Below, in pieces: positions 1 to 64,000 of a DNA stretch of 64,000 bases. Under the pieces are notes generated by a model. That model saw nothing but the letters and a program-made list of their open reading frames with translations. It was not told the DNA's origin and ran no database searches. Source of the stretch: an uncultured Croceitalea sp. (GTDB lineage: Bacteria; Bacteroidota; Bacteroidia; Flavobacteriales; Flavobacteriaceae); the NCBI GenBank assembly GCA_937959125.1, contig CALGQU010000024.1, positions 16,796 through 80,795 of the forward strand, written 5' to 3'. The position numbers were made by a program, and so were the translations under genes. Every line of letters starts with the position of its first letter. Position 1 is the stretch's first letter.

Positions 1-516
1 TTAAAAAATGAAGACAAGGCCTTTCAATATTATGCATTGGAACAACTTGGTCAAAGAAAGACCTATACCCAACAATATACGGAACAGGTGCGTTCTGCGA
101 TAAAAAAGAATCCGGCTCTTATGGAAGTGGGGCTTCTCTATTTTCAAGAAGCCCCAAGAACAATTTTTGAGGAAAACATTGTACAGTTGTTGAACTTCTC
201 AGAAGCCAAAAATCGTGAGTTATGCCTACAGCGGGTTTTTCAATATAAGGAAGACCTGTCCGCTTCATTTCTTAAGCGATTGATCAAAGCACTGCGCAGC
301 AGTAGTTCATTTAAAGAAATACATATGCTCTTAACTATTCTAAGGGATAGAAAAGGGGCATCCCAAGAACTCACGAATGATCTTTTTCCCTTTTTGGAAA
401 ACGATAATTTCTTGATCGCACGAGGCATCTATTGGTTCTTGTCTGAACAGAAACTTACGCATAACCAAAAGGGGAAATTACATTCCTTCTATGTTGCCCA
501 TCAACATAAACTCTGA
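1..516 (+). CDS. hypothetical helical protein, 5' end outside window
   Basis: Frame 1 is open from base 1 (LKNEDKAFQYY...) through the ATG at 37 to TGA at 514-516, so the ORF probably begins upstream. It is Leu/Lys-rich and helical-looking, with no motif I recognise. Confidence 0.35.
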   Translation, partial: LKNEDKAFQYYALEQLGQRKTYTQQYTEQVRSAIKKNPALMEVGLLYFQEAPRTIFEENIVQLLNFSEAKNRELCLQRVFQYKEDLSASFLKRLIKALRSSSSFKEIHMLLTILRDRKGASQELTNDLFPFLENDNFLIARGIYWFLSEQKLTHNQKGKLHSFYVAHQHKL

Positions 517-532
517 TTTAAAATAATACCAT

Positions 533-1651
533 ATGCCAATACTTTCTAAATCTGCAATTGCACTAGGAAATGGAGAATTCCGTATAGATACCATAGCTCT
601 AGCCAAACCACAAAATGACGAAATCTTGGTACAGCTAAAAGCGGCTGGCCTATGCCATACGGACTATGATTCCCTTTCCTGGGGAAAGCCAATTGTTATG
701 GGACATGAAGGTGCTGGCATTGTTGTGGAGACAGGTAGGGACATCGTCAATTTTAAGTCTGGGGACCAAGTCATCCTAAATTGGGCAACACCTTGCATGC
801 GCTGTTTTCAATGCCAAGAAGGGAACCAGCATATTTGTGAAAACAATTCCCCCGTAGTAGCGGGTGGTAATGGACATACCCCCGGCCATGCCCATTTGGA
901 GGGCACCCAATGGAACGGGCAGCCTATTGAACGGTCTTTTAACATTGGAACGTTAAGTGAATATACCTTGGTCAAAGAATCTGCCCTGGTCAAAGTGGCC
1001 GAGGAAAACCTCAATTTTTCCGCTGCGGCCATTGTCAGTTGTGGTGTAATGACGGGGTATGGCTCCGTAGTCAATTCTGCACAACTCACTGCGGGTAGTT
1101 CCGCTGTGGTTTTAGGTTGTGGCGGCGTTGGTTTAAATGTAATCCAAGCGTGCAGGATATCCGGGGCATCCAAAATCATCGCAATCGATATCAATGAAAC
1201 TAAATTGAAATTGGCCAAACAATTTGGGGCCACCCATACCATTTTAGCCGATAGAAAAGATAAAGGACTTGCCGAAGCAGCCAAAAAGGTCCATAACCTA
1301 TGCTATGGCCGGGGTGCGGACTATGCGTTCGAATGTACCGCCATACCATCACTTGGTGCTGCTCCATTGGCCATGGTGCGCAATGCGGGGACCGCGGTGC
1401 AAGTAAGCGGTATTGAAGAAGAAATTACCATAGATATGCGCCTGTTTGAATGGGACAAACTGTATATTAACCCACTTTATGGAAAATGCAGGCCACAAGT
1501 AGATTTTCCAAAATTGATGCAATTGTACAAAAAAGGGGATTTGTTACTGGATGAAATGATTACCAAAACCTACCCCTTGGAGGATTTACAGGAAGCTTTT
1601 GACGATATGTTGGCCGGTAAAAATGCCAAAGGCGTTATTGTTTTTGATTGA
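533..1651 (+). CDS. Zn-dependent medium-chain alcohol dehydrogenase (class III / AdhC-like layout)
   Basis: 372 aa. Motifs: GLCHTD (catalytic Zn ligands), GHEGAGIVVETG, structural-Zn Cys cluster CMRCFQCQEGNQHIC, Rossmann GCGGVGLNVIQ. Confidence 0.85.
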   Translation: MPILSKSAIALGNGEFRIDTIALAKPQNDEILVQLKAAGLCHTDYDSLSWGKPIVMGHEGAGIVVETGRDIVNFKSGDQVILNWATPCMRCFQCQEGNQHICENNSPVVAGGNGHTPGHAHLEGTQWNGQPIERSFNIGTLSEYTLVKESALVKVAEENLNFSAAAIVSCGVMTGYGSVVNSAQLTAGSSAVVLGCGGVGLNVIQACRISGASKIIAIDINETKLKLAKQFGATHTILADRKDKGLAEAAKKVHNLCYGRGADYAFECTAIPSLGAAPLAMVRNAGTAVQVSGIEEEITIDMRLFEWDKLYINPLYGKCRPQVDFPKLMQLYKKGDLLLDEMITKTYPLEDLQEAFDDMLAGKNAKGVIVFD

Positions 1652-1656
1652 ATGAT

Positions 1657-2460
1657 ATGAGCAGTTTTAGAACTATAGAACTTTCCGATGGCCCTTACGA
1701 ACAGGACGGACTTCGGTTTTTAACAGTAAAGACCGATACCCTAAAAGGCAGGGGCGATATCTGTCTTTATGTTCCGGAAGTAGCAACTACCGTAACCAAT
1801 TTGCCTATTTATATTTTGTTGCATGGCGTATACGGTAGCGCATGGATTTGGGCGTTAAAAGGGGGTGCCCACCACACGGCAAAACGTTTGATGGAGGCCG
1901 GGGAAATTGCACCGGCTATCATCGCCATGCCCTCCGATGGCCTTTGGGGCGACGGATCCGGGTATTTGGCACACCAAGAGAAAGACTTTGCCCATTGGAT
2001 CGTTTCCGATGTTCCAAAAGCGGTCATGGAGAACATCCCCCAAGCTGGACCACAATCCAAAATATGCCTTGGTGGATTATCCATGGGTGGCTATGGCGCC
2101 CTGCATTTAGGGAGTTCCCATCCAGATACATTTCAAGCCATTTCCGCGCATAGTGCCATTACCACATTTGACGGGATGGCCAATTTTGTAGAAGAACCTT
2201 TGACGTCCTATCCGCTGAAATACCAAAAAACAGATGTTATTGACAAACTAAGGTCCGCTAAAGAAAAATTACCCCCTTTTCGATTCGATTGTGGAACCGA
2301 AGATGATTTACTGTTTGATAACCGGAGCCTGCACCGGCAGTTGAAAGAACTTGAAATTCCGCACAGTTACCAAGAATTTAAAGGCGGGCATGAATGGCCC
2401 TATTGGCAGAAAAACGTAGCACATAGCTTACGCTTTTTTGACCAACACTGTTCCCGCTAA
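1657..2460 (+). CDS. alpha/beta-hydrolase 'putative esterase' (esterase D / S-formylglutathione hydrolase-like)
   Basis: Nucleophile elbow GLSMGGYGA and C-terminal GGHEW. The ORF-track start at 1648 is TTG; the first ATG is 1657, 5 nt after the ADH stop. Confidence 0.7.
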   Translation: MSSFRTIELSDGPYEQDGLRFLTVKTDTLKGRGDICLYVPEVATTVTNLPIYILLHGVYGSAWIWALKGGAHHTAKRLMEAGEIAPAIIAMPSDGLWGDGSGYLAHQEKDFAHWIVSDVPKAVMENIPQAGPQSKICLGGLSMGGYGALHLGSSHPDTFQAISAHSAITTFDGMANFVEEPLTSYPLKYQKTDVIDKLRSAKEKLPPFRFDCGTEDDLLFDNRSLHRQLKELEIPHSYQEFKGGHEWPYWQKNVAHSLRFFDQHCSR

Positions 2461-3329
2461 AAACCAAACTGTTCCTTTCTAAAACTTCCCGGCGTTTTTC
2501 CTGTTAATTTTTTAAAGGTTCTGGAGAAATAGGAAAAATTGTCCATCCCCACTTTATGGGCTATTTGCTCCAAGGAATCGTTGGTGGTCAACAACAAAAG
2601 TTGTGCCCGTTGAATACGTTTGGATTGGATGTACTTATTTGGCCCCATCCCCATTTGCTTTTTAAAAACCCGCGAAAAATGGTCCGTACTTACATGGCTC
2701 CGCGACGCCAATTCTTTTACGGTTAAGCCAGCGTGCAGGTTTTCTGCAATAAAAAGGAGTATGGCATTTAAATTACCGTGTTTATCCAAATTTGTTTTCT
2801 TCGGACTCGTATTGGTTACAAACTTGGACAGCAGCAAACTCAATATCCCTTGGGTTTCCAAAAAACGGTTTGTTTTGGTACGCGCGCTCCGCTCGTTGAA
2901 TTCCAATAAAACCACAGGGTCATGTACATAAGCCTTAGGGTCGCTATTTTGAATGGACCGCTTAGGATATAATTCCGCCAAGCGTTTGAACAAATGAGCA
3001 TCATGCTCCGTAACCGGCACCTCGTAGATAAACTCCCTTAGGTTATAAATAGAAAGCCCTGTTTTTATTTCATCAAAAAAACTGATGTAATACTGCTCAT
3101 GAAAAACATCGCATTTATAACGGTTATAGACATAACTAGGCACCAAGTACATATGACCCTTTTGCAAATCGAATTCCTGTTGGGAATGGTACATTTTAGC
3201 GTGGCCCTCCGTAACATAAAACAAACGCGTAAACGGACTGATGACATTGTCGTAGTTCCAACGATGGTCCAGCTGCGCAAAGCCCGCATGCAATAAATTG
3301 AGTTTTAGGGATTGTAGTAATTCTAACAT
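2457..3329 (-). CDS. AraC/XylS-family transcriptional regulator
   Basis: 290 aa. C-terminal double HTH (LEQIAHKVGMDNFSYFSRTFKKLTGKTPGSFR) and an N-terminal cupin-like half. Divergent from the 3494 operon; its 3' end overlaps the esterase stop by 4 nt. Confidence 0.85.
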   Translation of the reverse strand: MLELLQSLKLNLLHAGFAQLDHRWNYDNVISPFTRLFYVTEGHAKMYHSQQEFDLQKGHMYLVPSYVYNRYKCDVFHEQYYISFFDEIKTGLSIYNLREFIYEVPVTEHDAHLFKRLAELYPKRSIQNSDPKAYVHDPVVLLEFNERSARTKTNRFLETQGILSLLLSKFVTNTSPKKTNLDKHGNLNAILLFIAENLHAGLTVKELASRSHVSTDHFSRVFKKQMGMGPNKYIQSKRIQRAQLLLLTTNDSLEQIAHKVGMDNFSYFSRTFKKLTGKTPGSFRKEQFGF

Positions 3330-3493
3330 CGGTGTACTTGCCTTAATCTGGAAATATAAGTTTTGCCTTCACACATTTCAACCACTTCCATTACCTATCA
3401 TTTACATTAAAATTACTATAAATATCGGATTTGTACATAATTCTATCTTTTTTATACAAGGTTTAAAGCATATAGCCATCTTATTTTTAGCAA

Positions 3494-6400
3494 TTGAAAA
3501 ACAATGTCGCTTTGAAAGCTGGATATACATATGCATTACTAGGTTTTTTACTGCTTTTGGTGTCTTCTTGCGGAGGACCAAGCTTACCGGATACCATTGC
3601 TCTGGAATATGATAAATTACCCAAAAAGGTAGATTTCAATCAGCATATCAAACCCATTTTATCGGACAAGTGCTATTTGTGCCACGGGCCGGACAAGGGT
3701 AAAATTGAAGCGGGACTGCAATTGCATCTCCCAGATTTGGCCTATGCGGAATTGCCAGAATCGCCCGGGAAATATGCCATTGTCCCGGGGAATCTCAAAA
3801 AGAGTGAAACCTTTCACAGAATCCTATCCGAAGACCCCAATATAGTAATGCCGGAGCCCAGCTCACACCTTTCGTTGACGGACAAGGAAAAAGCGTTGCT
3901 TATCAAATGGATTGAGGACGGTGCGGAATATGAGGACCATTGGGCCTTTATTCCACCAAAAGAACCCAAAGTCCCCAAGTTGGATAGGGAGGATTTGGCG
4001 GTCAATGAAATTGATGCTTTTGTGCTCGCCCGCTTGCAAGAAGTAAATTTGGAACCCAACACCAGAGCAGACAAAGAAACGTTATTACGCCGTGTTTCTT
4101 TTGATTTAACGGGGCTTCCTCCAAGTCTGGAGGACATTGAAAATTTTGTCAAGGATACATCGCACAATGCCTATGAAAAACAGGTAGACCGTCTTTTGGC
4201 CTCCCCACATTACGGGGAGCAGATGGCCCTGGATTGGATGGATCTATCGCGTTATGCAGATACCCACGGTTATACGGTGGATCGTTATCGAGACGTATCG
4301 GCTTGGCGGGATTGGGTCATTGCTTCCTTCAATACAAATCGACCTTATAACGAGTTCATCGAATGGCAATTGGCAGGGGATCTAATGCCCCTTGCCACCA
4401 AAGAACAAATTTTGGCTACTACCTTTAACAGACTCCATCCCCAAAATTTGGAAGGCGGAATCGTCGACGAGGAGTTTCGATCAGAATATGTGGCAGATCG
4501 TACCAATGTTATGGGGGAAGGCCTGCTTGGTCTTACGGTGGCTTGTGCCAAATGCCATGATCATAAGTACGACCCCATCTCGCAAAAGAACTATTACGAG
4601 CTGTACAGTTTCTTTAACAATATCAATGAATCCGGTCAGATTCCATGGGATTTTTCCATGCCCGTACCCAATATGCAGTTACCTACCAAAGCGCAAGAAT
4701 CCTTTTTAGCCTATGTGGACGACCTGGTGAACCAAAAGCAATCCGAAGTTATCTCCACCAAAAAATCAGAACAAAGCCTTGCGGAAAATTGGATAGCATC
4801 CGGAGCGTATCAAAAAGAGCATACCCCAGAGTATCCAGAAAAAATGCTGGTCAACATCAATTTTGATAAGCAACTCAACAACCAACTCAACCCAAAAAGC
4901 AAAGGCAAAATGCGTACCCAGTTTACTGCCAATGAAAAGGCGGTTTTCGCCAAAGGATTTTCTGGAAACGGTTTGCAATTTGATGGGGATATTTGGATGG
5001 ATACCGAAAAAGAAGGCATTTTCAGTCGTTACCAACCTTTTAGCATCGGCATAAAAATCTACGTTCCCAAAGATTTGGAAGAAGGGGTCATTTTCCATAA
5101 AATGTTGGGCACACGCCTACACAGTTATCGCGGGTACCACCTCAACATTAAAGAAAATAAATTGGAATTGTTAATGGCCCATGTATGGCCGGACAATACC
5201 ATTGTAGAAGAAACTTTTGAAGAAATCCCCAAAGAAAAATGGGTGCAATTGACCATGACCTATGATGGCTCCAGCAAAGCAAGCGGACTCAAAATCTTTA
5301 TGGATGGCAGGGAACTGAAAACCAAAGTGGTTATTGATAATCTGTACAAGGATATCATCTTCAACGATTACGAAGATGTTATTTATGCCGGGCCGCAAGA
5401 ACCCGGTCTCCAAGTAGGCGGTCGCTGGCGCGGAAAAGGCATTGCTGGTGCCATAGTGGATGATCTCTTGGTTTTTGAAAAAGAGCTTGCCCCACTTGAA
5501 ATCCTACAACTGGCAAAACCGGAATCCTTTAAGGCGCTTCTGGCAAAACCCTATGGGAACCTCAGCGAAACCGAAAAAACGGCTTTGGCCGAGTATTACC
5601 TAAACACAAAATCCAAAACCTATAAGGCCAGCATGGCTGCTTTGGAAACGCAACGAAAAATGCAAAATGACAGTGCAGAAGCGGTGAAAGAAATTATGGT
5701 GATGAAGGAGATGGATACCCCACGGGAAACCTTTGTGTTGGAACGGGGGCAATACGATGTCTATGGGGAACAAGTATTTCCCAGCAGCCCGGAAGCCATA
5801 TTTGCATATCCGGATAGTTTACCCAAAAACCGCTTGGGCCTTGCCAAATGGGTAACCCACAAGAATAATCCCCTAACGGCGCGCGTGGCAGTAAACCGGT
5901 ACTGGAAAAATATGTTCGGCACGGGTTTGGTGAAAACCGTGGAGGACTTTGGCAATCAGGGGGAACTGCCCAGTCACCCAAAACTTTTGGACTGGCTTGC
6001 GGTTACCTTTGTTAAATCAGGTTGGGACGTAAAGGCACTCCATAAATTGATGGTGATGTCCGCCACCTATCGCCAATCTTCAAAAGTATCCCCAGAACAT
6101 ATGGAATTGGATGCGGAAAACCGATTGTTGGCCCGTGGTCCCTCACGCAGACTTTCCGGCGAAATGCTCCGCAACAATGCTTTGGCCGCTTCTGGCTTGC
6201 TCAATAAAAAAATAGGGGGAGAAAGTGTACGCCCCTACCAACCAGAGGGACTCTGGAAAATCAACAATACCAATTACACGCCGGATACCGGGGATAAACT
6301 GTACCGAAAAAGCATGTATACCATTTGGAAACGCTCCGTACCACATCCTACCATTGCCACTTTTGATGCCCCGGATCGCTCCATTTGTACGGTGCGAAGG

Positions 6401-6754
6401 CAAAAAACCAACACCCCTCTACAAGCCTTGGTCCTTTTGAACGACCCCACTTACATAGAGGCGGCACGTTTGCTTGGTAAGGCGATGATGGATTACGAAG
6501 ATGTTGCTTCCGGAATTTCGGCAACCTTTAAAAAATTGACGGGTCGCAGCATAAGGCCAGAAGAATTGGAATTGCTAACGGATCTACAACAGGGCGAATA
6601 CGAAAACTTTACTGCCTTTCCATCCAAAACGGAAGGCTGGCTCAATACTGGGGAGTTTCAACTGGAGGGTTCTTTTAATAAAAGCTTGGTGGCGGCAAAT
6701 GCGGTGGTTGCCAGTACCATCATGAATTTGGACGCCACCATTACCAAAAGATAA
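3494..6754 (+). CDS. PSCyt1 / DUF1549(PSCyt2) / LamG / DUF1553(PSD1) domain lipoprotein
   Basis: 1086 aa. Lipoprotein-type signal LLLLVSSC; CYLCH heme-c motif at 3671-3685; DUF1549-type block ending CAKCHDHKYDP (about 4544-4574). A central concanavalin/LamG-like insert is followed by a C-terminal NRYWKNMFGTGLV...HPKLLDWLA block typical of DUF1553. Only TTG starts are available (3494 or 3512). Confidence 0.8.
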   Translation: MKNNVALKAGYTYALLGFLLLLVSSCGGPSLPDTIALEYDKLPKKVDFNQHIKPILSDKCYLCHGPDKGKIEAGLQLHLPDLAYAELPESPGKYAIVPGNLKKSETFHRILSEDPNIVMPEPSSHLSLTDKEKALLIKWIEDGAEYEDHWAFIPPKEPKVPKLDREDLAVNEIDAFVLARLQEVNLEPNTRADKETLLRRVSFDLTGLPPSLEDIENFVKDTSHNAYEKQVDRLLASPHYGEQMALDWMDLSRYADTHGYTVDRYRDVSAWRDWVIASFNTNRPYNEFIEWQLAGDLMPLATKEQILATTFNRLHPQNLEGGIVDEEFRSEYVADRTNVMGEGLLGLTVACAKCHDHKYDPISQKNYYELYSFFNNINESGQIPWDFSMPVPNMQLPTKAQESFLAYVDDLVNQKQSEVISTKKSEQSLAENWIASGAYQKEHTPEYPEKMLVNINFDKQLNNQLNPKSKGKMRTQFTANEKAVFAKGFSGNGLQFDGDIWMDTEKEGIFSRYQPFSIGIKIYVPKDLEEGVIFHKMLGTRLHSYRGYHLNIKENKLELLMAHVWPDNTIVEETFEEIPKEKWVQLTMTYDGSSKASGLKIFMDGRELKTKVVIDNLYKDIIFNDYEDVIYAGPQEPGLQVGGRWRGKGIAGAIVDDLLVFEKELAPLEILQLAKPESFKALLAKPYGNLSETEKTALAEYYLNTKSKTYKASMAALETQRKMQNDSAEAVKEIMVMKEMDTPRETFVLERGQYDVYGEQVFPSSPEAIFAYPDSLPKNRLGLAKWVTHKNNPLTARVAVNRYWKNMFGTGLVKTVEDFGNQGELPSHPKLLDWLAVTFVKSGWDVKALHKLMVMSATYRQSSKVSPEHMELDAENRLLARGPSRRLSGEMLRNNALAASGLLNKKIGGESVRPYQPEGLWKINNTNYTPDTGDKLYRKSMYTIWKRSVPHPTIATFDAPDRSICTVRRQKTNTPLQALVLLNDPTYIEAARLLGKAMMDYEDVASGISATFKKLTGRSIRPEELELLTDLQQGEYENFTAFPSKTEGWLNTGEFQLEGSFNKSLVAANAVVASTIMNLDATITKR

Positions 6755-6758
6755 ACCT

Positions 6759-8270
6759 ATGTGCAACGGACACGATACCTTAAAATCGAACAACAAGGAC
6801 CTGCAAGAAGTTGAAAAGCAGTGGGACAGAAGAAATTTTTTGACCAAGACCTCCTTAGGTTTAGGTGCTTTGGCGTTTGGTTCTTTATTGAACTCTGAAA
6901 AAGCTTGGAGTAATCTAGGGAATCCTGATGCTGAGTCTACCGCTGCAAACTCCTTCATCAAAAATCGTTTGGGCCTACCCCACCACTTGCCCAAGGCGAA
7001 GCGTATCGTATACCTCTTTCAAAGTGGTGGGCCATCGCAATTGGACCTTTGGGACTACAAGCCTAAAATCAAGGATATGTTTGGCCAAGATCTACCGGAA
7101 TCCGTACGGCAGGGCCAACGATTGACGGCAATGAGTGCATTGCAGGAAAACTTTCCCATTGCACCCTCCATCATGGATTTTAAGCAATACGGGGAATCCC
7201 GGGCATGGGTAAGCGAGTTGATGCCCTACACTTCTGAGATTGTGGACGATCTCTGTTTTATCAAATCCATGCAAACGGACCAAATCAACCATGATCCAGC
7301 CATTACCTTTATGCAAACAGGAAACCAATTGCCAGGGAGACCCTCCATGGGCGCTTGGCTGAGTTATGGTTTGGGTTCAGACAATGAAAACCTGCCTACC
7401 TTTATTACGCTCATCACCAAAAATATGACAGGGCAGCCGCTCTACTCCAGACTTTGGGGGAATGGTTTTCTGCCCACGGAACACCAAGGAGTACAATTCA
7501 GGTCTGGCAAAGACCCGGTTCTTTATTTGAGCGATCCAGAAAATTATGACGGTAACGACCGCCGGAAAATGCTGGATTATTTAGGAAAGCTGAACGATGT
7601 ACAACATGACACCTATGGCGATCCGGAGATACAAGCAAGAATGGCACAGTATGAAATGGCCTTCCGTATGCAAACCTCCGTACCGGAAGTCACGGATATG
7701 TCCGACGAGCCCGATTATATTTTTGACCTCTATGGAGAAGACAGTCGGGACCCAGGCACCTATGCCGCCAACTGCTTAATGGCTAGAAAACTACTGGAAA
7801 AAGATGTAAAATTCGTGCAATTGTACCACCAAGGCTGGGACCAACATATTGGCTGTCCAGAAGGGATACGGGCACAATGCAAACGTACGGACCAAGCCAA
7901 CGCCGCATTGATAAAAGACTTGAAACAAAGGGGCATGCTGGAAGACACCTTGGTCGTTTGGGGCGGGGAATTTGGGCGTACCGTATATTCCCAAGGACAA
8001 TTAACGCAAAGTGATTATGGTAGGGACCACCATCCAAAAGCCTTTACCATGTGGATGGCCGGTGCCGGTGTAAAACCCGGTTTTACTTATGGTGAGACCG
8101 ATGATTTTAGCTACAATGTGGTCAAAGACCCGGTGCATGTGCATGATTTTCATGCCACCTTAATGCATCTTTTTGGCATTGACCATGAACGACTCACCTT
8201 TAAACATCAAGGAAGGCGTTTTCGATTGACCGATGTACACGGCCATGTCGTCAACGATTTACTCTCCTAA
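6759..8270 (+). CDS. DUF1501 family protein (alkaline-phosphatase/sulfatase-like fold), Tat-exported
   Basis: 503 aa. Twin-arginine leader DRRNFLTKTSLGLGALAFG and the C-terminal WGGEFGRT...GRDHH motif characteristic of DUF1501. Starts 4 nt after the previous stop. Confidence 0.8.
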   Translation: MCNGHDTLKSNNKDLQEVEKQWDRRNFLTKTSLGLGALAFGSLLNSEKAWSNLGNPDAESTAANSFIKNRLGLPHHLPKAKRIVYLFQSGGPSQLDLWDYKPKIKDMFGQDLPESVRQGQRLTAMSALQENFPIAPSIMDFKQYGESRAWVSELMPYTSEIVDDLCFIKSMQTDQINHDPAITFMQTGNQLPGRPSMGAWLSYGLGSDNENLPTFITLITKNMTGQPLYSRLWGNGFLPTEHQGVQFRSGKDPVLYLSDPENYDGNDRRKMLDYLGKLNDVQHDTYGDPEIQARMAQYEMAFRMQTSVPEVTDMSDEPDYIFDLYGEDSRDPGTYAANCLMARKLLEKDVKFVQLYHQGWDQHIGCPEGIRAQCKRTDQANAALIKDLKQRGMLEDTLVVWGGEFGRTVYSQGQLTQSDYGRDHHPKAFTMWMAGAGVKPGFTYGETDDFSYNVVKDPVHVHDFHATLMHLFGIDHERLTFKHQGRRFRLTDVHGHVVNDLLS

Positions 8271-8279
8271 CCCAGTATC

Positions 8280-9383
8280 ATGAACAAGAGAAGAAATTTT
8301 TTAAAGAAAAGTTTGGCCGCTTCCGCAGTCCTATCCGCCACTCCTAGTTTTGGGTTTCATATGGTGAAAAATCCAAAACCAGAAAAAGAAATTGTGGGCC
8401 ATGGTGATTACCAATACCAAATCTATCGCAATTGGGCCAAATTAGGCACGACCAAACCGCTGCTAAACTGCCATGAAATGGTTATGGACAGCAAGGGCAG
8501 GTTGATTATGATCGGGGACCATCCCGCCAATAATGTGCTTATTTTTGACAAATCGGGCAAGTTGCTCGACTATTGGGGCACTTCCTATCCCGGCGGGCAT
8601 GGGCTAAGCCTTTCCCAAGAAGGGGAAGATGATTTTTTATTCCTAACGGATTCTGGCTGGTACCTTAACAAAAAAGGGGAATGGACACCACATAATGGCC
8701 GGGTAAGCAAAACAACTACGGATGGGAAGGTGATTTTTGATATTGGCCATCCATTGACCATTGGCATTTACAAAGAAGGAGACCCTTTTAGACCAACGGA
8801 AACCGCCATTGGTCCTAACGGTGATATCTATGTAGCAGATGGCTATGGTATGGATTATATCATCCAATATTCGCCCAACGGGGAATACATAAGACATTGG
8901 GGCGGCCATGATAATACGGACGAAAACTACAACCTGTCCAATGCCCATGGCGTTGCCATTGACTATAGGGACAAAGACAATCCTTTGGTGGTCTGTACTT
9001 CTAGAAATGAGGAAAGCTTTAAATTTTTTACGTTGGACGGGAAATATGTCCGTACGCTCCATCTGCCTAATATGCAGGTATGCAGACCCGTTTTTGATGA
9101 TGCCAATTTATACGCCGGTGTTTGCTGGTCGCAACCCAAAATTGGGGAGACCACTTGGCAAGACCACACGGGATTCGTAACAATTTTAGAAGGGGACAAG
9201 GTAGTTTCCAACCCTGGCGGAACAGCCCCGAAGTATGAAAATGGGACACTTCAAAAATCTTATCAATTACAACATAAACCCATATTACATGGGCATGATG
9301 TCTGTGTAGACGAGGATAAGAATTTATACATCTGCCAATGGAACGCCAATAGAACACCCCCGTTAAAATTAGAACGTATCTAA
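8280..9383 (+). CDS. Tat-exported six-bladed beta-propeller (NHL-repeat-like) protein
   Basis: 367 aa. Leader KRRNFLKKSLAASAVLSA. Repeated blade motifs GRLIMIGDH, GDIYVADGYGMDYIIQYSPNG, HGVAIDYRD, NLYICQWN resemble NHL / peptidyl-hydroxyglycine-lyase-type propellers. Confidence 0.55.
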   Translation: MNKRRNFLKKSLAASAVLSATPSFGFHMVKNPKPEKEIVGHGDYQYQIYRNWAKLGTTKPLLNCHEMVMDSKGRLIMIGDHPANNVLIFDKSGKLLDYWGTSYPGGHGLSLSQEGEDDFLFLTDSGWYLNKKGEWTPHNGRVSKTTTDGKVIFDIGHPLTIGIYKEGDPFRPTETAIGPNGDIYVADGYGMDYIIQYSPNGEYIRHWGGHDNTDENYNLSNAHGVAIDYRDKDNPLVVCTSRNEESFKFFTLDGKYVRTLHLPNMQVCRPVFDDANLYAGVCWSQPKIGETTWQDHTGFVTILEGDKVVSNPGGTAPKYENGTLQKSYQLQHKPILHGHDVCVDEDKNLYICQWNANRTPPLKLERI

Positions 9384-9392
9384 AATAACAGT

Positions 9393-10787
9393 ATGCAAGA
9401 AACCTCTGATTTTGTATTGTTTTTAGGGCGTTTTCATCCTCTTGTGGTGCATTTGCCCATTGGTTTTCTTTTGTTCGCCTTTTTGTTGGAAATCCTTGCC
9501 CGGTTCCAAAAAAACAAGGCCTTGACCGTGGTTGTTCCCCTAGCGTTATTGAGCGGTGCCATCAGTGCTTTGGTTGCCTGTATTTTAGGGTACCTACTTT
9601 CCCAAAGTGGTGAGTATGAAAAAAGCATGTTGGATCGGCATTTTTGGGTAGGTATAGGGACTACCGTAGTCGCTTTTTTGGCTTGGGCCATCCGCACGGA
9701 TAAAATCAAAATTTCAGCACTTCAAAAATTGAAACCCAATATGGCCTTATTGACCTTGTTGGTTATTTTGATAGGAATCACAGGACATTATGGGGGCAAT
9801 CTGACCCATGGATCTGAGTATCTGATAAAATATGCCCCTTTCAATGCTAAGGCAGAAAAAGAATTACCACCACTTGCCAGCTTGGAAGAAGCACAAATCT
9901 ATTCGTATTTGGTAGAACCTATTTTGGAACAAAAATGTATGGGTTGCCACAATAGCTCTAAACAAAAAGGAGGCTTGGCCATGCATACACCAAACCTATT
10001 GGTCAAAGGGGGCAAGGGAGGGGCCATTTTCAATGCAGGGAACAGTGCCGCATCAGAATTGATAAAGAGGGTAACCCTAGCGGAAGACCATGAAGATTTT
10101 ATGCCGCCTGAAGGCAAGACCCCTTTAACGGAAGAAGAAATTTCCCTACTCACCTATTGGATAGACCAAGCCAATGCCGATTTTGGGATTACTATCGCCA
10201 GCGTTGAAACATCCGAAGAAATTAAACAACTAGCAGCCAATAGCTTGGGATTGGATTTTGAAGGGGAAAAAAATATGGTCAGTACCAAATTACCGGAAGT
10301 ACCGCCTGTAGACCCAGAACTGTTGGATGAACTATCGGCCTCTGGTTTCAAAATTAGGGAACTGGTTATTGGCGCTTCCCTCTTTGATGTATCGCTTCCG
10401 CCAAACACCATTCCAAGCAATCAAAATGCCCAACCAAGTTTGGAGCTGTTGTTAAAAATAAGGGCAAATATCATTAGGTTGGATGTAAGTGAAAACCATA
10501 TTTCCAATGAAGATTTGGCGATTGTAGGCCAGTTTTTAAACCTCAGACAATTACAGTTGGAGAAAAATCCCATAGACGACGAGGGAATACCAAAGTTAAT
10601 GGTTTTGAAGCAGTTGGAAAGCATCAACCTCTATGGAACCAAGATTGGTAAAGCGTCATTACCGCTTTTCTCACAGTTGTCTAGTCTAAAAACGGTCTAT
10701 GCTTGGCAAACCAATCTGGAAAAGGACGATATTACGTTTGGGAACAAGAACTTAACACATCCAAAAATTATCTTGGGAGCCCTTTAA
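9393..10787 (+). CDS. membrane protein: DUF2231-like 4-TM domain + c-type cytochrome (PSCyt1-type) domain + leucine-rich repeats
   Basis: 464 aa. N-terminal TM helices with conserved His (HPLVVHLPIG ... GHYGGNLTHG), CMGCH at 9936-9950, and C-terminal LRRs (LRQLQLEKNPI, LKQLESINLYGTKI, LSSLKTVYAW). Confidence 0.65.
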   Translation: MQETSDFVLFLGRFHPLVVHLPIGFLLFAFLLEILARFQKNKALTVVVPLALLSGAISALVACILGYLLSQSGEYEKSMLDRHFWVGIGTTVVAFLAWAIRTDKIKISALQKLKPNMALLTLLVILIGITGHYGGNLTHGSEYLIKYAPFNAKAEKELPPLASLEEAQIYSYLVEPILEQKCMGCHNSSKQKGGLAMHTPNLLVKGGKGGAIFNAGNSAASELIKRVTLAEDHEDFMPPEGKTPLTEEEISLLTYWIDQANADFGITIASVETSEEIKQLAANSLGLDFEGEKNMVSTKLPEVPPVDPELLDELSASGFKIRELVIGASLFDVSLPPNTIPSNQNAQPSLELLLKIRANIIRLDVSENHISNEDLAIVGQFLNLRQLQLEKNPIDDEGIPKLMVLKQLESINLYGTKIGKASLPLFSQLSSLKTVYAWQTNLEKDDITFGNKNLTHPKIILGAL

Positions 10788-10872
10788 ATATGGTATTATC
10801 AGTTTTTGTCTAGTATAATTTTAAGGTTCTCAATGGACTTCTTTATAATTTGTCGATTCTAAAATTTAACGT

Positions 10873-13209
10873 ATGCTTTTTATCAATCAAAACTTCCAAC
10901 GACCCTTGGCATTAGTTGTAGCAATTCTCGCTTTTGCCTGCACCGAGACCAAAAAAGAAACTGCTGGTTCCGATCCATTTTGGGACGACCGAAAACAAAT
11001 AAGCCTTCTGGATTTTGAAGAAGAATCCTTGTCTGCTGAGATAACTTCCAACGATGCGGATATCAGCTTGGTCAACTCCAATGCCACAAGTGGCGGCAAG
11101 GCCTTAAAAGTGGTGTATCATGGGGACTCCAAAGACCCCGGTGTTTCTTATGTTCCAGAAACACCTATCGATGCTTCCAGCTTCGATAATTTTGCCTTGG
11201 TGTTTGATGTTACGGGACTGACCGATGTATATTCCGCACAGCTTTTTGTGACTGTTGTCAATGACAAAGGCCATGCCGTACGTAGGTTTTCCGTTGTTGG
11301 CGCTGGGGAAACAGAAACTTTTTACGGGGAACTTTCCGGGGAATATATTGCAGAAGAAACCGGCCTCCGGGACGACCCCACCCCATTTAAAAACGAATCC
11401 TCACAATTAAAAATAAGTGGTTTAAAAAAGGATGTTGATTTTTCCACTATTGCGGAAATCCATTTTAAACTCGCCCATCCTATTGTAACAAAAACTTTGG
11501 TTTTCGATAATATTCGATTGGTGGAAACCCCTCCTGTTCCTGATGATTATTTAATAGGGATTATCGATAAATACGGCCAAAACGCCAAAGATGATTTTAA
11601 TGGTAAGATTACTTCTGATGCGGAGTTGAAAAAATTGGCCGATGCCGAATTAAAAACACTTTCAGAAGAAGGTACCATGGCAGAAAGAAGCAAATTTGGC
11701 GGCTGGTCCAAAGGCCCCAAACTAGAGGCCACAGGATATTTTAGAACGGAAAAAGTAGACGGTAAATGGGCCTTGGTAGATCCGGAAGGATATTTGTTCT
11801 TCTCCACAGGTCTGGCCAACGTACGTATGGCCAATACCACTTCTTTTACGGGTCGCGATTTTAAAAACGATACGGTTCGTTATAGAGATCCAGAAGATGT
11901 TACCCCAGAAGATTCTAGGGGAATGGTAAAACTAAGCAAAGAAGTGACCTCCACTTCCTATGATGCCTATCCTTGGCGGAGTAAAATGTTTTTGGATCTA
12001 CCTTCTTATGATGACCCTTTGGCCAACAATTATAGCTATCGTAGGGAACAACACATAGGGCCGTTTGCCCACGGGGAGACCTTTAGCCATTATCAGGCCA
12101 ATTTAGAAAGACGGTACGGGGAACCTACAGAAGGGGCACATTTGGAAAAATGGGTAGATGTCACTTTGGACCGTTTCCTAAATTGGGGCTTTACCTCCTT
12201 TGGAAATTGGGCAGGTTATGAGTTCTATCATGAAAATAGGATGCCCTATTTTGCCAACGGATGGGTTATCGGTGATTTTAAGACGGTAAGTTCAGGAGCA
12301 GATTATTGGGGACCTATGCCGGATGTTTTTGACCCAGAATTTGAACGACGCGCCAAAGTGACGGTAAAAGTGGTTGCAGAAGAAGTACGCAATAACCCAT
12401 GGTGTATTGGTGTCTTTATTGACAACGAAAAAAGCTGGGGTCTGCCCGGTAGCATCAATACGCAATACGCCATCATTTTGGATGCCCTTTCCAAGGATGC
12501 GAAAGAGAGTCCGGTCAAAGCAAAATTTGTAGAAATGCTTCTAGAAAAACATGGAACCATTGCTAAATTAAATACGGCTTGGGGTACGGATTTGGCCAAT
12601 TGGAAAGTGTTGAATACCGGAGTGGACCATAAGAAAAAAGAAAGCTTTACGGATGCCCAGGTAGAAGATTTATCCATCATGTTGGAGGCTTATGCCACCA
12701 AATATTTCCAAGTGGTACACGATGCCTTGGAGAACGTGATGCCCAACCACCTCTACTTAGGATGTCGTTTTGCCTCTTGGGGAATGAGTAAAGAAACAAG
12801 GGCCGCGGCCAAAAAATATGTGGACGTATTCAGCTATAACTTTTATGAGGAAGCTATTGGCACATCGTATTGGAAGTTCTTGGAAGAAATTGACAGACCC
12901 AGTTTAATTGGGGAATTTCATATGGGGACCACCAATTCCGGGGTATTTCATCCGGGAATCGTAATGGCCAAAGACCAAGAGGATCGAGCTAGGATGTATG
13001 TAAAGTATATGGAAACGGTCATTGACAACCCTTATTTTGTAGGTGCGCATTGGTTCCAGTATTTGGATTCCCCTACCTCTGGACGGGCCCATGATGGGGA
13101 AAACTACAATGTTGGTTTTGTGCGTATTACGGATGTTCCTTACGCCCCAATGGTGCGCGAAGCCAAGAAATTAAACAGCAGTCTGTACTCCAGACGTTTT
13201 GGAAACTAA
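10873..13209 (+). CDS. GH50-like clan GH-A glycoside hydrolase (putative exo-beta-agarase type), lipoprotein, paralogue 1
   Basis: 778 aa. Signal LAFAC, then an N-terminal beta-sandwich/CBM-like region of about 215 aa. The TIM-barrel signatures are FIDNEKSWG (Asn-Glu acid/base, E519) and IGEFHMG (nucleophile, E681). The GH50 assignment rests on my memory of 'agarase'-annotated homologues plus context. Confidence 0.6.
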   Translation: MLFINQNFQRPLALVVAILAFACTETKKETAGSDPFWDDRKQISLLDFEEESLSAEITSNDADISLVNSNATSGGKALKVVYHGDSKDPGVSYVPETPIDASSFDNFALVFDVTGLTDVYSAQLFVTVVNDKGHAVRRFSVVGAGETETFYGELSGEYIAEETGLRDDPTPFKNESSQLKISGLKKDVDFSTIAEIHFKLAHPIVTKTLVFDNIRLVETPPVPDDYLIGIIDKYGQNAKDDFNGKITSDAELKKLADAELKTLSEEGTMAERSKFGGWSKGPKLEATGYFRTEKVDGKWALVDPEGYLFFSTGLANVRMANTTSFTGRDFKNDTVRYRDPEDVTPEDSRGMVKLSKEVTSTSYDAYPWRSKMFLDLPSYDDPLANNYSYRREQHIGPFAHGETFSHYQANLERRYGEPTEGAHLEKWVDVTLDRFLNWGFTSFGNWAGYEFYHENRMPYFANGWVIGDFKTVSSGADYWGPMPDVFDPEFERRAKVTVKVVAEEVRNNPWCIGVFIDNEKSWGLPGSINTQYAIILDALSKDAKESPVKAKFVEMLLEKHGTIAKLNTAWGTDLANWKVLNTGVDHKKKESFTDAQVEDLSIMLEAYATKYFQVVHDALENVMPNHLYLGCRFASWGMSKETRAAAKKYVDVFSYNFYEEAIGTSYWKFLEEIDRPSLIGEFHMGTTNSGVFHPGIVMAKDQEDRARMYVKYMETVIDNPYFVGAHWFQYLDSPTSGRAHDGENYNVGFVRITDVPYAPMVREAKKLNSSLYSRRFGN

Positions 13210-13212
13210 CAG

Positions 13213-15549
13213 ATGAAGTCTCGTTGTTCCCAAATAGTAGCTTGCATTTTTGTACTACTGCTTCTTTATAGTAGTTCCTGTGCGGAAAAAGAAGCAACAA
13301 CCAGTAACCGAGCCGCTATTTGGGAAAATGGGAACCAGCTTTCTATTCTCGATTTTGAACAGGATGCTATTCCTGCAGCACTTTCTTTTAAAAATGCCCA
13401 GGGGAAACTTTCCAGAAAAGGGATGTCCAACGGAAAGCAGAGTTTGGATATCAGTTTTCAATCGGATACGGAGTTTAGCGGTTTTAGTTTTGAACCCGAT
13501 ACCCCTATTGCCGCGGAAACTTTTGGGGACTATAGTTTGGTTTTTGAGGCTTCCAATAGGGGCTCGCATTCTACCCATCTTTATGTCATCATTGAAAACG
13601 ATAAAGGGGAGCAACGCAAGCGTTCCGCAAGTATTGCCGCAAATGGGGAGGTAGCCACTTATTTCTTTGAATTGGAAGGCCCTTATTTACGAAAGGACAC
13701 CAATATGCGGGACAATCCCAACCCCTACCCCGGTGCCGTTCAAATGAAAATGCGGGGCAGGATTACACCTACCGATTTTTCAAAGATCAAGCGTATCCAA
13801 TTTTTTGTAAAACATACCATTTTTGATAAAACAGTTACCTTGGATAACCTTAGACTGGTAGAAAATCCCCCTTTACCCAAGGAATATTTGGTAGGCTTGG
13901 TAGATAGGTTCGGACAAAATACCAAGCAGGAATTTGAGGGTAAAATTACCAGTGCCACACAGTTAAAGACCAAAGCCAATGAAGAGTTGGTGCAATTGGA
14001 ACAGGAAGGCCCAATGCGCGACAGAAGTAAGTTTGGGGGCTGGTTGGCTGGCCCAAAATTAGAGGGAACGGGGTTCTTTAGAACTACAAAACATAAAGGA
14101 AAATGGGCCTTGGTAGATCCGGAAGGTTACTTATTCTTTTCGTCAGGAATTGCCAACGTTCGCCTTGCCAACACCACTACCTTTACGGGTCGGGATTTTA
14201 AGAACGATACGGTTCGTTACCGAGATCCGGAAGATGTTACCCCAGAAGATTCCCGGGGTATGGTACCACTAAATGAAGCCATTACCAGTACTGCTTTTAT
14301 TTCCCATCCGTGGCGTTATGGTTTTTTTGAGGAATTGCCCAAATACGATGATGATTTGGCCAATCATTTTAGCTATAGAAGGGAACAGCATTTTGGTCCT
14401 TTTGAGCATGGCGAAACCTTTAGTTTTTATCAAGCGAATCTGGAACGGCGCTATGGGGAGGCTAGCCCGGGTGACCATCTAAAGAAATGGGTAGACGTAA
14501 CGCAAGATCGCTTTTTAAACTGGGGATTTACCTCTTTTGGCAATTGGGCCGGTTATGAGTTCTATCACACCAATCGTATTCCTTATTTTGCCAATGGCTG
14601 GATTATTGGGGACTTTAAAACGGTACGTTCCGGTTACGATTTTTGGGGAGAAATGCCCGATGTTTTTGACCCGGAATTTGAACGTCGTGCCAAGGTAACG
14701 GTTGACGTGGTAGCTAAAGAAGTACGGAACAACCCTTGGTGCATAGGCGTTTTTATTGATAATGAAAAAAGCTGGGGCGTTCCAGGGACCGTAAAAGGGC
14801 AATATGGGATCGTATTGGATGCCTTGTCCAAAAACACGGAACAGAGTCCCTTAAAAAAGGCCTTCACCCAAGTATTGCAGAAAAAGTATAAGTCCGTCCA
14901 AGATTTGAATTTGGCTTGGAATACCTCCCTTGATAGCTGGGAGACACTTGCCAATGGCGTCGATTTTTCTGGACAAGAACACTTTGCAGACCCCATGGTC
15001 CATGACTTTTCGACCTTATTAAAGACCTATGCCGAGCAATATTTTAAGGTGGTACGCACAGCGCTAAAAGAAGTCATGCCCGATCATATGTATTTGGGAT
15101 GTCGTTTTGCCCCTTGGGGTATGGGCAAGGAAGTTTTGGAAGCCGCCAAAACATATGTAGATGTGTTTAGTTACAATTATTACGAGGAAGGTATCGGACC
15201 TAAGACTTGGGCATTTTTAGAAGACATCGATAGGCCCGCCATTATTGGCGAGTTCCATATAGGTACCGCAGCCTCCGGCTTGTTCCACCATGGGGTTATC
15301 CATGCGTCCGATCAGGAAGACCGCGGAAAAATGTACAAAGACTATCTGTATTCCGTTTTGGACAATCCCTATTTTGTAGGCGCACATTGGTTTCAATATA
15401 TCGATTCCCCCGTGTCCGGAAGGGCGCATGACGGCGAAAATTACAACGTTGGTTATGTAAACGTAGCCGATGTCCCCTACCCCGCAATGGTCAAAGCTAC
15501 CAAAGAGGCCCATAGAACCTTATACGAGCGTCGTTTTGGAAATCAATGA
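13213..15549 (+). CDS. GH50-like clan GH-A glycoside hydrolase, lipoprotein, tandem paralogue 2
   Basis: Also exactly 778 aa, with signal LLYSSSC. It has the same FIDNEKSWG / IGEFHIG pair and shares the 28-aa block FTGRDFKNDTVRYRDPEDVTPEDSRGMV with paralogue 1. Starts 3 nt after the previous stop. Confidence 0.6.
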   Translation: MKSRCSQIVACIFVLLLLYSSSCAEKEATTSNRAAIWENGNQLSILDFEQDAIPAALSFKNAQGKLSRKGMSNGKQSLDISFQSDTEFSGFSFEPDTPIAAETFGDYSLVFEASNRGSHSTHLYVIIENDKGEQRKRSASIAANGEVATYFFELEGPYLRKDTNMRDNPNPYPGAVQMKMRGRITPTDFSKIKRIQFFVKHTIFDKTVTLDNLRLVENPPLPKEYLVGLVDRFGQNTKQEFEGKITSATQLKTKANEELVQLEQEGPMRDRSKFGGWLAGPKLEGTGFFRTTKHKGKWALVDPEGYLFFSSGIANVRLANTTTFTGRDFKNDTVRYRDPEDVTPEDSRGMVPLNEAITSTAFISHPWRYGFFEELPKYDDDLANHFSYRREQHFGPFEHGETFSFYQANLERRYGEASPGDHLKKWVDVTQDRFLNWGFTSFGNWAGYEFYHTNRIPYFANGWIIGDFKTVRSGYDFWGEMPDVFDPEFERRAKVTVDVVAKEVRNNPWCIGVFIDNEKSWGVPGTVKGQYGIVLDALSKNTEQSPLKKAFTQVLQKKYKSVQDLNLAWNTSLDSWETLANGVDFSGQEHFADPMVHDFSTLLKTYAEQYFKVVRTALKEVMPDHMYLGCRFAPWGMGKEVLEAAKTYVDVFSYNYYEEGIGPKTWAFLEDIDRPAIIGEFHIGTAASGLFHHGVIHASDQEDRGKMYKDYLYSVLDNPYFVGAHWFQYIDSPVSGRAHDGENYNVGYVNVADVPYPAMVKATKEAHRTLYERRFGNQ

Positions 15550-17375
15550 TTATGGAAAAACTAAAAACTTTACTGCTCCTTATACTCTTGATGGCGCAGC
15601 CTATAGCCTCCCAAGAAAACCTCTTGGCCGTGCAGGATACCATATCTCCCCAAAACCGGATTTGTTTTGCGCTATATACGGTGCATGAAAACATCTTAAA
15701 ACTCACCGCGCAGTTTTATCCCATTAAAAATTACGAGCCTTTTGAAGCTTCCTTGGAAATAGAAGAACAGGGAACATGGAAACAAATAGCGACCTCATCA
15801 ATCATATATCCGGGTTATACGGCTCCTTTTAGGGTAACAGGTTGGGACGATTCCAAAGTAACCAAATATAGGGTGGTCCATAACAATACCGCTTTTTATG
15901 AGGGCATTATTCAAAAAAACCCTAAGGATAAGGAGGAATTTGTGATGGCGGCCTTTACCTGCAATTCCATTTATCCTGAACATGGTGGGGATATTCCCAG
16001 AACGGATTTGGTGGAAAATATGAAACGCTTACAACCGGATTTGCTCTTTTTTTCCGGTGATCAAGTGTATGACCATAGTGAGCACTATGCCAGCTGGCTA
16101 AAGTTCGGTCGGGATTTTGGCGATATTATTAGAAACACCCCTACGATTTGCATTCCGGACGATCATGATATTGGGCAAGCCAACTTATGGGGTGCTTCTG
16201 GTAAAAAAGCCAAGACCAGACGAGGCATCTCCGGAGGGTATTATATGCCGGCCTCCTATGTAAATGAGGTGCAACGGGCACAAACCAGCCATCTCCCCGA
16301 CCCCTACGACCCCACCCCGGTAGCACAAAACATAAGTGTGTATTATACGGATTTAACTTGGGGCGGAATCAGTTTTGCCATTTTAGAGGACCGAAAGTTT
16401 AAATCCGGGTTGGAAGGGGTTATTGAACATAAGGGCGAAGTGTTTGAGGCCATTCTAGATTCTACCGTAGCTACCAAAAGTTTTGACGTGCCCAACACCA
16501 CCCTACTAGGGGAACGCCAATTGCAATTTTTAGAGGATTGGACCACAGACTGGAAGGATGCCCAACTAAAAACGGTACTATCGCAAACCATTTTTTCCAT
16601 GGCCAACAATTATTCCGGGAAACGGGAAAATGAGATTTATGCGGATTTTGATACCAACGGTTGGCCACAAACCGGAAGAAATAAGGCACTCTCCATAATC
16701 CGTAAAAGTTTTTCCACAATGGTGGCGGGGGACCAACACCTAGGAACCGTAGTCCAACATGGCGTAGACGATTGGGGAGATGCAGGATACTCTTTTTGCA
16801 CCCCAGCTATTGCCAATCTCTGGTTGCGTTGGTGGCAGCCAAAATTACCTGGGAAAAACCGACCAAAAGGGGCACCGACGTACACCGGGGACTTCCTGGA
16901 CGGTTTTCAAAATAAAATGACCGTTCTGGCGGCCGCTAACCCTACACTCCCAGAACGGAAGGAAGGTGGTAAGCTATCTACAAGGGCCGCCGGTTTTGGC
17001 GTGGTACGTTACCATAAACCATCGCGCAATATTACTTTTGAATGCTGGGGCAGAGATGTGGATATAGCTGACCCTAACGCAAAGCAATATACGGGATGGC
17101 CCATTACCATCAACCAAAAAGACAATTTTAAAATAAAAAAGGGCTTTGAGCTCCCCATGCTGCAGCTGTCCAAACCTAATCAAGTGATAACGGTAAGGGA
17201 AACGCAAACTGACCGCGTATACTCCTCCCTGCGAATCAAAGGGAATACCTATCAACCTAAGGTGTTAACGGAAGGGGAATATACGTTAGAGATAGGGGAA
17301 GGAAATAACAAGAAAGTGTTTAAGAATGTACAGGCAAAAAAGAAGAATACCGAAAAAATAGTTGTTTCCCCTTAA
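15546..17375 (+). CDS. PhoD-like metallophosphoesterase, secreted
   Basis: 609 aa. Signal LLLLILLMAQPIASQ. PhoD-type motif series FFSGDQVYDH, IPDDHDIGQAN, LLGERQLQFLEDW, VAGDQHLGTVV. The ATG at 15546 overlaps the upstream TGA (ATGA); an alternative ATG lies at 15552. Confidence 0.55.
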   Translation: MIMEKLKTLLLLILLMAQPIASQENLLAVQDTISPQNRICFALYTVHENILKLTAQFYPIKNYEPFEASLEIEEQGTWKQIATSSIIYPGYTAPFRVTGWDDSKVTKYRVVHNNTAFYEGIIQKNPKDKEEFVMAAFTCNSIYPEHGGDIPRTDLVENMKRLQPDLLFFSGDQVYDHSEHYASWLKFGRDFGDIIRNTPTICIPDDHDIGQANLWGASGKKAKTRRGISGGYYMPASYVNEVQRAQTSHLPDPYDPTPVAQNISVYYTDLTWGGISFAILEDRKFKSGLEGVIEHKGEVFEAILDSTVATKSFDVPNTTLLGERQLQFLEDWTTDWKDAQLKTVLSQTIFSMANNYSGKRENEIYADFDTNGWPQTGRNKALSIIRKSFSTMVAGDQHLGTVVQHGVDDWGDAGYSFCTPAIANLWLRWWQPKLPGKNRPKGAPTYTGDFLDGFQNKMTVLAAANPTLPERKEGGKLSTRAAGFGVVRYHKPSRNITFECWGRDVDIADPNAKQYTGWPITINQKDNFKIKKGFELPMLQLSKPNQVITVRETQTDRVYSSLRIKGNTYQPKVLTEGEYTLEIGEGNNKKVFKNVQAKKKNTEKIVVSP

Positions 17376-17411
17376 AAGGAAGGGAAACCAGTATTATAAA
17401 ATTGGATAAAA

Positions 17412-18959
17412 ATGTGGCGTAAGCGATTCCCTCTTTATAGTCTTATTGCCCTGCTCTGTTTTTTGGATTGCAAACCGGAACCTAAAACCCCATCACAACC
17501 CAAAAAAACCACAAACGCTATTTTTGAAGCCAACTGGGAGTCCATAAAGAAAAACTATTCCGACCCAAAATGGTTCAATGAAGCCAAGTTTGGCATATTT
17601 ATCCACTGGGGTGTTTATAGCGTACCGGCCCACGGTTCAGAATGGTATCCGCGTGGAATGTATATGGATGCTGCCTCCTATGACCCTAAATGGGTGCTCC
17701 AAGAAAACAAACCCAATCCTACCTATCTGTACCACAAAGAGACCTGGGGAACGCTTGAAGAATTTGGTTATAAAGACTTTATTCCCCTTTTTAAGGCGGA
17801 AGCTTTCAATGCAAAAGAATGGATACGCCTTTTTAAGGAAGCGGGCGCCAGATATGTTATTCCGGTAGCGGACCATCATGATGGCTTTGCCATGTACCGT
17901 TCCAACACTACTCCTTTCAACGCGGTCAATATGGGCCCAAAACGGGATGTTTTGGGGGAACTTTTTAAAGAGGGACGACAACAAGGGCTCATTATGGGAG
18001 CTTCATCGCATTACGCCTACAACTGGACCTTTTATAATAAAAAGAACGATTTTGATACTATGGATCCTAAATACCGGTTGCTCTATTCTCCAAAAGGAAA
18101 GGAAAATGGGGAAGCGGTTACTGAGGAATTTAAGGCGTTATGGTGGCGGCGAACAACGGATCTTATAGACAACTACGAACCCGATATCCTTTGGTTCGAT
18201 TTTTATCTGGATATTCCTGATTTTGCCGAACTACGACCTAAAATTGCGGCCTATTATTACAACAAAGGTTTGGAATGGGGTAAGAAAGTGGTCATCAATG
18301 ACAAGAATTTTGAACACGAAGCCTTTCCTAAGGGAACGGTCATTTATGATCTGGAACGCGGCAAACTCCCGGGCATACATGAACTGCCTTGGCAGACGGA
18401 TACTTCCATAGGCAAAAATTCATGGGGATATGTCACCAACTGGCAGTCAAAAACAACCAACGAACTGGTGGACGACCTTGTTGATATCGTCTCCAAAAAT
18501 GGGAACCTATTGCTAAATGTGGGTCCAAAAGCAGATGGCACTATTCCCGATGACCAGAAATTAGTGCTTAAAGAAATGGGTAACTGGCTCGCCATTAATG
18601 GGGAAGCTATTTACAAAACATCACCTTGGAAAACCTATGGAGAAGGACCCACTGCCGTCAACAAAGGACATCATACCGAGGGAAGGAACAGTGGCTTTAC
18701 TAGCAAGGACATCCGGTTTACCAAAAAGGACGGGGTACTTTATGCCATACTTCTGGCTTGGCCAAATAAAGGGAGTATTGAAATCCGCTCACTGAACCAA
18801 AAACATTTAGAGAAGAGAGTGAACTCTATTTCTCTTTTAGGGTCTGACCAAGAGCTTAGCTTCAAGCAATTTGGGGATAGGCTTTTGATACAAGGTTTTG
18901 TAGAAAAAAGTGGGGATTTTGCCCATGTGTTAAAGCTTACCTTTAGTACAACGGAGTAA
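17412..18959 (+). CDS. GH29 alpha-L-fucosidase family enzyme
   Basis: 515 aa. N-terminal signal, FGIFIHWGVYSVPAHGSEWYPRGMY and DHHDGFAMY motifs, and a C-terminal beta-sandwich. Confidence 0.85.
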   Translation: MWRKRFPLYSLIALLCFLDCKPEPKTPSQPKKTTNAIFEANWESIKKNYSDPKWFNEAKFGIFIHWGVYSVPAHGSEWYPRGMYMDAASYDPKWVLQENKPNPTYLYHKETWGTLEEFGYKDFIPLFKAEAFNAKEWIRLFKEAGARYVIPVADHHDGFAMYRSNTTPFNAVNMGPKRDVLGELFKEGRQQGLIMGASSHYAYNWTFYNKKNDFDTMDPKYRLLYSPKGKENGEAVTEEFKALWWRRTTDLIDNYEPDILWFDFYLDIPDFAELRPKIAAYYYNKGLEWGKKVVINDKNFEHEAFPKGTVIYDLERGKLPGIHELPWQTDTSIGKNSWGYVTNWQSKTTNELVDDLVDIVSKNGNLLLNVGPKADGTIPDDQKLVLKEMGNWLAINGEAIYKTSPWKTYGEGPTAVNKGHHTEGRNSGFTSKDIRFTKKDGVLYAILLAWPNKGSIEIRSLNQKHLEKRVNSISLLGSDQELSFKQFGDRLLIQGFVEKSGDFAHVLKLTFSTTE

Positions 18960-18984
18960 CATCTGTTTTATCCCTATTTCTGGT

Positions 18985-21900
18985 TCAATGGGTCTTGTCC
19001 ACAAGGTTCAACGGGTATACACTATCCTCATACATCGTGCCATCGCTTGAGGTAAAGGTCACCCGTAATTGATAAAACTGACCCTCTGGCAAGTTGGAAG
19101 TTGGTATATAATCTTCTAACGAAAACCTTTGGGTTACTTTACCCGTAGTTGTCCCCAATGCGGTTTCATCGACCAAAACCACATCTTTAATGGGAATCCA
19201 TTTGTTCTTAAAATGACGTAACCAAATCCGCACCCCACCTTCGTCTGCATGGATAACCTCGTTATTGGAACCTGCATGGTATTCCACGGCAACCGTAAGG
19301 TTCCCATTAGTACTTAGCGTACCCAATTTCTCTTTATCCAAAATTTTAACATAAGGGGCGATGTATGGTTTTACATTAAGCGATATCGTTGCCGATAGGC
19401 CTGCATTGGTACGCGCCGTGATTAAGGCTTCGCCAGCTTTGATTGCCGTTATGACGCCTAGGGAATCAACGGTGGCCACCGCTGGATCACTACTGGACCA
19501 CGATATTTTTTTGTCATCGGCATGGGTAGGTGTTATTGTTGGGTATACCGTATGCTGTTGATCCTCCAACAGGACTAGGGACTGAGGTATTGCAAGTTTC
19601 TCCACAGGCTGTGCAAACCAATCTACAATGATTAGTCGATGGGTAGTCGATACTCCATTGGCAGCGCTTTTTACTGAAATTTCTGCCGATTCACCCACCG
19701 CGCCCAAGGCGGTGACGACTCCCTTGTCATCTACTTTTAAAATGGAAGTATCGCTTGAGGACCAAATCACATTTTTATTGGCATTTGATGGGGAAACGGT
19801 ATGTTCCAAGGGCAATAAAGTTCCTTCCCTAATAGTGTTTTCAGATGTCCTAACGGTTATGTTTTCTGGATCTACACTATCAGTATCCAATAAGATATTA
19901 ACCGGTTTATCTTTTATGATTACCGTCTCGCCATTACGCCACCGTACCGTCATACGTTCAATGCGTTCTATTTTACCCAAGCCAAAATGCACAATTTGCA
20001 AAAGGCTTTGTGAAAAGACTTCCCCAGCTGACCCTACCCTCTTTTGGTAGGTTCCACCTTCGGTTTCAACCACTACGGTGGCGGATAGTGGATCTATATT
20101 GGATATAGGGGCATAACCGACCCGTACCAATATGGAATTCCCCTTGCCGGGAAGCTCATTTTCATAAAGGTACCACTGACCGCCTTCACTGCCATTGAGC
20201 AAATCCAAGTCACCGTCAAGGTCAAAATCAAAGGCCTGCCCCATATCTCCATTCCCCGGCCCACCAACAGCATTGGCGCCATGCATGGTCACCGTTTCAA
20301 ATTGGCCTTTGCCGGTATTGAGCAACATATAATCCGAAGTACGGGAACCAATGAAACCCCAACGATACACAAAGATATCTTGAAAGCTATCGTTATTGAA
20401 ATCCCCCACGGTGACCCCAAGGGAATTACCTCCGGAAGGCAAATTCCAATCAGTAGAAACTTCCGTGAAAACCCCATTGTCATTGCGTAGCAAGACATCG
20501 GCTTCATTTCTATTCTGGGGTTCAAAATTTGGTGTAACATCAAGCACCCCTGAAAGACTAAAGCGATACGACCAAAAAAGGTCACCGTTCCTCACCAAAG
20601 CGGCCTTCCATTTGTTTTGGCCCACATAACCAAAATACAGTCCATTTTTTGAAATATCATCTGGCCATCCCTTGGCTATTGAACTATCAAATTCTAGTTC
20701 TTCACCAGAGGATAGTTGATGTTCCTTTTTTTTATCCCCAAGAAAAATGGAATACACCTCCCCTTTGAACCCCCCTTGGCTCAAATAATAATAATTGTGC
20801 AGTTTAATGGTATCCCCAGCCACAAAATCAAAGGTATCCACGCCCTTAAATCCTCTTGATTTTATGGCCATTTCTTTTTGTAGGGGATCCACGTCCAAGG
20901 ATGGGGCTTCTCCCTTGCCATTTTCAAATTCCTTTCCCCTTGCCAAGTATAGGTCCAAATCCCCGTCATTGTCAATATCGATATCGGCAAGAGCCATAAC
21001 CTGATTGTATTCCGGCACCATTTCCAAAGCTTGGGAGCTCACATCAGTAAAAGTAAAATCCCCATTCCCCAACCATATGGATAGGGGGCCGTACAAAATG
21101 ATATCGTCAATGTGATCCCCATTGATGTCCGTAACCAATGCCCGTGATTGATGGGTATCCTGTATGCCAACCACTTCCTTAAATCTAAAACTGCCATCCC
21201 CAATATTTTCATAAAAGAAATGTTGGGGTTTTTCTTTTTTTAGTCCGGTTTCGTTGATCAACATAAAATCCAAATCCCCATCCAAGTCCATATCGGACCA
21301 GCGTGCCGTCCTTCCCCTACCACCACGGTCAATACCAACATCTCCCGTAAAGCGTATTAGATTGGAATTGTCATTTTTATAAAAACTTGCTTTGGATGGG
21401 TTATTGCCATTACCACCACCCTTGGTCAAAATAAGGTCCAAATCCCCATCATTGTCATAATCTGCGGCAGCGGTACCGTGCAAATCCTGCATAAACCAAC
21501 GGGATAGGTCCTTACCATGTTTGGTCACCGTACCATCACCATTGTTCCAGTAGAGTTTACTGGTCTCTTCGTTGTGGTTGTTGACGATAAAATCATAGTC
21601 ACCGTCCTGATCCATATCGGCAATTGTTGGACCGCCGTATTTGATGGAGTTCACTTTATCGAGACCTGCTTTGATACTGATATCCTTATACACGGGTATA
21701 TCCACATTATCCACATCCTCAAAAGTCAACTGCTTTATGTTCATATCGGCGTCCCTGACCGCCAATTTCAAGGTTATGGTGCCCAGTACTTTAAACCGGA
21801 CCAGGACAGCCAGCCTTTGATTTCCGGAAGCAGGCACGTTTAGGTTGTCGGCCAACAACTCCCCATTGGCATACATACTTAAGCTTCCATACTGGTCCAA

Positions 21901-22110
21901 ATTATTTAGGTCAATGGCCACTCGCTTTATGGTAGTCCCTTGCACATCATAGGGTATTTCCAAAGGTTCTGCCGGTACTATTTTGGTGGAAACCTTTATC
22001 GTTTTCTTGGGGATATCATTTTGGGCAGAGCTTATATAGCATGAAAAAGCTATGACAAAAAATAGCATCCATTTGGTTGGAAACATGGGGTTTTTAAAAA
22101 AATTGCGCAT
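18985..22110 (-). CDS. FG-GAP/VCBS beta-propeller + ASPIC/UnbV + 2x Big_2 secreted protein
   Basis: 1041 aa. At least 7 Ca-type DxDxDGDxD repeats (DMDQDGDYDF, DYDNDGDLDL, DMDLDGDLDF, DIDNDGDLDL, DFDLDGDLDL...) and an UnbV-like MTVRWRNGETV. Two Ig-like Big_2 units (VIWSSSDTSILKVDDKGVVTALG; ISWSSSDPAVATVDSLGVITAIK). Confidence 0.75.
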   Translation of the reverse strand: MRNFFKNPMFPTKWMLFFVIAFSCYISSAQNDIPKKTIKVSTKIVPAEPLEIPYDVQGTTIKRVAIDLNNLDQYGSLSMYANGELLADNLNVPASGNQRLAVLVRFKVLGTITLKLAVRDADMNIKQLTFEDVDNVDIPVYKDISIKAGLDKVNSIKYGGPTIADMDQDGDYDFIVNNHNEETSKLYWNNGDGTVTKHGKDLSRWFMQDLHGTAAADYDNDGDLDLILTKGGGNGNNPSKASFYKNDNSNLIRFTGDVGIDRGGRGRTARWSDMDLDGDLDFMLINETGLKKEKPQHFFYENIGDGSFRFKEVVGIQDTHQSRALVTDINGDHIDDIILYGPLSIWLGNGDFTFTDVSSQALEMVPEYNQVMALADIDIDNDGDLDLYLARGKEFENGKGEAPSLDVDPLQKEMAIKSRGFKGVDTFDFVAGDTIKLHNYYYLSQGGFKGEVYSIFLGDKKKEHQLSSGEELEFDSSIAKGWPDDISKNGLYFGYVGQNKWKAALVRNGDLFWSYRFSLSGVLDVTPNFEPQNRNEADVLLRNDNGVFTEVSTDWNLPSGGNSLGVTVGDFNNDSFQDIFVYRWGFIGSRTSDYMLLNTGKGQFETVTMHGANAVGGPGNGDMGQAFDFDLDGDLDLLNGSEGGQWYLYENELPGKGNSILVRVGYAPISNIDPLSATVVVETEGGTYQKRVGSAGEVFSQSLLQIVHFGLGKIERIERMTVRWRNGETVIIKDKPVNILLDTDSVDPENITVRTSENTIREGTLLPLEHTVSPSNANKNVIWSSSDTSILKVDDKGVVTALGAVGESAEISVKSAANGVSTTHRLIIVDWFAQPVEKLAIPQSLVLLEDQQHTVYPTITPTHADDKKISWSSSDPAVATVDSLGVITAIKAGEALITARTNAGLSATISLNVKPYIAPYVKILDKEKLGTLSTNGNLTVAVEYHAGSNNEVIHADEGGVRIWLRHFKNKWIPIKDVVLVDETALGTTTGKVTQRFSLEDYIPTSNLPEGQFYQLRVTFTSSDGTMYEDSVYPLNLVDKTH

Positions 22111-22246
22111 ATGTATTTTTGCTGATAACCGAACGGTTTGTGTCTTTTGATGAAATTATTGAAAACCGCCGTACCTGCGGATTATCTTACTGTACAATAA
22201 CTGAACGCTACGCTAACAGAATGGCACCATAGCTTTTAAATAGTAC

Positions 22247-23227
22247 CTAAAGCACTACCCGTAATAGGGTAGCATCATTGGTAATATAAAGTACAGTTTC
22301 ATCTTCATTAAAAGTACAGTTAGAAGTGTTTTGATGGGTTGTGATCGTTCCTAAATGCTTTCCTTTTGGGGTAACGAGCAGCACTCCATCCGGCCCTGCT
22401 AAAAAAATGACCCCACTGCTATGTATTGCCATACCGTCCAAACCTTGTTTGGAAATACTGTTGCGGACCATTTCTTCCGCATCCAATAGCATTCGTTCTT
22501 GGGAAATGCTTCCATTCCCATCTAAGGTATACGCGATAAGTTTAGAGGGTTCAGAATTGCTCAGGTACAAGGTCTTTTCATCGGGGGATAATCCTATACC
22601 ATTAGGGGTGGGCCATTTTTTGGTCAGCAAGCTTGCTCTTCCAGAAGGGGAAATACGGTACACGCCCTGAAAATCCAATTCTTTTTTAGAAGCATCCATT
22701 CCGTAATTGGGATCCGTAAAATAAATATGATCGTCCGCAGATATCACAAGGTCGTTAGGGCTATTGAACGTCTTTCCTTCAAAATGGTACGCAAGCGTAT
22801 CAAAGGTCTGCGTTTTGGCATTAAAACGAGAAACCGTCTTGTTCCCACTTTGGCACAAGACTAATTGTGCATTACGGTCCAATGTCATTCCGTTAGACCC
22901 GGATTGGTTTTCTTTATTGCCAAAATAGCCACTTGGATTTAAAAATTCTTCGACTCCATGGGTATCCTTCCATTTATAGGCAATGTTTTGCGGAACATCG
23001 GAAAAAACAAGTGCCGCTTCCTTTGGCCACCAAACTGGGCCTTCAATCCAATCAAATCCACCTGCTAACACCTCAATCTTACTGTCTTTGGGCACATAGG
23101 AATAAAAATCGGGATGCAACACTACTAACTTCCCAATTGTTGGATAGGGTTCTTTTTTTAGTGTGCAAGATTGGGGAATACCCATTACCAAAAGCAATGT
23201 CAAAAAACCAAGTAGTGCTCGTATCAT
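22247..23227 (-). CDS. SMP-30/gluconolactonase/LRE-family lactonase with signal peptide
   Basis: 326 aa. N-terminal MIRALLGFLTLLLVMGIPQSC signal and six-bladed lactonase-type repeats (NGIGLSPDEKTLYLSNS etc.). Confidence 0.7.
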   Translation of the reverse strand: MIRALLGFLTLLLVMGIPQSCTLKKEPYPTIGKLVVLHPDFYSYVPKDSKIEVLAGGFDWIEGPVWWPKEAALVFSDVPQNIAYKWKDTHGVEEFLNPSGYFGNKENQSGSNGMTLDRNAQLVLCQSGNKTVSRFNAKTQTFDTLAYHFEGKTFNSPNDLVISADDHIYFTDPNYGMDASKKELDFQGVYRISPSGRASLLTKKWPTPNGIGLSPDEKTLYLSNSEPSKLIAYTLDGNGSISQERMLLDAEEMVRNSISKQGLDGMAIHSSGVIFLAGPDGVLLVTPKGKHLGTITTHQNTSNCTFNEDETVLYITNDATLLRVVL

Positions 23228-23230
23228 ACC

Positions 23231-23860
23231 TTACGAAAATAACTGTTTGAACTCCAATAAATGCTGTTCCAAACCATTCCAATCCTCCTTTTTAATCAAT
23301 TCATCCTTGAACAAAAAACCACCCATTCCAAAGGCTTTGGCCCCTGCATCAATATATTCGGGGACATTGATTGTGGTAACCCCACCTGTGGGCATCAGTT
23401 CTAAATGGTCCAAAGGAGCCAACACATCCTTGATATATTTGGGGCCCAAAGTGCTTGCCGGAAATACCTTGACCATCCTGGCGCCAGCTTTAGCGGCCTT
23501 AAAGATTTCGGTGGGCGAATACGCTCCCGGAAAAATAGGGAGCCCTTTAGCAACACAATGGGCAATTACATTTTCATCCACCACAGGCGATACCATAAAT
23601 TGCGCACCTGCCTTATGTACCAAACCTACTTCTTTTATGGTAGTGACCGTTCCCGCACCAATATTCAATCTCCCGGAAAACTGTTTGGAAACCTCAGCGA
23701 TAATCTCCAAAACATTGGGGGTGTTCATGGTAATTTCAATATTGGTATAGCCCGTTGCCGCATAAATTTTTACAATTTTAAGTACCTGTTCTTTGCTATA
23801 CCCCCGTAAAATACCCACCACGGGAACTCTTGTAAACAAGGATTCAGAAAATGCCGTCAT
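23231..23860 (-). CDS. dgoA: 2-dehydro-3-deoxy-6-phosphogalactonate (KDPGal)/KDPG aldolase
   Basis: 209 aa Eda-family TIM barrel (VVGILRG..., GAGTV, KVFPA, PTGGV). ATGA overlap with dgoK upstream. Confidence 0.75.
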   Translation of the reverse strand: MTAFSESLFTRVPVVGILRGYSKEQVLKIVKIYAATGYTNIEITMNTPNVLEIIAEVSKQFSGRLNIGAGTVTTIKEVGLVHKAGAQFMVSPVVDENVIAHCVAKGLPIFPGAYSPTEIFKAAKAGARMVKVFPASTLGPKYIKDVLAPLDHLELMPTGGVTTINVPEYIDAGAKAFGMGGFLFKDELIKKEDWNGLEQHLLEFKQLFS

Positions 23861-24828
23861 ATCTTTTTATTGGTTTGATGTATTAGTGCTGCGTGTGCTT
23901 TGGGAACCGCTTTGTCCATGACTTTGGCCGTCACCGTTTGGACCATCAATGTTGAATCTATGGTATCCAAAGCACTTTTATAAAGCTCCAGTAATTTTGA
24001 ATCTCCCATAAGGACCAGGGGCTGCCCATTAGTATGTAAGGATCTCAATTCCGTTCCGATCAGTAGCCCGCTTAAATATGCTTGATTCTCTTCATGCCCT
24101 TGATTTTGTAATAAATCCAATGTCCGTACCCGAAAAAAATGGTGCAATAGATTGCCCGTTAACGCCTTTTCCACGCCCTTTGAAAAGTTAGTATTTGGAA
24201 CAACCGAAGGGGAGGCATTGCACATTGAACTTTTTAAAACGCTCTGGTTTTTCATCAAACCAAAAACTTCCCCGGTCATATAGGTCTTAAACTGGTTCAC
24301 CGTCCCATTTTCAATCGTAATATGTTTGGAATGTGTTCCCGGAAGGATGCAATATGCATTTTTTGGAAGCACATCCGCCAAGCCTAAAAGTTGTATTTCT
24401 TCGCCCCGCATCACATCCGTTTCCGTTTTTAGACCACCAACGATACAAACGGGGTTTGAAAAGCTATTGGATGCTTCCAAAAAAATATGATCAAGCTTGG
24501 GCGTATGGATGGCCAAAGGAAGTTCCGTGTATGGAATTTCCAACATCCCAATACTGGAAGAAACCATCCCTGAAGCCACTACAATAATCCCATCTAAGTC
24601 CAAACCGCTTTTTTGGGCCAAAGCCGCAATACCTTTGGCCAGAACGGCTCTAAAATAATCGGTTTGATCGGGTGCTGGCTTTTCTTCTTTCCACATGGCA
24701 TACGTAGTGGCAATACCCCAAGGTCTTTCCAAGGTTTCGCGTATGCATAAGGATGCCTTTTCTACCAAGTACAGTCTAAAATTACTGGTCCCCCAATCGC
24801 AACTTATCATATGGGTTGCCGCAATCAC
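23857..24828 (-). CDS. dgoK: 2-dehydro-3-deoxygalactonokinase
   Basis: CDWGTSNFRLYLV, VMRGEEIQLLG, PGTHSKH and MTGEVF line up with E. coli DgoK motifs (IDWGSTNLR, VMRGEETQLIG, PGTHCKW, MTGELH). The start at 24828 is GTG (GTGA overlap with the MFS stop); an alternative ATG lies at 24810. Confidence 0.85.
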   Translation of the reverse strand: MIAATHMISCDWGTSNFRLYLVEKASLCIRETLERPWGIATTYAMWKEEKPAPDQTDYFRAVLAKGIAALAQKSGLDLDGIIVVASGMVSSSIGMLEIPYTELPLAIHTPKLDHIFLEASNSFSNPVCIVGGLKTETDVMRGEEIQLLGLADVLPKNAYCILPGTHSKHITIENGTVNQFKTYMTGEVFGLMKNQSVLKSSMCNASPSVVPNTNFSKGVEKALTGNLLHHFFRVRTLDLLQNQGHEENQAYLSGLLIGTELRSLHTNGQPLVLMGDSKLLELYKSALDTIDSTLMVQTVTAKVMDKAVPKAHAALIHQTNKKI

Positions 24829-26132
24829 GATAGTTGCCGTTTTTTTGGTTCAATGCGCTGTACCTTACCTATTAAAAAGAGGTAACTACAAAAACCTACG
24901 AATGCCAACGCCCCAATGTAAAACAGGGCAGGCTCAAAATTGCCATCTTCCACCAAAAATCCAATAATAATAGGGGTTGCCGCCGCAGAAAGCCCACCAA
25001 TAAAATTGAAAACACCCCCAATGAGACCAATCAGGTTTTTAGGGGCCAATAAGGAGACAAATACCCAGCCAATGGATGCTAGACCGTTGCCAAAAAAAGC
25101 AACGGAAAGACAAAAAATGATGAGTGTCGTATTGTTCGTGTAATTGGCACCAATAATGGCCATGGACAATAGCATACCCACTAAAATGGGGGCTTTGCGG
25201 GCCAACTCATTGGACCATCCTTTTCTCACCAAAAAATCCGAGGTAAAGCCGGATAATAAAACGCCGACAAAGGCAGCCAAAAAAGGTAGGGATGCCAAAA
25301 ATCCCGACTGTATAAAATCCAATCCCCTATAGTTCACCAAATAGGTAGGAAACCAGGTCAAGAAAAAAATGAACAAGGAACCCAAACAAAATTGCCCTAT
25401 ATAAATTCCCCATAATTTACGGTATGAAAACGCCTGTAAGAGTGCTTCCCAAGAAAATTCCTTCTTCACTTTCTTTTGGGTCGCGTCTTCCACTAGGCCT
25501 CCCCCATCGGAAATATAATCCAGTTCCGCTTGGTTGGCTTTTTCATGTTTGCCGGGGTCCCGATATCCTTCATACCAAATAATCGCCCAAAGGATTCCTA
25601 CCATTCCAGAAACAATGAACAATCCTCGCCAACCCACATAACTTTGAATGAGCACCAGTACAGGGGTCAAAAAGGCCAATCCAATGAACTGTCCGGATGT
25701 ATACACGGCAATGGCACTGGCACGCTCCTTCTCTGGAAACCAACTTGTCACAATTTTATTGTTTATGGGATAGGAAGGGGCCTCAAAAGCCCCAATAGCT
25801 GCACGGCAACCTATCAACGCCGCTAAAGAACCCACAAACCCCTGGACTAAAGTAGCTAGGGACCAAAGCGAAAGAATAACAGGATACAGGATACGTGGCT
25901 TAACATAATCCGTTAAGACGCCTCCGGGAATTTGCAATGCGGAATACGTCCATGCAAAAGCGGAAAACAACAAGCCCAATTGCACTGTGCTCAAATCCAA
26001 ATCCCCACCAATAGCCCCCGCCGCAATGGAAATGTTACTACGATCCAAATAATTGATGACAACTGTAATGAATACATAAAACAGCATGGTATACCGCTTT
26101 TTGGTAGGTTTTGATTTGGTCGTTGTCGTCAT
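24825..26132 (-). CDS. MFS anion:cation symporter (ACS family; galactonate/hexuronate transporter-like)
   Basis: 435 aa, 12 TM. The N-terminal YLDRSNISIAAG...LLFSAFAWTYSALQIPGG signature is typical of DgoT/ExuT-type transporters. Confidence 0.75.
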   Translation of the reverse strand: MTTTTKSKPTKKRYTMLFYVFITVVINYLDRSNISIAAGAIGGDLDLSTVQLGLLFSAFAWTYSALQIPGGVLTDYVKPRILYPVILSLWSLATLVQGFVGSLAALIGCRAAIGAFEAPSYPINNKIVTSWFPEKERASAIAVYTSGQFIGLAFLTPVLVLIQSYVGWRGLFIVSGMVGILWAIIWYEGYRDPGKHEKANQAELDYISDGGGLVEDATQKKVKKEFSWEALLQAFSYRKLWGIYIGQFCLGSLFIFFLTWFPTYLVNYRGLDFIQSGFLASLPFLAAFVGVLLSGFTSDFLVRKGWSNELARKAPILVGMLLSMAIIGANYTNNTTLIIFCLSVAFFGNGLASIGWVFVSLLAPKNLIGLIGGVFNFIGGLSAAATPIIIGFLVEDGNFEPALFYIGALAFVGFCSYLFLIGKVQRIEPKKRQLS

Positions 26133-26150
26133 AGGTGTGATGTTGAAAGC

Positions 26151-27389
26151 TTAATTTTGATTTGTTTGTAAACGTTTTTTCTGGGTATTGGACAATGGGT
26201 GCATTAAAAAAAATGCTGGACCATAGCTATTGTAATAGGAATGGTTTTTCATTTCCTTATCGTCGATATCCAAGCTAAGATCACAATCAAAGCGCAACAG
26301 CTGGGCGAAATCTTTTCCGGGTGACCCTGCATTAAGGCTATGGCAGAGCCCCCAAGTTATTCCCCTTCCCTCTTTGGTATTCGTAAACGCATCGGCAATA
26401 AACGGACCGCCTGCAATAGGCATTACCGATGTTATGGAGGCAATGTCAAAATTAACACCGTCCGGCGCGTATTGTATGGTAAAATGTTCGTTACCGTCTT
26501 TTATGACCAAAGCTGCTATGCCTTCCTTAAAAGGAAAAAGGGTGGTCTCATGCCCGGAGTTCAATACTGGGTTCAAAGGATGTTTTTCAAAGGGCCCAAA
26601 AGGATGGTTCGCTATAGCCAATCCTTGCATTCTAACCAACTTTGGGTTGCCATCAAAATCAGATTTATAATACAGGTATACTTTGTCTTTATATACTAAT
26701 GGATAGGGATCATGGATGGAGAATTGGTCCCAATCCCCTTTTGCACCATTGCCGACGACCACTTTATTATGGGACACCCATGGTCCGTCCGGACTACTGG
26801 CATAGGATACGGTCACGGGACAATCATCCCCACGTTTGCCACTAGCTTCCAGAAACCCTTGATAATACAGATAATACTTGTTCTCCCAAACCAAGATGTC
26901 GGGCGTAGAAACAGAACGCCATCCTACGGCGGGCTTGGCGGGTCTTTTAATAGCAGGTCCTTGTTCTTCCCAAGTAAAGCCGTCCTTGCTGGTTGCGTAC
27001 CAAATTTCAGCCAAATCCCAATCACTGGATGGAACAGTATCATTACTCTTTTCTGCTCCCATAGGGGGTGTTACCGTATTTCTGTACGTATACCACACAT
27101 AATATTTGCCTTCGACATAAATAATTTTGGAAGGGTCGCGCCTAGAAACCGTACCATCATTGTTATGATACTCAAAGCCTTTGAGTTTTGAATATTTGAA
27201 CAAGGAAAACAACTCATTATCCTCTGGACGTGATGCCGGATAATTATCATAATTGCGCTCCATGGCAGCACTCATTTCCCGGTTTGGTTTTTCCTTGGGC
27301 AAGGTGAACGGGAAACCGTCTTGCGCCCCTACAAAACCGCTAAAGGTCAAGGTAATCCATATTAAAAGTTTGCATTTTCCCAAACACAT
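26151..27389 (-). CDS. GH117 family glycoside hydrolase, secreted paralogue
   Basis: Five-bladed-propeller motifs shared with the 45479 GH117: RRDPS, YYVWYTY, WYATSKDGFTWEE, NSGHE. The ORF-track start at 27401 is TTG; the ATG at 27389 gives MCLGKCKLLIWITLTFSGFVGAQD, a signal peptide. Confidence 0.75.
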   Translation of the reverse strand: MCLGKCKLLIWITLTFSGFVGAQDGFPFTLPKEKPNREMSAAMERNYDNYPASRPEDNELFSLFKYSKLKGFEYHNNDGTVSRRDPSKIIYVEGKYYVWYTYRNTVTPPMGAEKSNDTVPSSDWDLAEIWYATSKDGFTWEEQGPAIKRPAKPAVGWRSVSTPDILVWENKYYLYYQGFLEASGKRGDDCPVTVSYASSPDGPWVSHNKVVVGNGAKGDWDQFSIHDPYPLVYKDKVYLYYKSDFDGNPKLVRMQGLAIANHPFGPFEKHPLNPVLNSGHETTLFPFKEGIAALVIKDGNEHFTIQYAPDGVNFDIASITSVMPIAGGPFIADAFTNTKEGRGITWGLCHSLNAGSPGKDFAQLLRFDCDLSLDIDDKEMKNHSYYNSYGPAFFLMHPLSNTQKKRLQTNQN

Positions 27390-27559
27390 AGCTTCTATCA
27401 ATTTTTTAGGAATTCATAAAATCTGTCTAAAGGTCTACTTTAGTTGTAAGACCAGACCCACATTATTTGCGGAATTATAAAGATGTTTAGTTTTTGTGCA
27501 GTTGGTTTTTGGAGCCGTCACAACTTCTAGGGGTATCTTTAAACCAGTAACTGCCCCAC

Positions 27560-28720
27560 ATGAAGATTAGTGCAATAAAATGTTTCCCAATCAACATTGG
27601 CAATGGCTGCCAGTTGGTGGTCAAGATTGAAACCACATCCGGTATTTACGGTTGGGGAGCATCTGGACTTACTACCCGTGAATTGGCCGTTGTTGGTGCT
27701 ATCCAACATTACGAACCCTTATTGTTGGGAAGGGATCCTATGCAAATAGGGGCTATTTGGCAGGAACTTTACCGAAGTCAGTATTTTGAAGGGGGTCGCG
27801 TGCTGACCGCTGCAATTTCCGCCATAGATATCGCTTTATATGATATCAAGGGAAAAGCGTTGCAAGTGCCCGTTTACGAATTGCTAGGTGGCAAACAAAG
27901 GGATTTTGTGCCCTGTTTTGCATCCCTTCGTTTTTCAACTTATGAAGAACTTTTAAGCAAAGCCAAAACCCTTTTGGATGCGGGATGGAACGTAATACGA
28001 TTAGCTCCTGCGGATTATGGGACTACGGATGAAATTGGCATTTTTGAACCTAGGGAATCCATTGCTACGATGGCGGATTGGGTTACCGATTTACGGAAAG
28101 AAGTAGGCAGTCATACGGTCATTGGTATCGATTACCATAGCCGGCTGTCCCTAGCGGAAACGGTTTCTTTTATCCACAAAATGCCCCAAGGGACTTTGGA
28201 TTTTATTGAAGAACCTATTAGAGATGAGTCTCCTAAGGCCTATGAAGCCTTAAGAAAGCACATAAACGTTCCTTTTGCCCTAGGTGAGGAATTTGCCAGC
28301 AAATGGCAGTTCCAACCTTTTTTGGAGAAAAATATTACCCAATTTGCCCGACTTGATGTTTGTAATGTCGGTGGGCTTACGGAAAGCATGAAGGTGGCTG
28401 CCATGGCAGAGACCCATTATATCGATTTAATGCCCCATAATCCGCTAGGACCTATATGCACAGCAGCCAGCTTGCATTTGGCCGCAGCTACCCCCAATTT
28501 TGCTTGGTTGGAGGAAATCAATACCCCAGCGGAGCAATATGGGACAAACGATAGACGTTACTATCCAGAACAGCCTACAATGGAAGGTGCTCGATACAAA
28601 GTGCCGGAGACGCCAGGTTTGGGGATAGAATTTAATGAAGCATTGGCTACTTCACAGGAATTTCAAATCGTGGAGGTCCCAAGGCTACAAAAAAAGGATG
28701 GGTCTTTTACCAATTGGTAG
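27560..28720 (+). CDS. enolase-superfamily acid-sugar dehydratase (D-galactonate/D-mannonate dehydratase subgroup)
   Basis: 386 aa. Aligns by eye to E. coli DgoD along its length: VKIETTSGIYGWG, DIKGK, IDYHSRL, IEEP, LGEE, MPHNPLGP, and the C-terminal ...W. Confidence 0.75.
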   Translation: MKISAIKCFPINIGNGCQLVVKIETTSGIYGWGASGLTTRELAVVGAIQHYEPLLLGRDPMQIGAIWQELYRSQYFEGGRVLTAAISAIDIALYDIKGKALQVPVYELLGGKQRDFVPCFASLRFSTYEELLSKAKTLLDAGWNVIRLAPADYGTTDEIGIFEPRESIATMADWVTDLRKEVGSHTVIGIDYHSRLSLAETVSFIHKMPQGTLDFIEEPIRDESPKAYEALRKHINVPFALGEEFASKWQFQPFLEKNITQFARLDVCNVGGLTESMKVAAMAETHYIDLMPHNPLGPICTAASLHLAAATPNFAWLEEINTPAEQYGTNDRRYYPEQPTMEGARYKVPETPGLGIEFNEALATSQEFQIVEVPRLQKKDGSFTNW

Positions 28721-28779
28721 AAAATCCCGTTATTATCAAAAAACCGAATGAAAATTGTATATTAATTTAAATTGCTGAA

Positions 28780-29892
28780 ATGAAAATTTTTAACATTGCC
28801 CTACTTTTTACTTTTTTGGGATTAGTGGTAGCCTCTTGCTCCAGTGATACAACGGTCACCGAGGATCCTGTATCGCAATCCGACACTCCTACGGACGAAG
28901 ATTCTGATGGGGAGGCTGAAGATGATCCCGACATGGATGGTGATTCCAATGATGATATGGATGGTAATATGGACGATGGTATGGGTGACGATACTTCATC
29001 CACCGATTTTATGAACCTTCCCGTACCCGTTCAATTGGACAATGGCATGGAATGGGAGTTCCAAGACTTTTCCGATGATTTTGAATATGAAGCCCCAGCG
29101 GGTAATCTTGGGTCGGAATTTGATGCCAATTGGTATCCGCGCTACCACAATGCGTGGTTAGGCCCTGGACGTACGGAATGGGATCCCACTTTTCCCTATG
29201 TCACCAACGGTATGTTACATATTCCGGCAAGAAAAAAACAGGGAACCGATAAAATAAATATGGGTATTATTACAAATAAGACCCGAATCCAATACCCCGT
29301 GTATATAGAGACCCGGGCAAAACTCATGAATTCCGTGCTAGCCAATGCCGCATGGTTGTTGAGCCCTGATGATACCCAAGAAATCGATTTCCTGGAAGCC
29401 TATGGTGCCAGCTTTTCAGAAAGTGCTTCCAATCCCGATCATTCTTGGTTCGCGGAACGCATCCATGTGAGCCATCATGTTTTTATACGCCAACCGTTCA
29501 CGGACTGGCAACCCTCAGATAGTGGTGCTTGGTATAGGGATGGCACGCTGTGGCGGGAAGAATTCCATACCTATGGCGTGTATTGGAGGGATCCTTGGCA
29601 TTTGGAATATTATATTGACGGGCAGTTGGTCCGCACGGTTTCCGGTAGGGACCAAATAGATCCTGTTTTTCATACCAATTCGGTGAATCCCGGCGATACT
29701 TCCAATGATACCCGTACAGGACTTAGTAAAGAAATGGATATTATTATTGATGCAGAAGATCACGAGTGGCGCTCTAACCCCCAGCCCGGTTTTGAATTGA
29801 ATACGCCAACGGATAACGAATTGGCCAACGAGGCCAACAATACCTTTCTGGTGGATTGGATACGTATCTTTAAACCCGTATCCAGCCAATAA
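28780..29892 (+). CDS. GH16 beta-agarase/porphyranase-type endo-galactanase, lipoprotein
   Basis: 370 aa. Signal LVVASC, D/E-rich linker, GH16 catalytic ExDxxE as EIDFLE (29380-29397) within NAAWLLSPDDTQEIDFLEAYG, and HTYGVYW. Confidence 0.8.
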   Translation: MKIFNIALLFTFLGLVVASCSSDTTVTEDPVSQSDTPTDEDSDGEAEDDPDMDGDSNDDMDGNMDDGMGDDTSSTDFMNLPVPVQLDNGMEWEFQDFSDDFEYEAPAGNLGSEFDANWYPRYHNAWLGPGRTEWDPTFPYVTNGMLHIPARKKQGTDKINMGIITNKTRIQYPVYIETRAKLMNSVLANAAWLLSPDDTQEIDFLEAYGASFSESASNPDHSWFAERIHVSHHVFIRQPFTDWQPSDSGAWYRDGTLWREEFHTYGVYWRDPWHLEYYIDGQLVRTVSGRDQIDPVFHTNSVNPGDTSNDTRTGLSKEMDIIIDAEDHEWRSNPQPGFELNTPTDNELANEANNTFLVDWIRIFKPVSSQ

Positions 29893-29958
29893 AGGGTGAA
29901 CCACGGAACAAGAACAGAGCGGTATAGACTTCTAAAACCGAGTTTCACTTAAACACAT

Positions 29959-29985
29959 AAAGGCATCCTCACAGGTGCCTTTTTT
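29959..29985 (+). terminator. rho-independent terminator after GH16
   Basis: Stem aggcatc/ggtgcct (7 bp, one G-U) with a 6-nt loop, followed by T-run 29980-29985. Confidence 0.6.
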
Positions 29986-29986
29986 G

Positions 29987-31261
29987 TTAGTCCAAAAAAA
30001 GCTCGGGCAACCAAAGCGACAAGGCCGGAAAAAGCGTTACCAAAACCAGTACCAATAGGCTTACCAGTAGAAAAGGCAATCCCGCTTTGCTTACTTTTCC
30101 TATGGAAACCTTACCTATACTGGCTGAGACAAACAAGCAAATGCCCAAGGGTGGTGTGGTCAATCCGATCATTAAATTCAATAAGGCAATCACCCCAAAA
30201 TGGATAGGATCAATATCCACGGCCAAGGCTACTTTTAAAAGAATGGGAAATAGAATCAATAAGGCCGCCAAGGTTTCCATAAAGGTCCCTACTAGTATGA
30301 GTAACAGGTTGATCAGGAGCAATACCACATATTTATCCTCAGAAAAATTGAGAATACCGCTAGAAACGGTCTGGGGAAGTTGTTCCGTGATAAGAATCCA
30401 ACCAAAGAGATTGGCAAAACCAATAAGCACCATCAAGGAGGCCGAAGTTTTCATGGCATCCAAAACAATGACCATAGTCTTTTTTACATCCAATTTTTTA
30501 TAGACAAAAGCACCGATGATAAAGGCGTAAACCACAGCAATAATAGAAGCCTCCGTAGGGGTGAAAATACCCCCAATGATACCAAAGAGGATAATAAAGG
30601 TCATGAGCAAGGACCAGAACGTATCCAAAAAACTTCTTAAAAGCCGTTTCAGCGAACTGCGCTTGTGTTTGGGATATCGCTTTTTGATGGCAATAGCATA
30701 GGCAACCCCCATTAAGCTCAATCCTAAAAGTAACCCTGGGATAGCTCCTGCCAAAAACAATTTCCCTACGGAAAGTCCGCTTAAGGTAGCCGCTATAATC
30801 ATAGGGACACTAGGAGGTATAATGGGTCCAACCGTAGAAGAAGAGGCAGTAACGGCACATGAAAAATCGGCATCATAGCCTTCCTTTTTCATGGCTGGAA
30901 TCATCACTGACCCAATACTGGCCGTATCGGAAATGGCGGTGCCCGAAATTCCGGCAAATAGCATGGAGGCCGCAATATTGGCCAAGGCCAATCCCCCCCT
31001 AATATGACCTATACCTTGGTTACAAAACCCTATTATCTTTTCAGTAAGCCCACCATGGTTCATTAGATTTCCGGCAATGATAAAACCTGGGATGCTGAGG
31101 AGCACAAAAACATCGATTCCAGAATACATTTTCATGGGGATCACTACCAAGGGAATCCCTTTAAACAAGAGAAAAACCAAACAAGAAAGACCTAAGGAAA
31201 ACGCAATGGGAAATCGCATCAGCAAACACAACACAAATACCGCTAGCAACACCCAAATCAT
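29987..31261 (-). CDS. dctM: TRAP transporter large permease
   Basis: 424 aa polytopic DctM-family protein. ATGA overlap with dctQ. Confidence 0.9.
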   Translation of the reverse strand: MIWVLLAVFVLCLLMRFPIAFSLGLSCLVFLLFKGIPLVVIPMKMYSGIDVFVLLSIPGFIIAGNLMNHGGLTEKIIGFCNQGIGHIRGGLALANIAASMLFAGISGTAISDTASIGSVMIPAMKKEGYDADFSCAVTASSSTVGPIIPPSVPMIIAATLSGLSVGKLFLAGAIPGLLLGLSLMGVAYAIAIKKRYPKHKRSSLKRLLRSFLDTFWSLLMTFIILFGIIGGIFTPTEASIIAVVYAFIIGAFVYKKLDVKKTMVIVLDAMKTSASLMVLIGFANLFGWILITEQLPQTVSSGILNFSEDKYVVLLLINLLLILVGTFMETLAALLILFPILLKVALAVDIDPIHFGVIALLNLMIGLTTPPLGICLFVSASIGKVSIGKVSKAGLPFLLVSLLVLVLVTLFPALSLWLPELFLD

Positions 31262-31734
31262 ACGGCTTGGGATTTAGGGTTAAAATGCTTCATTAAGCGA
31301 ACCAAGGAAAAGAAGGTGATGGAAAACCCTAAAAAAGCCACACCCATAAAAGCAATGGCCATGGGAAATTTAAGGCTTGGCGATTTTTCTGCCCATCCCG
31401 CGACCACAAAAAGTACACTATATATGGAAAAACATAGAAACAATAAAAAGGTAAGGGCATCCACCAAGAGCAGTACCCGTTTTTTCCAAACACTTCCCAA
31501 TTTGTCGTATAAAAAATCAAAATGCACGTAATAATTGCCTTTTAGGGCAATACCGGCAGCACAACCCACGGCAAAAACAAAGCAAAGACGTGCCGCTTCC
31601 TCTGTCCATGACGGGGCTTGGTCCAGAAAAAAACGGGCATAGATTTGGATAAGGGTGCATCCTACAAACCCCAAGGTACTTAGCAAAGTCCCCCATTTTA
31701 ACAACGTGCCTAACTTTTTTTGTAGTGAACTCAT
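31258..31734 (-). CDS. dctQ: TRAP transporter small permease
   Basis: 158 aa, 4 TM, positioned between dctP and dctM. Confidence 0.8.
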   Translation of the reverse strand: MSSLQKKLGTLLKWGTLLSTLGFVGCTLIQIYARFFLDQAPSWTEEAARLCFVFAVGCAAGIALKGNYYVHFDFLYDKLGSVWKKRVLLLVDALTFLLFLCFSIYSVLFVVAGWAEKSPSLKFPMAIAFMGVAFLGFSITFFSLVRLMKHFNPKSQAV

Positions 31735-31891
31735 TAAGACTTTTTCAATTGGCTAAAAAAATTGCTCTTTTTAAACCTGTTTTCACCTTTTTTTCTTTCC
31801 GTAGCCCAGCTATGCAACTCAAAAAAGTCTTCAACAGGACAAAAAATATCTAATTTTCGCTTCAATCCAAATAGCCTTGAGTTCAATCTTA

Positions 31892-32923
31892 TCATTGGCC
31901 TTCGGTTACTACGGAGGTATATACTTCTTTCATCTCTGGGGATAAGGTTTGATAAATGGCATCACCGCATTTTTCTACAAAAGCGGCATTGTCTACCGCT
32001 ACAAAGGTCATCCCCAAAGCTTCCAATTCTTCTTTTATCTGCTGCTCGTTTTCCAAGAACAGTTGTCTTTCATAGGCTTGCATATCCTTTGCCGCTTCCA
32101 AGAAAATCGCCTTTAAATCTTCCGAAAACCTTTCAAACTGCTTTTCCCCAATAACCGGATAGGTCCAACTTACCACATGCCCAGTAAGATTAACATATTT
32201 CTGTACTTCATAAAAACCGGAAACTTTGATTAGGGCCAAGGGGTTTTCTTGTGCTTCTATGGTCCCCTGCTGTAGAGAGGTAAATACTTCTGAAAAGGCC
32301 ATGGGCGTGGTCTTGGCTCCCAAAGCTTCCCAAGCGGTCACAAAAGAAGGCACGTTGGGTACGCGTAAAATAAGACCGTCCAACTCCTCAGGACTTGTTA
32401 TGGGCCTGTTTGAAGTTAGATGCCGTGCCCCAGCCTGAAAGTAGCCCAAGGGTTTAAGTCCGGTTTTTTCCAGCATCTCTTTCTTTATGCGCTCCCCCAA
32501 AGGTCCGGAGACCAAGGCTTCCACTTCATTGGGGTTTTTGAGCAAGAACGGCATTTCACAAAACACCATGATTTCCGTCCAGTTGCTTAAGAGTGAACTT
32601 GTGGTGGTCATATCAATGACCCCAGCTTGTATCATTCGGATGGCCTCAATTTCCTTGGCCAGCTGTTCGGAATGATAACTCTGTAAAACAATACGGCCTT
32701 CGCTGCGTTCCTCCAGCAGCTTCCCAAAATATTGAAAGGCTTTATACCAAGTATGGTCCTCACCCACCAAAAGACTGGCGCGAAGCAAAAATTCGGGTTC
32801 TTTTTTGGTAGCACATCCCAACAGCAAAAGTGAGAGGAAAATAGAAAAACAAATATTGTGGGCCTTTTTCACTAATGGATTGGATAGGATTCTAAAGTTA
32901 AAATATCCAGACCGTCCTACCAT
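31892..32923 (-). CDS. dctP: TRAP transporter substrate-binding protein (lipoprotein)
   Basis: 343 aa. LLLLGC lipobox and DctP-family fold motifs. Lies 10 nt downstream of eda. Confidence 0.85.
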   Translation of the reverse strand: MVGRSGYFNFRILSNPLVKKAHNICFSIFLSLLLLGCATKKEPEFLLRASLLVGEDHTWYKAFQYFGKLLEERSEGRIVLQSYHSEQLAKEIEAIRMIQAGVIDMTTTSSLLSNWTEIMVFCEMPFLLKNPNEVEALVSGPLGERIKKEMLEKTGLKPLGYFQAGARHLTSNRPITSPEELDGLILRVPNVPSFVTAWEALGAKTTPMAFSEVFTSLQQGTIEAQENPLALIKVSGFYEVQKYVNLTGHVVSWTYPVIGEKQFERFSEDLKAIFLEAAKDMQAYERQLFLENEQQIKEELEALGMTFVAVDNAAFVEKCGDAIYQTLSPEMKEVYTSVVTEGQ

Positions 32924-32933
32924 ACCATCATCA

Positions 32934-33623
32934 TTATTTTTTAAGGGAAGCGATGCGTTTTAGCGTTTCGGCAACCTTTATTTCCAGTCCTTTATAGTCC
33001 TTATGTTCCAAGATGGATTTGGATATTAGTTTGGATCCCATACCCACGCAGGTTACCCCGGCATCAAACCACGCTTTGAGATTGGCTTCTTCCGTGCTTA
33101 CCCCACCGGTAGGCATAATGCTGGTCCAAGGTTGTGGCCCTTTGATCGCTTTTACAAAGTCTGGTCCGTAGGTAGACCCAGGAAACAGTTTTACCACTTC
33201 GCATCCCAATTCCTCGGCATTGTTTATCTCCGTTAAGGAACCGCAACCGGGCGACCAGAGTACTTTTCTTCGGTTGCAGACTTTAGCGATATCTACACGT
33301 AGGGAAGGGGTTACTATAAAATTGGCACCCATCTGCATAAATAGGGAAGCGGCCCCGGCATCGGTAATAGAACCTACACCCATGATCATTCCTGGTAATT
33401 CCTTTAGGGCATATTTATTCAATTCGGCAAAAACCTCATAGGCAAAATCGCCCCTCGCCGTGAACTCTAGCAATCGGGCACCACCATCGTAACATGCTTT
33501 CAACACTTTTTTACCAAGGGCAACATCGGCATGATAGAATAAAGGGACCATGCCCGTATTCTTCATTGCTTGTACCACTTCCAATCTGCTGTATTTTGCC
33601 ATACTATTTTGTTCCGATGCCAT
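32934..33623 (-). CDS. eda: KDPG / 4-hydroxy-2-oxoglutarate aldolase
   Basis: 229 aa Eda family (LLEFTARG, GVGSI, KLFPG, MPTGGV). Confidence 0.85.
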   Translation of the reverse strand: MASEQNSMAKYSRLEVVQAMKNTGMVPLFYHADVALGKKVLKACYDGGARLLEFTARGDFAYEVFAELNKYALKELPGMIMGVGSITDAGAASLFMQMGANFIVTPSLRVDIAKVCNRRKVLWSPGCGSLTEINNAEELGCEVVKLFPGSTYGPDFVKAIKGPQPWTSIMPTGGVSTEEANLKAWFDAGVTCVGMGSKLISKSILEHKDYKGLEIKVAETLKRIASLKK

Positions 33624-33673
33624 ATTCTTTCATAACCGGCACCTAAGGTTCTTATTAAAAATACGAAAATCAA

Positions 33674-34714
33674 TTAACGTGCTACCCTACCGGAAGCATC
33701 CCCGGACATGAGTTTCTCCACTTCGGCAACCGTTACTAAATTGGCATCACCTTTTATGGTATGCTTTAAACAGGATGCGGCCACCGCAAAGTCCAAAGCA
33801 TTTTGATCGTCTTCTGGATAGGTAAGCAACCCGTAGATCAAACCACCCATAAAGGAATCCCCACCGCCAACACGGTCCACAATATCCGTGATTTGATACT
33901 GACGGGTATCGTACATCTTTTTGCCATCATAAAGAACCCCCGCCCATGTATTGTGGGAGGCGGAAATAGAACCCCGTAATGTGGTAATTACTTTCTTTGC
34001 TTTGGGGAACTTCTGCATCATCTGCTTACAAACGGACAAAAAGGCTTCAGCCTTGACCTCTTCTCCTGCTTTGTGGACATCTAGCCCTTCTGGGTGGATT
34101 CCAAAATGCTTTTCCGCATCCTCCTCATTCCCCAAGATGATATCACAATAGGCCGTAAGTTCCGTCATTATGGCTTCCCGGTCACCGCCGTAGTTCCACA
34201 ATTTGGCCCTATAATTTAGGTCCGTAGAAATAGGAATTCCCATGGCACTGGCCACCTTTACCGCTTCTAAACAAGCGTCCGCCGCACCTTGGGATATGGC
34301 AGGGGTAATCCCCGTCCAATGGAACCAAGAAGCCTCTTTAAAGATGGTTTCCCAATCGATCATTCCAGCTTCAATTTCGGACATGGCGGAATGTGCACGG
34401 TCATAAACCACTTTACTGCCGCGGGAAACGGCTCCGGTTTCCAAAAAATAGATGCCCAAACGATCGCCGCCATAAGCAATATGTTGTGTGCCAACACCCC
34501 TTTTGCGCATTTCCATTAAGGCACAATCTCCAATATCATTTTTTGGCAGTCGGGTCACGAATTCCACCGGAATACCGTAGTTGGCCAAGGAAACCGCAAC
34601 ATTGGATTCCCCACCGCCATAAATAACATCAAAACTAGTGGTTTGGGAAAATCTTAAAAATCCTGGAGGCGCCAGACGCAGCATTATCTCTCCAAAAGTG
34701 ATGACTTTTTTCAC
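33674..34714 (-). CDS. kdgK: 2-dehydro-3-deoxygluconokinase (PfkB family)
   Basis: PfkB motifs ITFGEIMLRL, GGGESNVA, GGGDSFMGGLIYGLL. The ORF-track start at 34747 is TTG. The GTG at 34714 gives MKKVITFGEIMLRL, which I consider the likelier start; there is no in-frame ATG upstream of the conserved N-terminus. Confidence 0.85.
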   Translation of the reverse strand: MKKVITFGEIMLRLAPPGFLRFSQTTSFDVIYGGGESNVAVSLANYGIPVEFVTRLPKNDIGDCALMEMRKRGVGTQHIAYGGDRLGIYFLETGAVSRGSKVVYDRAHSAMSEIEAGMIDWETIFKEASWFHWTGITPAISQGAADACLEAVKVASAMGIPISTDLNYRAKLWNYGGDREAIMTELTAYCDIILGNEEDAEKHFGIHPEGLDVHKAGEEVKAEAFLSVCKQMMQKFPKAKKVITTLRGSISASHNTWAGVLYDGKKMYDTRQYQITDIVDRVGGGDSFMGGLIYGLLTYPEDDQNALDFAVAASCLKHTIKGDANLVTVAEVEKLMSGDASGRVAR

Positions 34715-34826
34715 ATTAAATGGTTTAGTTAATCTATTACTGGACAAAGTTCTAAATTATTGGGGCATTCCCTTTTTAAATAGCTGAACAAAAACTATAC
34801 AATGGTATAACACCCACAGTAACGGC

Positions 34827-34846
34827 AGGGGCACCCCTTCTTTTTT
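34827..34846 (+). terminator. weak terminator-like hairpin + T6
   Basis: agggg-ca-cccct followed by tc-tttttt. The stem is short and there is no upstream + strand gene. Confidence 0.25.
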
Positions 34847-34980
34847 AGAACCAAAACTCCCTAGTTTTTAAGGCTGGTGCAACACCTCATCTTCGTTTTT
34901 TAAAAAATCCTTTTAGCTTGTCTAGTTTATATCGAGTAGGACTCGCTAGTACCGCTAAAACTATGAGGTATCTTTGTTTT

Positions 34981-35110
34981 ATGTTTGTTAGGATAGTGGT
35001 ATGATAACTGCCACTTGATTTACGGTTTAACTCATAGAGGAGCTATGTAGTTTGAGTTAGTTTTTAGTTTAGTTATACCCTATCGCCCACTTGGACGGTA
35101 GGGTTTTTTT
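34981..35110 (+). ncRNA. candidate small RNA (hypothetical, unnamed)
   Basis: Two Bacteroidetes-type -7 boxes TAnnTTTG (tatctttg 34969-34976, tatgtttg 34980-34987) lie about 100-130 nt upstream of a strong orphan terminator at 35077-35110. No ORF of 60 aa or more lies in the 763-bp region. The 5' end is a guess. Confidence 0.2.
35077..35110 (+). terminator. orphan rho-independent terminator
   Basis: Stem ccctatcg (35078-35085) / cggtaggg (35096-35103) with one G-U, then T7 at 35104-35110. The nearest upstream genes are all on the minus strand. Confidence 0.55.
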
Positions 35111-35477
35111 GTGTTTGCTTTTTCCTTAAACCTCTAGTATGCATTAGAAAATCTATTACGCCTTAAAATCGTTGCAAAAGCTACCGTTCTACTCCATTTT
35201 CAAGGGTAACCATAACGGTGCTATGGGTAAGCTTGGAAAATGTCAGCTTTTAGTACGCTTTCAAATCTCATTATAAAGTTCCAATGCATAATACGGGTCA
35301 AACGGATTGTCAGAAAAATCACAGAATTTTGTAAAATTTAAATTTTAGGATCCCTTTCCCTATCAAGTTTCAATTTTTAGGTATTTTTAATCTTTAAAAT
35401 TAGCATACCAACAAATTTGTGGGTTCTGGACATACTACCCAACTATCTCTTGAACACCAAAAAATTGCCGTCCAATT

Positions 35478-37103
35478 ATGGATTCTAAACTGAAACTAAA
35501 ACTACTGCCCCTTATTTTATTCGGGGTTCTTTTAAGCAATGCCCAAGATTCCCCTTCTCAGGATTTTGATCTTTCCGCATTTTTCTCGCCCACCAAGGCG
35601 ATAAAATATGACGACCCCAAAATGGCCATTGCCACCTTAAAAGAAGCACAGGCCGCTTATTTAAAGCATGGCGATTCCCTTAAAAGTATTACCGCACTTT
35701 TGCATATGGCAGATGTGTATGGGCATAGTGCTGACTATGCAAATTCTTACGATGCTTTCTGGAAATCACTTCGCATTGCCGATGAAATGGATAACGATTC
35801 CCTCAACATCCATATCTCTATGCGTTTGGGAAGGTTTTATAGTTTCTATAAAAAAGTGGATGAATCCTTTAAGTACTTGCAGAATTCTTTGGCCTTGACA
35901 AAAATGAGGGTCGCAGAAGGTAACATGGACCAGGCCTATCTGGTCGAAAATTACAGTACTTTTTTAAGCACCTACCGAGAGTTGAACCGACCTGAAATGG
36001 CCGAAAAGTATTTGGATAGCTGTCTGCTGTATTACAAAGAAGTCCCAAGCCAAGTCCCTATGGCACAGCTCAATTTTGAAAAAGCCGTCATCTTGTCCCA
36101 AAAAGGTCAGAATAAGGAGGCTTTGGAAACCATGGAATCTATTGAAGCCTGGTATAAAGCACATAGACCTTCTTATCTGGTGCTTATTTATACGTACTGG
36201 GGGGATATCCTTCAGAATACAAATGCCTTGGACCAGAGTGAAAACTACTATCAGAAAGCCTTGGGAGTCTCCTCCAATTACCAAGGGCATATTGATTTTA
36301 CCCCACTTATTTATGAACGTTTGGCCAATCTTTATTTAAAAAAAGGAAACTACCAAGAAGCCTTTGCCAACCAAAAAACTGCCAAGGACCTGGACGCGAA
36401 ATTTTTTGATAGCCGCAGTACCAACAATAGGTCTTTATTGGAAATAAAGGATGAGTTCCGTTTGGAGAAGCAGGCACAAGAGGCACTCATCCAAAAACAG
36501 CGGGTGGAGCAATTGGAACAGGAAGAGGAGATTTCCTTTTTGCAGCGTGTCATCCTTTCCGTCATCATTATTTTTATTCTTTCCGTAGGGTTCATCTTCT
36601 TTAAAAACCTGCAGAACAAACATAGGGTCGAAAAGGAACTTATACGGAGGAACAAGGAGTTGGAAATACAGAAAGCCAATGAGCTATTGGAACTCAAGAA
36701 TAAGGAACTGGCTGCCTCTGCGTTGCAATTGGTAGAAAAAGACGAATTCTTAAAGGAACTGAAAACAAAACTTAGGGGTGGTGGGGAAAATATGAAGGTT
36801 TCTGAAATGAACAAAATCTTACGGACCATCTCCATTAGCAACAATAACAATTGGGAAGAATTTAAATTGCGATTTACCGCCGTCAATGAAAAGTTTTATC
36901 AAAAGCTTACCAAAAAGTATCCCAAACTCAGCCAGAGTGACCACAAGATCTGCGCATTGATCAAGCTGAATTTTTCCAGTAAGGACATGTCCCGTCTTTT
37001 AGGGATTTCCGTAGAATCCGTGCATACGACCCGTTATCGGCTTCGAAAGAAATTAGGATTGGAACGCAGTTCCAATTTGGAGGATTTTATTGCTTCTTTA
37101 TAG
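35478..37103 (+). CDS. membrane-spanning TPR sensor / LuxR-type HTH one-component regulator
   Basis: 541 aa. Signal peptide, TPR-like helical repeats of about 320 aa, a single TM (VILSVIIIFILSVGFIFF), a coiled coil, and a C-terminal LuxR/GerE HTH (DHKICALIKLNFSSKDMSRLLGISVESVHTTRYRLRKKLG). Confidence 0.8.
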   Translation: MDSKLKLKLLPLILFGVLLSNAQDSPSQDFDLSAFFSPTKAIKYDDPKMAIATLKEAQAAYLKHGDSLKSITALLHMADVYGHSADYANSYDAFWKSLRIADEMDNDSLNIHISMRLGRFYSFYKKVDESFKYLQNSLALTKMRVAEGNMDQAYLVENYSTFLSTYRELNRPEMAEKYLDSCLLYYKEVPSQVPMAQLNFEKAVILSQKGQNKEALETMESIEAWYKAHRPSYLVLIYTYWGDILQNTNALDQSENYYQKALGVSSNYQGHIDFTPLIYERLANLYLKKGNYQEAFANQKTAKDLDAKFFDSRSTNNRSLLEIKDEFRLEKQAQEALIQKQRVEQLEQEEEISFLQRVILSVIIIFILSVGFIFFKNLQNKHRVEKELIRRNKELEIQKANELLELKNKELAASALQLVEKDEFLKELKTKLRGGGENMKVSEMNKILRTISISNNNNWEEFKLRFTAVNEKFYQKLTKKYPKLSQSDHKICALIKLNFSSKDMSRLLGISVESVHTTRYRLRKKLGLERSSNLEDFIASL

Positions 37104-37293
37104 CTCAGGTTTTCTTAAAACTGGGTGAGAACTCCCCTTTCTTCCCGACAGAGACGGACAGAATCTTCTTGGAAAAATGAGAGGAGTTTTTAGCATAAAA
37201 TGAAATGTTGCAATTGCCAACCAGCACATCTTCTATGAATTTACGGTTCCTCATACCCGCCATCGTTGCAAACCTGTCTGCCGACAGGCAGGC

Positions 37294-37393
37294 GAGCGGT
37301 AGCAGGGAGTTGGCATGAACGGAGCACAATGACGGATGAGTTCCCACCTACCTTTTTTGGGCTACCGCAAGATCGCATCTTGTGGTAAAACGT
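37294..37393 (+). repeat. structured intergenic repeat, copy 1 (100 bp)
   Basis: Direct repeat of 37529-37623. Contains an imperfect long hairpin + T6 (37355-37360) and a second hairpin, ccgcaagat-cgc-atcttgtgg. Confidence 0.8.
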
Positions 37394-37528
37394 TTGGCAA
37401 TGCCACACGAAAGGATTTGTAAAACAGCGAGGGATAGCCGTGGCTTCCTTAAATCTTATTGCTTACTCGGTACGCCACGAGTTTGGAAACTCGCGGTAGC
37501 GCTCACTCTTGTGTAGACATTCTAGCAC

Positions 37529-37623
37529 GAGCGGGGGAGTTAGCATGAACGAAGCACAATGACGGATGAGTTCCCGCCTACCTTTTTTGAGCTACCGCAA
37601 GATTATATCTTGTGGTAAAACGT
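37529..37623 (+). repeat. structured intergenic repeat, copy 2 (95 bp)
   Basis: By manual alignment to copy 1 there are 7 substitutions and one 5-nt indel. Three of the 7 substitutions are exactly the loop of the second hairpin (cgc vs tat), while both 9-nt arms are identical. Confidence 0.8.
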
Positions 37624-37783
37624 ATGTCTCCCTATTTCTTCCTCAAAACGGTACGAAGTTGGAAACTTCGCAGAGCGGGAATGTTTCACAATCGCAAAAC
37701 CTACATGATAGCCAGAGTTTCCCATACTAAAACAAGATGACGTTTAATGATTAACCGATCTAATCACAGGACAGATAAAAACC

Positions 37784-37809
37784 AAAAAAGGCCCACAAAT
37801 TGTGGGCCC
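37784..37809 (-). terminator. rho-independent terminator of the SusC/SusD/lipoprotein operon
   Basis: ggcccaca/tgtgggcc stem (37790-37808). On the minus strand it is followed by T6 (complement of A-run 37784-37789), 25 nt past the stop at 37834. Confidence 0.65.
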
Positions 37810-37833
37810 TTTAGCAAGTGTGAATTCTAGTAT

Positions 37834-39507
37834 TTATCTACCGTCATCAACAACCCTAATGGAAGCCTGATCAACAAATATCCTTCCTTGACCAGAAGTT
37901 CCATCAGTAGCATTGACTACTCTTATCAATGCACGAATATCCCCTCCAATATTAATATTTCTGGTCCCTTGTACCAATACCCACTCTCCTACCGGTAAAT
38001 TGGTTGTTTGGGATCCTGTAGTAAAAGCGGCAAAATCCAATAAGAAGAAATCTACGGCAGTACCGGCTGTAGCACTCTCTACATAAACCCACATGGACAA
38101 AACATACTCTCCTTCTGGTTCTGTAGCCGGCAGCACGCCCAAACCATTTTCAACAATATTCGATCCAATTCCAAAGTTATTTGCAAAATCGGCAAGATTA
38201 AAACTATTGGAATTGAAAAGCATACTGGTCGTTCCATCAAAACTTTGATCCATACTAAATTCAAGTTCTGGGGTATCCGCTGGGTTTGGCCAAAAGAAAC
38301 CACCACCGGACCAGGATCCCGTATTCTCAAATGTAGCAGCGTCGCCCAAGAGATTGGTTCCCGTAGGGAAAACGTTGGACTCTAAAAATGGTACGATACT
38401 TTCCCCTTGCTGGGATTGTAATCCCCTTCCTGAAAAACTTATCAGAACATTGTCCATAAGGACTGAAGGTACATTACCTGATAATGATAACAAAAGGTTG
38501 TTTGGATCATTGGGATCTATCTGCACGTCGGTAACGGAGATTGCACCAATGGAATCAGCTGCGCTTGCATCCGTTACTTCCGCAACATCGATAAACAATT
38601 GAAAATCTGTTGCAGATATTACAGAAACATCGCCAATTGCCTGTTCGTATCCTACTATGATGGAATTCCCCATTGCCGACAATTTAATGGCATCACGTCC
38701 TTCCCCTCGGCTTGGCGTTAAACCATCAACCACAATAATTCGTCTTACCACAGTTGAAGAGGACTGGGAAGGAAACTCACGTGTGACCGTCAAGGTTACC
38801 GCTTCTCCATCTGCCCCATCTGGAGTGACCGTATCAAATACCACATTGAAGGTTTGGTTGATGTCCGTTGTCTCAAACGTGCTTGATGGTCCATCTGGTG
38901 TAGCAATGACCCCATTGCCAAAATCCCATTCAAAAATAACTTGTCCTGGAACCGCTAAATCCGTCACCTCCAGTCCTAATGAGGCTGCATCACCTGCCCT
39001 TACCGGCGTAGCCTCATTGATTGAAGCAATGCCTGGGGCAATAATGACTGCAGATAAATTTGACCTTACTTGGACTTGCGTTTCCGTTCTCCTGATTTCC
39101 CCACTGTTTAGGGTTTCCGTAAGAATAATTGGAAAACCGAACTGCTCGGCAGTCAAGCCTGTATTATTAGGTCTATTGAAACTCCTTGTAACGGGTCCCA
39201 TTTCAGCAATCTCCTCAAAATCCAGTGATGAGGCCGACTGAGGCTGTGGAATCTCCCAAACCCTTTCAACGACTTGATTATCTGGCGTAGTGGAAGCGAA
39301 TGTAACAGGGAGGTCTACAAATGTACCAAACGGTGGTGCTAAACCAGAATTATCGTTTGGGTCGCTCGTCTGCTCATTTTGCAAGGTTACCAAAATTCTG
39401 GTAATCTCGTCCAAAGGTCTCGCTGTAGTATCCAAGGTATCCTCACATGATAAGAAAAACATGCCCGATACAACTAAACTAAAAATGTATGCTATATTTT
39501 TTTTCAT
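37834..39507 (-). CDS. surface glycan-binding lipoprotein candidate (PKD-like + C-terminal CBM-like domains)
   Basis: 557 aa. Signal MFFLSC, PKD-type motif FEWDFGNG, and a C-terminal beta-sandwich resembling CBM4/9-type modules. Lies immediately downstream of susD. Confidence 0.55.
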   Translation of the reverse strand: MKKNIAYIFSLVVSGMFFLSCEDTLDTTARPLDEITRILVTLQNEQTSDPNDNSGLAPPFGTFVDLPVTFASTTPDNQVVERVWEIPQPQSASSLDFEEIAEMGPVTRSFNRPNNTGLTAEQFGFPIILTETLNSGEIRRTETQVQVRSNLSAVIIAPGIASINEATPVRAGDAASLGLEVTDLAVPGQVIFEWDFGNGVIATPDGPSSTFETTDINQTFNVVFDTVTPDGADGEAVTLTVTREFPSQSSSTVVRRIIVVDGLTPSRGEGRDAIKLSAMGNSIIVGYEQAIGDVSVISATDFQLFIDVAEVTDASAADSIGAISVTDVQIDPNDPNNLLLSLSGNVPSVLMDNVLISFSGRGLQSQQGESIVPFLESNVFPTGTNLLGDAATFENTGSWSGGGFFWPNPADTPELEFSMDQSFDGTTSMLFNSNSFNLADFANNFGIGSNIVENGLGVLPATEPEGEYVLSMWVYVESATAGTAVDFFLLDFAAFTTGSQTTNLPVGEWVLVQGTRNINIGGDIRALIRVVNATDGTSGQGRIFVDQASIRVVDDGR

Positions 39508-39515
39508 AATTTATC

Positions 39516-41456
39516 TTATTCAAAATCAAAACATCCTGCCGCCGAAGAACCATAGGCACAGTTTTGTTGTAAGTTAGGGTTTAGTGAAATTTCTCTTTGC
39601 GGTATAGGCCAGTGCGTATGCAGTGTCAAATTGAAATTCTGCATTACTGGTATTTGTGGACTCAATCCGGGATTGGAAGAATTCTGGTGCAAATTGCTTA
39701 CAACCTCTTCCAACTTAGCAGTCCTGATCAAATCATCCTTACGTTTTCCTTCATAGCACAGTTCCTTGTTGCGTTCCAATAAAATGGCGTCCAACATCTC
39801 CGCTTGGGAGAGTCCGGCCGGAATTAGATAATCGTTAGGATCCGTAGGCACTAAGTTATTGGCTACTGCGGCTGTAAGGATTCCATCTGGTGTTCCTACA
39901 TCATCTACCGTTGGCGACAAGTACTCTATTCTGGTACTTGCATCATTTGGATCGGAGAATTCCGGCACTTCTGCTAAGACACTCGGTTTTATAGATCGCT
40001 CTATCACCTGGTTTACCAAGGTACGGGCATCCTCTGTTCTGCCAAGGGCGTTGTAAGCCTCAGCCTGCATCAACAGTACATCTGCATAGCGTAAATATGG
40101 AAAATCAATAAGTCCATCCCCATTTTCATTAGGGTTAGGGAAAGGCTTTACATATTTCAACGGACTCCAGTTAAACCAAGAGGCATTGTTCAAATTAAAT
40201 TCGGTTAAGGGATCAAGAACCACTTCTCCCCTAGCAGCGGGTGCCAAACCAAAGAAATCCCGGGTGGTCACATTGTTGTCCCATCGTTCATCAGCTACAA
40301 AGTTATTAGGTCCCAAAAGACTGGCCGGTATGGAGAAACGTTGTCCAGGAGCGTCAATAATGGTTGGATCAACAGCCAATAAAAGGTTGTCTGGTCCAAT
40401 AGTAGCACCGCTACCATCTGGATCGGTAATACCATCTGGTCGTAAGTATTCAAAAGCAAAATCAATGTTAAGGTTAAGTACACCAAAACCTCCACCGTCT
40501 CTTAAATTTCCCCTACCCAAGAAGTCACCGTAGTCACTACCTACTTGGTTGTTTGGGCCATCAAAGCCTACGGCAAAAATAACTTCTTCGTTATTTTCAT
40601 TATCCGCTGAGAACACATCGGCATAATCTGGCACCAAACCAAAGGAACCGGAATCGATTACTTCGCCCAACACGGTCGAAGCTTGCATAAACCTTTCGGT
40701 CACACTAACAGGGCTTCCATTGCTGTCAATACCCCCTTCTACACCTCCATACTCACGGGTTGTAGTCATTTGCAAATACACCTTACCCAAAAGCACCTGA
40801 GCCGCTTCCCTAGAAGCAATATCTTGGCTACCACCAACACGGGTAGGGGCATTTTCAGCAGCAAACTGTAAATCCTCAATAATCTGCAGATATATCTCCT
40901 CAGCAGGGGTATTTGCCAATTCAGCATCTTCGCGAACGGTTGCCAAGGTAAGGTCGGTATTCACGACCAAAGGGATATCCCCCCAAATTTTTACCATATC
41001 AAAGTATAACAACGCCCGTAAGAAACGTGCCTCGCCAAGGGCAGGGTTACGTTCCTCTGGTGTAGAAACGTCATTAAAACTTTCTATCTGACCTATGAAC
41101 GTATTGATTTGCTTTATAGCGATATAAAACTCGGTCCACGTTTGCTCAATGATCAATGTACCAGGTCCATAACTATAGGTATAGAGTGGAATAAATTCCG
41201 GCACAAAGAATGCCGCACCCCCAAAGTTATCGATACCGCCACCGGCCCACATGGTCACCACACCGGAATTACGGTACAATGCATTGGAACGTAGCGAAGC
41301 ATATATACTGGAGGTACGCCCAGATATCAAGTCCTGTAAATTATCAAAAGATGCCGTCGTCGTGTTGTTCTCGGTAGTTTCCCTCGTACAACTGTTGGTT
41401 CCCAGCGCTAGTGCCGAAACCACTATAAACATTATAAGTTTGTTCTTAATTTTCAT
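39516..41456 (-). CDS. susD: SusD/RagB-family outer-membrane lipoprotein
   Basis: 646 aa. Signal LGTNSC and SusD-like helical core (FLRALLYFDMVKIWGDIPL, LGKVYLQM, YADVLLMQAEAY). Lies 9 nt downstream of susC. Confidence 0.9.
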   Translation of the reverse strand: MKIKNKLIMFIVVSALALGTNSCTRETTENNTTTASFDNLQDLISGRTSSIYASLRSNALYRNSGVVTMWAGGGIDNFGGAAFFVPEFIPLYTYSYGPGTLIIEQTWTEFYIAIKQINTFIGQIESFNDVSTPEERNPALGEARFLRALLYFDMVKIWGDIPLVVNTDLTLATVREDAELANTPAEEIYLQIIEDLQFAAENAPTRVGGSQDIASREAAQVLLGKVYLQMTTTREYGGVEGGIDSNGSPVSVTERFMQASTVLGEVIDSGSFGLVPDYADVFSADNENNEEVIFAVGFDGPNNQVGSDYGDFLGRGNLRDGGGFGVLNLNIDFAFEYLRPDGITDPDGSGATIGPDNLLLAVDPTIIDAPGQRFSIPASLLGPNNFVADERWDNNVTTRDFFGLAPAARGEVVLDPLTEFNLNNASWFNWSPLKYVKPFPNPNENGDGLIDFPYLRYADVLLMQAEAYNALGRTEDARTLVNQVIERSIKPSVLAEVPEFSDPNDASTRIEYLSPTVDDVGTPDGILTAAVANNLVPTDPNDYLIPAGLSQAEMLDAILLERNKELCYEGKRKDDLIRTAKLEEVVSNLHQNSSNPGLSPQIPVMQNFNLTLHTHWPIPQREISLNPNLQQNCAYGSSAAGCFDFE

Positions 41457-41465
41457 AACGTTATT

Positions 41466-44400
41466 TTAAAAAGTTCCTTTTATACCTAGTCTGAATGTTC
41501 TTGCCTTTGGATAAGCGTCAAAATCTACTGCTGGTGTCAAGGCCGAGTTTGTTCCGCCCGCTACACTAACATCTGGGTCATAACCGGAATAATTGGTCCA
41601 AACAAAGACATTATCTGCAGCAAAGTAAAAACGTAATTGCGACAAGCCTATTTTATCTGTAACCAGATTAGGTAGGTTGTAGCCTAAAGTGACGTTCTGT
41701 AACCTTAGGAAAGAACCGTCCTCTATATAATCTGAAGTATTGGCAATACCTGTTTCCAAAACCCTTCCACGGATACTGTTCACCCTAGTGTCTTGGTTAT
41801 TTACCGTCCATCTGTCCCTTGCAATACCATACTTATTGGTAAACAAGTTTTGATTAAATCCGGGTAACAGGTTTTTGTTATAAACATCCCCACCATATCT
41901 CCAGTTCAAACCAAAAGAGAAATCCCAACTTTTATACCTGAAAGAGTTGGTAATACCCCCAAAATGATCTGGGTTGGCATCACCGATGACCACTAGGTCG
42001 GCTTCGTTGATCACCCCGTCACCGTTTTGGTCTACCAATTTCTGTTGGCCGGGTCTGTTGTTCCCACCGTTGGCTGGGACACCTTCTCTTAACGTAAAGG
42101 AATTTCCACCACCATCGCCACCAAAAGGTCGCAACCTGCCGGTATTGGGATCGTTCCTATACAAGTCCACCGCTTCTGCATTGGTCAATCCATCAAAATC
42201 CACAAAGTCCTCAAATTGATAAACCCCATCGCTTTCAAAACCGAACATGGCACCTAACGGCAATCCTTCCCTAACAATAAAATCATTATTTACCCCTGTT
42301 CCTGCAGGCGCAGATACCAAAAATTCCGTCTGTACATCCCCTAAGGAAATTACTTCGTTCTCAATAAAGCTGATGTTAAAATTAGTAGACCAGGTAAAAT
42401 TCTTGGTGTCTATGTTGACACTTCTAAAGGCCAATTCAAAACCGGTATTCCTTACTTCACCCACATTTTCCAGGATGAATGGAAAACCCGCTTGACTAGC
42501 CGTTGGACGCTCCAAAAGCAAATCCTCCGTGTCTTTTCTAAACCAGTCTACCGCAACGTTCAAGCGGTTATTGAACAAGCCTACTTCTCCACCTAGATCA
42601 TATTGGGTAGTTGTTTCCCAAGTAAGGTCTGGGTTGGACACCCTTGATAAAAAGAAGCCGTTAAACCGGTTCCCGTTTCTAACACTGGCAGCACTAATGT
42701 TGGGGTTACCACTTCTAAAAGAAGATGATCTAGACCCATTGAAGGCCAACTGTGACTGAAATACCCCAATCTTATCATTACCCGTCTGACCTACACTGGC
42801 CTTTAATCTCAAATTGCTCAAGAAAGAAGAGTTTTCCAAGAAGGATTCCTCACTAACGTTCCAAGTGAAACCAGCGGATGGGAAGAATCCCCATTGGGAA
42901 GGTCCAGGAAAGAATCGCGAAGACTTGTCCGTTCTAGCCGTTAGGTTAATAACATACCTACTATCAAAAGAATAGTTGACCCGGCCAAAGAAACCTAAAA
43001 GACCATTTTCTCCACGGCCAGAATCTATAAACTGGTTGGTAGCAACACTTAAATCATCCAAGTTAACATCATCACTTTCAAAACCGGTGGCCCTAGCAGA
43101 AAATGTGCTGAATTCATTGGATAACAAACTGGTACCGACCACCACATTGACCTTATGCTTGTCAGCATATATTTTATCAAATGTTAGGGTGTTATTGTTC
43201 TGCCATCTGTTCTCACTAAAACGACTTACGTTGGCGATACCCAATTGCTGTCCAAAATCCAAGTTGGTCGGCAGGTATACCTCACCAATGTTTTGATAAG
43301 CGTTAAACGAAAGTGATGACTTAAAACGAAGACCGTCCGCTATTTTGTAATCCAAATAGGTGGAGATGTATCCAAAAAGCTCTTCACCATTGTTGACGGT
43401 TTCATTCACTTGGGATACTGGGTTAAGGATAAAACGTCCATTGGCATTGGTCACAAACCCATTTTCATCAAAAAGGATATTGTTGGTACCAACCCCAATC
43501 CTTCCGCTATCAAAACGTCCTTGAACAGGTGGGGCCAAAGCTAAATTGGTAATTACACCAAAAGCGCCCCTGTTACCACCGTCCGGGGTGGCGTTAATGA
43601 TACCTGATCGATTACTTCGACCACCACTGGCCTGAAAACCTATCTGCAAGCGATCGCTTACGTTTCCACCTACATTGACAGAAGCTTGGATTCGCTCAAA
43701 ATCCGTATTGGTAACAATACCTTCTTGGTTGGTATAACTCATATTGGCACTAAACCAAGAAGTGTCGTTGCCCGTTCTGGCACTTATGCTATACTTATTT
43801 AAAATACCGGGTCTAAAAACATCCCCTCTAAAATCATTGATCGCAAAACGACGTTCACCATCAGGTCCAATAGCATCCAAAGGCAATTCATTTCCGTTAT
43901 TATCCCTAAAGGCCAATTGCTCAAACCTATTTGCGGTAAAGGTTGGATCCCACGGAAAAGCCTCATTGAAAAAATCAACAAACTCTTGGGCACCCAAAAT
44001 ATCTATTTGATTGGATATTGATTGGACTCCCGTAGTGGCATCAAAATCAAAAGTCAATTTATTTTCTTGGCCTTTACCGGTTTTTGTATTGATAATGACT
44101 ACCCCATTGGCTCCCCTGGAACCATAAATGGCCGTGGCGTTCGCATCTTTTAAAATCTCTATGGATTCAATGTTGTTGGGATCGACCAAAGATAGCGGAC
44201 TAGAAGCAGAGATAGCTCCCGTTTCCGCAGCACCGCCAATACCTTGGGCATCACCGTCGATTTCCACACCGTCTATAACATATAAAGGTGCACTACTGGC
44301 GTTGATGGAGGTTGCACCCCTAATTTGGATGGTCGCCGCATCACCGGGACCACCTTGGGAAGAGGTAATCAATACCCCCGCCGCTTTTCCAAGTAACGCT

Positions 44401-44837
44401 TCCTCAAAGGAAACCGCCTGGATTTGATTGATGTCATCCGCTTTTAAGGAGACTTGGGAACCTGTTAATTCCTTTTTTTCCAACGTACCATAACCTACAA
44501 TAACAACTTCATCAAGTTGTTCCGTATCTTCTTCCATAGTTACGTTTACAACTGCGGATGTATCGCTAATCGTTCTCTTCACGGTTTTAAAACCGATGTA
44601 AGAAAATAGCAACACTTCCCCATTGGATGCTTGGATCTCAAAATTACCATCCAAATCCGTGGTTACACCTCTAGAGGTACCATCAACGATGACCGCAAGG
44701 CCAGGTAGTGGTATCCCTAAATTGTCTACTACCGTTCCCTTTACCAACTCTTGGGCCATCACCGTAGTGAGTCCAAAACATAGGTAAAGCAGTAACGTCT
44801 TTACTACATTGTTTAGTTTCAGTTTCATTTCATTCAT
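41466..44837 (-). CDS. susC: SusC/RagA-family TonB-dependent transporter
   Basis: 1123 aa. Signal, carboxypeptidase-regulatory-like N-domain (GTVVDNLGIPLPGLAVIV), TonB box/plug (DEVVIVGYGT), and beta-barrel terminus ...RLGIKGTF. Confidence 0.9.
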   Translation of the reverse strand: MNEMKLKLNNVVKTLLLYLCFGLTTVMAQELVKGTVVDNLGIPLPGLAVIVDGTSRGVTTDLDGNFEIQASNGEVLLFSYIGFKTVKRTISDTSAVVNVTMEEDTEQLDEVVIVGYGTLEKKELTGSQVSLKADDINQIQAVSFEEALLGKAAGVLITSSQGGPGDAATIQIRGATSINASSAPLYVIDGVEIDGDAQGIGGAAETGAISASSPLSLVDPNNIESIEILKDANATAIYGSRGANGVVIINTKTGKGQENKLTFDFDATTGVQSISNQIDILGAQEFVDFFNEAFPWDPTFTANRFEQLAFRDNNGNELPLDAIGPDGERRFAINDFRGDVFRPGILNKYSISARTGNDTSWFSANMSYTNQEGIVTNTDFERIQASVNVGGNVSDRLQIGFQASGGRSNRSGIINATPDGGNRGAFGVITNLALAPPVQGRFDSGRIGVGTNNILFDENGFVTNANGRFILNPVSQVNETVNNGEELFGYISTYLDYKIADGLRFKSSLSFNAYQNIGEVYLPTNLDFGQQLGIANVSRFSENRWQNNNTLTFDKIYADKHKVNVVVGTSLLSNEFSTFSARATGFESDDVNLDDLSVATNQFIDSGRGENGLLGFFGRVNYSFDSRYVINLTARTDKSSRFFPGPSQWGFFPSAGFTWNVSEESFLENSSFLSNLRLKASVGQTGNDKIGVFQSQLAFNGSRSSSFRSGNPNISAASVRNGNRFNGFFLSRVSNPDLTWETTTQYDLGGEVGLFNNRLNVAVDWFRKDTEDLLLERPTASQAGFPFILENVGEVRNTGFELAFRSVNIDTKNFTWSTNFNISFIENEVISLGDVQTEFLVSAPAGTGVNNDFIVREGLPLGAMFGFESDGVYQFEDFVDFDGLTNAEAVDLYRNDPNTGRLRPFGGDGGGNSFTLREGVPANGGNNRPGQQKLVDQNGDGVINEADLVVIGDANPDHFGGITNSFRYKSWDFSFGLNWRYGGDVYNKNLLPGFNQNLFTNKYGIARDRWTVNNQDTRVNSIRGRVLETGIANTSDYIEDGSFLRLQNVTLGYNLPNLVTDKIGLSQLRFYFAADNVFVWTNYSGYDPDVSVAGGTNSALTPAVDFDAYPKARTFRLGIKGTF

Positions 44838-45240
44838 AATTTTAATGAGTATAGGTTGAGTTAAACATTCTCATACTGGATTTAATAAATTCACAAATAC
44901 TTTCCTATTAAATTTGCAAATATCCAATCACAACCCTCCAAAAGTAGGAAATTGGAAATCTCGTTAAATAATTGTTAACTCGACAAAAACTAGACATTAA
45001 CAAATTAATTCAACTGTACAATTGCCTCATCCAATCCATAAAACCCATATTCTGCCTAAAAACCCAACTTGACATTTAGAAACAATACCGCTTATCCTTA
45101 CCTAGACCAATAAACCGATCACCATTGAAATAAAAACCTGTTTTTCAATTAATTAACGCATATCCCAAAGAATCATTCAAATAGAGTGATGTCAAAAATA
45201 CCTTCATATGCCTACTAGACAAAATCTAGCTATTCACTGC

Positions 45241-45260
45241 TGTTCAGTTTTTGTTCAGTT
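45241..45260. promoter_or_regulatory. candidate operator: direct repeat tgttcagtt x2 at 11-bp spacing
   Basis: tgttcagtt at 45241-45249 and 45252-45260, flanked by ttcact on both sides. Lies in the 641-bp susC / GH117 divergent region. Confidence 0.2.
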
Positions 45261-45478
45261 CACTCAAATTATTGGGAACTCCATTTATGTATCTTGTGTC
45301 ATTATTGTCAATATAGCAAATAGTGGCGTTGATAATTAAGAACATTTTAATAAACCGGCTTACTTTTTTAGGTATTTGAATGTTTAGCGTGTTCTTAAGA
45401 ATTATTAGAATACTAGCAGTAAGATTAATACTTGCTTCCACATTTTGCGCCAAGATTGATGAAAATCAAAACATAGTA

Positions 45479-46606
45479 ATGGATGACCAACATATAACAG
45501 AAGAACAATTGGACAAACTTGGGATAACCAATAAGGATTGTCTTAGTGCGGCCTCTAAAAGAGCATTACAATGGAAGTATACCTCAAACGATTGGTTTAT
45601 TGAGTTTGACCCTATTACACCCTTAAAAGGGGATTTGGCCTATGAAGAAGGCATCGTAAGAAGGGATCCCAGTGCCGTTATTAAGGTAAACGGGAGTTAT
45701 TATGTTTGGTATAGTAAAAGCTACGGCCCAACCCAAGGTTTTGCCGGGGACTTGGAAAATGACAAGGTATTCCCTTGGGATAGATGTGATATTTGGTATG
45801 CCACTTCTAAAGATGGAATAACTTGGACGGAAGAAGGTATTGCCGTTCCCAGAGGAAAAAAAGGAGCCTATGACGATCGCTCGGTTTTTACGGCAGAAAT
45901 CATGGTACATGACGGAAAGTACTATTTAAGTTATCAAACCGTAAAATCCCCCTATACCGTCCGTGTAAAGAACCAAGTAGGATTGGCATGGGCAGAAAGC
46001 CCAAATGGACCTTGGCAAAAACTTCCGGAACCCATATTGAGTCCTGCGGATAATGGGATATGGGAAGGGGAAGAAGACAATAGGTTCAAAGTCATCAAAA
46101 AAGGGGATTTTGATAGTCATAAAGTCCATGATCCCTGTATCCTTCCCTTCAATGGAAAATTCTACCTCTATTATAAAGGAGAACAAATGGGCGAAGAAAT
46201 CACTTTTGGCGGAAGGCAAATACGCCATGGGGTAGCTATAGCGGACAATCCTTTGGGACCTTATATCAAATCTCCCTACAACCCCGTAAGTAACAGCGGC
46301 CATGAAATTTGTGTATGGCCCTACAATAATGGCATTGCCTCTTTGATTACCACGGACGGCCCGGAGAAAAATACCCTACAATGGTCACCGGACGGTATCA
46401 ACTTTGAAATTATGGCGGTAATCCAAAATCCTCCCCACGCTATAGGTCTCAATAGATCAGTCGAAACGGGGAAAGAACCAACGGAAATTCTTAGATGGGG
46501 ATTGACCCATATATATAATAATGATGACTACCAAAGCATACTGGGGTTTACCTCAAGAAGGAAAACCGCCCATGTTGCCATTGGGGAAAAAGCAAACCAA
46601 GAATAG
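45479..46606 (+). CDS. GH117 alpha-1,3-(3,6-anhydro)-L-galactosidase-type enzyme, apparently cytoplasmic
   Basis: Motifs VRRDPSAVIKV, YYVWYSKS, WYATSKDGITWTEEG, NSGHE. I prefer the ATG at 45479 (MDDQHITEEQL...) over 45380, whose 33 extra codons are AT-rich and Arg-interrupted. Confidence 0.8.
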   Translation: MDDQHITEEQLDKLGITNKDCLSAASKRALQWKYTSNDWFIEFDPITPLKGDLAYEEGIVRRDPSAVIKVNGSYYVWYSKSYGPTQGFAGDLENDKVFPWDRCDIWYATSKDGITWTEEGIAVPRGKKGAYDDRSVFTAEIMVHDGKYYLSYQTVKSPYTVRVKNQVGLAWAESPNGPWQKLPEPILSPADNGIWEGEEDNRFKVIKKGDFDSHKVHDPCILPFNGKFYLYYKGEQMGEEITFGGRQIRHGVAIADNPLGPYIKSPYNPVSNSGHEICVWPYNNGIASLITTDGPEKNTLQWSPDGINFEIMAVIQNPPHAIGLNRSVETGKEPTEILRWGLTHIYNNDDYQSILGFTSRRKTAHVAIGEKANQE

Positions 46607-46610
46607 CGTT

Positions 46611-47627
46611 ATGATAGCTACAGAATATCACGGAGATAAAACATTTAAAGTAGTGGACCGGAAGGTAGTCGAACCCGCCGAAGGGGAAGTACGCATTAAA
46701 GTAGCCTATGTAGGCGTATGTGGTACCGATGTCCATATCTATCATGGCATGATGGACAAGCGAGTGGATATTCCCGTGACCATAGGTCATGAAATGTCTG
46801 GCACCATAGATGCCCTTGGAGCTGGGGTTACCGGTTTTAAGGTAGGTGAAAATATCGTCGTCCGCCCTTTGGACGATAGAAAGGCAAAACCTTCGGATAA
46901 GGGGTTCAACCATATCTGCGAGGAACTCAAATTTATTGGTATAGACAGTCCCGGTGCCATGCAACAGTATTGGAACGTACCTGCCTTTACCTTACACAAA
47001 CTTCCCGCAACAACCGATTTAAAATTGGCGGCCTTAGTGGAACCCTTATCCGTTGCGGTCCATGACGTACGCATGAGCGGACTGCAAAAAGGGGAAACCG
47101 CCGTTGTATTAGGTGGTGGGCCTATTGGCCTATTAGTGGCATTGGCTGCCCAAGAAAAAGGGGCAAACGTCATCGTATCCGAAGTCAACGAAAAAAGAAT
47201 CGTAAAGGCCAAGGAATTGGGCTTAAACGCGCAAAGCCCATTAAAAATAGATTTAGTGGACTATGTACACAAGGAAACGGAAGGTCGCTTGGCGGACGTC
47301 GTTTTTGAAGTAGCCGGAGTACAACCTGCGTTGGATGTCATGACCGAAATTGCAGGTATCCGCGGAAGAATAGTAATGGTAGCCATCCATGGACAGAAAA
47401 AGGAGATTGACCTTTTTAAATTCTTTTGGAAGGAATTAAAACTTATAGGGGCCAGGGTTTATGAAAAAGAAGATTATGAAAATGCCATTGCATTAATTAG
47501 TGGTTCCTCGCTGCCTTTTTCCAAAATGATTACAGATGTGCAACCCTTGAGCAACATACAACAGGTTTTTGAAAAAATAGACAACAATCCAGATGGGCTA
47601 AAAGTGCTTATGGATTGCCAATTATAA
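46611..47627 (+). CDS. Zn-dependent dehydrogenase (sorbitol/threonine-DH-like); candidate 2-keto-3-deoxy-L-galactonate 5-dehydrogenase
   Basis: VCGTDVHIY, GHEMSGTI, GGGPIGLL. The usual 4-Cys structural-Zn lobe is not visible. The ATG at 46611 lies 4 nt after the GH117 stop; the ORF-track start at 46521 overlaps GH117. Confidence 0.7.
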   Translation: MIATEYHGDKTFKVVDRKVVEPAEGEVRIKVAYVGVCGTDVHIYHGMMDKRVDIPVTIGHEMSGTIDALGAGVTGFKVGENIVVRPLDDRKAKPSDKGFNHICEELKFIGIDSPGAMQQYWNVPAFTLHKLPATTDLKLAALVEPLSVAVHDVRMSGLQKGETAVVLGGGPIGLLVALAAQEKGANVIVSEVNEKRIVKAKELGLNAQSPLKIDLVDYVHKETEGRLADVVFEVAGVQPALDVMTEIAGIRGRIVMVAIHGQKKEIDLFKFFWKELKLIGARVYEKEDYENAIALISGSSLPFSKMITDVQPLSNIQQVFEKIDNNPDGLKVLMDCQL

Positions 47628-47642
47628 ACGTGTAAACACAAA

Positions 47643-48413
47643 ATGGGAATATTGGACAAATTTAAGCTTGAAGGAAAAACAGCACTAGTAACAGGCTGTA
47701 AACGTGGGATTGGCAAGGCCATGGCCATTGGATTGGCGGAGGCGGGTGCCAATATTATTGGCGTAAGTGCCACGTTGGAATCCCAAGGAAGCCAAGTAGA
47801 GCAAGAAGTAACCGCACTTGGCAAAACTTTTAAAGGCTACGCCTGTGATTTTAGCGACCGTAAGGCCTTATACCAGTTTATTGCACAGGTAAAATCGGAT
47901 TTTCCTGTTATCGATATCTTGATCAATAATGCCGGTACCATCTTGCGTGCCCCAGCAGCGGAGCATTCCGATGAGTATTGGGACAAGGTTATAGAGGTCA
48001 ACCAAAATGCCCAGTTTATCCTTACTAGGGAAATAGGTAAGGAAATGGTTTCCCGCGGTAGCGGAAAGATAGTATTCACTGCTTCGCTTTTAACCTTTCA
48101 AGGAGGTATTACGGTACCGGGTTATGCTGCAAGTAAGGGTGCCATAGGCCAAATGACCATGGCTTTTGCCAACGAATGGGCCGGTAAGGGCGTCAATGTC
48201 AATGCCATTGCACCTGGCTATATCAGCACCGATAATACGGAAGCCTTACGAAACAATCCGGAACGTGCCGATTCTATCTTAGCGAGAATACCATCTGGAC
48301 GATGGGGCGAACCCGAGGATTTTGCAGGGCCGGTAGTCTTCTTGGCATCAGAGGCAGCAGCGTATATGAACGGTAGCATCGTACTGGTCGACGGTGGATG
48401 GATGGGCAGATAA
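47643..48413 (+). CDS. KduD-like short-chain dehydrogenase (2-dehydro-3-deoxy-D-gluconate 5-dehydrogenase family)
   Basis: 256 aa. Aligns by eye with E. coli KduD end to end (LEGKxALVTGC, ILINNAG, SxxxQGG, YxASK, NVNAIAPGY, RIPxGRWG, DGGW). Confidence 0.85.
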   Translation: MGILDKFKLEGKTALVTGCKRGIGKAMAIGLAEAGANIIGVSATLESQGSQVEQEVTALGKTFKGYACDFSDRKALYQFIAQVKSDFPVIDILINNAGTILRAPAAEHSDEYWDKVIEVNQNAQFILTREIGKEMVSRGSGKIVFTASLLTFQGGITVPGYAASKGAIGQMTMAFANEWAGKGVNVNAIAPGYISTDNTEALRNNPERADSILARIPSGRWGEPEDFAGPVVFLASEAAAYMNGSIVLVDGGWMGR

Positions 48414-48537
48414 TTATTAAAAAAAGTAAACTGCCTCGAGGAAAGCCCACGAGGTAGTTGCAAGAAACAAGATTTTAATTTTAAGGCATGCCCAGAGGTA
48501 TTATACCCTTTGGCAGTGCCAATTAAAGAACGAACAA

Positions 48538-49992
48538 ATGGCAGCTATAAAGGAATACCAACTTTTTATCAACGGAAAATGGGTGACCTCAACTTCCGGT
48601 GAGACCATTGACATTATCAATCCTTCCAATGAGGAGGTCATTGCCAAAGTACAGAACGGAACCTCGGAAGAAGCCATACAAGCACTGGAGGCAGCGGACA
48701 AAGCACAAAAAAGCTGGAAAAAATTACCGGCAAAAAGCAGGGCTGACCTCCTTTATAAATTGGCGGATGAGATTGATGCCAATCTGGATAGACTTGCGGA
48801 ACTATTGGTGCGTGAACAGGGTAAATTACTGAAAGTAGCCAAAATGGAAACCGCAGTAACCGCTTCTTTCATAAGATATGCCTGTGAAGGGGCCCGGCGT
48901 ATTGAAGGGGACATTATCCCTTCTGACAATGAGAATGAACAAATTTGGATTCAAAAGGTACCTCGTGGTGTGGTCGTTGCGATTACCGCATGGAATTTTC
49001 CCTTGGCACTTGCCGGTCGCAAACTGGGACCCGCTTTAGTGGCAGGAAATACCATTGTCATCAAACCCACATCGGAAACCCCATGTGCCACTTTGGAATT
49101 GGGGTATTTGGCCCAAAAAGTGGGTATTCCGGATGGAGTCATCAATATTCTTACAGGACCCGGACGTGCCATGGGTAATACCTTGGTAGAAAACCCCATC
49201 ACAAAAATGGTGACCATGACCGGTTCTACCCCCGTTGGGCAACAAATTGCGCGAAACGCAGCACAAAATCTTACCCATGTACAGTTGGAACTTGGCGGTA
49301 AAGCACCCTTTATTGTTTTTGGGGATGCCGATATCGATGCCGCCGTGGATGCAGCATTACATTCCCGTTTTGACAACTGCGGCCAGGTCTGTACCTGTAA
49401 CGAAAGGATGTACCTCCACGAATCCATTTACGATTCGTTCATGGAAAAATTCGTAGCAAAGACCAAAGCCCTAAAAGTAGGCGACCCTATGCTAGAAGAT
49501 ACGGATATGGGACCCAAAGTGAACAAGAACGAGTTGGAACATATGGAACATCTGGTAGCTATTAGCTTAAAAGAAGGGGCCGTATTGGCCACCGGGGGCA
49601 AACGCGTATCCGGTTCCGGTTTTGAAAAAGGATACTGGTTTGAACCTACCGTACTTACAGGGGTCACACAAGAGATGACCATTGTCCATGAAGAGTCTTT
49701 TGGCCCTATTCTACCGGTATTGAAATTCAAGACTTTTGAGGAAGTGGTAGGTTACGCCAACGATTGTGAGTACGGCCTCTCCGCTATGGTATTTACCAAC
49801 GATATGAATACGATAATGAAATGTAACGACGAGTTGGAATACGGCGAAATCTATATCAATAGGGGGCATGGGGAACAACACCAAGGTTTCCACAATGGCT
49901 ATAAATTAAGTGGTTCCGGTGGTGAAGATGGCAAATACGGCTTTGAGCAATACTTGGAAAAAAAGACTTTTTACATTCGTCATAAAGCATAG
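48538..49992 (+). CDS. NAD(P)-dependent aldehyde dehydrogenase (AldA-like); candidate 3,6-anhydro-L-galactose dehydrogenase
   Basis: 484 aa. [33 protein letters not shown], catalytic Cys in [15 protein letters not shown]. Strong by-eye similarity to E. coli AldA. Confidence 0.8.
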
Positions 49993-50000
49993 CATCCCTC

Positions 50001-51092
50001 GTGAAAGACCCAATAAAAAGTATCCATTGCAAACTGTTTAAAGTTCCCTTACCAGAGGTGCTCAATGACGCCAAACATGGTGACCATACCCACTTTGAGT
50101 TAGTAACAACAACCCTTGTAACCCAAAACGGCTATGAGGGCACGGGATATACCTATACCGGGGGAAAAGGAGGCCATGCCATTAAAGCCATGGTCATGCA
50201 CGATTTTTCCCATGCACTCATTGGTAAGGATGCTACCGATATTGACGGTATTTATGATTTTATGGAATGGCACATTCACTACGTAGGACGTGGTGGTGTT
50301 GCTTCTTTTGCCATATCCACCATAGATATTGCCCTATGGGACATTCACTGTAAAAAAGCGGGACAACCACTCTGGAAAATGACGGGAGGAAAGGACAATA
50401 CCTGTAAAGCCTATTGTGGCGGAATCGACCTACAATTCCCCATTCCTAAATTGCTTAAGAACATGGAAGGCTATTTGGCCAATGGGTTCAATGCCGTAAA
50501 AATTAAAATTGGCCGTGAGCAACTGTCAGAGGATTTGGAACGTATCAAAGCCGTTCGCGAGTTCATAGGACCGGACATTACTTTTATGGTCGATGCCAAC
50601 TACTCCATGGATGTGGATAAAGCCATCAAGGCAATTGAAGGTTTTAGACCATACGATATTACATGGTTTGAAGAACCCATTATTCCTGATAATTATAAAG
50701 GATTTGCAGAAATTGTGGACAGGACCGGTTTTCCGTTGGCCATGGGGGAAAACCTTCATACCATCCATGAGTTTGAATATGCTTTTGACCAAGCAAAACT
50801 ATCGTTCATCCAACCCGATGCCTCCAACTGTGGCGGAATTACCGGATGGTTAAAAGCCGCAAGATTGGCTGCAAAATACCAAATACCCGCATGTTCACAT
50901 GGAATGCAGGAATTGCATGTAAGCTTGGTCTCCGCCCAGCCCAATGCGGGTTGGTTGGAAGTCCATAGTTTTCCCATAGATGAATATACGGAACGCCCAC
51001 TGGTAGTAGAAAACCATAGGGCAGTAGCTCCTGATATCCCGGGAACAGGTGTGAATTTTAACTGGTCAAAATTGGCACCTTATCAACAATAA
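50001..51092 (+). CDS. enolase-superfamily (mandelate-racemase subgroup) enzyme; candidate 3,6-anhydro-L-galactonate cycloisomerase
   Basis: 363 aa. [32 protein letters not shown] start 8 nt after the ALDH stop, with no nearby in-frame ATG. Confidence 0.7.
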
Positions 51093-51165
51093 ACTGAGAA
51101 ACACCGAATACTAAATACTATTTTTTTTAAGTGTAAACGAAACATCACCAACCAATACCCACAGC

Positions 51166-52725
51166 ATGGAAAATAAAAACAAATACATCATCAAAATTGC
51201 GTCCATAGTAGCCTTGGGAGGCTTTATCCTAGGCTTTGACGCTTCTGTAATTTCAGGAACGTTAAGCTTTGTGGAGTCGGAATTTTCCTTGAACGAAATA
51301 CAGTTGGGGTGGTTGGTAAGCTCCATCACCCTAACAGCGGCCTTAGGCACCTTTATCGCCGGGCCTTTAAGTGACACCTATGGTAGAAGGCGGGTCTTAA
51401 AATTTGCCGCCGTTCTCTTTGCCGTATCCGCATTGGGTTCTGCTTTGGCCACATCCTTTAGTGTCCTGATCATCGCCCGTTTGATCGGTGGCTTTTCCGT
51501 TGGGGCCGCCTTGATCATTGCCCCGGTATACATTGCAGAAGTAAGTCCCGCAGAGAAAAGGGGGCAAATGGTTTCTTTTAACCAACTGAATATTGTTGTT
51601 GGGATTTCCATTGCATTCTTTACCAACTACTTGATCTTAAAACTAGGACAAAAAGACTTGGCCTGGGTACAATCCTTGGGTATTGACAAATGGAACTGGC
51701 GATGGATGTTGGGCCTTGAGATCCTCCCCGCCTTTCTATACTACTTGGGCCTCCATACCGTGCCTCGTAGCCCTAGGTGGTTGACCCTAAACGGTTTTAA
51801 TGACCGGGCCTTGGAAGTCATGGAAAAATTTACCACCAAAAAAGATGCTATTTATCAAATGGACTGCATTTTGGAAAGCATTAAACAAGACCGCAAAAAG
51901 GAAAAGGTCCATATACGGGAAATCTTCAAAAAGAATATGCGCTTAGTGCTTACCGTTGGTTTGGTGGTGGCCATGTTTCAGCAATTGGTGGGCATCAATA
52001 GTGTCATGTTTTATGCCCCCATGATCTTTGAGCAGACCGGTATTGGTACCGACGCCTCATTCTTACAAGCCATTTTAGTTGGCTTGGTGAATTTGGTCTT
52101 TACCATTTTGGCCATGGCCATTATTGATAAAGTAGGGAGAAAACCCCTATTGGTAAGTGGTATGTTGGGCATGGCCATATGTCTTTTTGTTTTGGCCTAT
52201 GGGTTTAAAACGGCAACCTATTCCTTGAGTGAAGATGCGATTGCCGGTCTTCCCAAAGAAATCAATACAGCACAACTTATTCCGTTGACCGACCAGACTT
52301 TTGATAATGATGTCGCTTTTAAAGAAGCCATGTACGGTGCCATGGGTGATGAAACCTTCAAGAAAAATGAAGCGGCCATCATCACCGCTTCCGCTAACAT
52401 TAATGGTACGCTTATTTTGTTGGGTATTCTAGGTTTTGTTTCCTTTTTTGCCATGTCCATTGGTCCATGCATGTGGGTCTTGTTTTCGGAACTCTTTCCC
52501 AACCGGGTCCGCGGTATTACCATTTCCTTTGTTGGCTTGATCAATCTTGCCGTTGCTTTCTTGGTACAATTGGTATTTCCCTGGGAACTTGAAAACTTTG
52601 GCAATACCATCACTTTTTTAATTTATGCCGTTTTTGCCGTAATCGGTTTGGCATTTATCATTGCCAAAGTACCAGAAACCAAAGGAAAATCCTTGGAAGA
52701 ATTAGAAACACAACTTGTAAAATAA
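51166..52725 (+). CDS. sugar-porter-family MFS transporter (XylE/GalP-like) with a large extra loop
   Basis: 519 aa. GFDASVISG, GRRR, PESPRWL-like PRSPRWL, ELFPNRVRG, PETKG. An insert of about 65 aa lies at 52200-52410. Confidence 0.85.
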   Translation: MENKNKYIIKIASIVALGGFILGFDASVISGTLSFVESEFSLNEIQLGWLVSSITLTAALGTFIAGPLSDTYGRRRVLKFAAVLFAVSALGSALATSFSVLIIARLIGGFSVGAALIIAPVYIAEVSPAEKRGQMVSFNQLNIVVGISIAFFTNYLILKLGQKDLAWVQSLGIDKWNWRWMLGLEILPAFLYYLGLHTVPRSPRWLTLNGFNDRALEVMEKFTTKKDAIYQMDCILESIKQDRKKEKVHIREIFKKNMRLVLTVGLVVAMFQQLVGINSVMFYAPMIFEQTGIGTDASFLQAILVGLVNLVFTILAMAIIDKVGRKPLLVSGMLGMAICLFVLAYGFKTATYSLSEDAIAGLPKEINTAQLIPLTDQTFDNDVAFKEAMYGAMGDETFKKNEAAIITASANINGTLILLGILGFVSFFAMSIGPCMWVLFSELFPNRVRGITISFVGLINLAVAFLVQLVFPWELENFGNTITFLIYAVFAVIGLAFIIAKVPETKGKSLEELETQLVK

Positions 52726-52747
52726 CACCTAAGTAAATTTTGGAACC

Positions 52748-54850
52748 ATGAAAATAGTAGTATACACCTTTTTGGCCAGCTGTGCGCTTATCTTAGTTTC
52801 TTGTACTGAAAAAGCAGAAAAACCAACGAAAGATGAGATGGTGCTTTTTGATTTTGAAGAAGGATTTGATCAAAGTATGGTGCATCCGCAAGATGCTACC
52901 TATTCCATGCAAACCAAGGAAGAAAATACCTTTATACTAGTTACCAACGGCTATACCATTAAAGAGCCGGGAGTTGTCTTGAAATCAACCAAGGATGCGC
53001 CTTGGGATTTGAATGGATATCAAGAAGTAAAAGCGGATATTTCCAATGTTGGGGATGAGTTTATACAGGTTGAAATGTTCGTAGGCAACGACCCTGATGG
53101 CCTTAAACGTTGGTATTGTTCAGATTACGTAGACCTTGAGCCAGGCGAAAGCAAAACAATTACCGTTCCTTTGGCATGGACTTCTTGGATACACGAACCA
53201 CAACCGGAAATTTTGGGGATGCGTGGCGTACCCGGCCAGCTTAAAACCGATATTTCTAAAATACAGGAAATCACCTTCAATAGTAGATACGCTTATAAGA
53301 AAAATAATTTTACCATAGACAATGTGAGGGCCATAGGTAAGTTTGAAAAAAAGGATCCTTCCAATGTATTTCCTTTCATTGATGAATTTGGACAGTACAA
53401 ACATGAAGATTGGGTGACCAAGATACATTCCGTAGCGGAGCTAAAGAACAGCATAGCGGAAAACGCCAAAGATTTGGAGAATCATCCGGGACCTGATCAC
53501 CGAAATAAATTTGGTGGATGGACAGCAGGACCAAAACTTGAAGCGACCGGTTTTTTTAGATCGGAAAAGGTAGATGGCAAATGGTGGATGGTAGACCCGG
53601 AAGGGTATCTCTTCTGGTCCGCAGGAGTGAATTGCGTAGCATCTGAAAGTGTATATTCCGGTATTGAGGGCAGGGAGCATTATTTTGAAAAAATACCAGC
53701 AAAAGAAGATGTTCCAGAGCATTTCTTTAATGATGGTGTTTATACCTCCCATGGCTTTTATAAGGATAAGGCAACCTACCAGATGTTCAATTTTTACCAA
53801 AACAACCTCTATAAAAAGTATGATGGGGAATGGCATACCAATTTTAAAGAATTGGCGCATCAACGTTTAAAGAGTTGGGGGTTGAATACGGTAGGGTTTG
53901 TTTCTGATAATGAGTTGATCTCCCAACAACGCACTCCCTATGTAGGATCTATTTGGATTACGGATACCCCAAAGATTGAGGGTTCCCAAGGATTTTGGGG
54001 TAAGTTCCATGACGTTTTTGACCCTAACTTCAGGTTGGCCGTCAAGAATTCCGTGGAACGCCAAAAAGAAGGTGCCGGTGACCCGTGGTGTATTGGGTAT
54101 TTTGTGGACAATGAACTTTCTTGGGGCGCTTTGGGTTCCCTTGCTGTAGGCACTCTGCAGAGTCCGGCGACACAACCGGCGAAAATTGAGTTTGTAAAGG
54201 ATTTACGTACCAAATATCAAGATATTGCCAAATTAAATGCCGTTTGGGGCACCCAACACCGTTCTTGGGCGGCGCTCTTGGAAACTATGGAAGCCCCAGA
54301 CACCAAAAAGGCCCAAGTTGACCTATTAGCCTTTTATCAGAAAATAGCCGAAACGTATTTTAACGTAATCAACGGGGAACTAAAAAAGGTGGCCCCTAAC
54401 CAAAACTATCTTGGTTGTAGGTTTGCTTGGAAAAACAATGCTATTGTCTTAACGGCAGCGAGCCATTATATGGACATCATGAGTTTTAATAAATACGAAT
54501 ACAGTATAGAAAATATAGGATTACCAAAAGGGGTGGACAAGCCCATGCTTATTGGGGAATTCCATTTTGGGGCAAAGGACAGGGGCCTCTTCCATGCAGG
54601 GGTCAAAGCTGCTGAAAGCCAAGAAGATCGTGGCATAAAGTACCAAGCGTATATCCAAGGGGCGTTCAAAAACCCAAACATTGTTGGTGCGCACTGGTTC
54701 CAATACCTGGACCAACCCTTGACCGGAAGGTTTGATGGTGAAAACTATAACGTAGGGCTTTTGGATATTGCAGATAACCCTCATAAACCCATGATCGATA
54801 AGATGCGGGAAACGCTTTACGATATGTATAGTTATCGAACCGCACAGTAA
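52748..54850 (+). CDS. GH50-like clan GH-A glycoside hydrolase, lipoprotein, paralogue 3
   Basis: 700 aa. Signal LILVSC. Shares NKFGGWTAGPKLEATGFFRSEKVDGKWWMVDPEGYLFWS, FVDNELSWG and IGEFHFG with the 10873/13213 pair, but has a shorter N-domain. Confidence 0.6.
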   Translation: MKIVVYTFLASCALILVSCTEKAEKPTKDEMVLFDFEEGFDQSMVHPQDATYSMQTKEENTFILVTNGYTIKEPGVVLKSTKDAPWDLNGYQEVKADISNVGDEFIQVEMFVGNDPDGLKRWYCSDYVDLEPGESKTITVPLAWTSWIHEPQPEILGMRGVPGQLKTDISKIQEITFNSRYAYKKNNFTIDNVRAIGKFEKKDPSNVFPFIDEFGQYKHEDWVTKIHSVAELKNSIAENAKDLENHPGPDHRNKFGGWTAGPKLEATGFFRSEKVDGKWWMVDPEGYLFWSAGVNCVASESVYSGIEGREHYFEKIPAKEDVPEHFFNDGVYTSHGFYKDKATYQMFNFYQNNLYKKYDGEWHTNFKELAHQRLKSWGLNTVGFVSDNELISQQRTPYVGSIWITDTPKIEGSQGFWGKFHDVFDPNFRLAVKNSVERQKEGAGDPWCIGYFVDNELSWGALGSLAVGTLQSPATQPAKIEFVKDLRTKYQDIAKLNAVWGTQHRSWAALLETMEAPDTKKAQVDLLAFYQKIAETYFNVINGELKKVAPNQNYLGCRFAWKNNAIVLTAASHYMDIMSFNKYEYSIENIGLPKGVDKPMLIGEFHFGAKDRGLFHAGVKAAESQEDRGIKYQAYIQGAFKNPNIVGAHWFQYLDQPLTGRFDGENYNVGLLDIADNPHKPMIDKMRETLYDMYSYRTAQ

Positions 54851-54915
54851 TCAAAATACTAGCATACATTTATGAAATTATGGGTATCTTTCCCAGTAGC
54901 TAACCTAATTTTTTC

Positions 54916-55989
54916 ATGTACGGTGCCGATTTGAACATTGTCCCAAAAAATTTTAATTGCACTATTGATGGGCAATCAGTAGGCTTGTATTCCATTAGCA
55001 ATAAGAACGGCTTACACGCCCATTTTACCAATTATGGGCAACACTTGGTTGCCCTTTATGTGCCTGACCGATATGGGGATTTTAAGGACATTGTGCTTGG
55101 CTTCCCTACTTTGGAAACCTATATGACGGATGAGGGGAAATATTTTGGAAGCATCATAGGGAGGTACGCCAATAGAATTGCAAAAGGGAAGTTTTTCCTT
55201 AATGGGAGTCCTTATAATTTGGCGGTTAATAATGGCACCAACCATTTACATGGCGGGGATATTGGTTTTGATAGTGTGGTATGGCAGGTGGAACAAATCA
55301 ATTGGGACTGTCTTGAATTCAGTCGTACGTCACCTAATGGAGAAGAAGGATATCCTGGGTGTTTAGAGGTAAGGGTAAGGTATATCCTAACCAATACCAA
55401 TACCCTTAGTATTAGCTACACTGCCAAAACCGACCAGACCACTTTGGTGAACTTGACCAACCATAGTTTTTTTAATTTAAACGGTGAAGGCCAGGATAAC
55501 ATAAAGGACCATCTCCTAAACATTAATGCACGATCATACACACCCATACAGACAGATATGGCCCCTACCGGGACTGTTGAACGTTTGGAAGGGACACCGA
55601 TGGACTTTTCAAAATTTAAAACAATAGGCAAAGATTTGGAAAGTGACCATCCTCAAATGGCCATATGCAGCGGATACGACCATAATTATATTCTGGATAA
55701 AGACGGGCCTAAAAACAACCCCCAGCTTGCGGCGACGGTCTTTGAACCTAAAAGTGGCCGCGTGATGGAAGTACATACCACGGAACCGGGAATGCAACTC
55801 TACACTTCCAATTTTTTAGATGGCACTTTAGTTGGAAAATCTGGAAAACCCTACCTAAAACACGATGCTTTTTGTTTGGAAACCCAGCATTTCCCGGATT
55901 CTCCCAACCAGCCAGAATTTCCCTCTACGATACTTCATCCAGGGGAAACCTATACTTCCGTAACGGAATATCGGTTTTGGGTACGTTGA
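54916..55989 (+). CDS. galM: aldose 1-epimerase (mutarotase)
   Basis: 357 aa. GRYANRI, NHLHGG and FCLETQHFPDSPN motifs of GalM. Confidence 0.85.
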   Translation: MYGADLNIVPKNFNCTIDGQSVGLYSISNKNGLHAHFTNYGQHLVALYVPDRYGDFKDIVLGFPTLETYMTDEGKYFGSIIGRYANRIAKGKFFLNGSPYNLAVNNGTNHLHGGDIGFDSVVWQVEQINWDCLEFSRTSPNGEEGYPGCLEVRVRYILTNTNTLSISYTAKTDQTTLVNLTNHSFFNLNGEGQDNIKDHLLNINARSYTPIQTDMAPTGTVERLEGTPMDFSKFKTIGKDLESDHPQMAICSGYDHNYILDKDGPKNNPQLAATVFEPKSGRVMEVHTTEPGMQLYTSNFLDGTLVGKSGKPYLKHDAFCLETQHFPDSPNQPEFPSTILHPGETYTSVTEYRFWVR

Positions 55990-56233
55990 TGGCACATCAA
56001 CCTACACTACCATTGAATTTACCTTGGAAGGAAGTTTTACAACAATCCTAAAAGTTTTGCATCATTTGGAGAATACAGCAGCGTTTGGTCAAATCTTACA
56101 TTTGGATTTCTATAAGGAAACCAATTATCGAACCCAAAGGACCACATTGAACGCGAAAGTTTTATTGCAATATGTGCAATAACGGTATTCAAACGCCAAA
56201 GAATACTATCAAGAGCCGCATGGGTTCCAAAAG

Positions 56234-57553
56234 CTAAATATATTGGTTGATGATATTTTCAAACAGTTCTTGTTTTCCACTTACTAATGTGAGTTCCCCA
56301 TTTTCCTTAGCAATGTTGTACAACTGTTCCAAATCCAGTTCACCCTTTTCAAAAGAATGTCCAGCACCGGAGTCAAAGGATGCATAGCGTTTTTTCCTTA
56401 AGGTATGATATGAGGATGAGCTTATTATTTTCTCCGCGGTTAGCAGTGCTCGCGCAAAAACATCGGCACCACCAATGTGGGCCAAAAAAATATCTTCAAC
56501 ATCCGTTGAATTTCTTCGAATCTTGGCATCAAAATTAATTCCTCCACCTTGCAGTCCCCCAGCATCTAAAAAGACCAACATAGCTTCTGTGACTTCATAA
56601 ATATTATTGGGAAATTGGTCCGTATCCCATCCATTTTGGTAATCGCCCCGATTGGCATCGATACTTCCCAACATCCCGGCATCAGCAGCTACCTGCAACT
56701 CATGTTGAAAGGTGTGCTGCGCCAGTGTAGCATGGTTGACTTCAATGTTTATTTTAAAATCGGTATCCAATCCATATTGCTTTAGAAAGGCAATGGAGGT
56801 TGCCGTATCAAAATCGTACTGGTGTTTCATAGGCTCCATAGGTTTGGGTTCTATAAAAAAAGTGCCTTTAAAACCTTGTGCCCGGGCATAGTCCCTTGCT
56901 TTGGTCAAGAATAGGGCCATATGGTCCTGTTCCCGCTTCATATTGGTGTTGAGCAAGCTCATATAACCTTCACGCCCGCCCCAGAACACATAATTTTCGC
57001 CTTGTAACGCGATGGTGGCATCCAACGCCAGTTTTACCTGCCCCGCCGCCCTTGCAAGTACATTGAACTCTGGATTGGTCGCTGCTCCGTTCATATACCG
57101 CGGATGGGAAAAACAATTGGACGTACCCCAAAGGAGTTTAACCCCGGTCTCTTCTTGTTTCTGCTTTAGATACGTTACAATGGTCGCCAACCGTTCTTCT
57201 GATTCCTTAAACGAAGCCCCTTCGCGAATCAAATCATAATCATGGAAACAATAGTAGCCAAAACCCAGTTTTGTAATGCATTCAAAAGCGGCATCGGCTT
57301 TCATTTTAGCGGCTTCCACAGCATCCTTGGGTTGGTCCCAAGCATAATTTTGGGTTCCCGGGCCAAAGGGATCGGCACCGGTACCGCAGAACGAATGCCA
57401 ATAGGCCACCGCAAACTTAAAATGTTCCGCCATGGTTTTCCCCGCAACCACTTGTTCCGAATTGTAGTATTTATAGGCGAGGGGGTTATCAGAGTCTTTT
57501 CCTTCAAACGGTATCTTACCAATGGATTTGAAATATTCACTAGTTGTTCTCAT
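56234..57553 (-). CDS. xylA: xylose isomerase
   Basis: 439 aa class II XylA ([39 protein letters not shown]). Confidence 0.95.
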
Positions 57554-59051
57554 CTGTTTTCTTTTGAGGTTCGTTAATTAAGGGGTTAAGTACGGATAGC
57601 CAATTCCCATAGGCTTGTGCATACTCTTGTTTTTGCTGATTTGGTTCAAAGGATTCCACATAATCATTCTGTGCCACCGCAGACCCAAAATCTAACATCC
57701 CATCTGCTTTGGCTGCGGCGCGTGCTGCCCCAATGGCACCGGTAGTATTATAAACTGCAATTTCTTGACCGATTAAGGTAGCGACCGTCTCTGCAAATAT
57801 TTTTGATCGGAAAAGGTTATCATTACCCGCACGGATAAGCTTGATTTCCGTATGGTCTTTTCTTAGTACTTCCATACCGTATACAAAGGCAAAAGCAATA
57901 CCCTCCAAAGCAGCGCGTAAGATATGCCCTTGCCTGTGTTTGTTGAGGTTGAGGTTGCAAATATGACTGCCAAGATTGCGGTTGTCAAACATGCGCTCCG
58001 CACCATTCCCGAACGGAAGAACCTGCAGATTCTCCGAACCTATAGGCACTTTGGAAGCATACGTATTCATTGCCTGATATGAGTTCTCTTGCAAGCTTAA
58101 GGTATCTTTCAACCATCTATATTGAATGCCCGCTCCATTAATACACAACAATTTGCCTATCCTAGGGGCAGTTTGGCTATGGTTAACATGGGCAAAATTG
58201 TTCAACTTGATCCCTTCGGTTGCTTCCAAGCTATCGGTTACCGCGTAAAGCACTCCTGATGTACCTCCCGTAGCGGCCACTTCTCCCGGTTGGAACACAT
58301 TAAGTGCTAATGCGTTATTGGGTTGATCCCCGGCCCTGTACAAAATTGGCGTTCCTTTTAAGAGTCCGCTTTCTTGGGCACCCATTTTAGAAACAGTACC
58401 CTGTACCCCAAAGGTTTCGACAATATCCGGCACAAGTTGCCTGTCAATTCCATAATGGTCCAAAACCATTTTAGATGGTCTTGAATTTTTAAAATCCCAT
58501 AAAACCCCTTCGGACAAACCCGATATTGTAGTGGTGCAATCCCCAGAAAATTTAAAGGCGATAAAATCCCCGGGAAGCATAAACTTATGGATTTTATCAT
58601 AGCATTCAGGTTCGTATTGCTTTACCCAAGCCAATTTAGAAGCCGTAAAATTGGCTGGGGAATTTAATAGATGTTCCAAACAAGCGGCTTCTCCAATTTG
58701 GGCAAAGGCATCCTCTCCAAGAACTACCGCCCGACTATCACACCAGATGATCGAATTTCGAACGACTTTCCCTGCTGGGTCAATGGCTACCAGACCATGC
58801 ATTTGATAGGCAATACCAATGCCTTTTACTTGTTCTGCCCTTAGGCCATTATCTTTCAAAAGTTTTTTCGTTGCCTTGCATACATACTGCCACCACAATT
58901 CTGGGTCCTGTTCCGCCCACCCTGCTTGGGTACTAAGAATCTGCATCTCGCTAGCCGGTTCTTGGACCGTGGAAAGTGCCTTTGCAGTATGGGCATCCAC
59001 CAATGAAGCTTTTACCGAAGAACTACCAATGTCAAAACCAATGTAGTACAT
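57540..59051 (-). CDS. xylB: xylulokinase (FGGY family)
   Basis: [19 protein letters not shown]-terminus and FGGY C-domain. The ORF-track start at 59126 is TTG, so I use the ATG at 59051. 14-nt overlap with xylA. Confidence 0.85.
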
Positions 59052-59148
59052 ATGAGGTTGATTATCCAAAGGGTTGTTTTTCTCATAAGATACGGGATTC
59101 TCTACTATAAGGAAGAATTCTCCCAATCCCTTTGCCTAAGCAGGGTTC

Positions 59149-60324
59149 TTAATCATAGGCTTCTACAATGATATCCGCGATTTCCCCAAATGGCCATGTT
59201 AGGTTACTCCTGTTGAACAATGCAAGTCCATCGTTAGAAATACCGCTAATCCCATTATCCCACCAAATGCTGGCAAAACCGCGCTCTGCAGCAGCCTGTG
59301 CGTAAAAGCCGGCATGGGCGATGCGGTCTTCCAAATTGTTCTGGTTGCCCGATGCCCATTCCCCTAAAACAACCGCCGTTCCGTTGTCCGTAAATCGAGT
59401 TTTAATGCGGTCCATTTCCGCCTCCAATTGTGCCCTATCCTCATCCGTACCCCATGTAGCATCCGTTCCCTCCAAGGTAAACGGAAATGGAAAATAGGAG
59501 TGTAAAGATACCATGGTGTTGGGGTCGTTGTTCGGGATTTCCAGGGCATTCATGGCAATAGGCAAGGTACTTGCCGCATACGTAGAGATCATTAACTGCC
59601 TTTGGCTGTTGTTACCTCCCGTTGCACGAATGGCATCCAAACTTGCTCTGTGGTATTGGTTGACCACGTTTCTTCCTTCTGCCGTACCTCCGGTCCACTC
59701 CTCTGGCGACCCTTCATGCCTAGGTTCGTTTAGGGTCTCAAAAATGAGGAAATCGCTATAATTCCTGAATCTATTGGCAACCTGTGTCCATAATTTGGAA
59801 AGCCTATCGCTTACTTCATCTACTTGGTCATTGGTAGGGATAATCCAAGGGTCATCATGGTGTACGTTGATGATAACATACATATTATTGGCCCTCCCAT
59901 AATTGACCACTTCTTCTACACGATCTAGCCAGGCCTCCTCAATGGTATAGTCAGGTGCAGCCCCTTGATGGAATCGCCAGGTAACCGGAATACGTAAAGT
60001 ATTGAAGCCCCTATCCGCAATGACATCTACCATCTCTTGCGTAGTTACCGGATTGCCCCAAAAGGTCTCATCCGGCCCTTCGGCATCCATACTATTTCCC
60101 AAATTCCAGCCTGCGTGCATTTGAGCAACAATTTCAGAAGGGGTAAGACCACGCATGGCTCCATCATCAAACGCGCTGGCCATGCCACTTTCTTCCTCCG
60201 GGGTTTCATCCATAGGTTCTTCCTGCCCACTATCATCTGTTGAAATTAGGGTACCATTTCCAGAATCTGAACCACAGGAAAACAATAGGACAAGAAAAAC
60301 AAAGAATACAAGGGGCTTTTTCAT
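59149..60324 (-). CDS. GH5 endoglucanase-type glycoside hydrolase, lipoprotein
   Basis: MKKPLVFFVFLVLLFSC signal from the ATG at 60324 (the ORF-track start at 60426 is GTG). GWNLGNSMD, acid/base in FETLNEP, nucleophile in VLGEWAS. Confidence 0.85.
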   Translation of the reverse strand: MKKPLVFFVFLVLLFSCGSDSGNGTLISTDDSGQEEPMDETPEEESGMASAFDDGAMRGLTPSEIVAQMHAGWNLGNSMDAEGPDETFWGNPVTTQEMVDVIADRGFNTLRIPVTWRFHQGAAPDYTIEEAWLDRVEEVVNYGRANNMYVIINVHHDDPWIIPTNDQVDEVSDRLSKLWTQVANRFRNYSDFLIFETLNEPRHEGSPEEWTGGTAEGRNVVNQYHRASLDAIRATGGNNSQRQLMISTYAASTLPIAMNALEIPNNDPNTMVSLHSYFPFPFTLEGTDATWGTDEDRAQLEAEMDRIKTRFTDNGTAVVLGEWASGNQNNLEDRIAHAGFYAQAAAERGFASIWWDNGISGISNDGLALFNRSNLTWPFGEIADIIVEAYD

Positions 60325-60445
60325 TACGCTGCAATTTTCCTTAAAATTAATCAAAGTGAGTGGTAAAGACCATCCCAATTGACACAAAAGCCAAAAGAAA
60401 GGTTGTATGTGGTCCCTATAAACCACTCAGATAATCCAATAACTG

Positions 60446-60472
60446 TTTCGCGGAAGAATTCTTCCTTCGAAA
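60446..60472. promoter_or_regulatory. 27-bp inverted repeat centred on palindrome ggaagaattcttcc
   Basis: Perfect 14-bp palindrome at 60452-60465, extended by tttcg/cgaaa arms with a 1x2 internal loop. Lies between the HK stop and the GH5 start, with no flanking T-run. Confidence 0.3.
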
Positions 60473-60533
60473 TGGGTAATTTCAAGTAATATTTTATAGA
60501 ATCATAGGCCAATCGTTAGAACAAGGCCATGTT

Positions 60534-62630
60534 TTAGGCCAAGGGCAAAGCGATAAAAAAACTTGTTCCCTTCCCTTGTTCACTTTCTACCCATAATTTC
60601 CCATTGTTCTGCGACAAAAGACCAATACATAAGGATAGTCCAAGTCCGGTTCCTTTTTCGTTCTCGGTTCCATAACTGGTATAGCCCTCATTAATGTCCA
60701 TTACACGCGCTGCGGTGGCCTTATCCATTCCAACACCACTATCTTTTATCACAATAATACCCTGTTCCCCCTCTCTTTTACAAGATAACGAGATACTTCC
60801 TTTTGGCGGAGTAAACTTTATGGCATTTCCTAAAAGGTTTCTAAGAATAATATCCAAATGGCTTTTATCCGCCAAAACCATAAAATCTAGTTCAATGGCA
60901 TTATCCACCCGCAATTCCTTGGAATTGCTCAACACATTTAAAAACTGCAAGGTATTATCAGCAATAGGTTTCACCTGCACTTTTGAAACCACTATTTTGG
61001 CTCCTTGTATTTGGCTTTTTCCCCATTGTAAAAGGTTGCTTAAGGTCGCCATCATAGCTTGTACATCTTTACCCAAACTTGGAACGAGGTTTAGGAATTC
61101 TTCCCCGGGTATAGCTTTATCCAAATAAAGGAAAATCATACTTTGTAAAGATGCAATAGGGTTCTTTAGGTCATGGCCTATGATGGAGAAGAGCCTATCC
61201 TTAGTAGCATTGGAAGCGGTAAGCGCTACTTCTTTTTGTTTTAAGATCTTACTATTTGCTATGATTTCTTTATTTAAACGGGCCAACTTTAGGTGTTTTA
61301 AGCCCAAAGGCACCAACATGATTAAAAGAACGGTTATAGCCAATAGTGCCATATTGATCTTACTTTGTTTGTCCATTAGTTTTCTTTCAGAGACCATAGC
61401 GGCAGCAGTTTGTTTTTTTTCAAACTCCGATCTGGCCTGAAAAAGAATAACGCCATTGGTATTACGATCATTAAAAAGGGAGTCACTATAAACCTTAAAA
61501 ATCTCGTGATATTCTAAAGCTCCGGCTATGTTACGCTTACGTTTGTGAAGCTTGTACAAGAGCTCACTAATCTCTATGATATTATCTAAAATATTGAGCT
61601 TTCTGGCCAAACCATACGCCCTATTTGCATGAAAAAAAGCCTTTTCATCCATGTCCTTTTCAAAATAAATCTTGGCAATTTCAGCATCTACCTTAGGTGC
61701 CAGGAGAGAGGGATTATCCGGATTTTTTGCAGAGATATCCAGACATTTTTGGAACCAAGGCAAGGCATTGTCATACTCTTTTTTTTGGGAAAGGATAAAC
61801 CCTTTGATATGGTACGCCTCAAAAAGAAAACTTATATCCTTGACAGTATCCAACTTTGCAATCAAGGTTTCCGTAATATCATCAGCGTCTTTATTCTTTC
61901 CTTGAATACTGTATACCCTTGCTAAATTTAACAAAGAGGCAATATAATTGTAATCTGAAAAATCTACTTTATAATTTACAATGGCATTTTTAAAATACGT
62001 TTCCGCTTCTTTATATAACTGTTGCTTGGCATACAATACACCAATATTGGTATTAATGAGCGTCACAAGGTTTAGGCTATTGGATTCCTTAGCATGATCA
62101 AGACCTTTAAGATTAGCTTCCAAAGCAAGACCATAGTCTCCTTTAAAAGAATATTCCATTCCAAAATTGTTGAACAGTTCAGCCAAAACTTCTTTATCCC
62201 CTAGATTTTTGGAAGCCGATAATGCTTCTTGATAACACGCAATGGCGGCATCGCTGTTGCCTTTGTAGGAATGATAGACCCCAATATCTTGAATTGAAGA
62301 TACAATCCCTTTATCGTACCCAATTTTTTCACTTAGCCTCTTTGTATATTCTGCCAAAATACGTGTGCTGTCTATTCTAACCTCATAGTAATATCTAGAT
62401 AGGTCCAGAACGGTTAATATGTATGACGTGTCCTTTGGACTTGTCAAATTCATTTCTTTCCCATAAACTATCTGTCTTAGGCTGTCTATCTTTTTTTGTT
62501 GACCATAACAGCAATAGGAAGCAAAAAAAACAAGAAAGATGGATACAATTTGAGCAATTTTTTTAAAGGCTAAACCATTAAGGGCAGGAGTTGGACATAT
62601 GCCGTTCGTTGGTGTTGTTTTTGTTTTCAT
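60534..62630 (-). CDS. TPR-sensor transmembrane histidine kinase (no receiver domain)
   Basis: 698 aa. N-terminal anchor, TPR repeats of about 370 aa, TM (ALLAITVLLIMLVPLGL), H-box FSIIGHDLKNP, N-box LLGNAIKFT, G-boxes DSGVGM / GTGLGLSL. Confidence 0.8.
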   Translation of the reverse strand: MKTKTTPTNGICPTPALNGLAFKKIAQIVSIFLVFFASYCCYGQQKKIDSLRQIVYGKEMNLTSPKDTSYILTVLDLSRYYYEVRIDSTRILAEYTKRLSEKIGYDKGIVSSIQDIGVYHSYKGNSDAAIACYQEALSASKNLGDKEVLAELFNNFGMEYSFKGDYGLALEANLKGLDHAKESNSLNLVTLINTNIGVLYAKQQLYKEAETYFKNAIVNYKVDFSDYNYIASLLNLARVYSIQGKNKDADDITETLIAKLDTVKDISFLFEAYHIKGFILSQKKEYDNALPWFQKCLDISAKNPDNPSLLAPKVDAEIAKIYFEKDMDEKAFFHANRAYGLARKLNILDNIIEISELLYKLHKRKRNIAGALEYHEIFKVYSDSLFNDRNTNGVILFQARSEFEKKQTAAAMVSERKLMDKQSKINMALLAITVLLIMLVPLGLKHLKLARLNKEIIANSKILKQKEVALTASNATKDRLFSIIGHDLKNPIASLQSMIFLYLDKAIPGEEFLNLVPSLGKDVQAMMATLSNLLQWGKSQIQGAKIVVSKVQVKPIADNTLQFLNVLSNSKELRVDNAIELDFMVLADKSHLDIILRNLLGNAIKFTPPKGSISLSCKREGEQGIIVIKDSGVGMDKATAARVMDINEGYTSYGTENEKGTGLGLSLCIGLLSQNNGKLWVESEQGKGTSFFIALPLA

Positions 62631-63045
62631 TTGATTTTGGGGGCAAATCGCTTAAGTTGAAAATCATAACGATTTAAAGTGGCATACTATTGCCTCTGCT
62701 ACAGAAACAAAAACGTAACTGTAAACTTGGTTTCCTTTCTACATAACATCTATACTTAGACTTCTAGATAGTCGTAATGTAGCCTTCCTTTTTTTGCAAC
62801 ATACTTGATAACTATCAGTTAGAATTGAACTCATCGTGTGGATTATAAATCTTACTTCTAAAGAACGGTCGGCACACACAAAAAATAACATCTAATTTTT
62901 TAAAGTCACATAAAATGTTCCTTTTTCGCAACAAATAACAGATTTCAATATCATTGAATTTGGTTTTGGCAAGTAATAAGTTTGAAATGTTGGTAGAACT
63001 GCGAAAGGGCTTAAAAGTAGAACCTTCTTATACGGTTATTTTGCC

Positions 63046-63987
63046 CTAAAAGAACCGAGGATCCAAGGTTCGTTCCACAGGCTTGAACTCATATCGAAGA
63101 AAGACCTCAAACGAACCATCGTTGAACCTAGAACCACCAAGTTCGGTCACTTCGCGATCATAGGCAAGGCCAACCATTAACCTTTCCGTTAATTGAATCC
63201 CTGCAAGTGCACTGATGGCAGCACTCCACCTGTAAGCTAAACCGAAAGAGAACTTCTCCTTGTACAAAAAGTTTGCGGAAAGATCGACCTGCAAAGGCGC
63301 CCCTCGTACTGTTTTGAACAGTATTGCTGGTTTGAATTTCCAATCAGCATTTAGGTCATGGACGTAACCAGAAATAAAATACCAGTTTAGTCGCTCACTG
63401 GCCAGAAAAGAATTGCTCCCTCCATTTCCAGAGCGATCAAAATGTTCGGTCTCCAAAAAGTTGGGAGCCGAAATCCCAGCATAAAAATTTTGTTTGTGAT
63501 AATACATTCCAGCGCCAAAATTGGGAGAGAACTTCTTATCAATATTAGGAGGAAGAGCAGTATTGTTTTGTCCCTGAAAATTCTGTAACCGATTAAAGTC
63601 TACATTAAGGAAGTGTCCACCCGCCTTGAAGCCAAAAGATAGTTGTGCGTCATCAGAAACAAGTATTGTATAGGAAACAGCAGCATCAAAATAGGTGTCT
63701 TGATTGGTACCGTTCCCAATTTCATCATTGACAATGGATAATCCAAGCCCTAGGCGTTCTGAAACCGGGGAGCTGATATTCAGGGTTTGGGTTCGTGGAG
63801 CCCCATCCAGACCCACCCACTGAGAGCGATGTAGTGCAGCGATGCTCAACACACCTCGGGACCCAGCATATGCAGGATTTACCGACAACGTATTGTACAT
63901 ATATTGTGTGTACTGCGCATCCTGTTGTCCCCATATTGTATTCAAGGACAAGACTAGGGTTACTATGGAGAGGACACTTTTTTTCAT
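63046..63987 (-). CDS. type IX secretion system membrane protein, PorP/SprF family
   Basis: 313 aa. Signal, then the hallmark QQDAQYTQYMYNTLSVNPAYAG start and a beta-barrel terminating ...DPRFF. Confidence 0.85.
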   Translation of the reverse strand: MKKSVLSIVTLVLSLNTIWGQQDAQYTQYMYNTLSVNPAYAGSRGVLSIAALHRSQWVGLDGAPRTQTLNISSPVSERLGLGLSIVNDEIGNGTNQDTYFDAAVSYTILVSDDAQLSFGFKAGGHFLNVDFNRLQNFQGQNNTALPPNIDKKFSPNFGAGMYYHKQNFYAGISAPNFLETEHFDRSGNGGSNSFLASERLNWYFISGYVHDLNADWKFKPAILFKTVRGAPLQVDLSANFLYKEKFSFGLAYRWSAAISALAGIQLTERLMVGLAYDREVTELGGSRFNDGSFEVFLRYEFKPVERTLDPRFF

Positions 63988-64000
63988 ACTTATATATGGT

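What the first reader, a model, noticed from the sequence alone, without database searches (positions are those of the whole stretch)
3494..10787. Exported four-gene PSCyt/DUF1549/LamG/DUF1553 - DUF1501 - NHL propeller - membrane heme-c/LRR operon of unknown function, wired into an algal-galactan island
Seen in sequence: four same-strand ORFs are separated by 4, 9 and 9 nt. All are extracytoplasmic: a Cys-lipoprotein signal on ORF1, twin-arginine leaders on ORF2 and ORF3, and a 4-TM anchor on ORF4. There are three CxxCH motifs (3671-3685, about 4544-4558, 9936-9950). A divergent AraC regulator lies upstream and two GH50-like genes lie directly downstream. Established knowledge: PSCyt1/PSCyt2/PSD1 proteins and their DUF1501 partners are massively expanded in Planctomycetes, and as far as I know have no experimentally defined function. 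DUF1501 has the alkaline-phosphatase/sulfatase-type fold. Inference: this is a periplasmic binding (LamG) + hydrolase/redox machine. Its placement in an island that lacks any recognisable formylglycine sulfatase suggests it processes decorated galactan or couples periplasmic sugar oxidation to the respiratory chain.
Basis: partly seen in the sequence, partly recalled or inferred. Interest (0 to 1): 0.75.

Follow-up and report, generated by a model that had tools for sequence, protein, structure and literature searches.

The report
Conserved periplasmic haem-c glycan-processing gene module
Four tightly packed genes for exported haem and metal proteins form a cassette that recurs beside sugar-degrading genes in hundreds of bacterial species; its chemistry is unknown, but it is not a sulfatase substitute and one member resembles the zinc lyase of the animal peptide-amidating enzyme.

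Summary
Four same-strand ORFs (3494-10787) lie 4, 9 and 9 nt apart. Three CxxCH motifs sit at the stated coordinates. There is a lipobox, two Tat leaders, a divergent AraC gene and two GH50 agarase genes downstream.

The module is a self-contained cassette: regulator plus PSCyt/DUF1549/DUF1553 lipoprotein, DUF1501 and an NHL propeller, with or without DUF2231-cyt c-LRR. The propeller has relatives in at least 591 matched stretches of a one-genome-per-species collection. In the 80 best loci ORF1 and ORF2 lie directly upstream of ORF3 in 62 of 70. These loci include freshwater and soil Chitinophagaceae and Rhodopirellula.

GH50 adjacency occurs only here and in a 95% relative. Elsewhere the neighbours are true sulfatases (25 of 80 loci, 14 directly downstream), GH29, fucose catabolism genes, a Tat Gfo/Idh/MocA dehydrogenase and the P450 6-O-methyl-galactose cluster.

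ORF2 lacks the formylglycine motif, and Glu-Phe replaces its Asp-His/Asn metal motif. ORF3 is most like the zinc lyase PAL, with conserved His65, His107, His223, His339 and Tyr189.

Best guess (about 0.3): oxidation in the periplasm of a decorated sugar, coupled to a haem-c relay, followed by a lyase step. It is a new variant of the uncharacterised PSCyt-DUF1501 module.

The parts
2457..3329 (-). AraC-family regulator, divergent from ORF1 with a 164-nt shared intergenic region
   Evidence: HTH_AraC and HTH_18 hits. A homolog lies divergently upstream of the module in 35 of 70 loci. A TPR-LuxR regulator takes this place in 16 loci, and a PAS-AraC regulator does so in Rhodopirellula.
3494..6754 (+). 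ORF1: lipoprotein with a PSCyt1 mono-haem c domain (C60xxCH; M119 is the likely distal ligand), PSCyt2/DUF1549 with a second invariant CxxCH (C351-H355, followed by DHKYDP), a weak ConA/LamG-like region (about 515-670) and PSD1/DUF1553
   Evidence: PSCyt1 weakly resembles the C-terminal haem domain of the hydrazine synthase alpha subunit (E=0.028). DUF1549 and DUF1553 have no relative in the PDB.
6759..8270 (+). ORF2: Tat-exported DUF1501 protein, a divergent member of the alkaline-phosphatase/sulfatase fold that lacks the canonical nucleophile and Asp-His metal motif and has many invariant His, Asp and Glu residues
8280..9383 (+). ORF3: Tat-exported six-bladed NHL propeller, PAL-like. Conserved residues are H65, H107, H223, H339-D340, Y189 and R230
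9393..10787 (+). ORF4: 4-TM DUF2231 anchor (N-out, C-out; conserved H15, H20, H83, H132 and H139 at the periplasmic helix ends), a PSCyt1 mono-haem c domain (C182xxCH; M237) and a C-terminal LRR domain
   Evidence: Present after ORF3 in 50 of 73 loci.
533..2460 (+). ZoADH/FoADH-type Zn alcohol dehydrogenase (533-1651) and esterase (1648-2460). Recurrent neighbours of the module; membership of the system is uncertain
   Evidence: PDB 8h2b and 8h2a at 691 and 651 bits. The pair lies within 10 kb of the module in 9 of 80 loci and in L081 and L083. Background in PMC10033563.
10873..15549 (+). Two GH50 exo-beta-agarase genes following ORF4 (85-nt gap, no terminator-like site in the gap). This is a lineage-specific neighbour, not part of the conserved module
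   Evidence: Absent from L001-L080.

Best explanation
What is shown. This is a conserved, regulator-equipped periplasmic module attached to glycan-utilisation loci.

What is inferred. The module carries out an oxidation-then-lyase step on a decorated sugar or oligosaccharide. The decoration could be sulfate, a methyl ether or another ether or ester; the sugar is probably of the fucose or galactose type.

Proposed roles:
- ORF1 is a Sec-exported lipoprotein that can receive haem at its two CxxCH sites. Its beta-sandwich region may bind the glycan. It partners ORF2.
- ORF2 is a Tat-exported metalloprotein on a remodelled sulfatase-type fold.
- ORF1 and ORF2 together oxidise a carbon next to the decorated oxygen. 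In about 10 of 70 loci a Tat-exported Gfo/Idh/MocA dehydrogenase may help.
- Electrons leave through the ORF1 haem c to the haem c of membrane-anchored ORF4, which docks through its LRR domain. From there they reach the respiratory chain by way of a cluster of histidines on the periplasmic side of ORF4's DUF2231 anchor. Where ORF4 is absent, a soluble cytochrome would take its place.
- ORF3, a PAL-like zinc lyase, then collapses the labile oxidised intermediate (hemiacetal, hemiketal or beta-substituted carbonyl type). This releases the decoration or an aldehyde or keto-acid fragment.

The identity of the redox-active site, the substrate and the direction of electron flow are all inferred, not shown.
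For: 1. Tight, conserved linkage. ORF2 lies upstream of ORF3 in 68 of 74 loci, and ORF1 plus ORF2 in 62 of 70. Two Rhodopirellula loci have the order ORF3-ORF1-ORF2. Median gaps are 9.5 to 19 nt. The orthologs are very similar across four Bacteroidota classes and in Rhodopirellula: 59-81% identity for ORF3 and 61-88% for ORF2.
2. Three invariant CxxCH motifs, all on Sec-exported proteins. The two Tat-exported proteins have none.
3. ORF3 is PAL-like. PAL (3fvz) is the top Foldseek hit (E=1e-12). The deep family profile matches PAL as one colinear stretch (E=6.6e-22; profile positions 79-242 align to PAM residues 561-727), whereas the TRIM NHL domains match only blade by blade. H223 and H339 are invariant, and H65, H107, Y189 and R230 nearly invariant, at 28-48% identity. 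PAL is a zinc-dependent six-bladed lyase with an active-site arginine (PMC6529398; PMC10303134).
4. ORF4 has five conserved histidines at the periplasmic ends of its four TM helices, plus a haem c domain and an LRR domain.
5. Neighbourhood. Sulfatases lie directly downstream in 14 loci. Other recurrent neighbours are a Tat-Gfo/Idh/MocA dehydrogenase (10 loci, in the same operon in L083), GH29 and fucose-catabolism-like genes, GH117-like genes, SusC/D, the P450 6-O-methyl-galactose cluster with ZoADH and esterase, and a GH63-like gene inserted in Terrimonas.
6. He et al. 2017 found PSCyt genes enriched in genomes from oxic water layers and located next to sulfatases (PMC5615132).
Against: - No component has a demonstrated redox-active catalytic site.
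- The alkaline-phosphatase fold has no known oxidoreductase member.
- ORF3 occurs without ORF1 and ORF2 in roughly 10% of loci. Its only domain fusion found is to a GDSL/SGNH hydrolase, not to a cytochrome.
- ORF4 is missing in 23 of 73 loci, including all Zobellia loci.
- No expression, haem-staining or knockout data exist.
- The equivalence of individual ORF3 residues to PAL residues rests on spacing and a colinear profile match. No structural superposition was possible.
- The DUF2231 fold matched nothing in the PDB.
Confidence: 0.3

Rival explanations
1. A bacterial analogue of the two-step PAM reaction. Electrons flow inward, from quinol through the ORF4 anchor and haem c to the ORF1 haem c. 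They feed an O2-activating metal centre in ORF1/ORF2, which hydroxylates the alpha-carbon of an ether, ester or amide substituent. The PAL-like ORF3 then cleaves the carbinol intermediate. The result is an oxidative dealkylation in the periplasm that parallels the cytoplasmic P450 demethylase.
For: - ORF3 is PAL-like. In animals PAL acts after a metallo-monooxygenase, and established knowledge is that this monooxygenase is supplied with electrons across a membrane by a multi-histidine cytochrome.
- ORF4 has a transmembrane histidine cluster plus a haem c.
- The module lies next to the P450/Fdx/FdR/ZoADH/esterase cluster in the window's relatives and across three Bacteroidota classes.
- PSCyt genes are enriched in genomes from oxic layers (PMC5615132).
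- A di-haem CCP/MauG gene directly follows ORF4 in 5 loci.
Against: - No copper or iron oxygenase signature was recognised in ORF1 or ORF2.
- Simple hemiacetals of methyl ethers break down on their own, so no lyase would be needed for them.
- ORF4 is optional.
- Adjacency to the P450 cluster is seen in only 6 to 10 of about 80 loci.
Confidence: 0.12
2. Periplasmic aldose oxidation followed by lactone hydrolysis. A dehydrogenase (ORF1/ORF2, or the Tat-Gfo/Idh/MocA enzyme) oxidises C1 of a free sugar such as L-fucose or L-galactose and passes electrons to cytochrome c. ORF3 acts as the metal-dependent lactonase. This is essentially the first reader's idea that sugar oxidation is coupled to respiration.
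For: - A Tat-exported Gfo/Idh/MocA enzyme recurs with the module.
- Six-bladed propellers with a central metal include lactonases (established knowledge).
- Non-phosphorylative fucose-pathway-like genes (Amidohydro_2 lactonase, SDR, MFS transporter, rhamnose mutarotase) lie nearby in about 10 loci.
Against: - ORF3 has no SGL (PF08450) or GSDH (PF07995) hit.
- SMP30-type lactonases are absent from the top 50 Foldseek hits, whereas PAL is first.
- The neighbouring catabolic clusters already encode their own cytoplasmic lactonase.
- Such a role would not explain the large multidomain ORF1 or ORF2.
Confidence: 0.12
3. ORF2 is a sulfatase or phosphatase-type hydrolase that removes sulfate (for example from L-galactose-6-sulfate) in an island without formylglycine sulfatases, and ORF1's LamG region is the binding module.
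For: - The window has no sulfatase gene.
- DUF1501 shares the sulfatase-type fold: Pfam Sulfatase E=0.016, and sub-threshold PDB matches to ENPP4 and arylsulfatases.
- Sulfatases are frequent neighbours elsewhere, which points to sulfated substrates.
Against: - No C/S-x-P-x-R motif.
- The canonical Asp-His/Asn metal pair is Glu404-Phe405.
- True sulfatases are co-operonic with the module in 14 loci, so the module accompanies sulfatases in those loci rather than replacing them.
- Three haem-binding motifs would have no role.
- The module also occurs in soil and freshwater bacteria.
Confidence: 0.06
4. The module does not process glycans. It is a general envelope redox, metal-handling or signalling unit that happens to be recruited into polysaccharide-utilisation loci. 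ORF4's LRR plus haem domain could act as a sensor, and ORF1/ORF2 could be a metal or peroxide-handling pair.
For: - The flanking genes are very diverse, and some ORF3 copies sit alone in unrelated contexts.
- LRR domains mediate protein-protein contacts.
- A CCP/MauG peroxidase gene lies next to the module in 5 loci.
Against: - The flanks are consistently enriched in glycoside hydrolases, sulfatases, SusC/D and sugar catabolism genes.
- The dedicated regulators are of the AraC or TPR-LuxR type that is typical of sugar regulons.
- A GH63-like gene is inserted inside the operon in Terrimonas.
Confidence: 0.1

Closest known systems
PSCyt1/PSCyt2/PSD1 + DUF1501 two-gene modules of Planctomycetes, Verrucomicrobia and Lentisphaerae (Kamneva et al. 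2012, PMC3542564; He et al. 2017, PMC5615132)
   Same: The ORF1 architecture is identical, including the optional Laminin_G_3 region. It is followed by a Tat-signal DUF1501 protein. These modules lie near sulfatases and carbohydrate-binding modules. Their function is unknown.
   Different: Here the pair belongs to one specific, single-copy orthogroup in Bacteroidota. That orthogroup is almost always joined to a PAL-like NHL propeller and often to a DUF2231-PSCyt1-LRR membrane protein, with a dedicated AraC or TPR-LuxR regulator. The four-gene cluster described in 2012 has different partners (a PPC protein, Big_2 and a PSCyt1/WD40 protein).
[quoted passage not shown]
   Same: Both are six-bladed NHL propellers. 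PAL is the best structural match. Conserved histidines in blades 2, 4 and 6, a DGY tyrosine and a nearby arginine have the spacing of the PAL zinc and catalytic residues. The profile match is colinear.
   Different: Identity is only 19% and the TM-score 0.61-0.68. ORF3 has an extra conserved His65 in blade 1. It is bacterial, Tat-exported and lies in a glycan locus, with no PHM-like copper monooxygenase partner. Its substrate is unknown.
Formylglycine-dependent sulfatases (family S1, PF00884) and the wider alkaline-phosphatase superfamily
   Same: ORF2 shares the fold class, shown by weak Pfam and PDB matches over the C-terminal half. It is periplasmic and lies next to sulfated-glycan genes.
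   Different: ORF2 has no C/S-x-P-x-R nucleophile motif. The Asp-His/Asn metal motif is replaced by Glu-Phe. It is exported by the Tat pathway and is always paired with a haem protein.
Periplasmic dehydrogenase-cytochrome c systems and oxidation-then-elimination bond cleavage (for example glucoside 3-dehydrogenase, p-cresol methylhydroxylase, and the Gfo/Idh/MocA-plus-lyase C-glycoside pathway). This comparison rests on established knowledge and was not tested here.
   Same: The proposed logic is the same: the substrate is oxidised in the periplasm with c-type haems as the electron outlet, and a metal-dependent lyase resolves the product. A Tat-exported Gfo/Idh/MocA enzyme is a recurrent neighbour.
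   Different: None of the catalytic folds match. There is no flavin, PQQ or molybdenum domain, and no TIM-barrel lyase.
P450/ferredoxin/ferredoxin-reductase 6-O-methyl-D-galactose demethylation cluster with ZoADH and an esterase (Brott et al. 2023, PMC10033563)
   Same: It is a physical neighbour of the module in the window's closest relative and in at least 6 other genomes. The ADH and esterase are present in the window.
   Different: It is a cytoplasmic, NADH-driven system with no homology to ORF1-4. The P450 trio is absent from this window.

Membership tests
PSCyt-DUF1501 module (Kamneva 2012) | A protein with PSCyt1 + PSCyt2 (DUF1549) + PSD1 (DUF1553) | tested here: met
   Pfam E-values are 1.6e-11, 1e-85 and 3e-103, all above the gathering cut-offs.
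PSCyt-DUF1501 module (Kamneva 2012) | An adjacent DUF1501 protein, often with a twin-arginine signal | tested here: met
   DUF1501 at 3e-158, 4 nt downstream of ORF1. The motif is DRRNFLTK, with R24 and R25 invariant.
PSCyt-DUF1501 module (Kamneva 2012) | An optional Laminin_G_3 or other carbohydrate-binding insert | tested here: inconclusive
   18.1 bits for the whole protein and 23.4 bits for the segment, against a cut-off of 27.6. Marked 'weak' in the Pseudozobellia ortholog.
Formylglycine sulfatase (S1, PF00884) | C/S-x-P-x-R formylglycine motif | tested here: not met
   No [CS]x[PA]xR occurs anywhere in ORF2.
Formylglycine sulfatase (S1, PF00884) | Conserved Asp-His/Asn metal ligands (S-D-H/N-G) and a Pfam score above the cut-off | tested here: not met
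   The motif aligns to G-G-E404-F405-G. PF00884 scores 15 bits against a cut-off of 25.
[quoted passage not shown] | Six-bladed NHL beta-propeller | tested here: met
   AF2 model with pLDDT 86.9. The top Foldseek hit is 3fvz, E=9.7e-13, TM-score 0.61/0.68.
[quoted passage not shown] | Three histidine zinc ligands, a catalytic tyrosine, a substrate-binding arginine and a calcium-binding aspartate | tested here: inconclusive
   H107, H223 and H339-D340, Y189 and R230 are conserved to 28% identity. The colinear profile match (profile 79-242 to PAM 561-727, E=6.6e-22) gives spacings that fit PAL His585, Tyr654, His690 and His786-Asp787. Those residue numbers come from memory (Chufan et al. 2009). 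No superposition or residue-level alignment could be printed.
[quoted passage not shown] | Cleaves peptidyl-alpha-hydroxyglycine to an amide plus glyoxylate | not testable with these tools
   Needs an enzyme assay, for example with alpha-hydroxyhippurate.
c-type cytochrome domain | CxxCH haem-attachment motif on a protein exported unfolded, plus a distal ligand | tested here: met
   Three motifs against 0.0065 expected, conserved in 63 of 64 and 50 of 50 orthologs. M119-P and M237-P-P are invariant. ORF1 has a lipoprotein signal and ORF4 has a C-out topology. Haem attachment itself was not tested.
Tat substrates | N-terminal S/T-R-R-x-F-L-K motif followed by a hydrophobic stretch | tested here: met
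   ORF2 has DRRNFLTKTSLGLGALAFG and ORF3 has KRRNFLKKSLAASAVL. NCBI names ORF3 homologs as Tat-signal proteins.
SMP30/gluconolactonase or PQQ sGDH/AA12 propellers | A PF08450 or PF07995 match, or a top structural match to these families | tested here: not met
   No such Pfam hit even at E<=5, and none among the top 50 Foldseek hits.
Agar/galactan utilisation locus component | Consistent co-occurrence with agarases or galactan enzymes across genomes | tested here: not met
   GH50 lies next to the module only in the window and in L081/L082. Flanking genes vary across the 80 loci.

The most novel reading that the evidence does not exclude
The cassette could be a previously unrecognised class of carbohydrate 'auxiliary activity'. 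In this reading a periplasmic oxidative machine fed by haem c (PSCyt/DUF1549/DUF1553 plus a remodelled sulfatase-fold metalloprotein) is coupled to a bacterial PAL-type zinc lyase. Together they remove ether, ester or sulfate decorations from algal and other glycans by hydroxylating or oxidising the alpha-carbon and then cleaving with the lyase. This would be a prokaryotic counterpart of the animal PHM-PAL amidation logic. It would also give the first function for the hugely expanded PSCyt-DUF1501 families.
Probability: 0.13. Interest if true: 0.9.

Novelty: new variant of a known kind. Interest (0 to 1): 0.6.

Why it matters
PSCyt/DUF1549/DUF1553-DUF1501 pairs are among the largest uncharacterised gene families in Planctomycetes and Verrucomicrobia. 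They have been flagged as an open problem since at least 2012 (PMC3542564, PMC5615132).

This orthogroup is an unusually tractable way in, for four reasons:
- It is usually a single locus per genome with its own AraC or TPR-LuxR regulator; only Reichenbachiella agariperforans contributed two of the 80 loci.
- It is very highly conserved.
- It occurs in Zobellia and Cellulophaga species. Gene deletion is established in Zobellia galactanivorans (PMC10033563), but whether that species carries the module was not checked.
- It is tied to a partner (ORF3) whose closest relative has known chemistry.

If it proves to be an oxidative step in removing glycan decorations, current schemes for marine polysaccharide degradation, built on glycoside hydrolases, sulfatases and P450, would be missing an enzyme class. 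It might also explain why the ZoADH-type dehydrogenase is needed for growth on methylated galactose.

Tried and rejected
1. Sequence search of the PDB with the four proteins. Nothing informative came back for ORF1 or ORF2. ORF3 gave only NHL and PAL hits, and ORF4 only LRR hits.
2. NCBIfam gave no family for any of the four proteins.
3. A Foldseek search with the whole ORF4 model was dominated by the LRR domain, so the DUF2231 fold stayed unmatched.
4. I tried to print a residue-level alignment of ORF3 to PAL. PAL ranked 8th and then 6th, below the five alignments shown.
5. My first guess was that ORF2's GRDHH corresponds to the sulfatase Asp-His motif and that His178 sits in the formylglycine position. 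I rejected the first point and left the second open, because the profile alignment places the motif at E404-F405.
6. Literature searches for DUF1501, DUF1549, DUF1553, PSCyt, DUF2231 and NHL plus sulfatase found no functional study. The PAL structure paper could not be retrieved.
7. I looked for Rosetta-stone fusions of ORF3 with cytochromes. Only a GDSL/SGNH fusion turned up.
8. The contexts of lone ORF3 copies were uninformative.
9. The promoter and terminator scan gave counts at background level. No terminator-like site lies in the ORF4-GH50 gap.
10. There are no Rfam or tRNA features in the window.
11. I asked whether window 1-516 is the ferredoxin reductase seen in relatives. It is not.
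12. Looking up the second ORF4 paralog of Pseudozobellia failed because the protein is not on record.

Full report
**1. The observation**

The window carries four ORFs on the + strand: 3494-6754, 6759-8270, 8280-9383 and 9393-10787. The gaps between them are 4, 9 and 9 nt.

Pfam results:
- ORF1 has PSCyt1, PSCyt2/DUF1549 and PSD1/DUF1553. Its Laminin_G_3 hit is below the cut-off (18-23 bits against 27.6).
- ORF2 is DUF1501 (3e-158).
- ORF3 has a weak NHL hit.
- ORF4 has DUF2231, PSCyt1 and LRR.

Shuffling the four proteins gives 0.0065 motifs by chance. The motifs are kept in 63 of 64 ORF1 orthologs and 50 of 50 ORF4 orthologs.

ORF1 has a lipobox (LVSS-C26). ORF2 and ORF3 have the twin-arginine motifs DRRNFLTK and KRRNFLKK, and these are conserved in orthologs.

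An AraC gene (2457-3329, - strand) diverges from ORF1 across 164 nt. Two GH50 genes follow ORF4 after 85 nt, and no terminator-like site lies in that gap. The first GH50 gene scores 784 bits against Aga50D.

The rest of the window is an agar and anhydrogalactose catabolic locus of a Bacteroidota. It holds SusC/D, GH16, a GH117-like gene, an aldehyde dehydrogenase, enolase-superfamily enzymes, KDG-type kinases and aldolases, a TRAP transporter and PorP. No sulfatase domain or signature occurs in any frame. Only 'LamG' is weaker than stated.

**2. What the unit is**

ORF3 has 4410 relatives at E<=1e-5 in the 90%-clustered protein collection. Identity stays at 63-81% across Flavobacteriia, Cytophagia and Saprospiria, and is 66% in Rhodopirellula.

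A scan of one genome per species found at least 591 matching stretches. I analysed the best 80 loci with 10-kb flanks. BLASTP of the window proteins against all ORFs of these loci gave the following:
- ORF2 lies directly upstream of ORF3 in 68 of 74 loci where this can be seen.
- ORF1 plus ORF2 lie upstream in 62 of 70 loci. Two Rhodopirellula loci have the order ORF3-ORF1-ORF2.
- ORF4 lies downstream in 50 of 73 loci. It is absent in all four Zobellia loci.
- A divergent AraC gene is present in 35 of 70 loci.
- Median intergenic gaps are 9.5 to 19 nt.

In 16 loci a TPR-LuxR regulator takes the AraC position. In Rhodopirellula a PAS-AraC regulator does so.

The conserved unit is therefore regulator + ORF1 + ORF2 + ORF3, with ORF4 optional. 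About 10% of ORF3 copies stand alone in unrelated contexts.

**3. The neighbours**

I clustered the flanking ORFs and annotated representatives. The main findings are:
- Formylglycine sulfatases occur in 25 of 80 loci. In 14 loci one lies directly downstream on the same strand. In Zobellia the arrangement is ORF1-ORF2-ORF3-sulfatase.
- A Tat-signal Gfo/Idh/MocA oxidoreductase occurs in 10 loci. It is in the same operon, just ahead of ORF1, in Pseudozobellia.
- Other neighbours are GH29 genes; a fucose-type non-phosphorylative catabolic set (Amidohydro_2, SDR, MFS transporter, rhamnose mutarotase); GH117-like, GH2 and GH3 genes; and SusC/D.
- A di-haem CCP/MauG gene follows ORF4 in 5 loci.
- The P450/ferredoxin/reductase cluster for 6-O-methyl-galactose, with its ZoADH-type dehydrogenase and esterase, is a recurrent neighbour.
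- In a Terrimonas MAG a GH63-like gene sits between ORF2 and ORF3. In Arcicella a DUF5703 protein follows ORF3.

GH50 follows the module only in this window and in a 95%-identical relative. That relative reads P450-Fer2-FdR-ADH-esterase-AraC-ORF1-4-GH50-GH50.

The module is thus linked to carbohydrates, often to sulfated or methylated fucose- and galactose-containing glycans. It is not specific to agar or to the sea.

**4. The individual proteins**

*ORF2.* It has no [CS]x[PA]xR motif. A profile of its orthologs gives only sub-threshold matches to PDB proteins (ENPP4, an arylsulfatase and a chondroitin endosulfatase). All of them align the superfamily's S-D-H/N-G metal motif to ORF2's G-G-E404-F405-G. 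PF00884 scores 15 bits against a cut-off of 25. The fold class is right, but the canonical catalytic apparatus is gone. Many other His, Asp and Glu residues are invariant, including H178, D423-H424-H425, H460 and H462-D463.

*ORF3.* The AF2 model has pLDDT 86.9 and is a six-bladed propeller. Its best PDB match is the zinc lyase PAL (3fvz; E=1e-12, TM-score 0.61/0.68, 19% identity), ahead of the non-enzymatic TRIM NHL domains and the Vgb lyase.

A search of 50%-identity representatives found 223 clusters at E<=1e-30. Aligning 33 full-length members at 28-48% identity leaves H223 and H339 invariant. H65, H107, Y189, D187 and R230 are nearly invariant.

That deep profile matches PAL as a single colinear stretch (profile 79-242 to PAM 561-727, E=6.6e-22). 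The TRIM proteins match only as repeats of one blade. The spacings are H107 to Y189 about 70 profile positions, and Y189 to H223 about 32. These fit PAL His585, Tyr654 and His690, and H339-D340 fits His786-Asp787. The PAL residue numbers come from memory. That PAL is a zinc-dependent six-bladed lyase with an active-site arginine is confirmed in PMC6529398 and PMC10303134.

The only domain fusion found joins an ORF3-like propeller to a GDSL/SGNH hydrolase.

*ORF4.* The model shows four long N-terminal helices, a cytochrome region and a confident LRR domain. The positive-inside rule and the need for the haem domain to be periplasmic give an N-out, C-out topology. That places all five conserved histidines (15, 20, 83, 132, 139) at the periplasmic ends of the helices (this is inference).

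*ORF1.* The PSCyt1 domain weakly resembles the haem domain of the hydrazine synthase alpha subunit.

**5. How it may work**

The haem motifs sit only on the Sec-exported proteins. The two Tat-exported proteins carry clusters of conserved histidines. This is the layout of a periplasmic electron relay serving metal enzymes.

My best-supported reading, at about 0.3, is oxidation followed by a lyase step on a decorated sugar:
- ORF1 and ORF2, helped in some genomes by the Tat-Gfo/Idh/MocA enzyme, oxidise the substrate.
- Electrons leave through haem c to ORF4 and the membrane.
- The PAL-like ORF3 collapses the labile product.

The redox site, the substrate and the direction of electron flow are all inferred.

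The rivals are:
- an inward-flowing, O2-activating variant modelled on the PAM reaction (0.12);
- aldose oxidation followed by lactone hydrolysis (0.12);
- a role unrelated to glycans (0.10);

The rest of the probability is 'something else'.

**6. Comparison with what is known, and novelty**

The PSCyt1/2/PSD1 (with or without LamG) plus DUF1501 pair was described in PVC bacteria in 2012 and again in 2017. Both papers stated that the function is unknown. No functional study is in the searchable library.

Four things appear to be undescribed there:
- this orthogroup's obligate link to a PAL-like propeller;
- the optional DUF2231-cyt c-LRR anchor;
- the dedicated regulators;
- the pattern of neighbouring genes.

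I rate it a new variant of a known but uncharacterised kind, with interest 0.6. Its main value is as a tractable way into a long-standing open question.

Noticed in passing
window 533-2460 (and 1-516): A ZoADH/FoADH-type Zn-ADH (691 bits to PDB 8h2b) and an esterase lie just beyond AraC. In the 95% relative and in Pseudozobellia this pair follows P450-Fer2-FdR, the 6-O-methyl-galactose demethylation cluster. Here window 1-516 is a different, unannotatable ORF, and no P450 is present in the 64 kb. The ADH-esterase pair also lies next to the module without a P450 in L009, L024 and L044. That hints the pair may be tied to the module rather than to the P450.
   Followed up: partly
L083 1643-2983; L021, L035, L078 about 3770-5140; L002, L006, L013, L055, L059, L061 about 2720-4110: A Tat-signal Gfo/Idh/MocA oxidoreductase is a recurrent fifth gene. 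It is either operonic just upstream of ORF1 or lies just beyond the divergent AraC gene. It is absent from this window.
   Followed up: partly
window 35478-37103; L017, L018, L020, L022, L025, L030, L032, L034, L037, L041, L046-L050 about 3100-5100 (- strand): A 541-aa TPR protein with a C-terminal LuxR-type helix-turn-helix has 30-40% identical homologs. In 16 loci these replace AraC as the divergent neighbour of ORF1.
   Followed up: partly
window 15546-17375; L010 and L011 about 3193-5034: A PhoD-like metallophosphatase-fold gene overlaps the second GH50 gene by 4 nt. It also recurs next to the module in two Aquimarina loci. Its role is unknown.
   Followed up: no
L003, L023, L026, L036, L038 about 12500-13760: A di-haem cytochrome c peroxidase/MauG-family gene directly follows ORF4 in five flavobacterial loci.
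   Followed up: no
P0379 (733 aa, from the representatives search): A natural fusion of an ORF3-like propeller (residues 17-349) with a GDSL/SGNH hydrolase domain (391-560). No cytochrome fusions were seen among the 150 best representatives.
   Followed up: partly
window 26151-27401 and 37834-39507: Two sizeable ORFs (416 and 557 aa) have no Pfam hit at E<=1e-4. The second lies just downstream of SusD and may be a surface glycan-binding protein.
   Followed up: no
L054 8073-9977; L070 11126-13423: In non-marine carriers the operon holds other glycan genes. A GH63/MGH1-like hydrolase is inserted between ORF2 and ORF3 in a Terrimonas MAG. A DUF5703 protein follows ORF3 in Arcicella aquatica.
   Followed up: partly
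L071 (1336-bp contig): An ORF3 homolog (61% identity) sits on a 1.3-kb contig binned as Candidatus Omnitrophota. This is probably a binning contaminant and not evidence for that phylum.
   Followed up: no
window 18985-23227: A 1041-aa FG-GAP/ASPIC-UnbV/Big_2 protein lies next to an SMP-30/gluconolactonase-like gene on the - strand, between the GH29 gene and the KDG-type catabolic genes. It was not examined.
   Followed up: no
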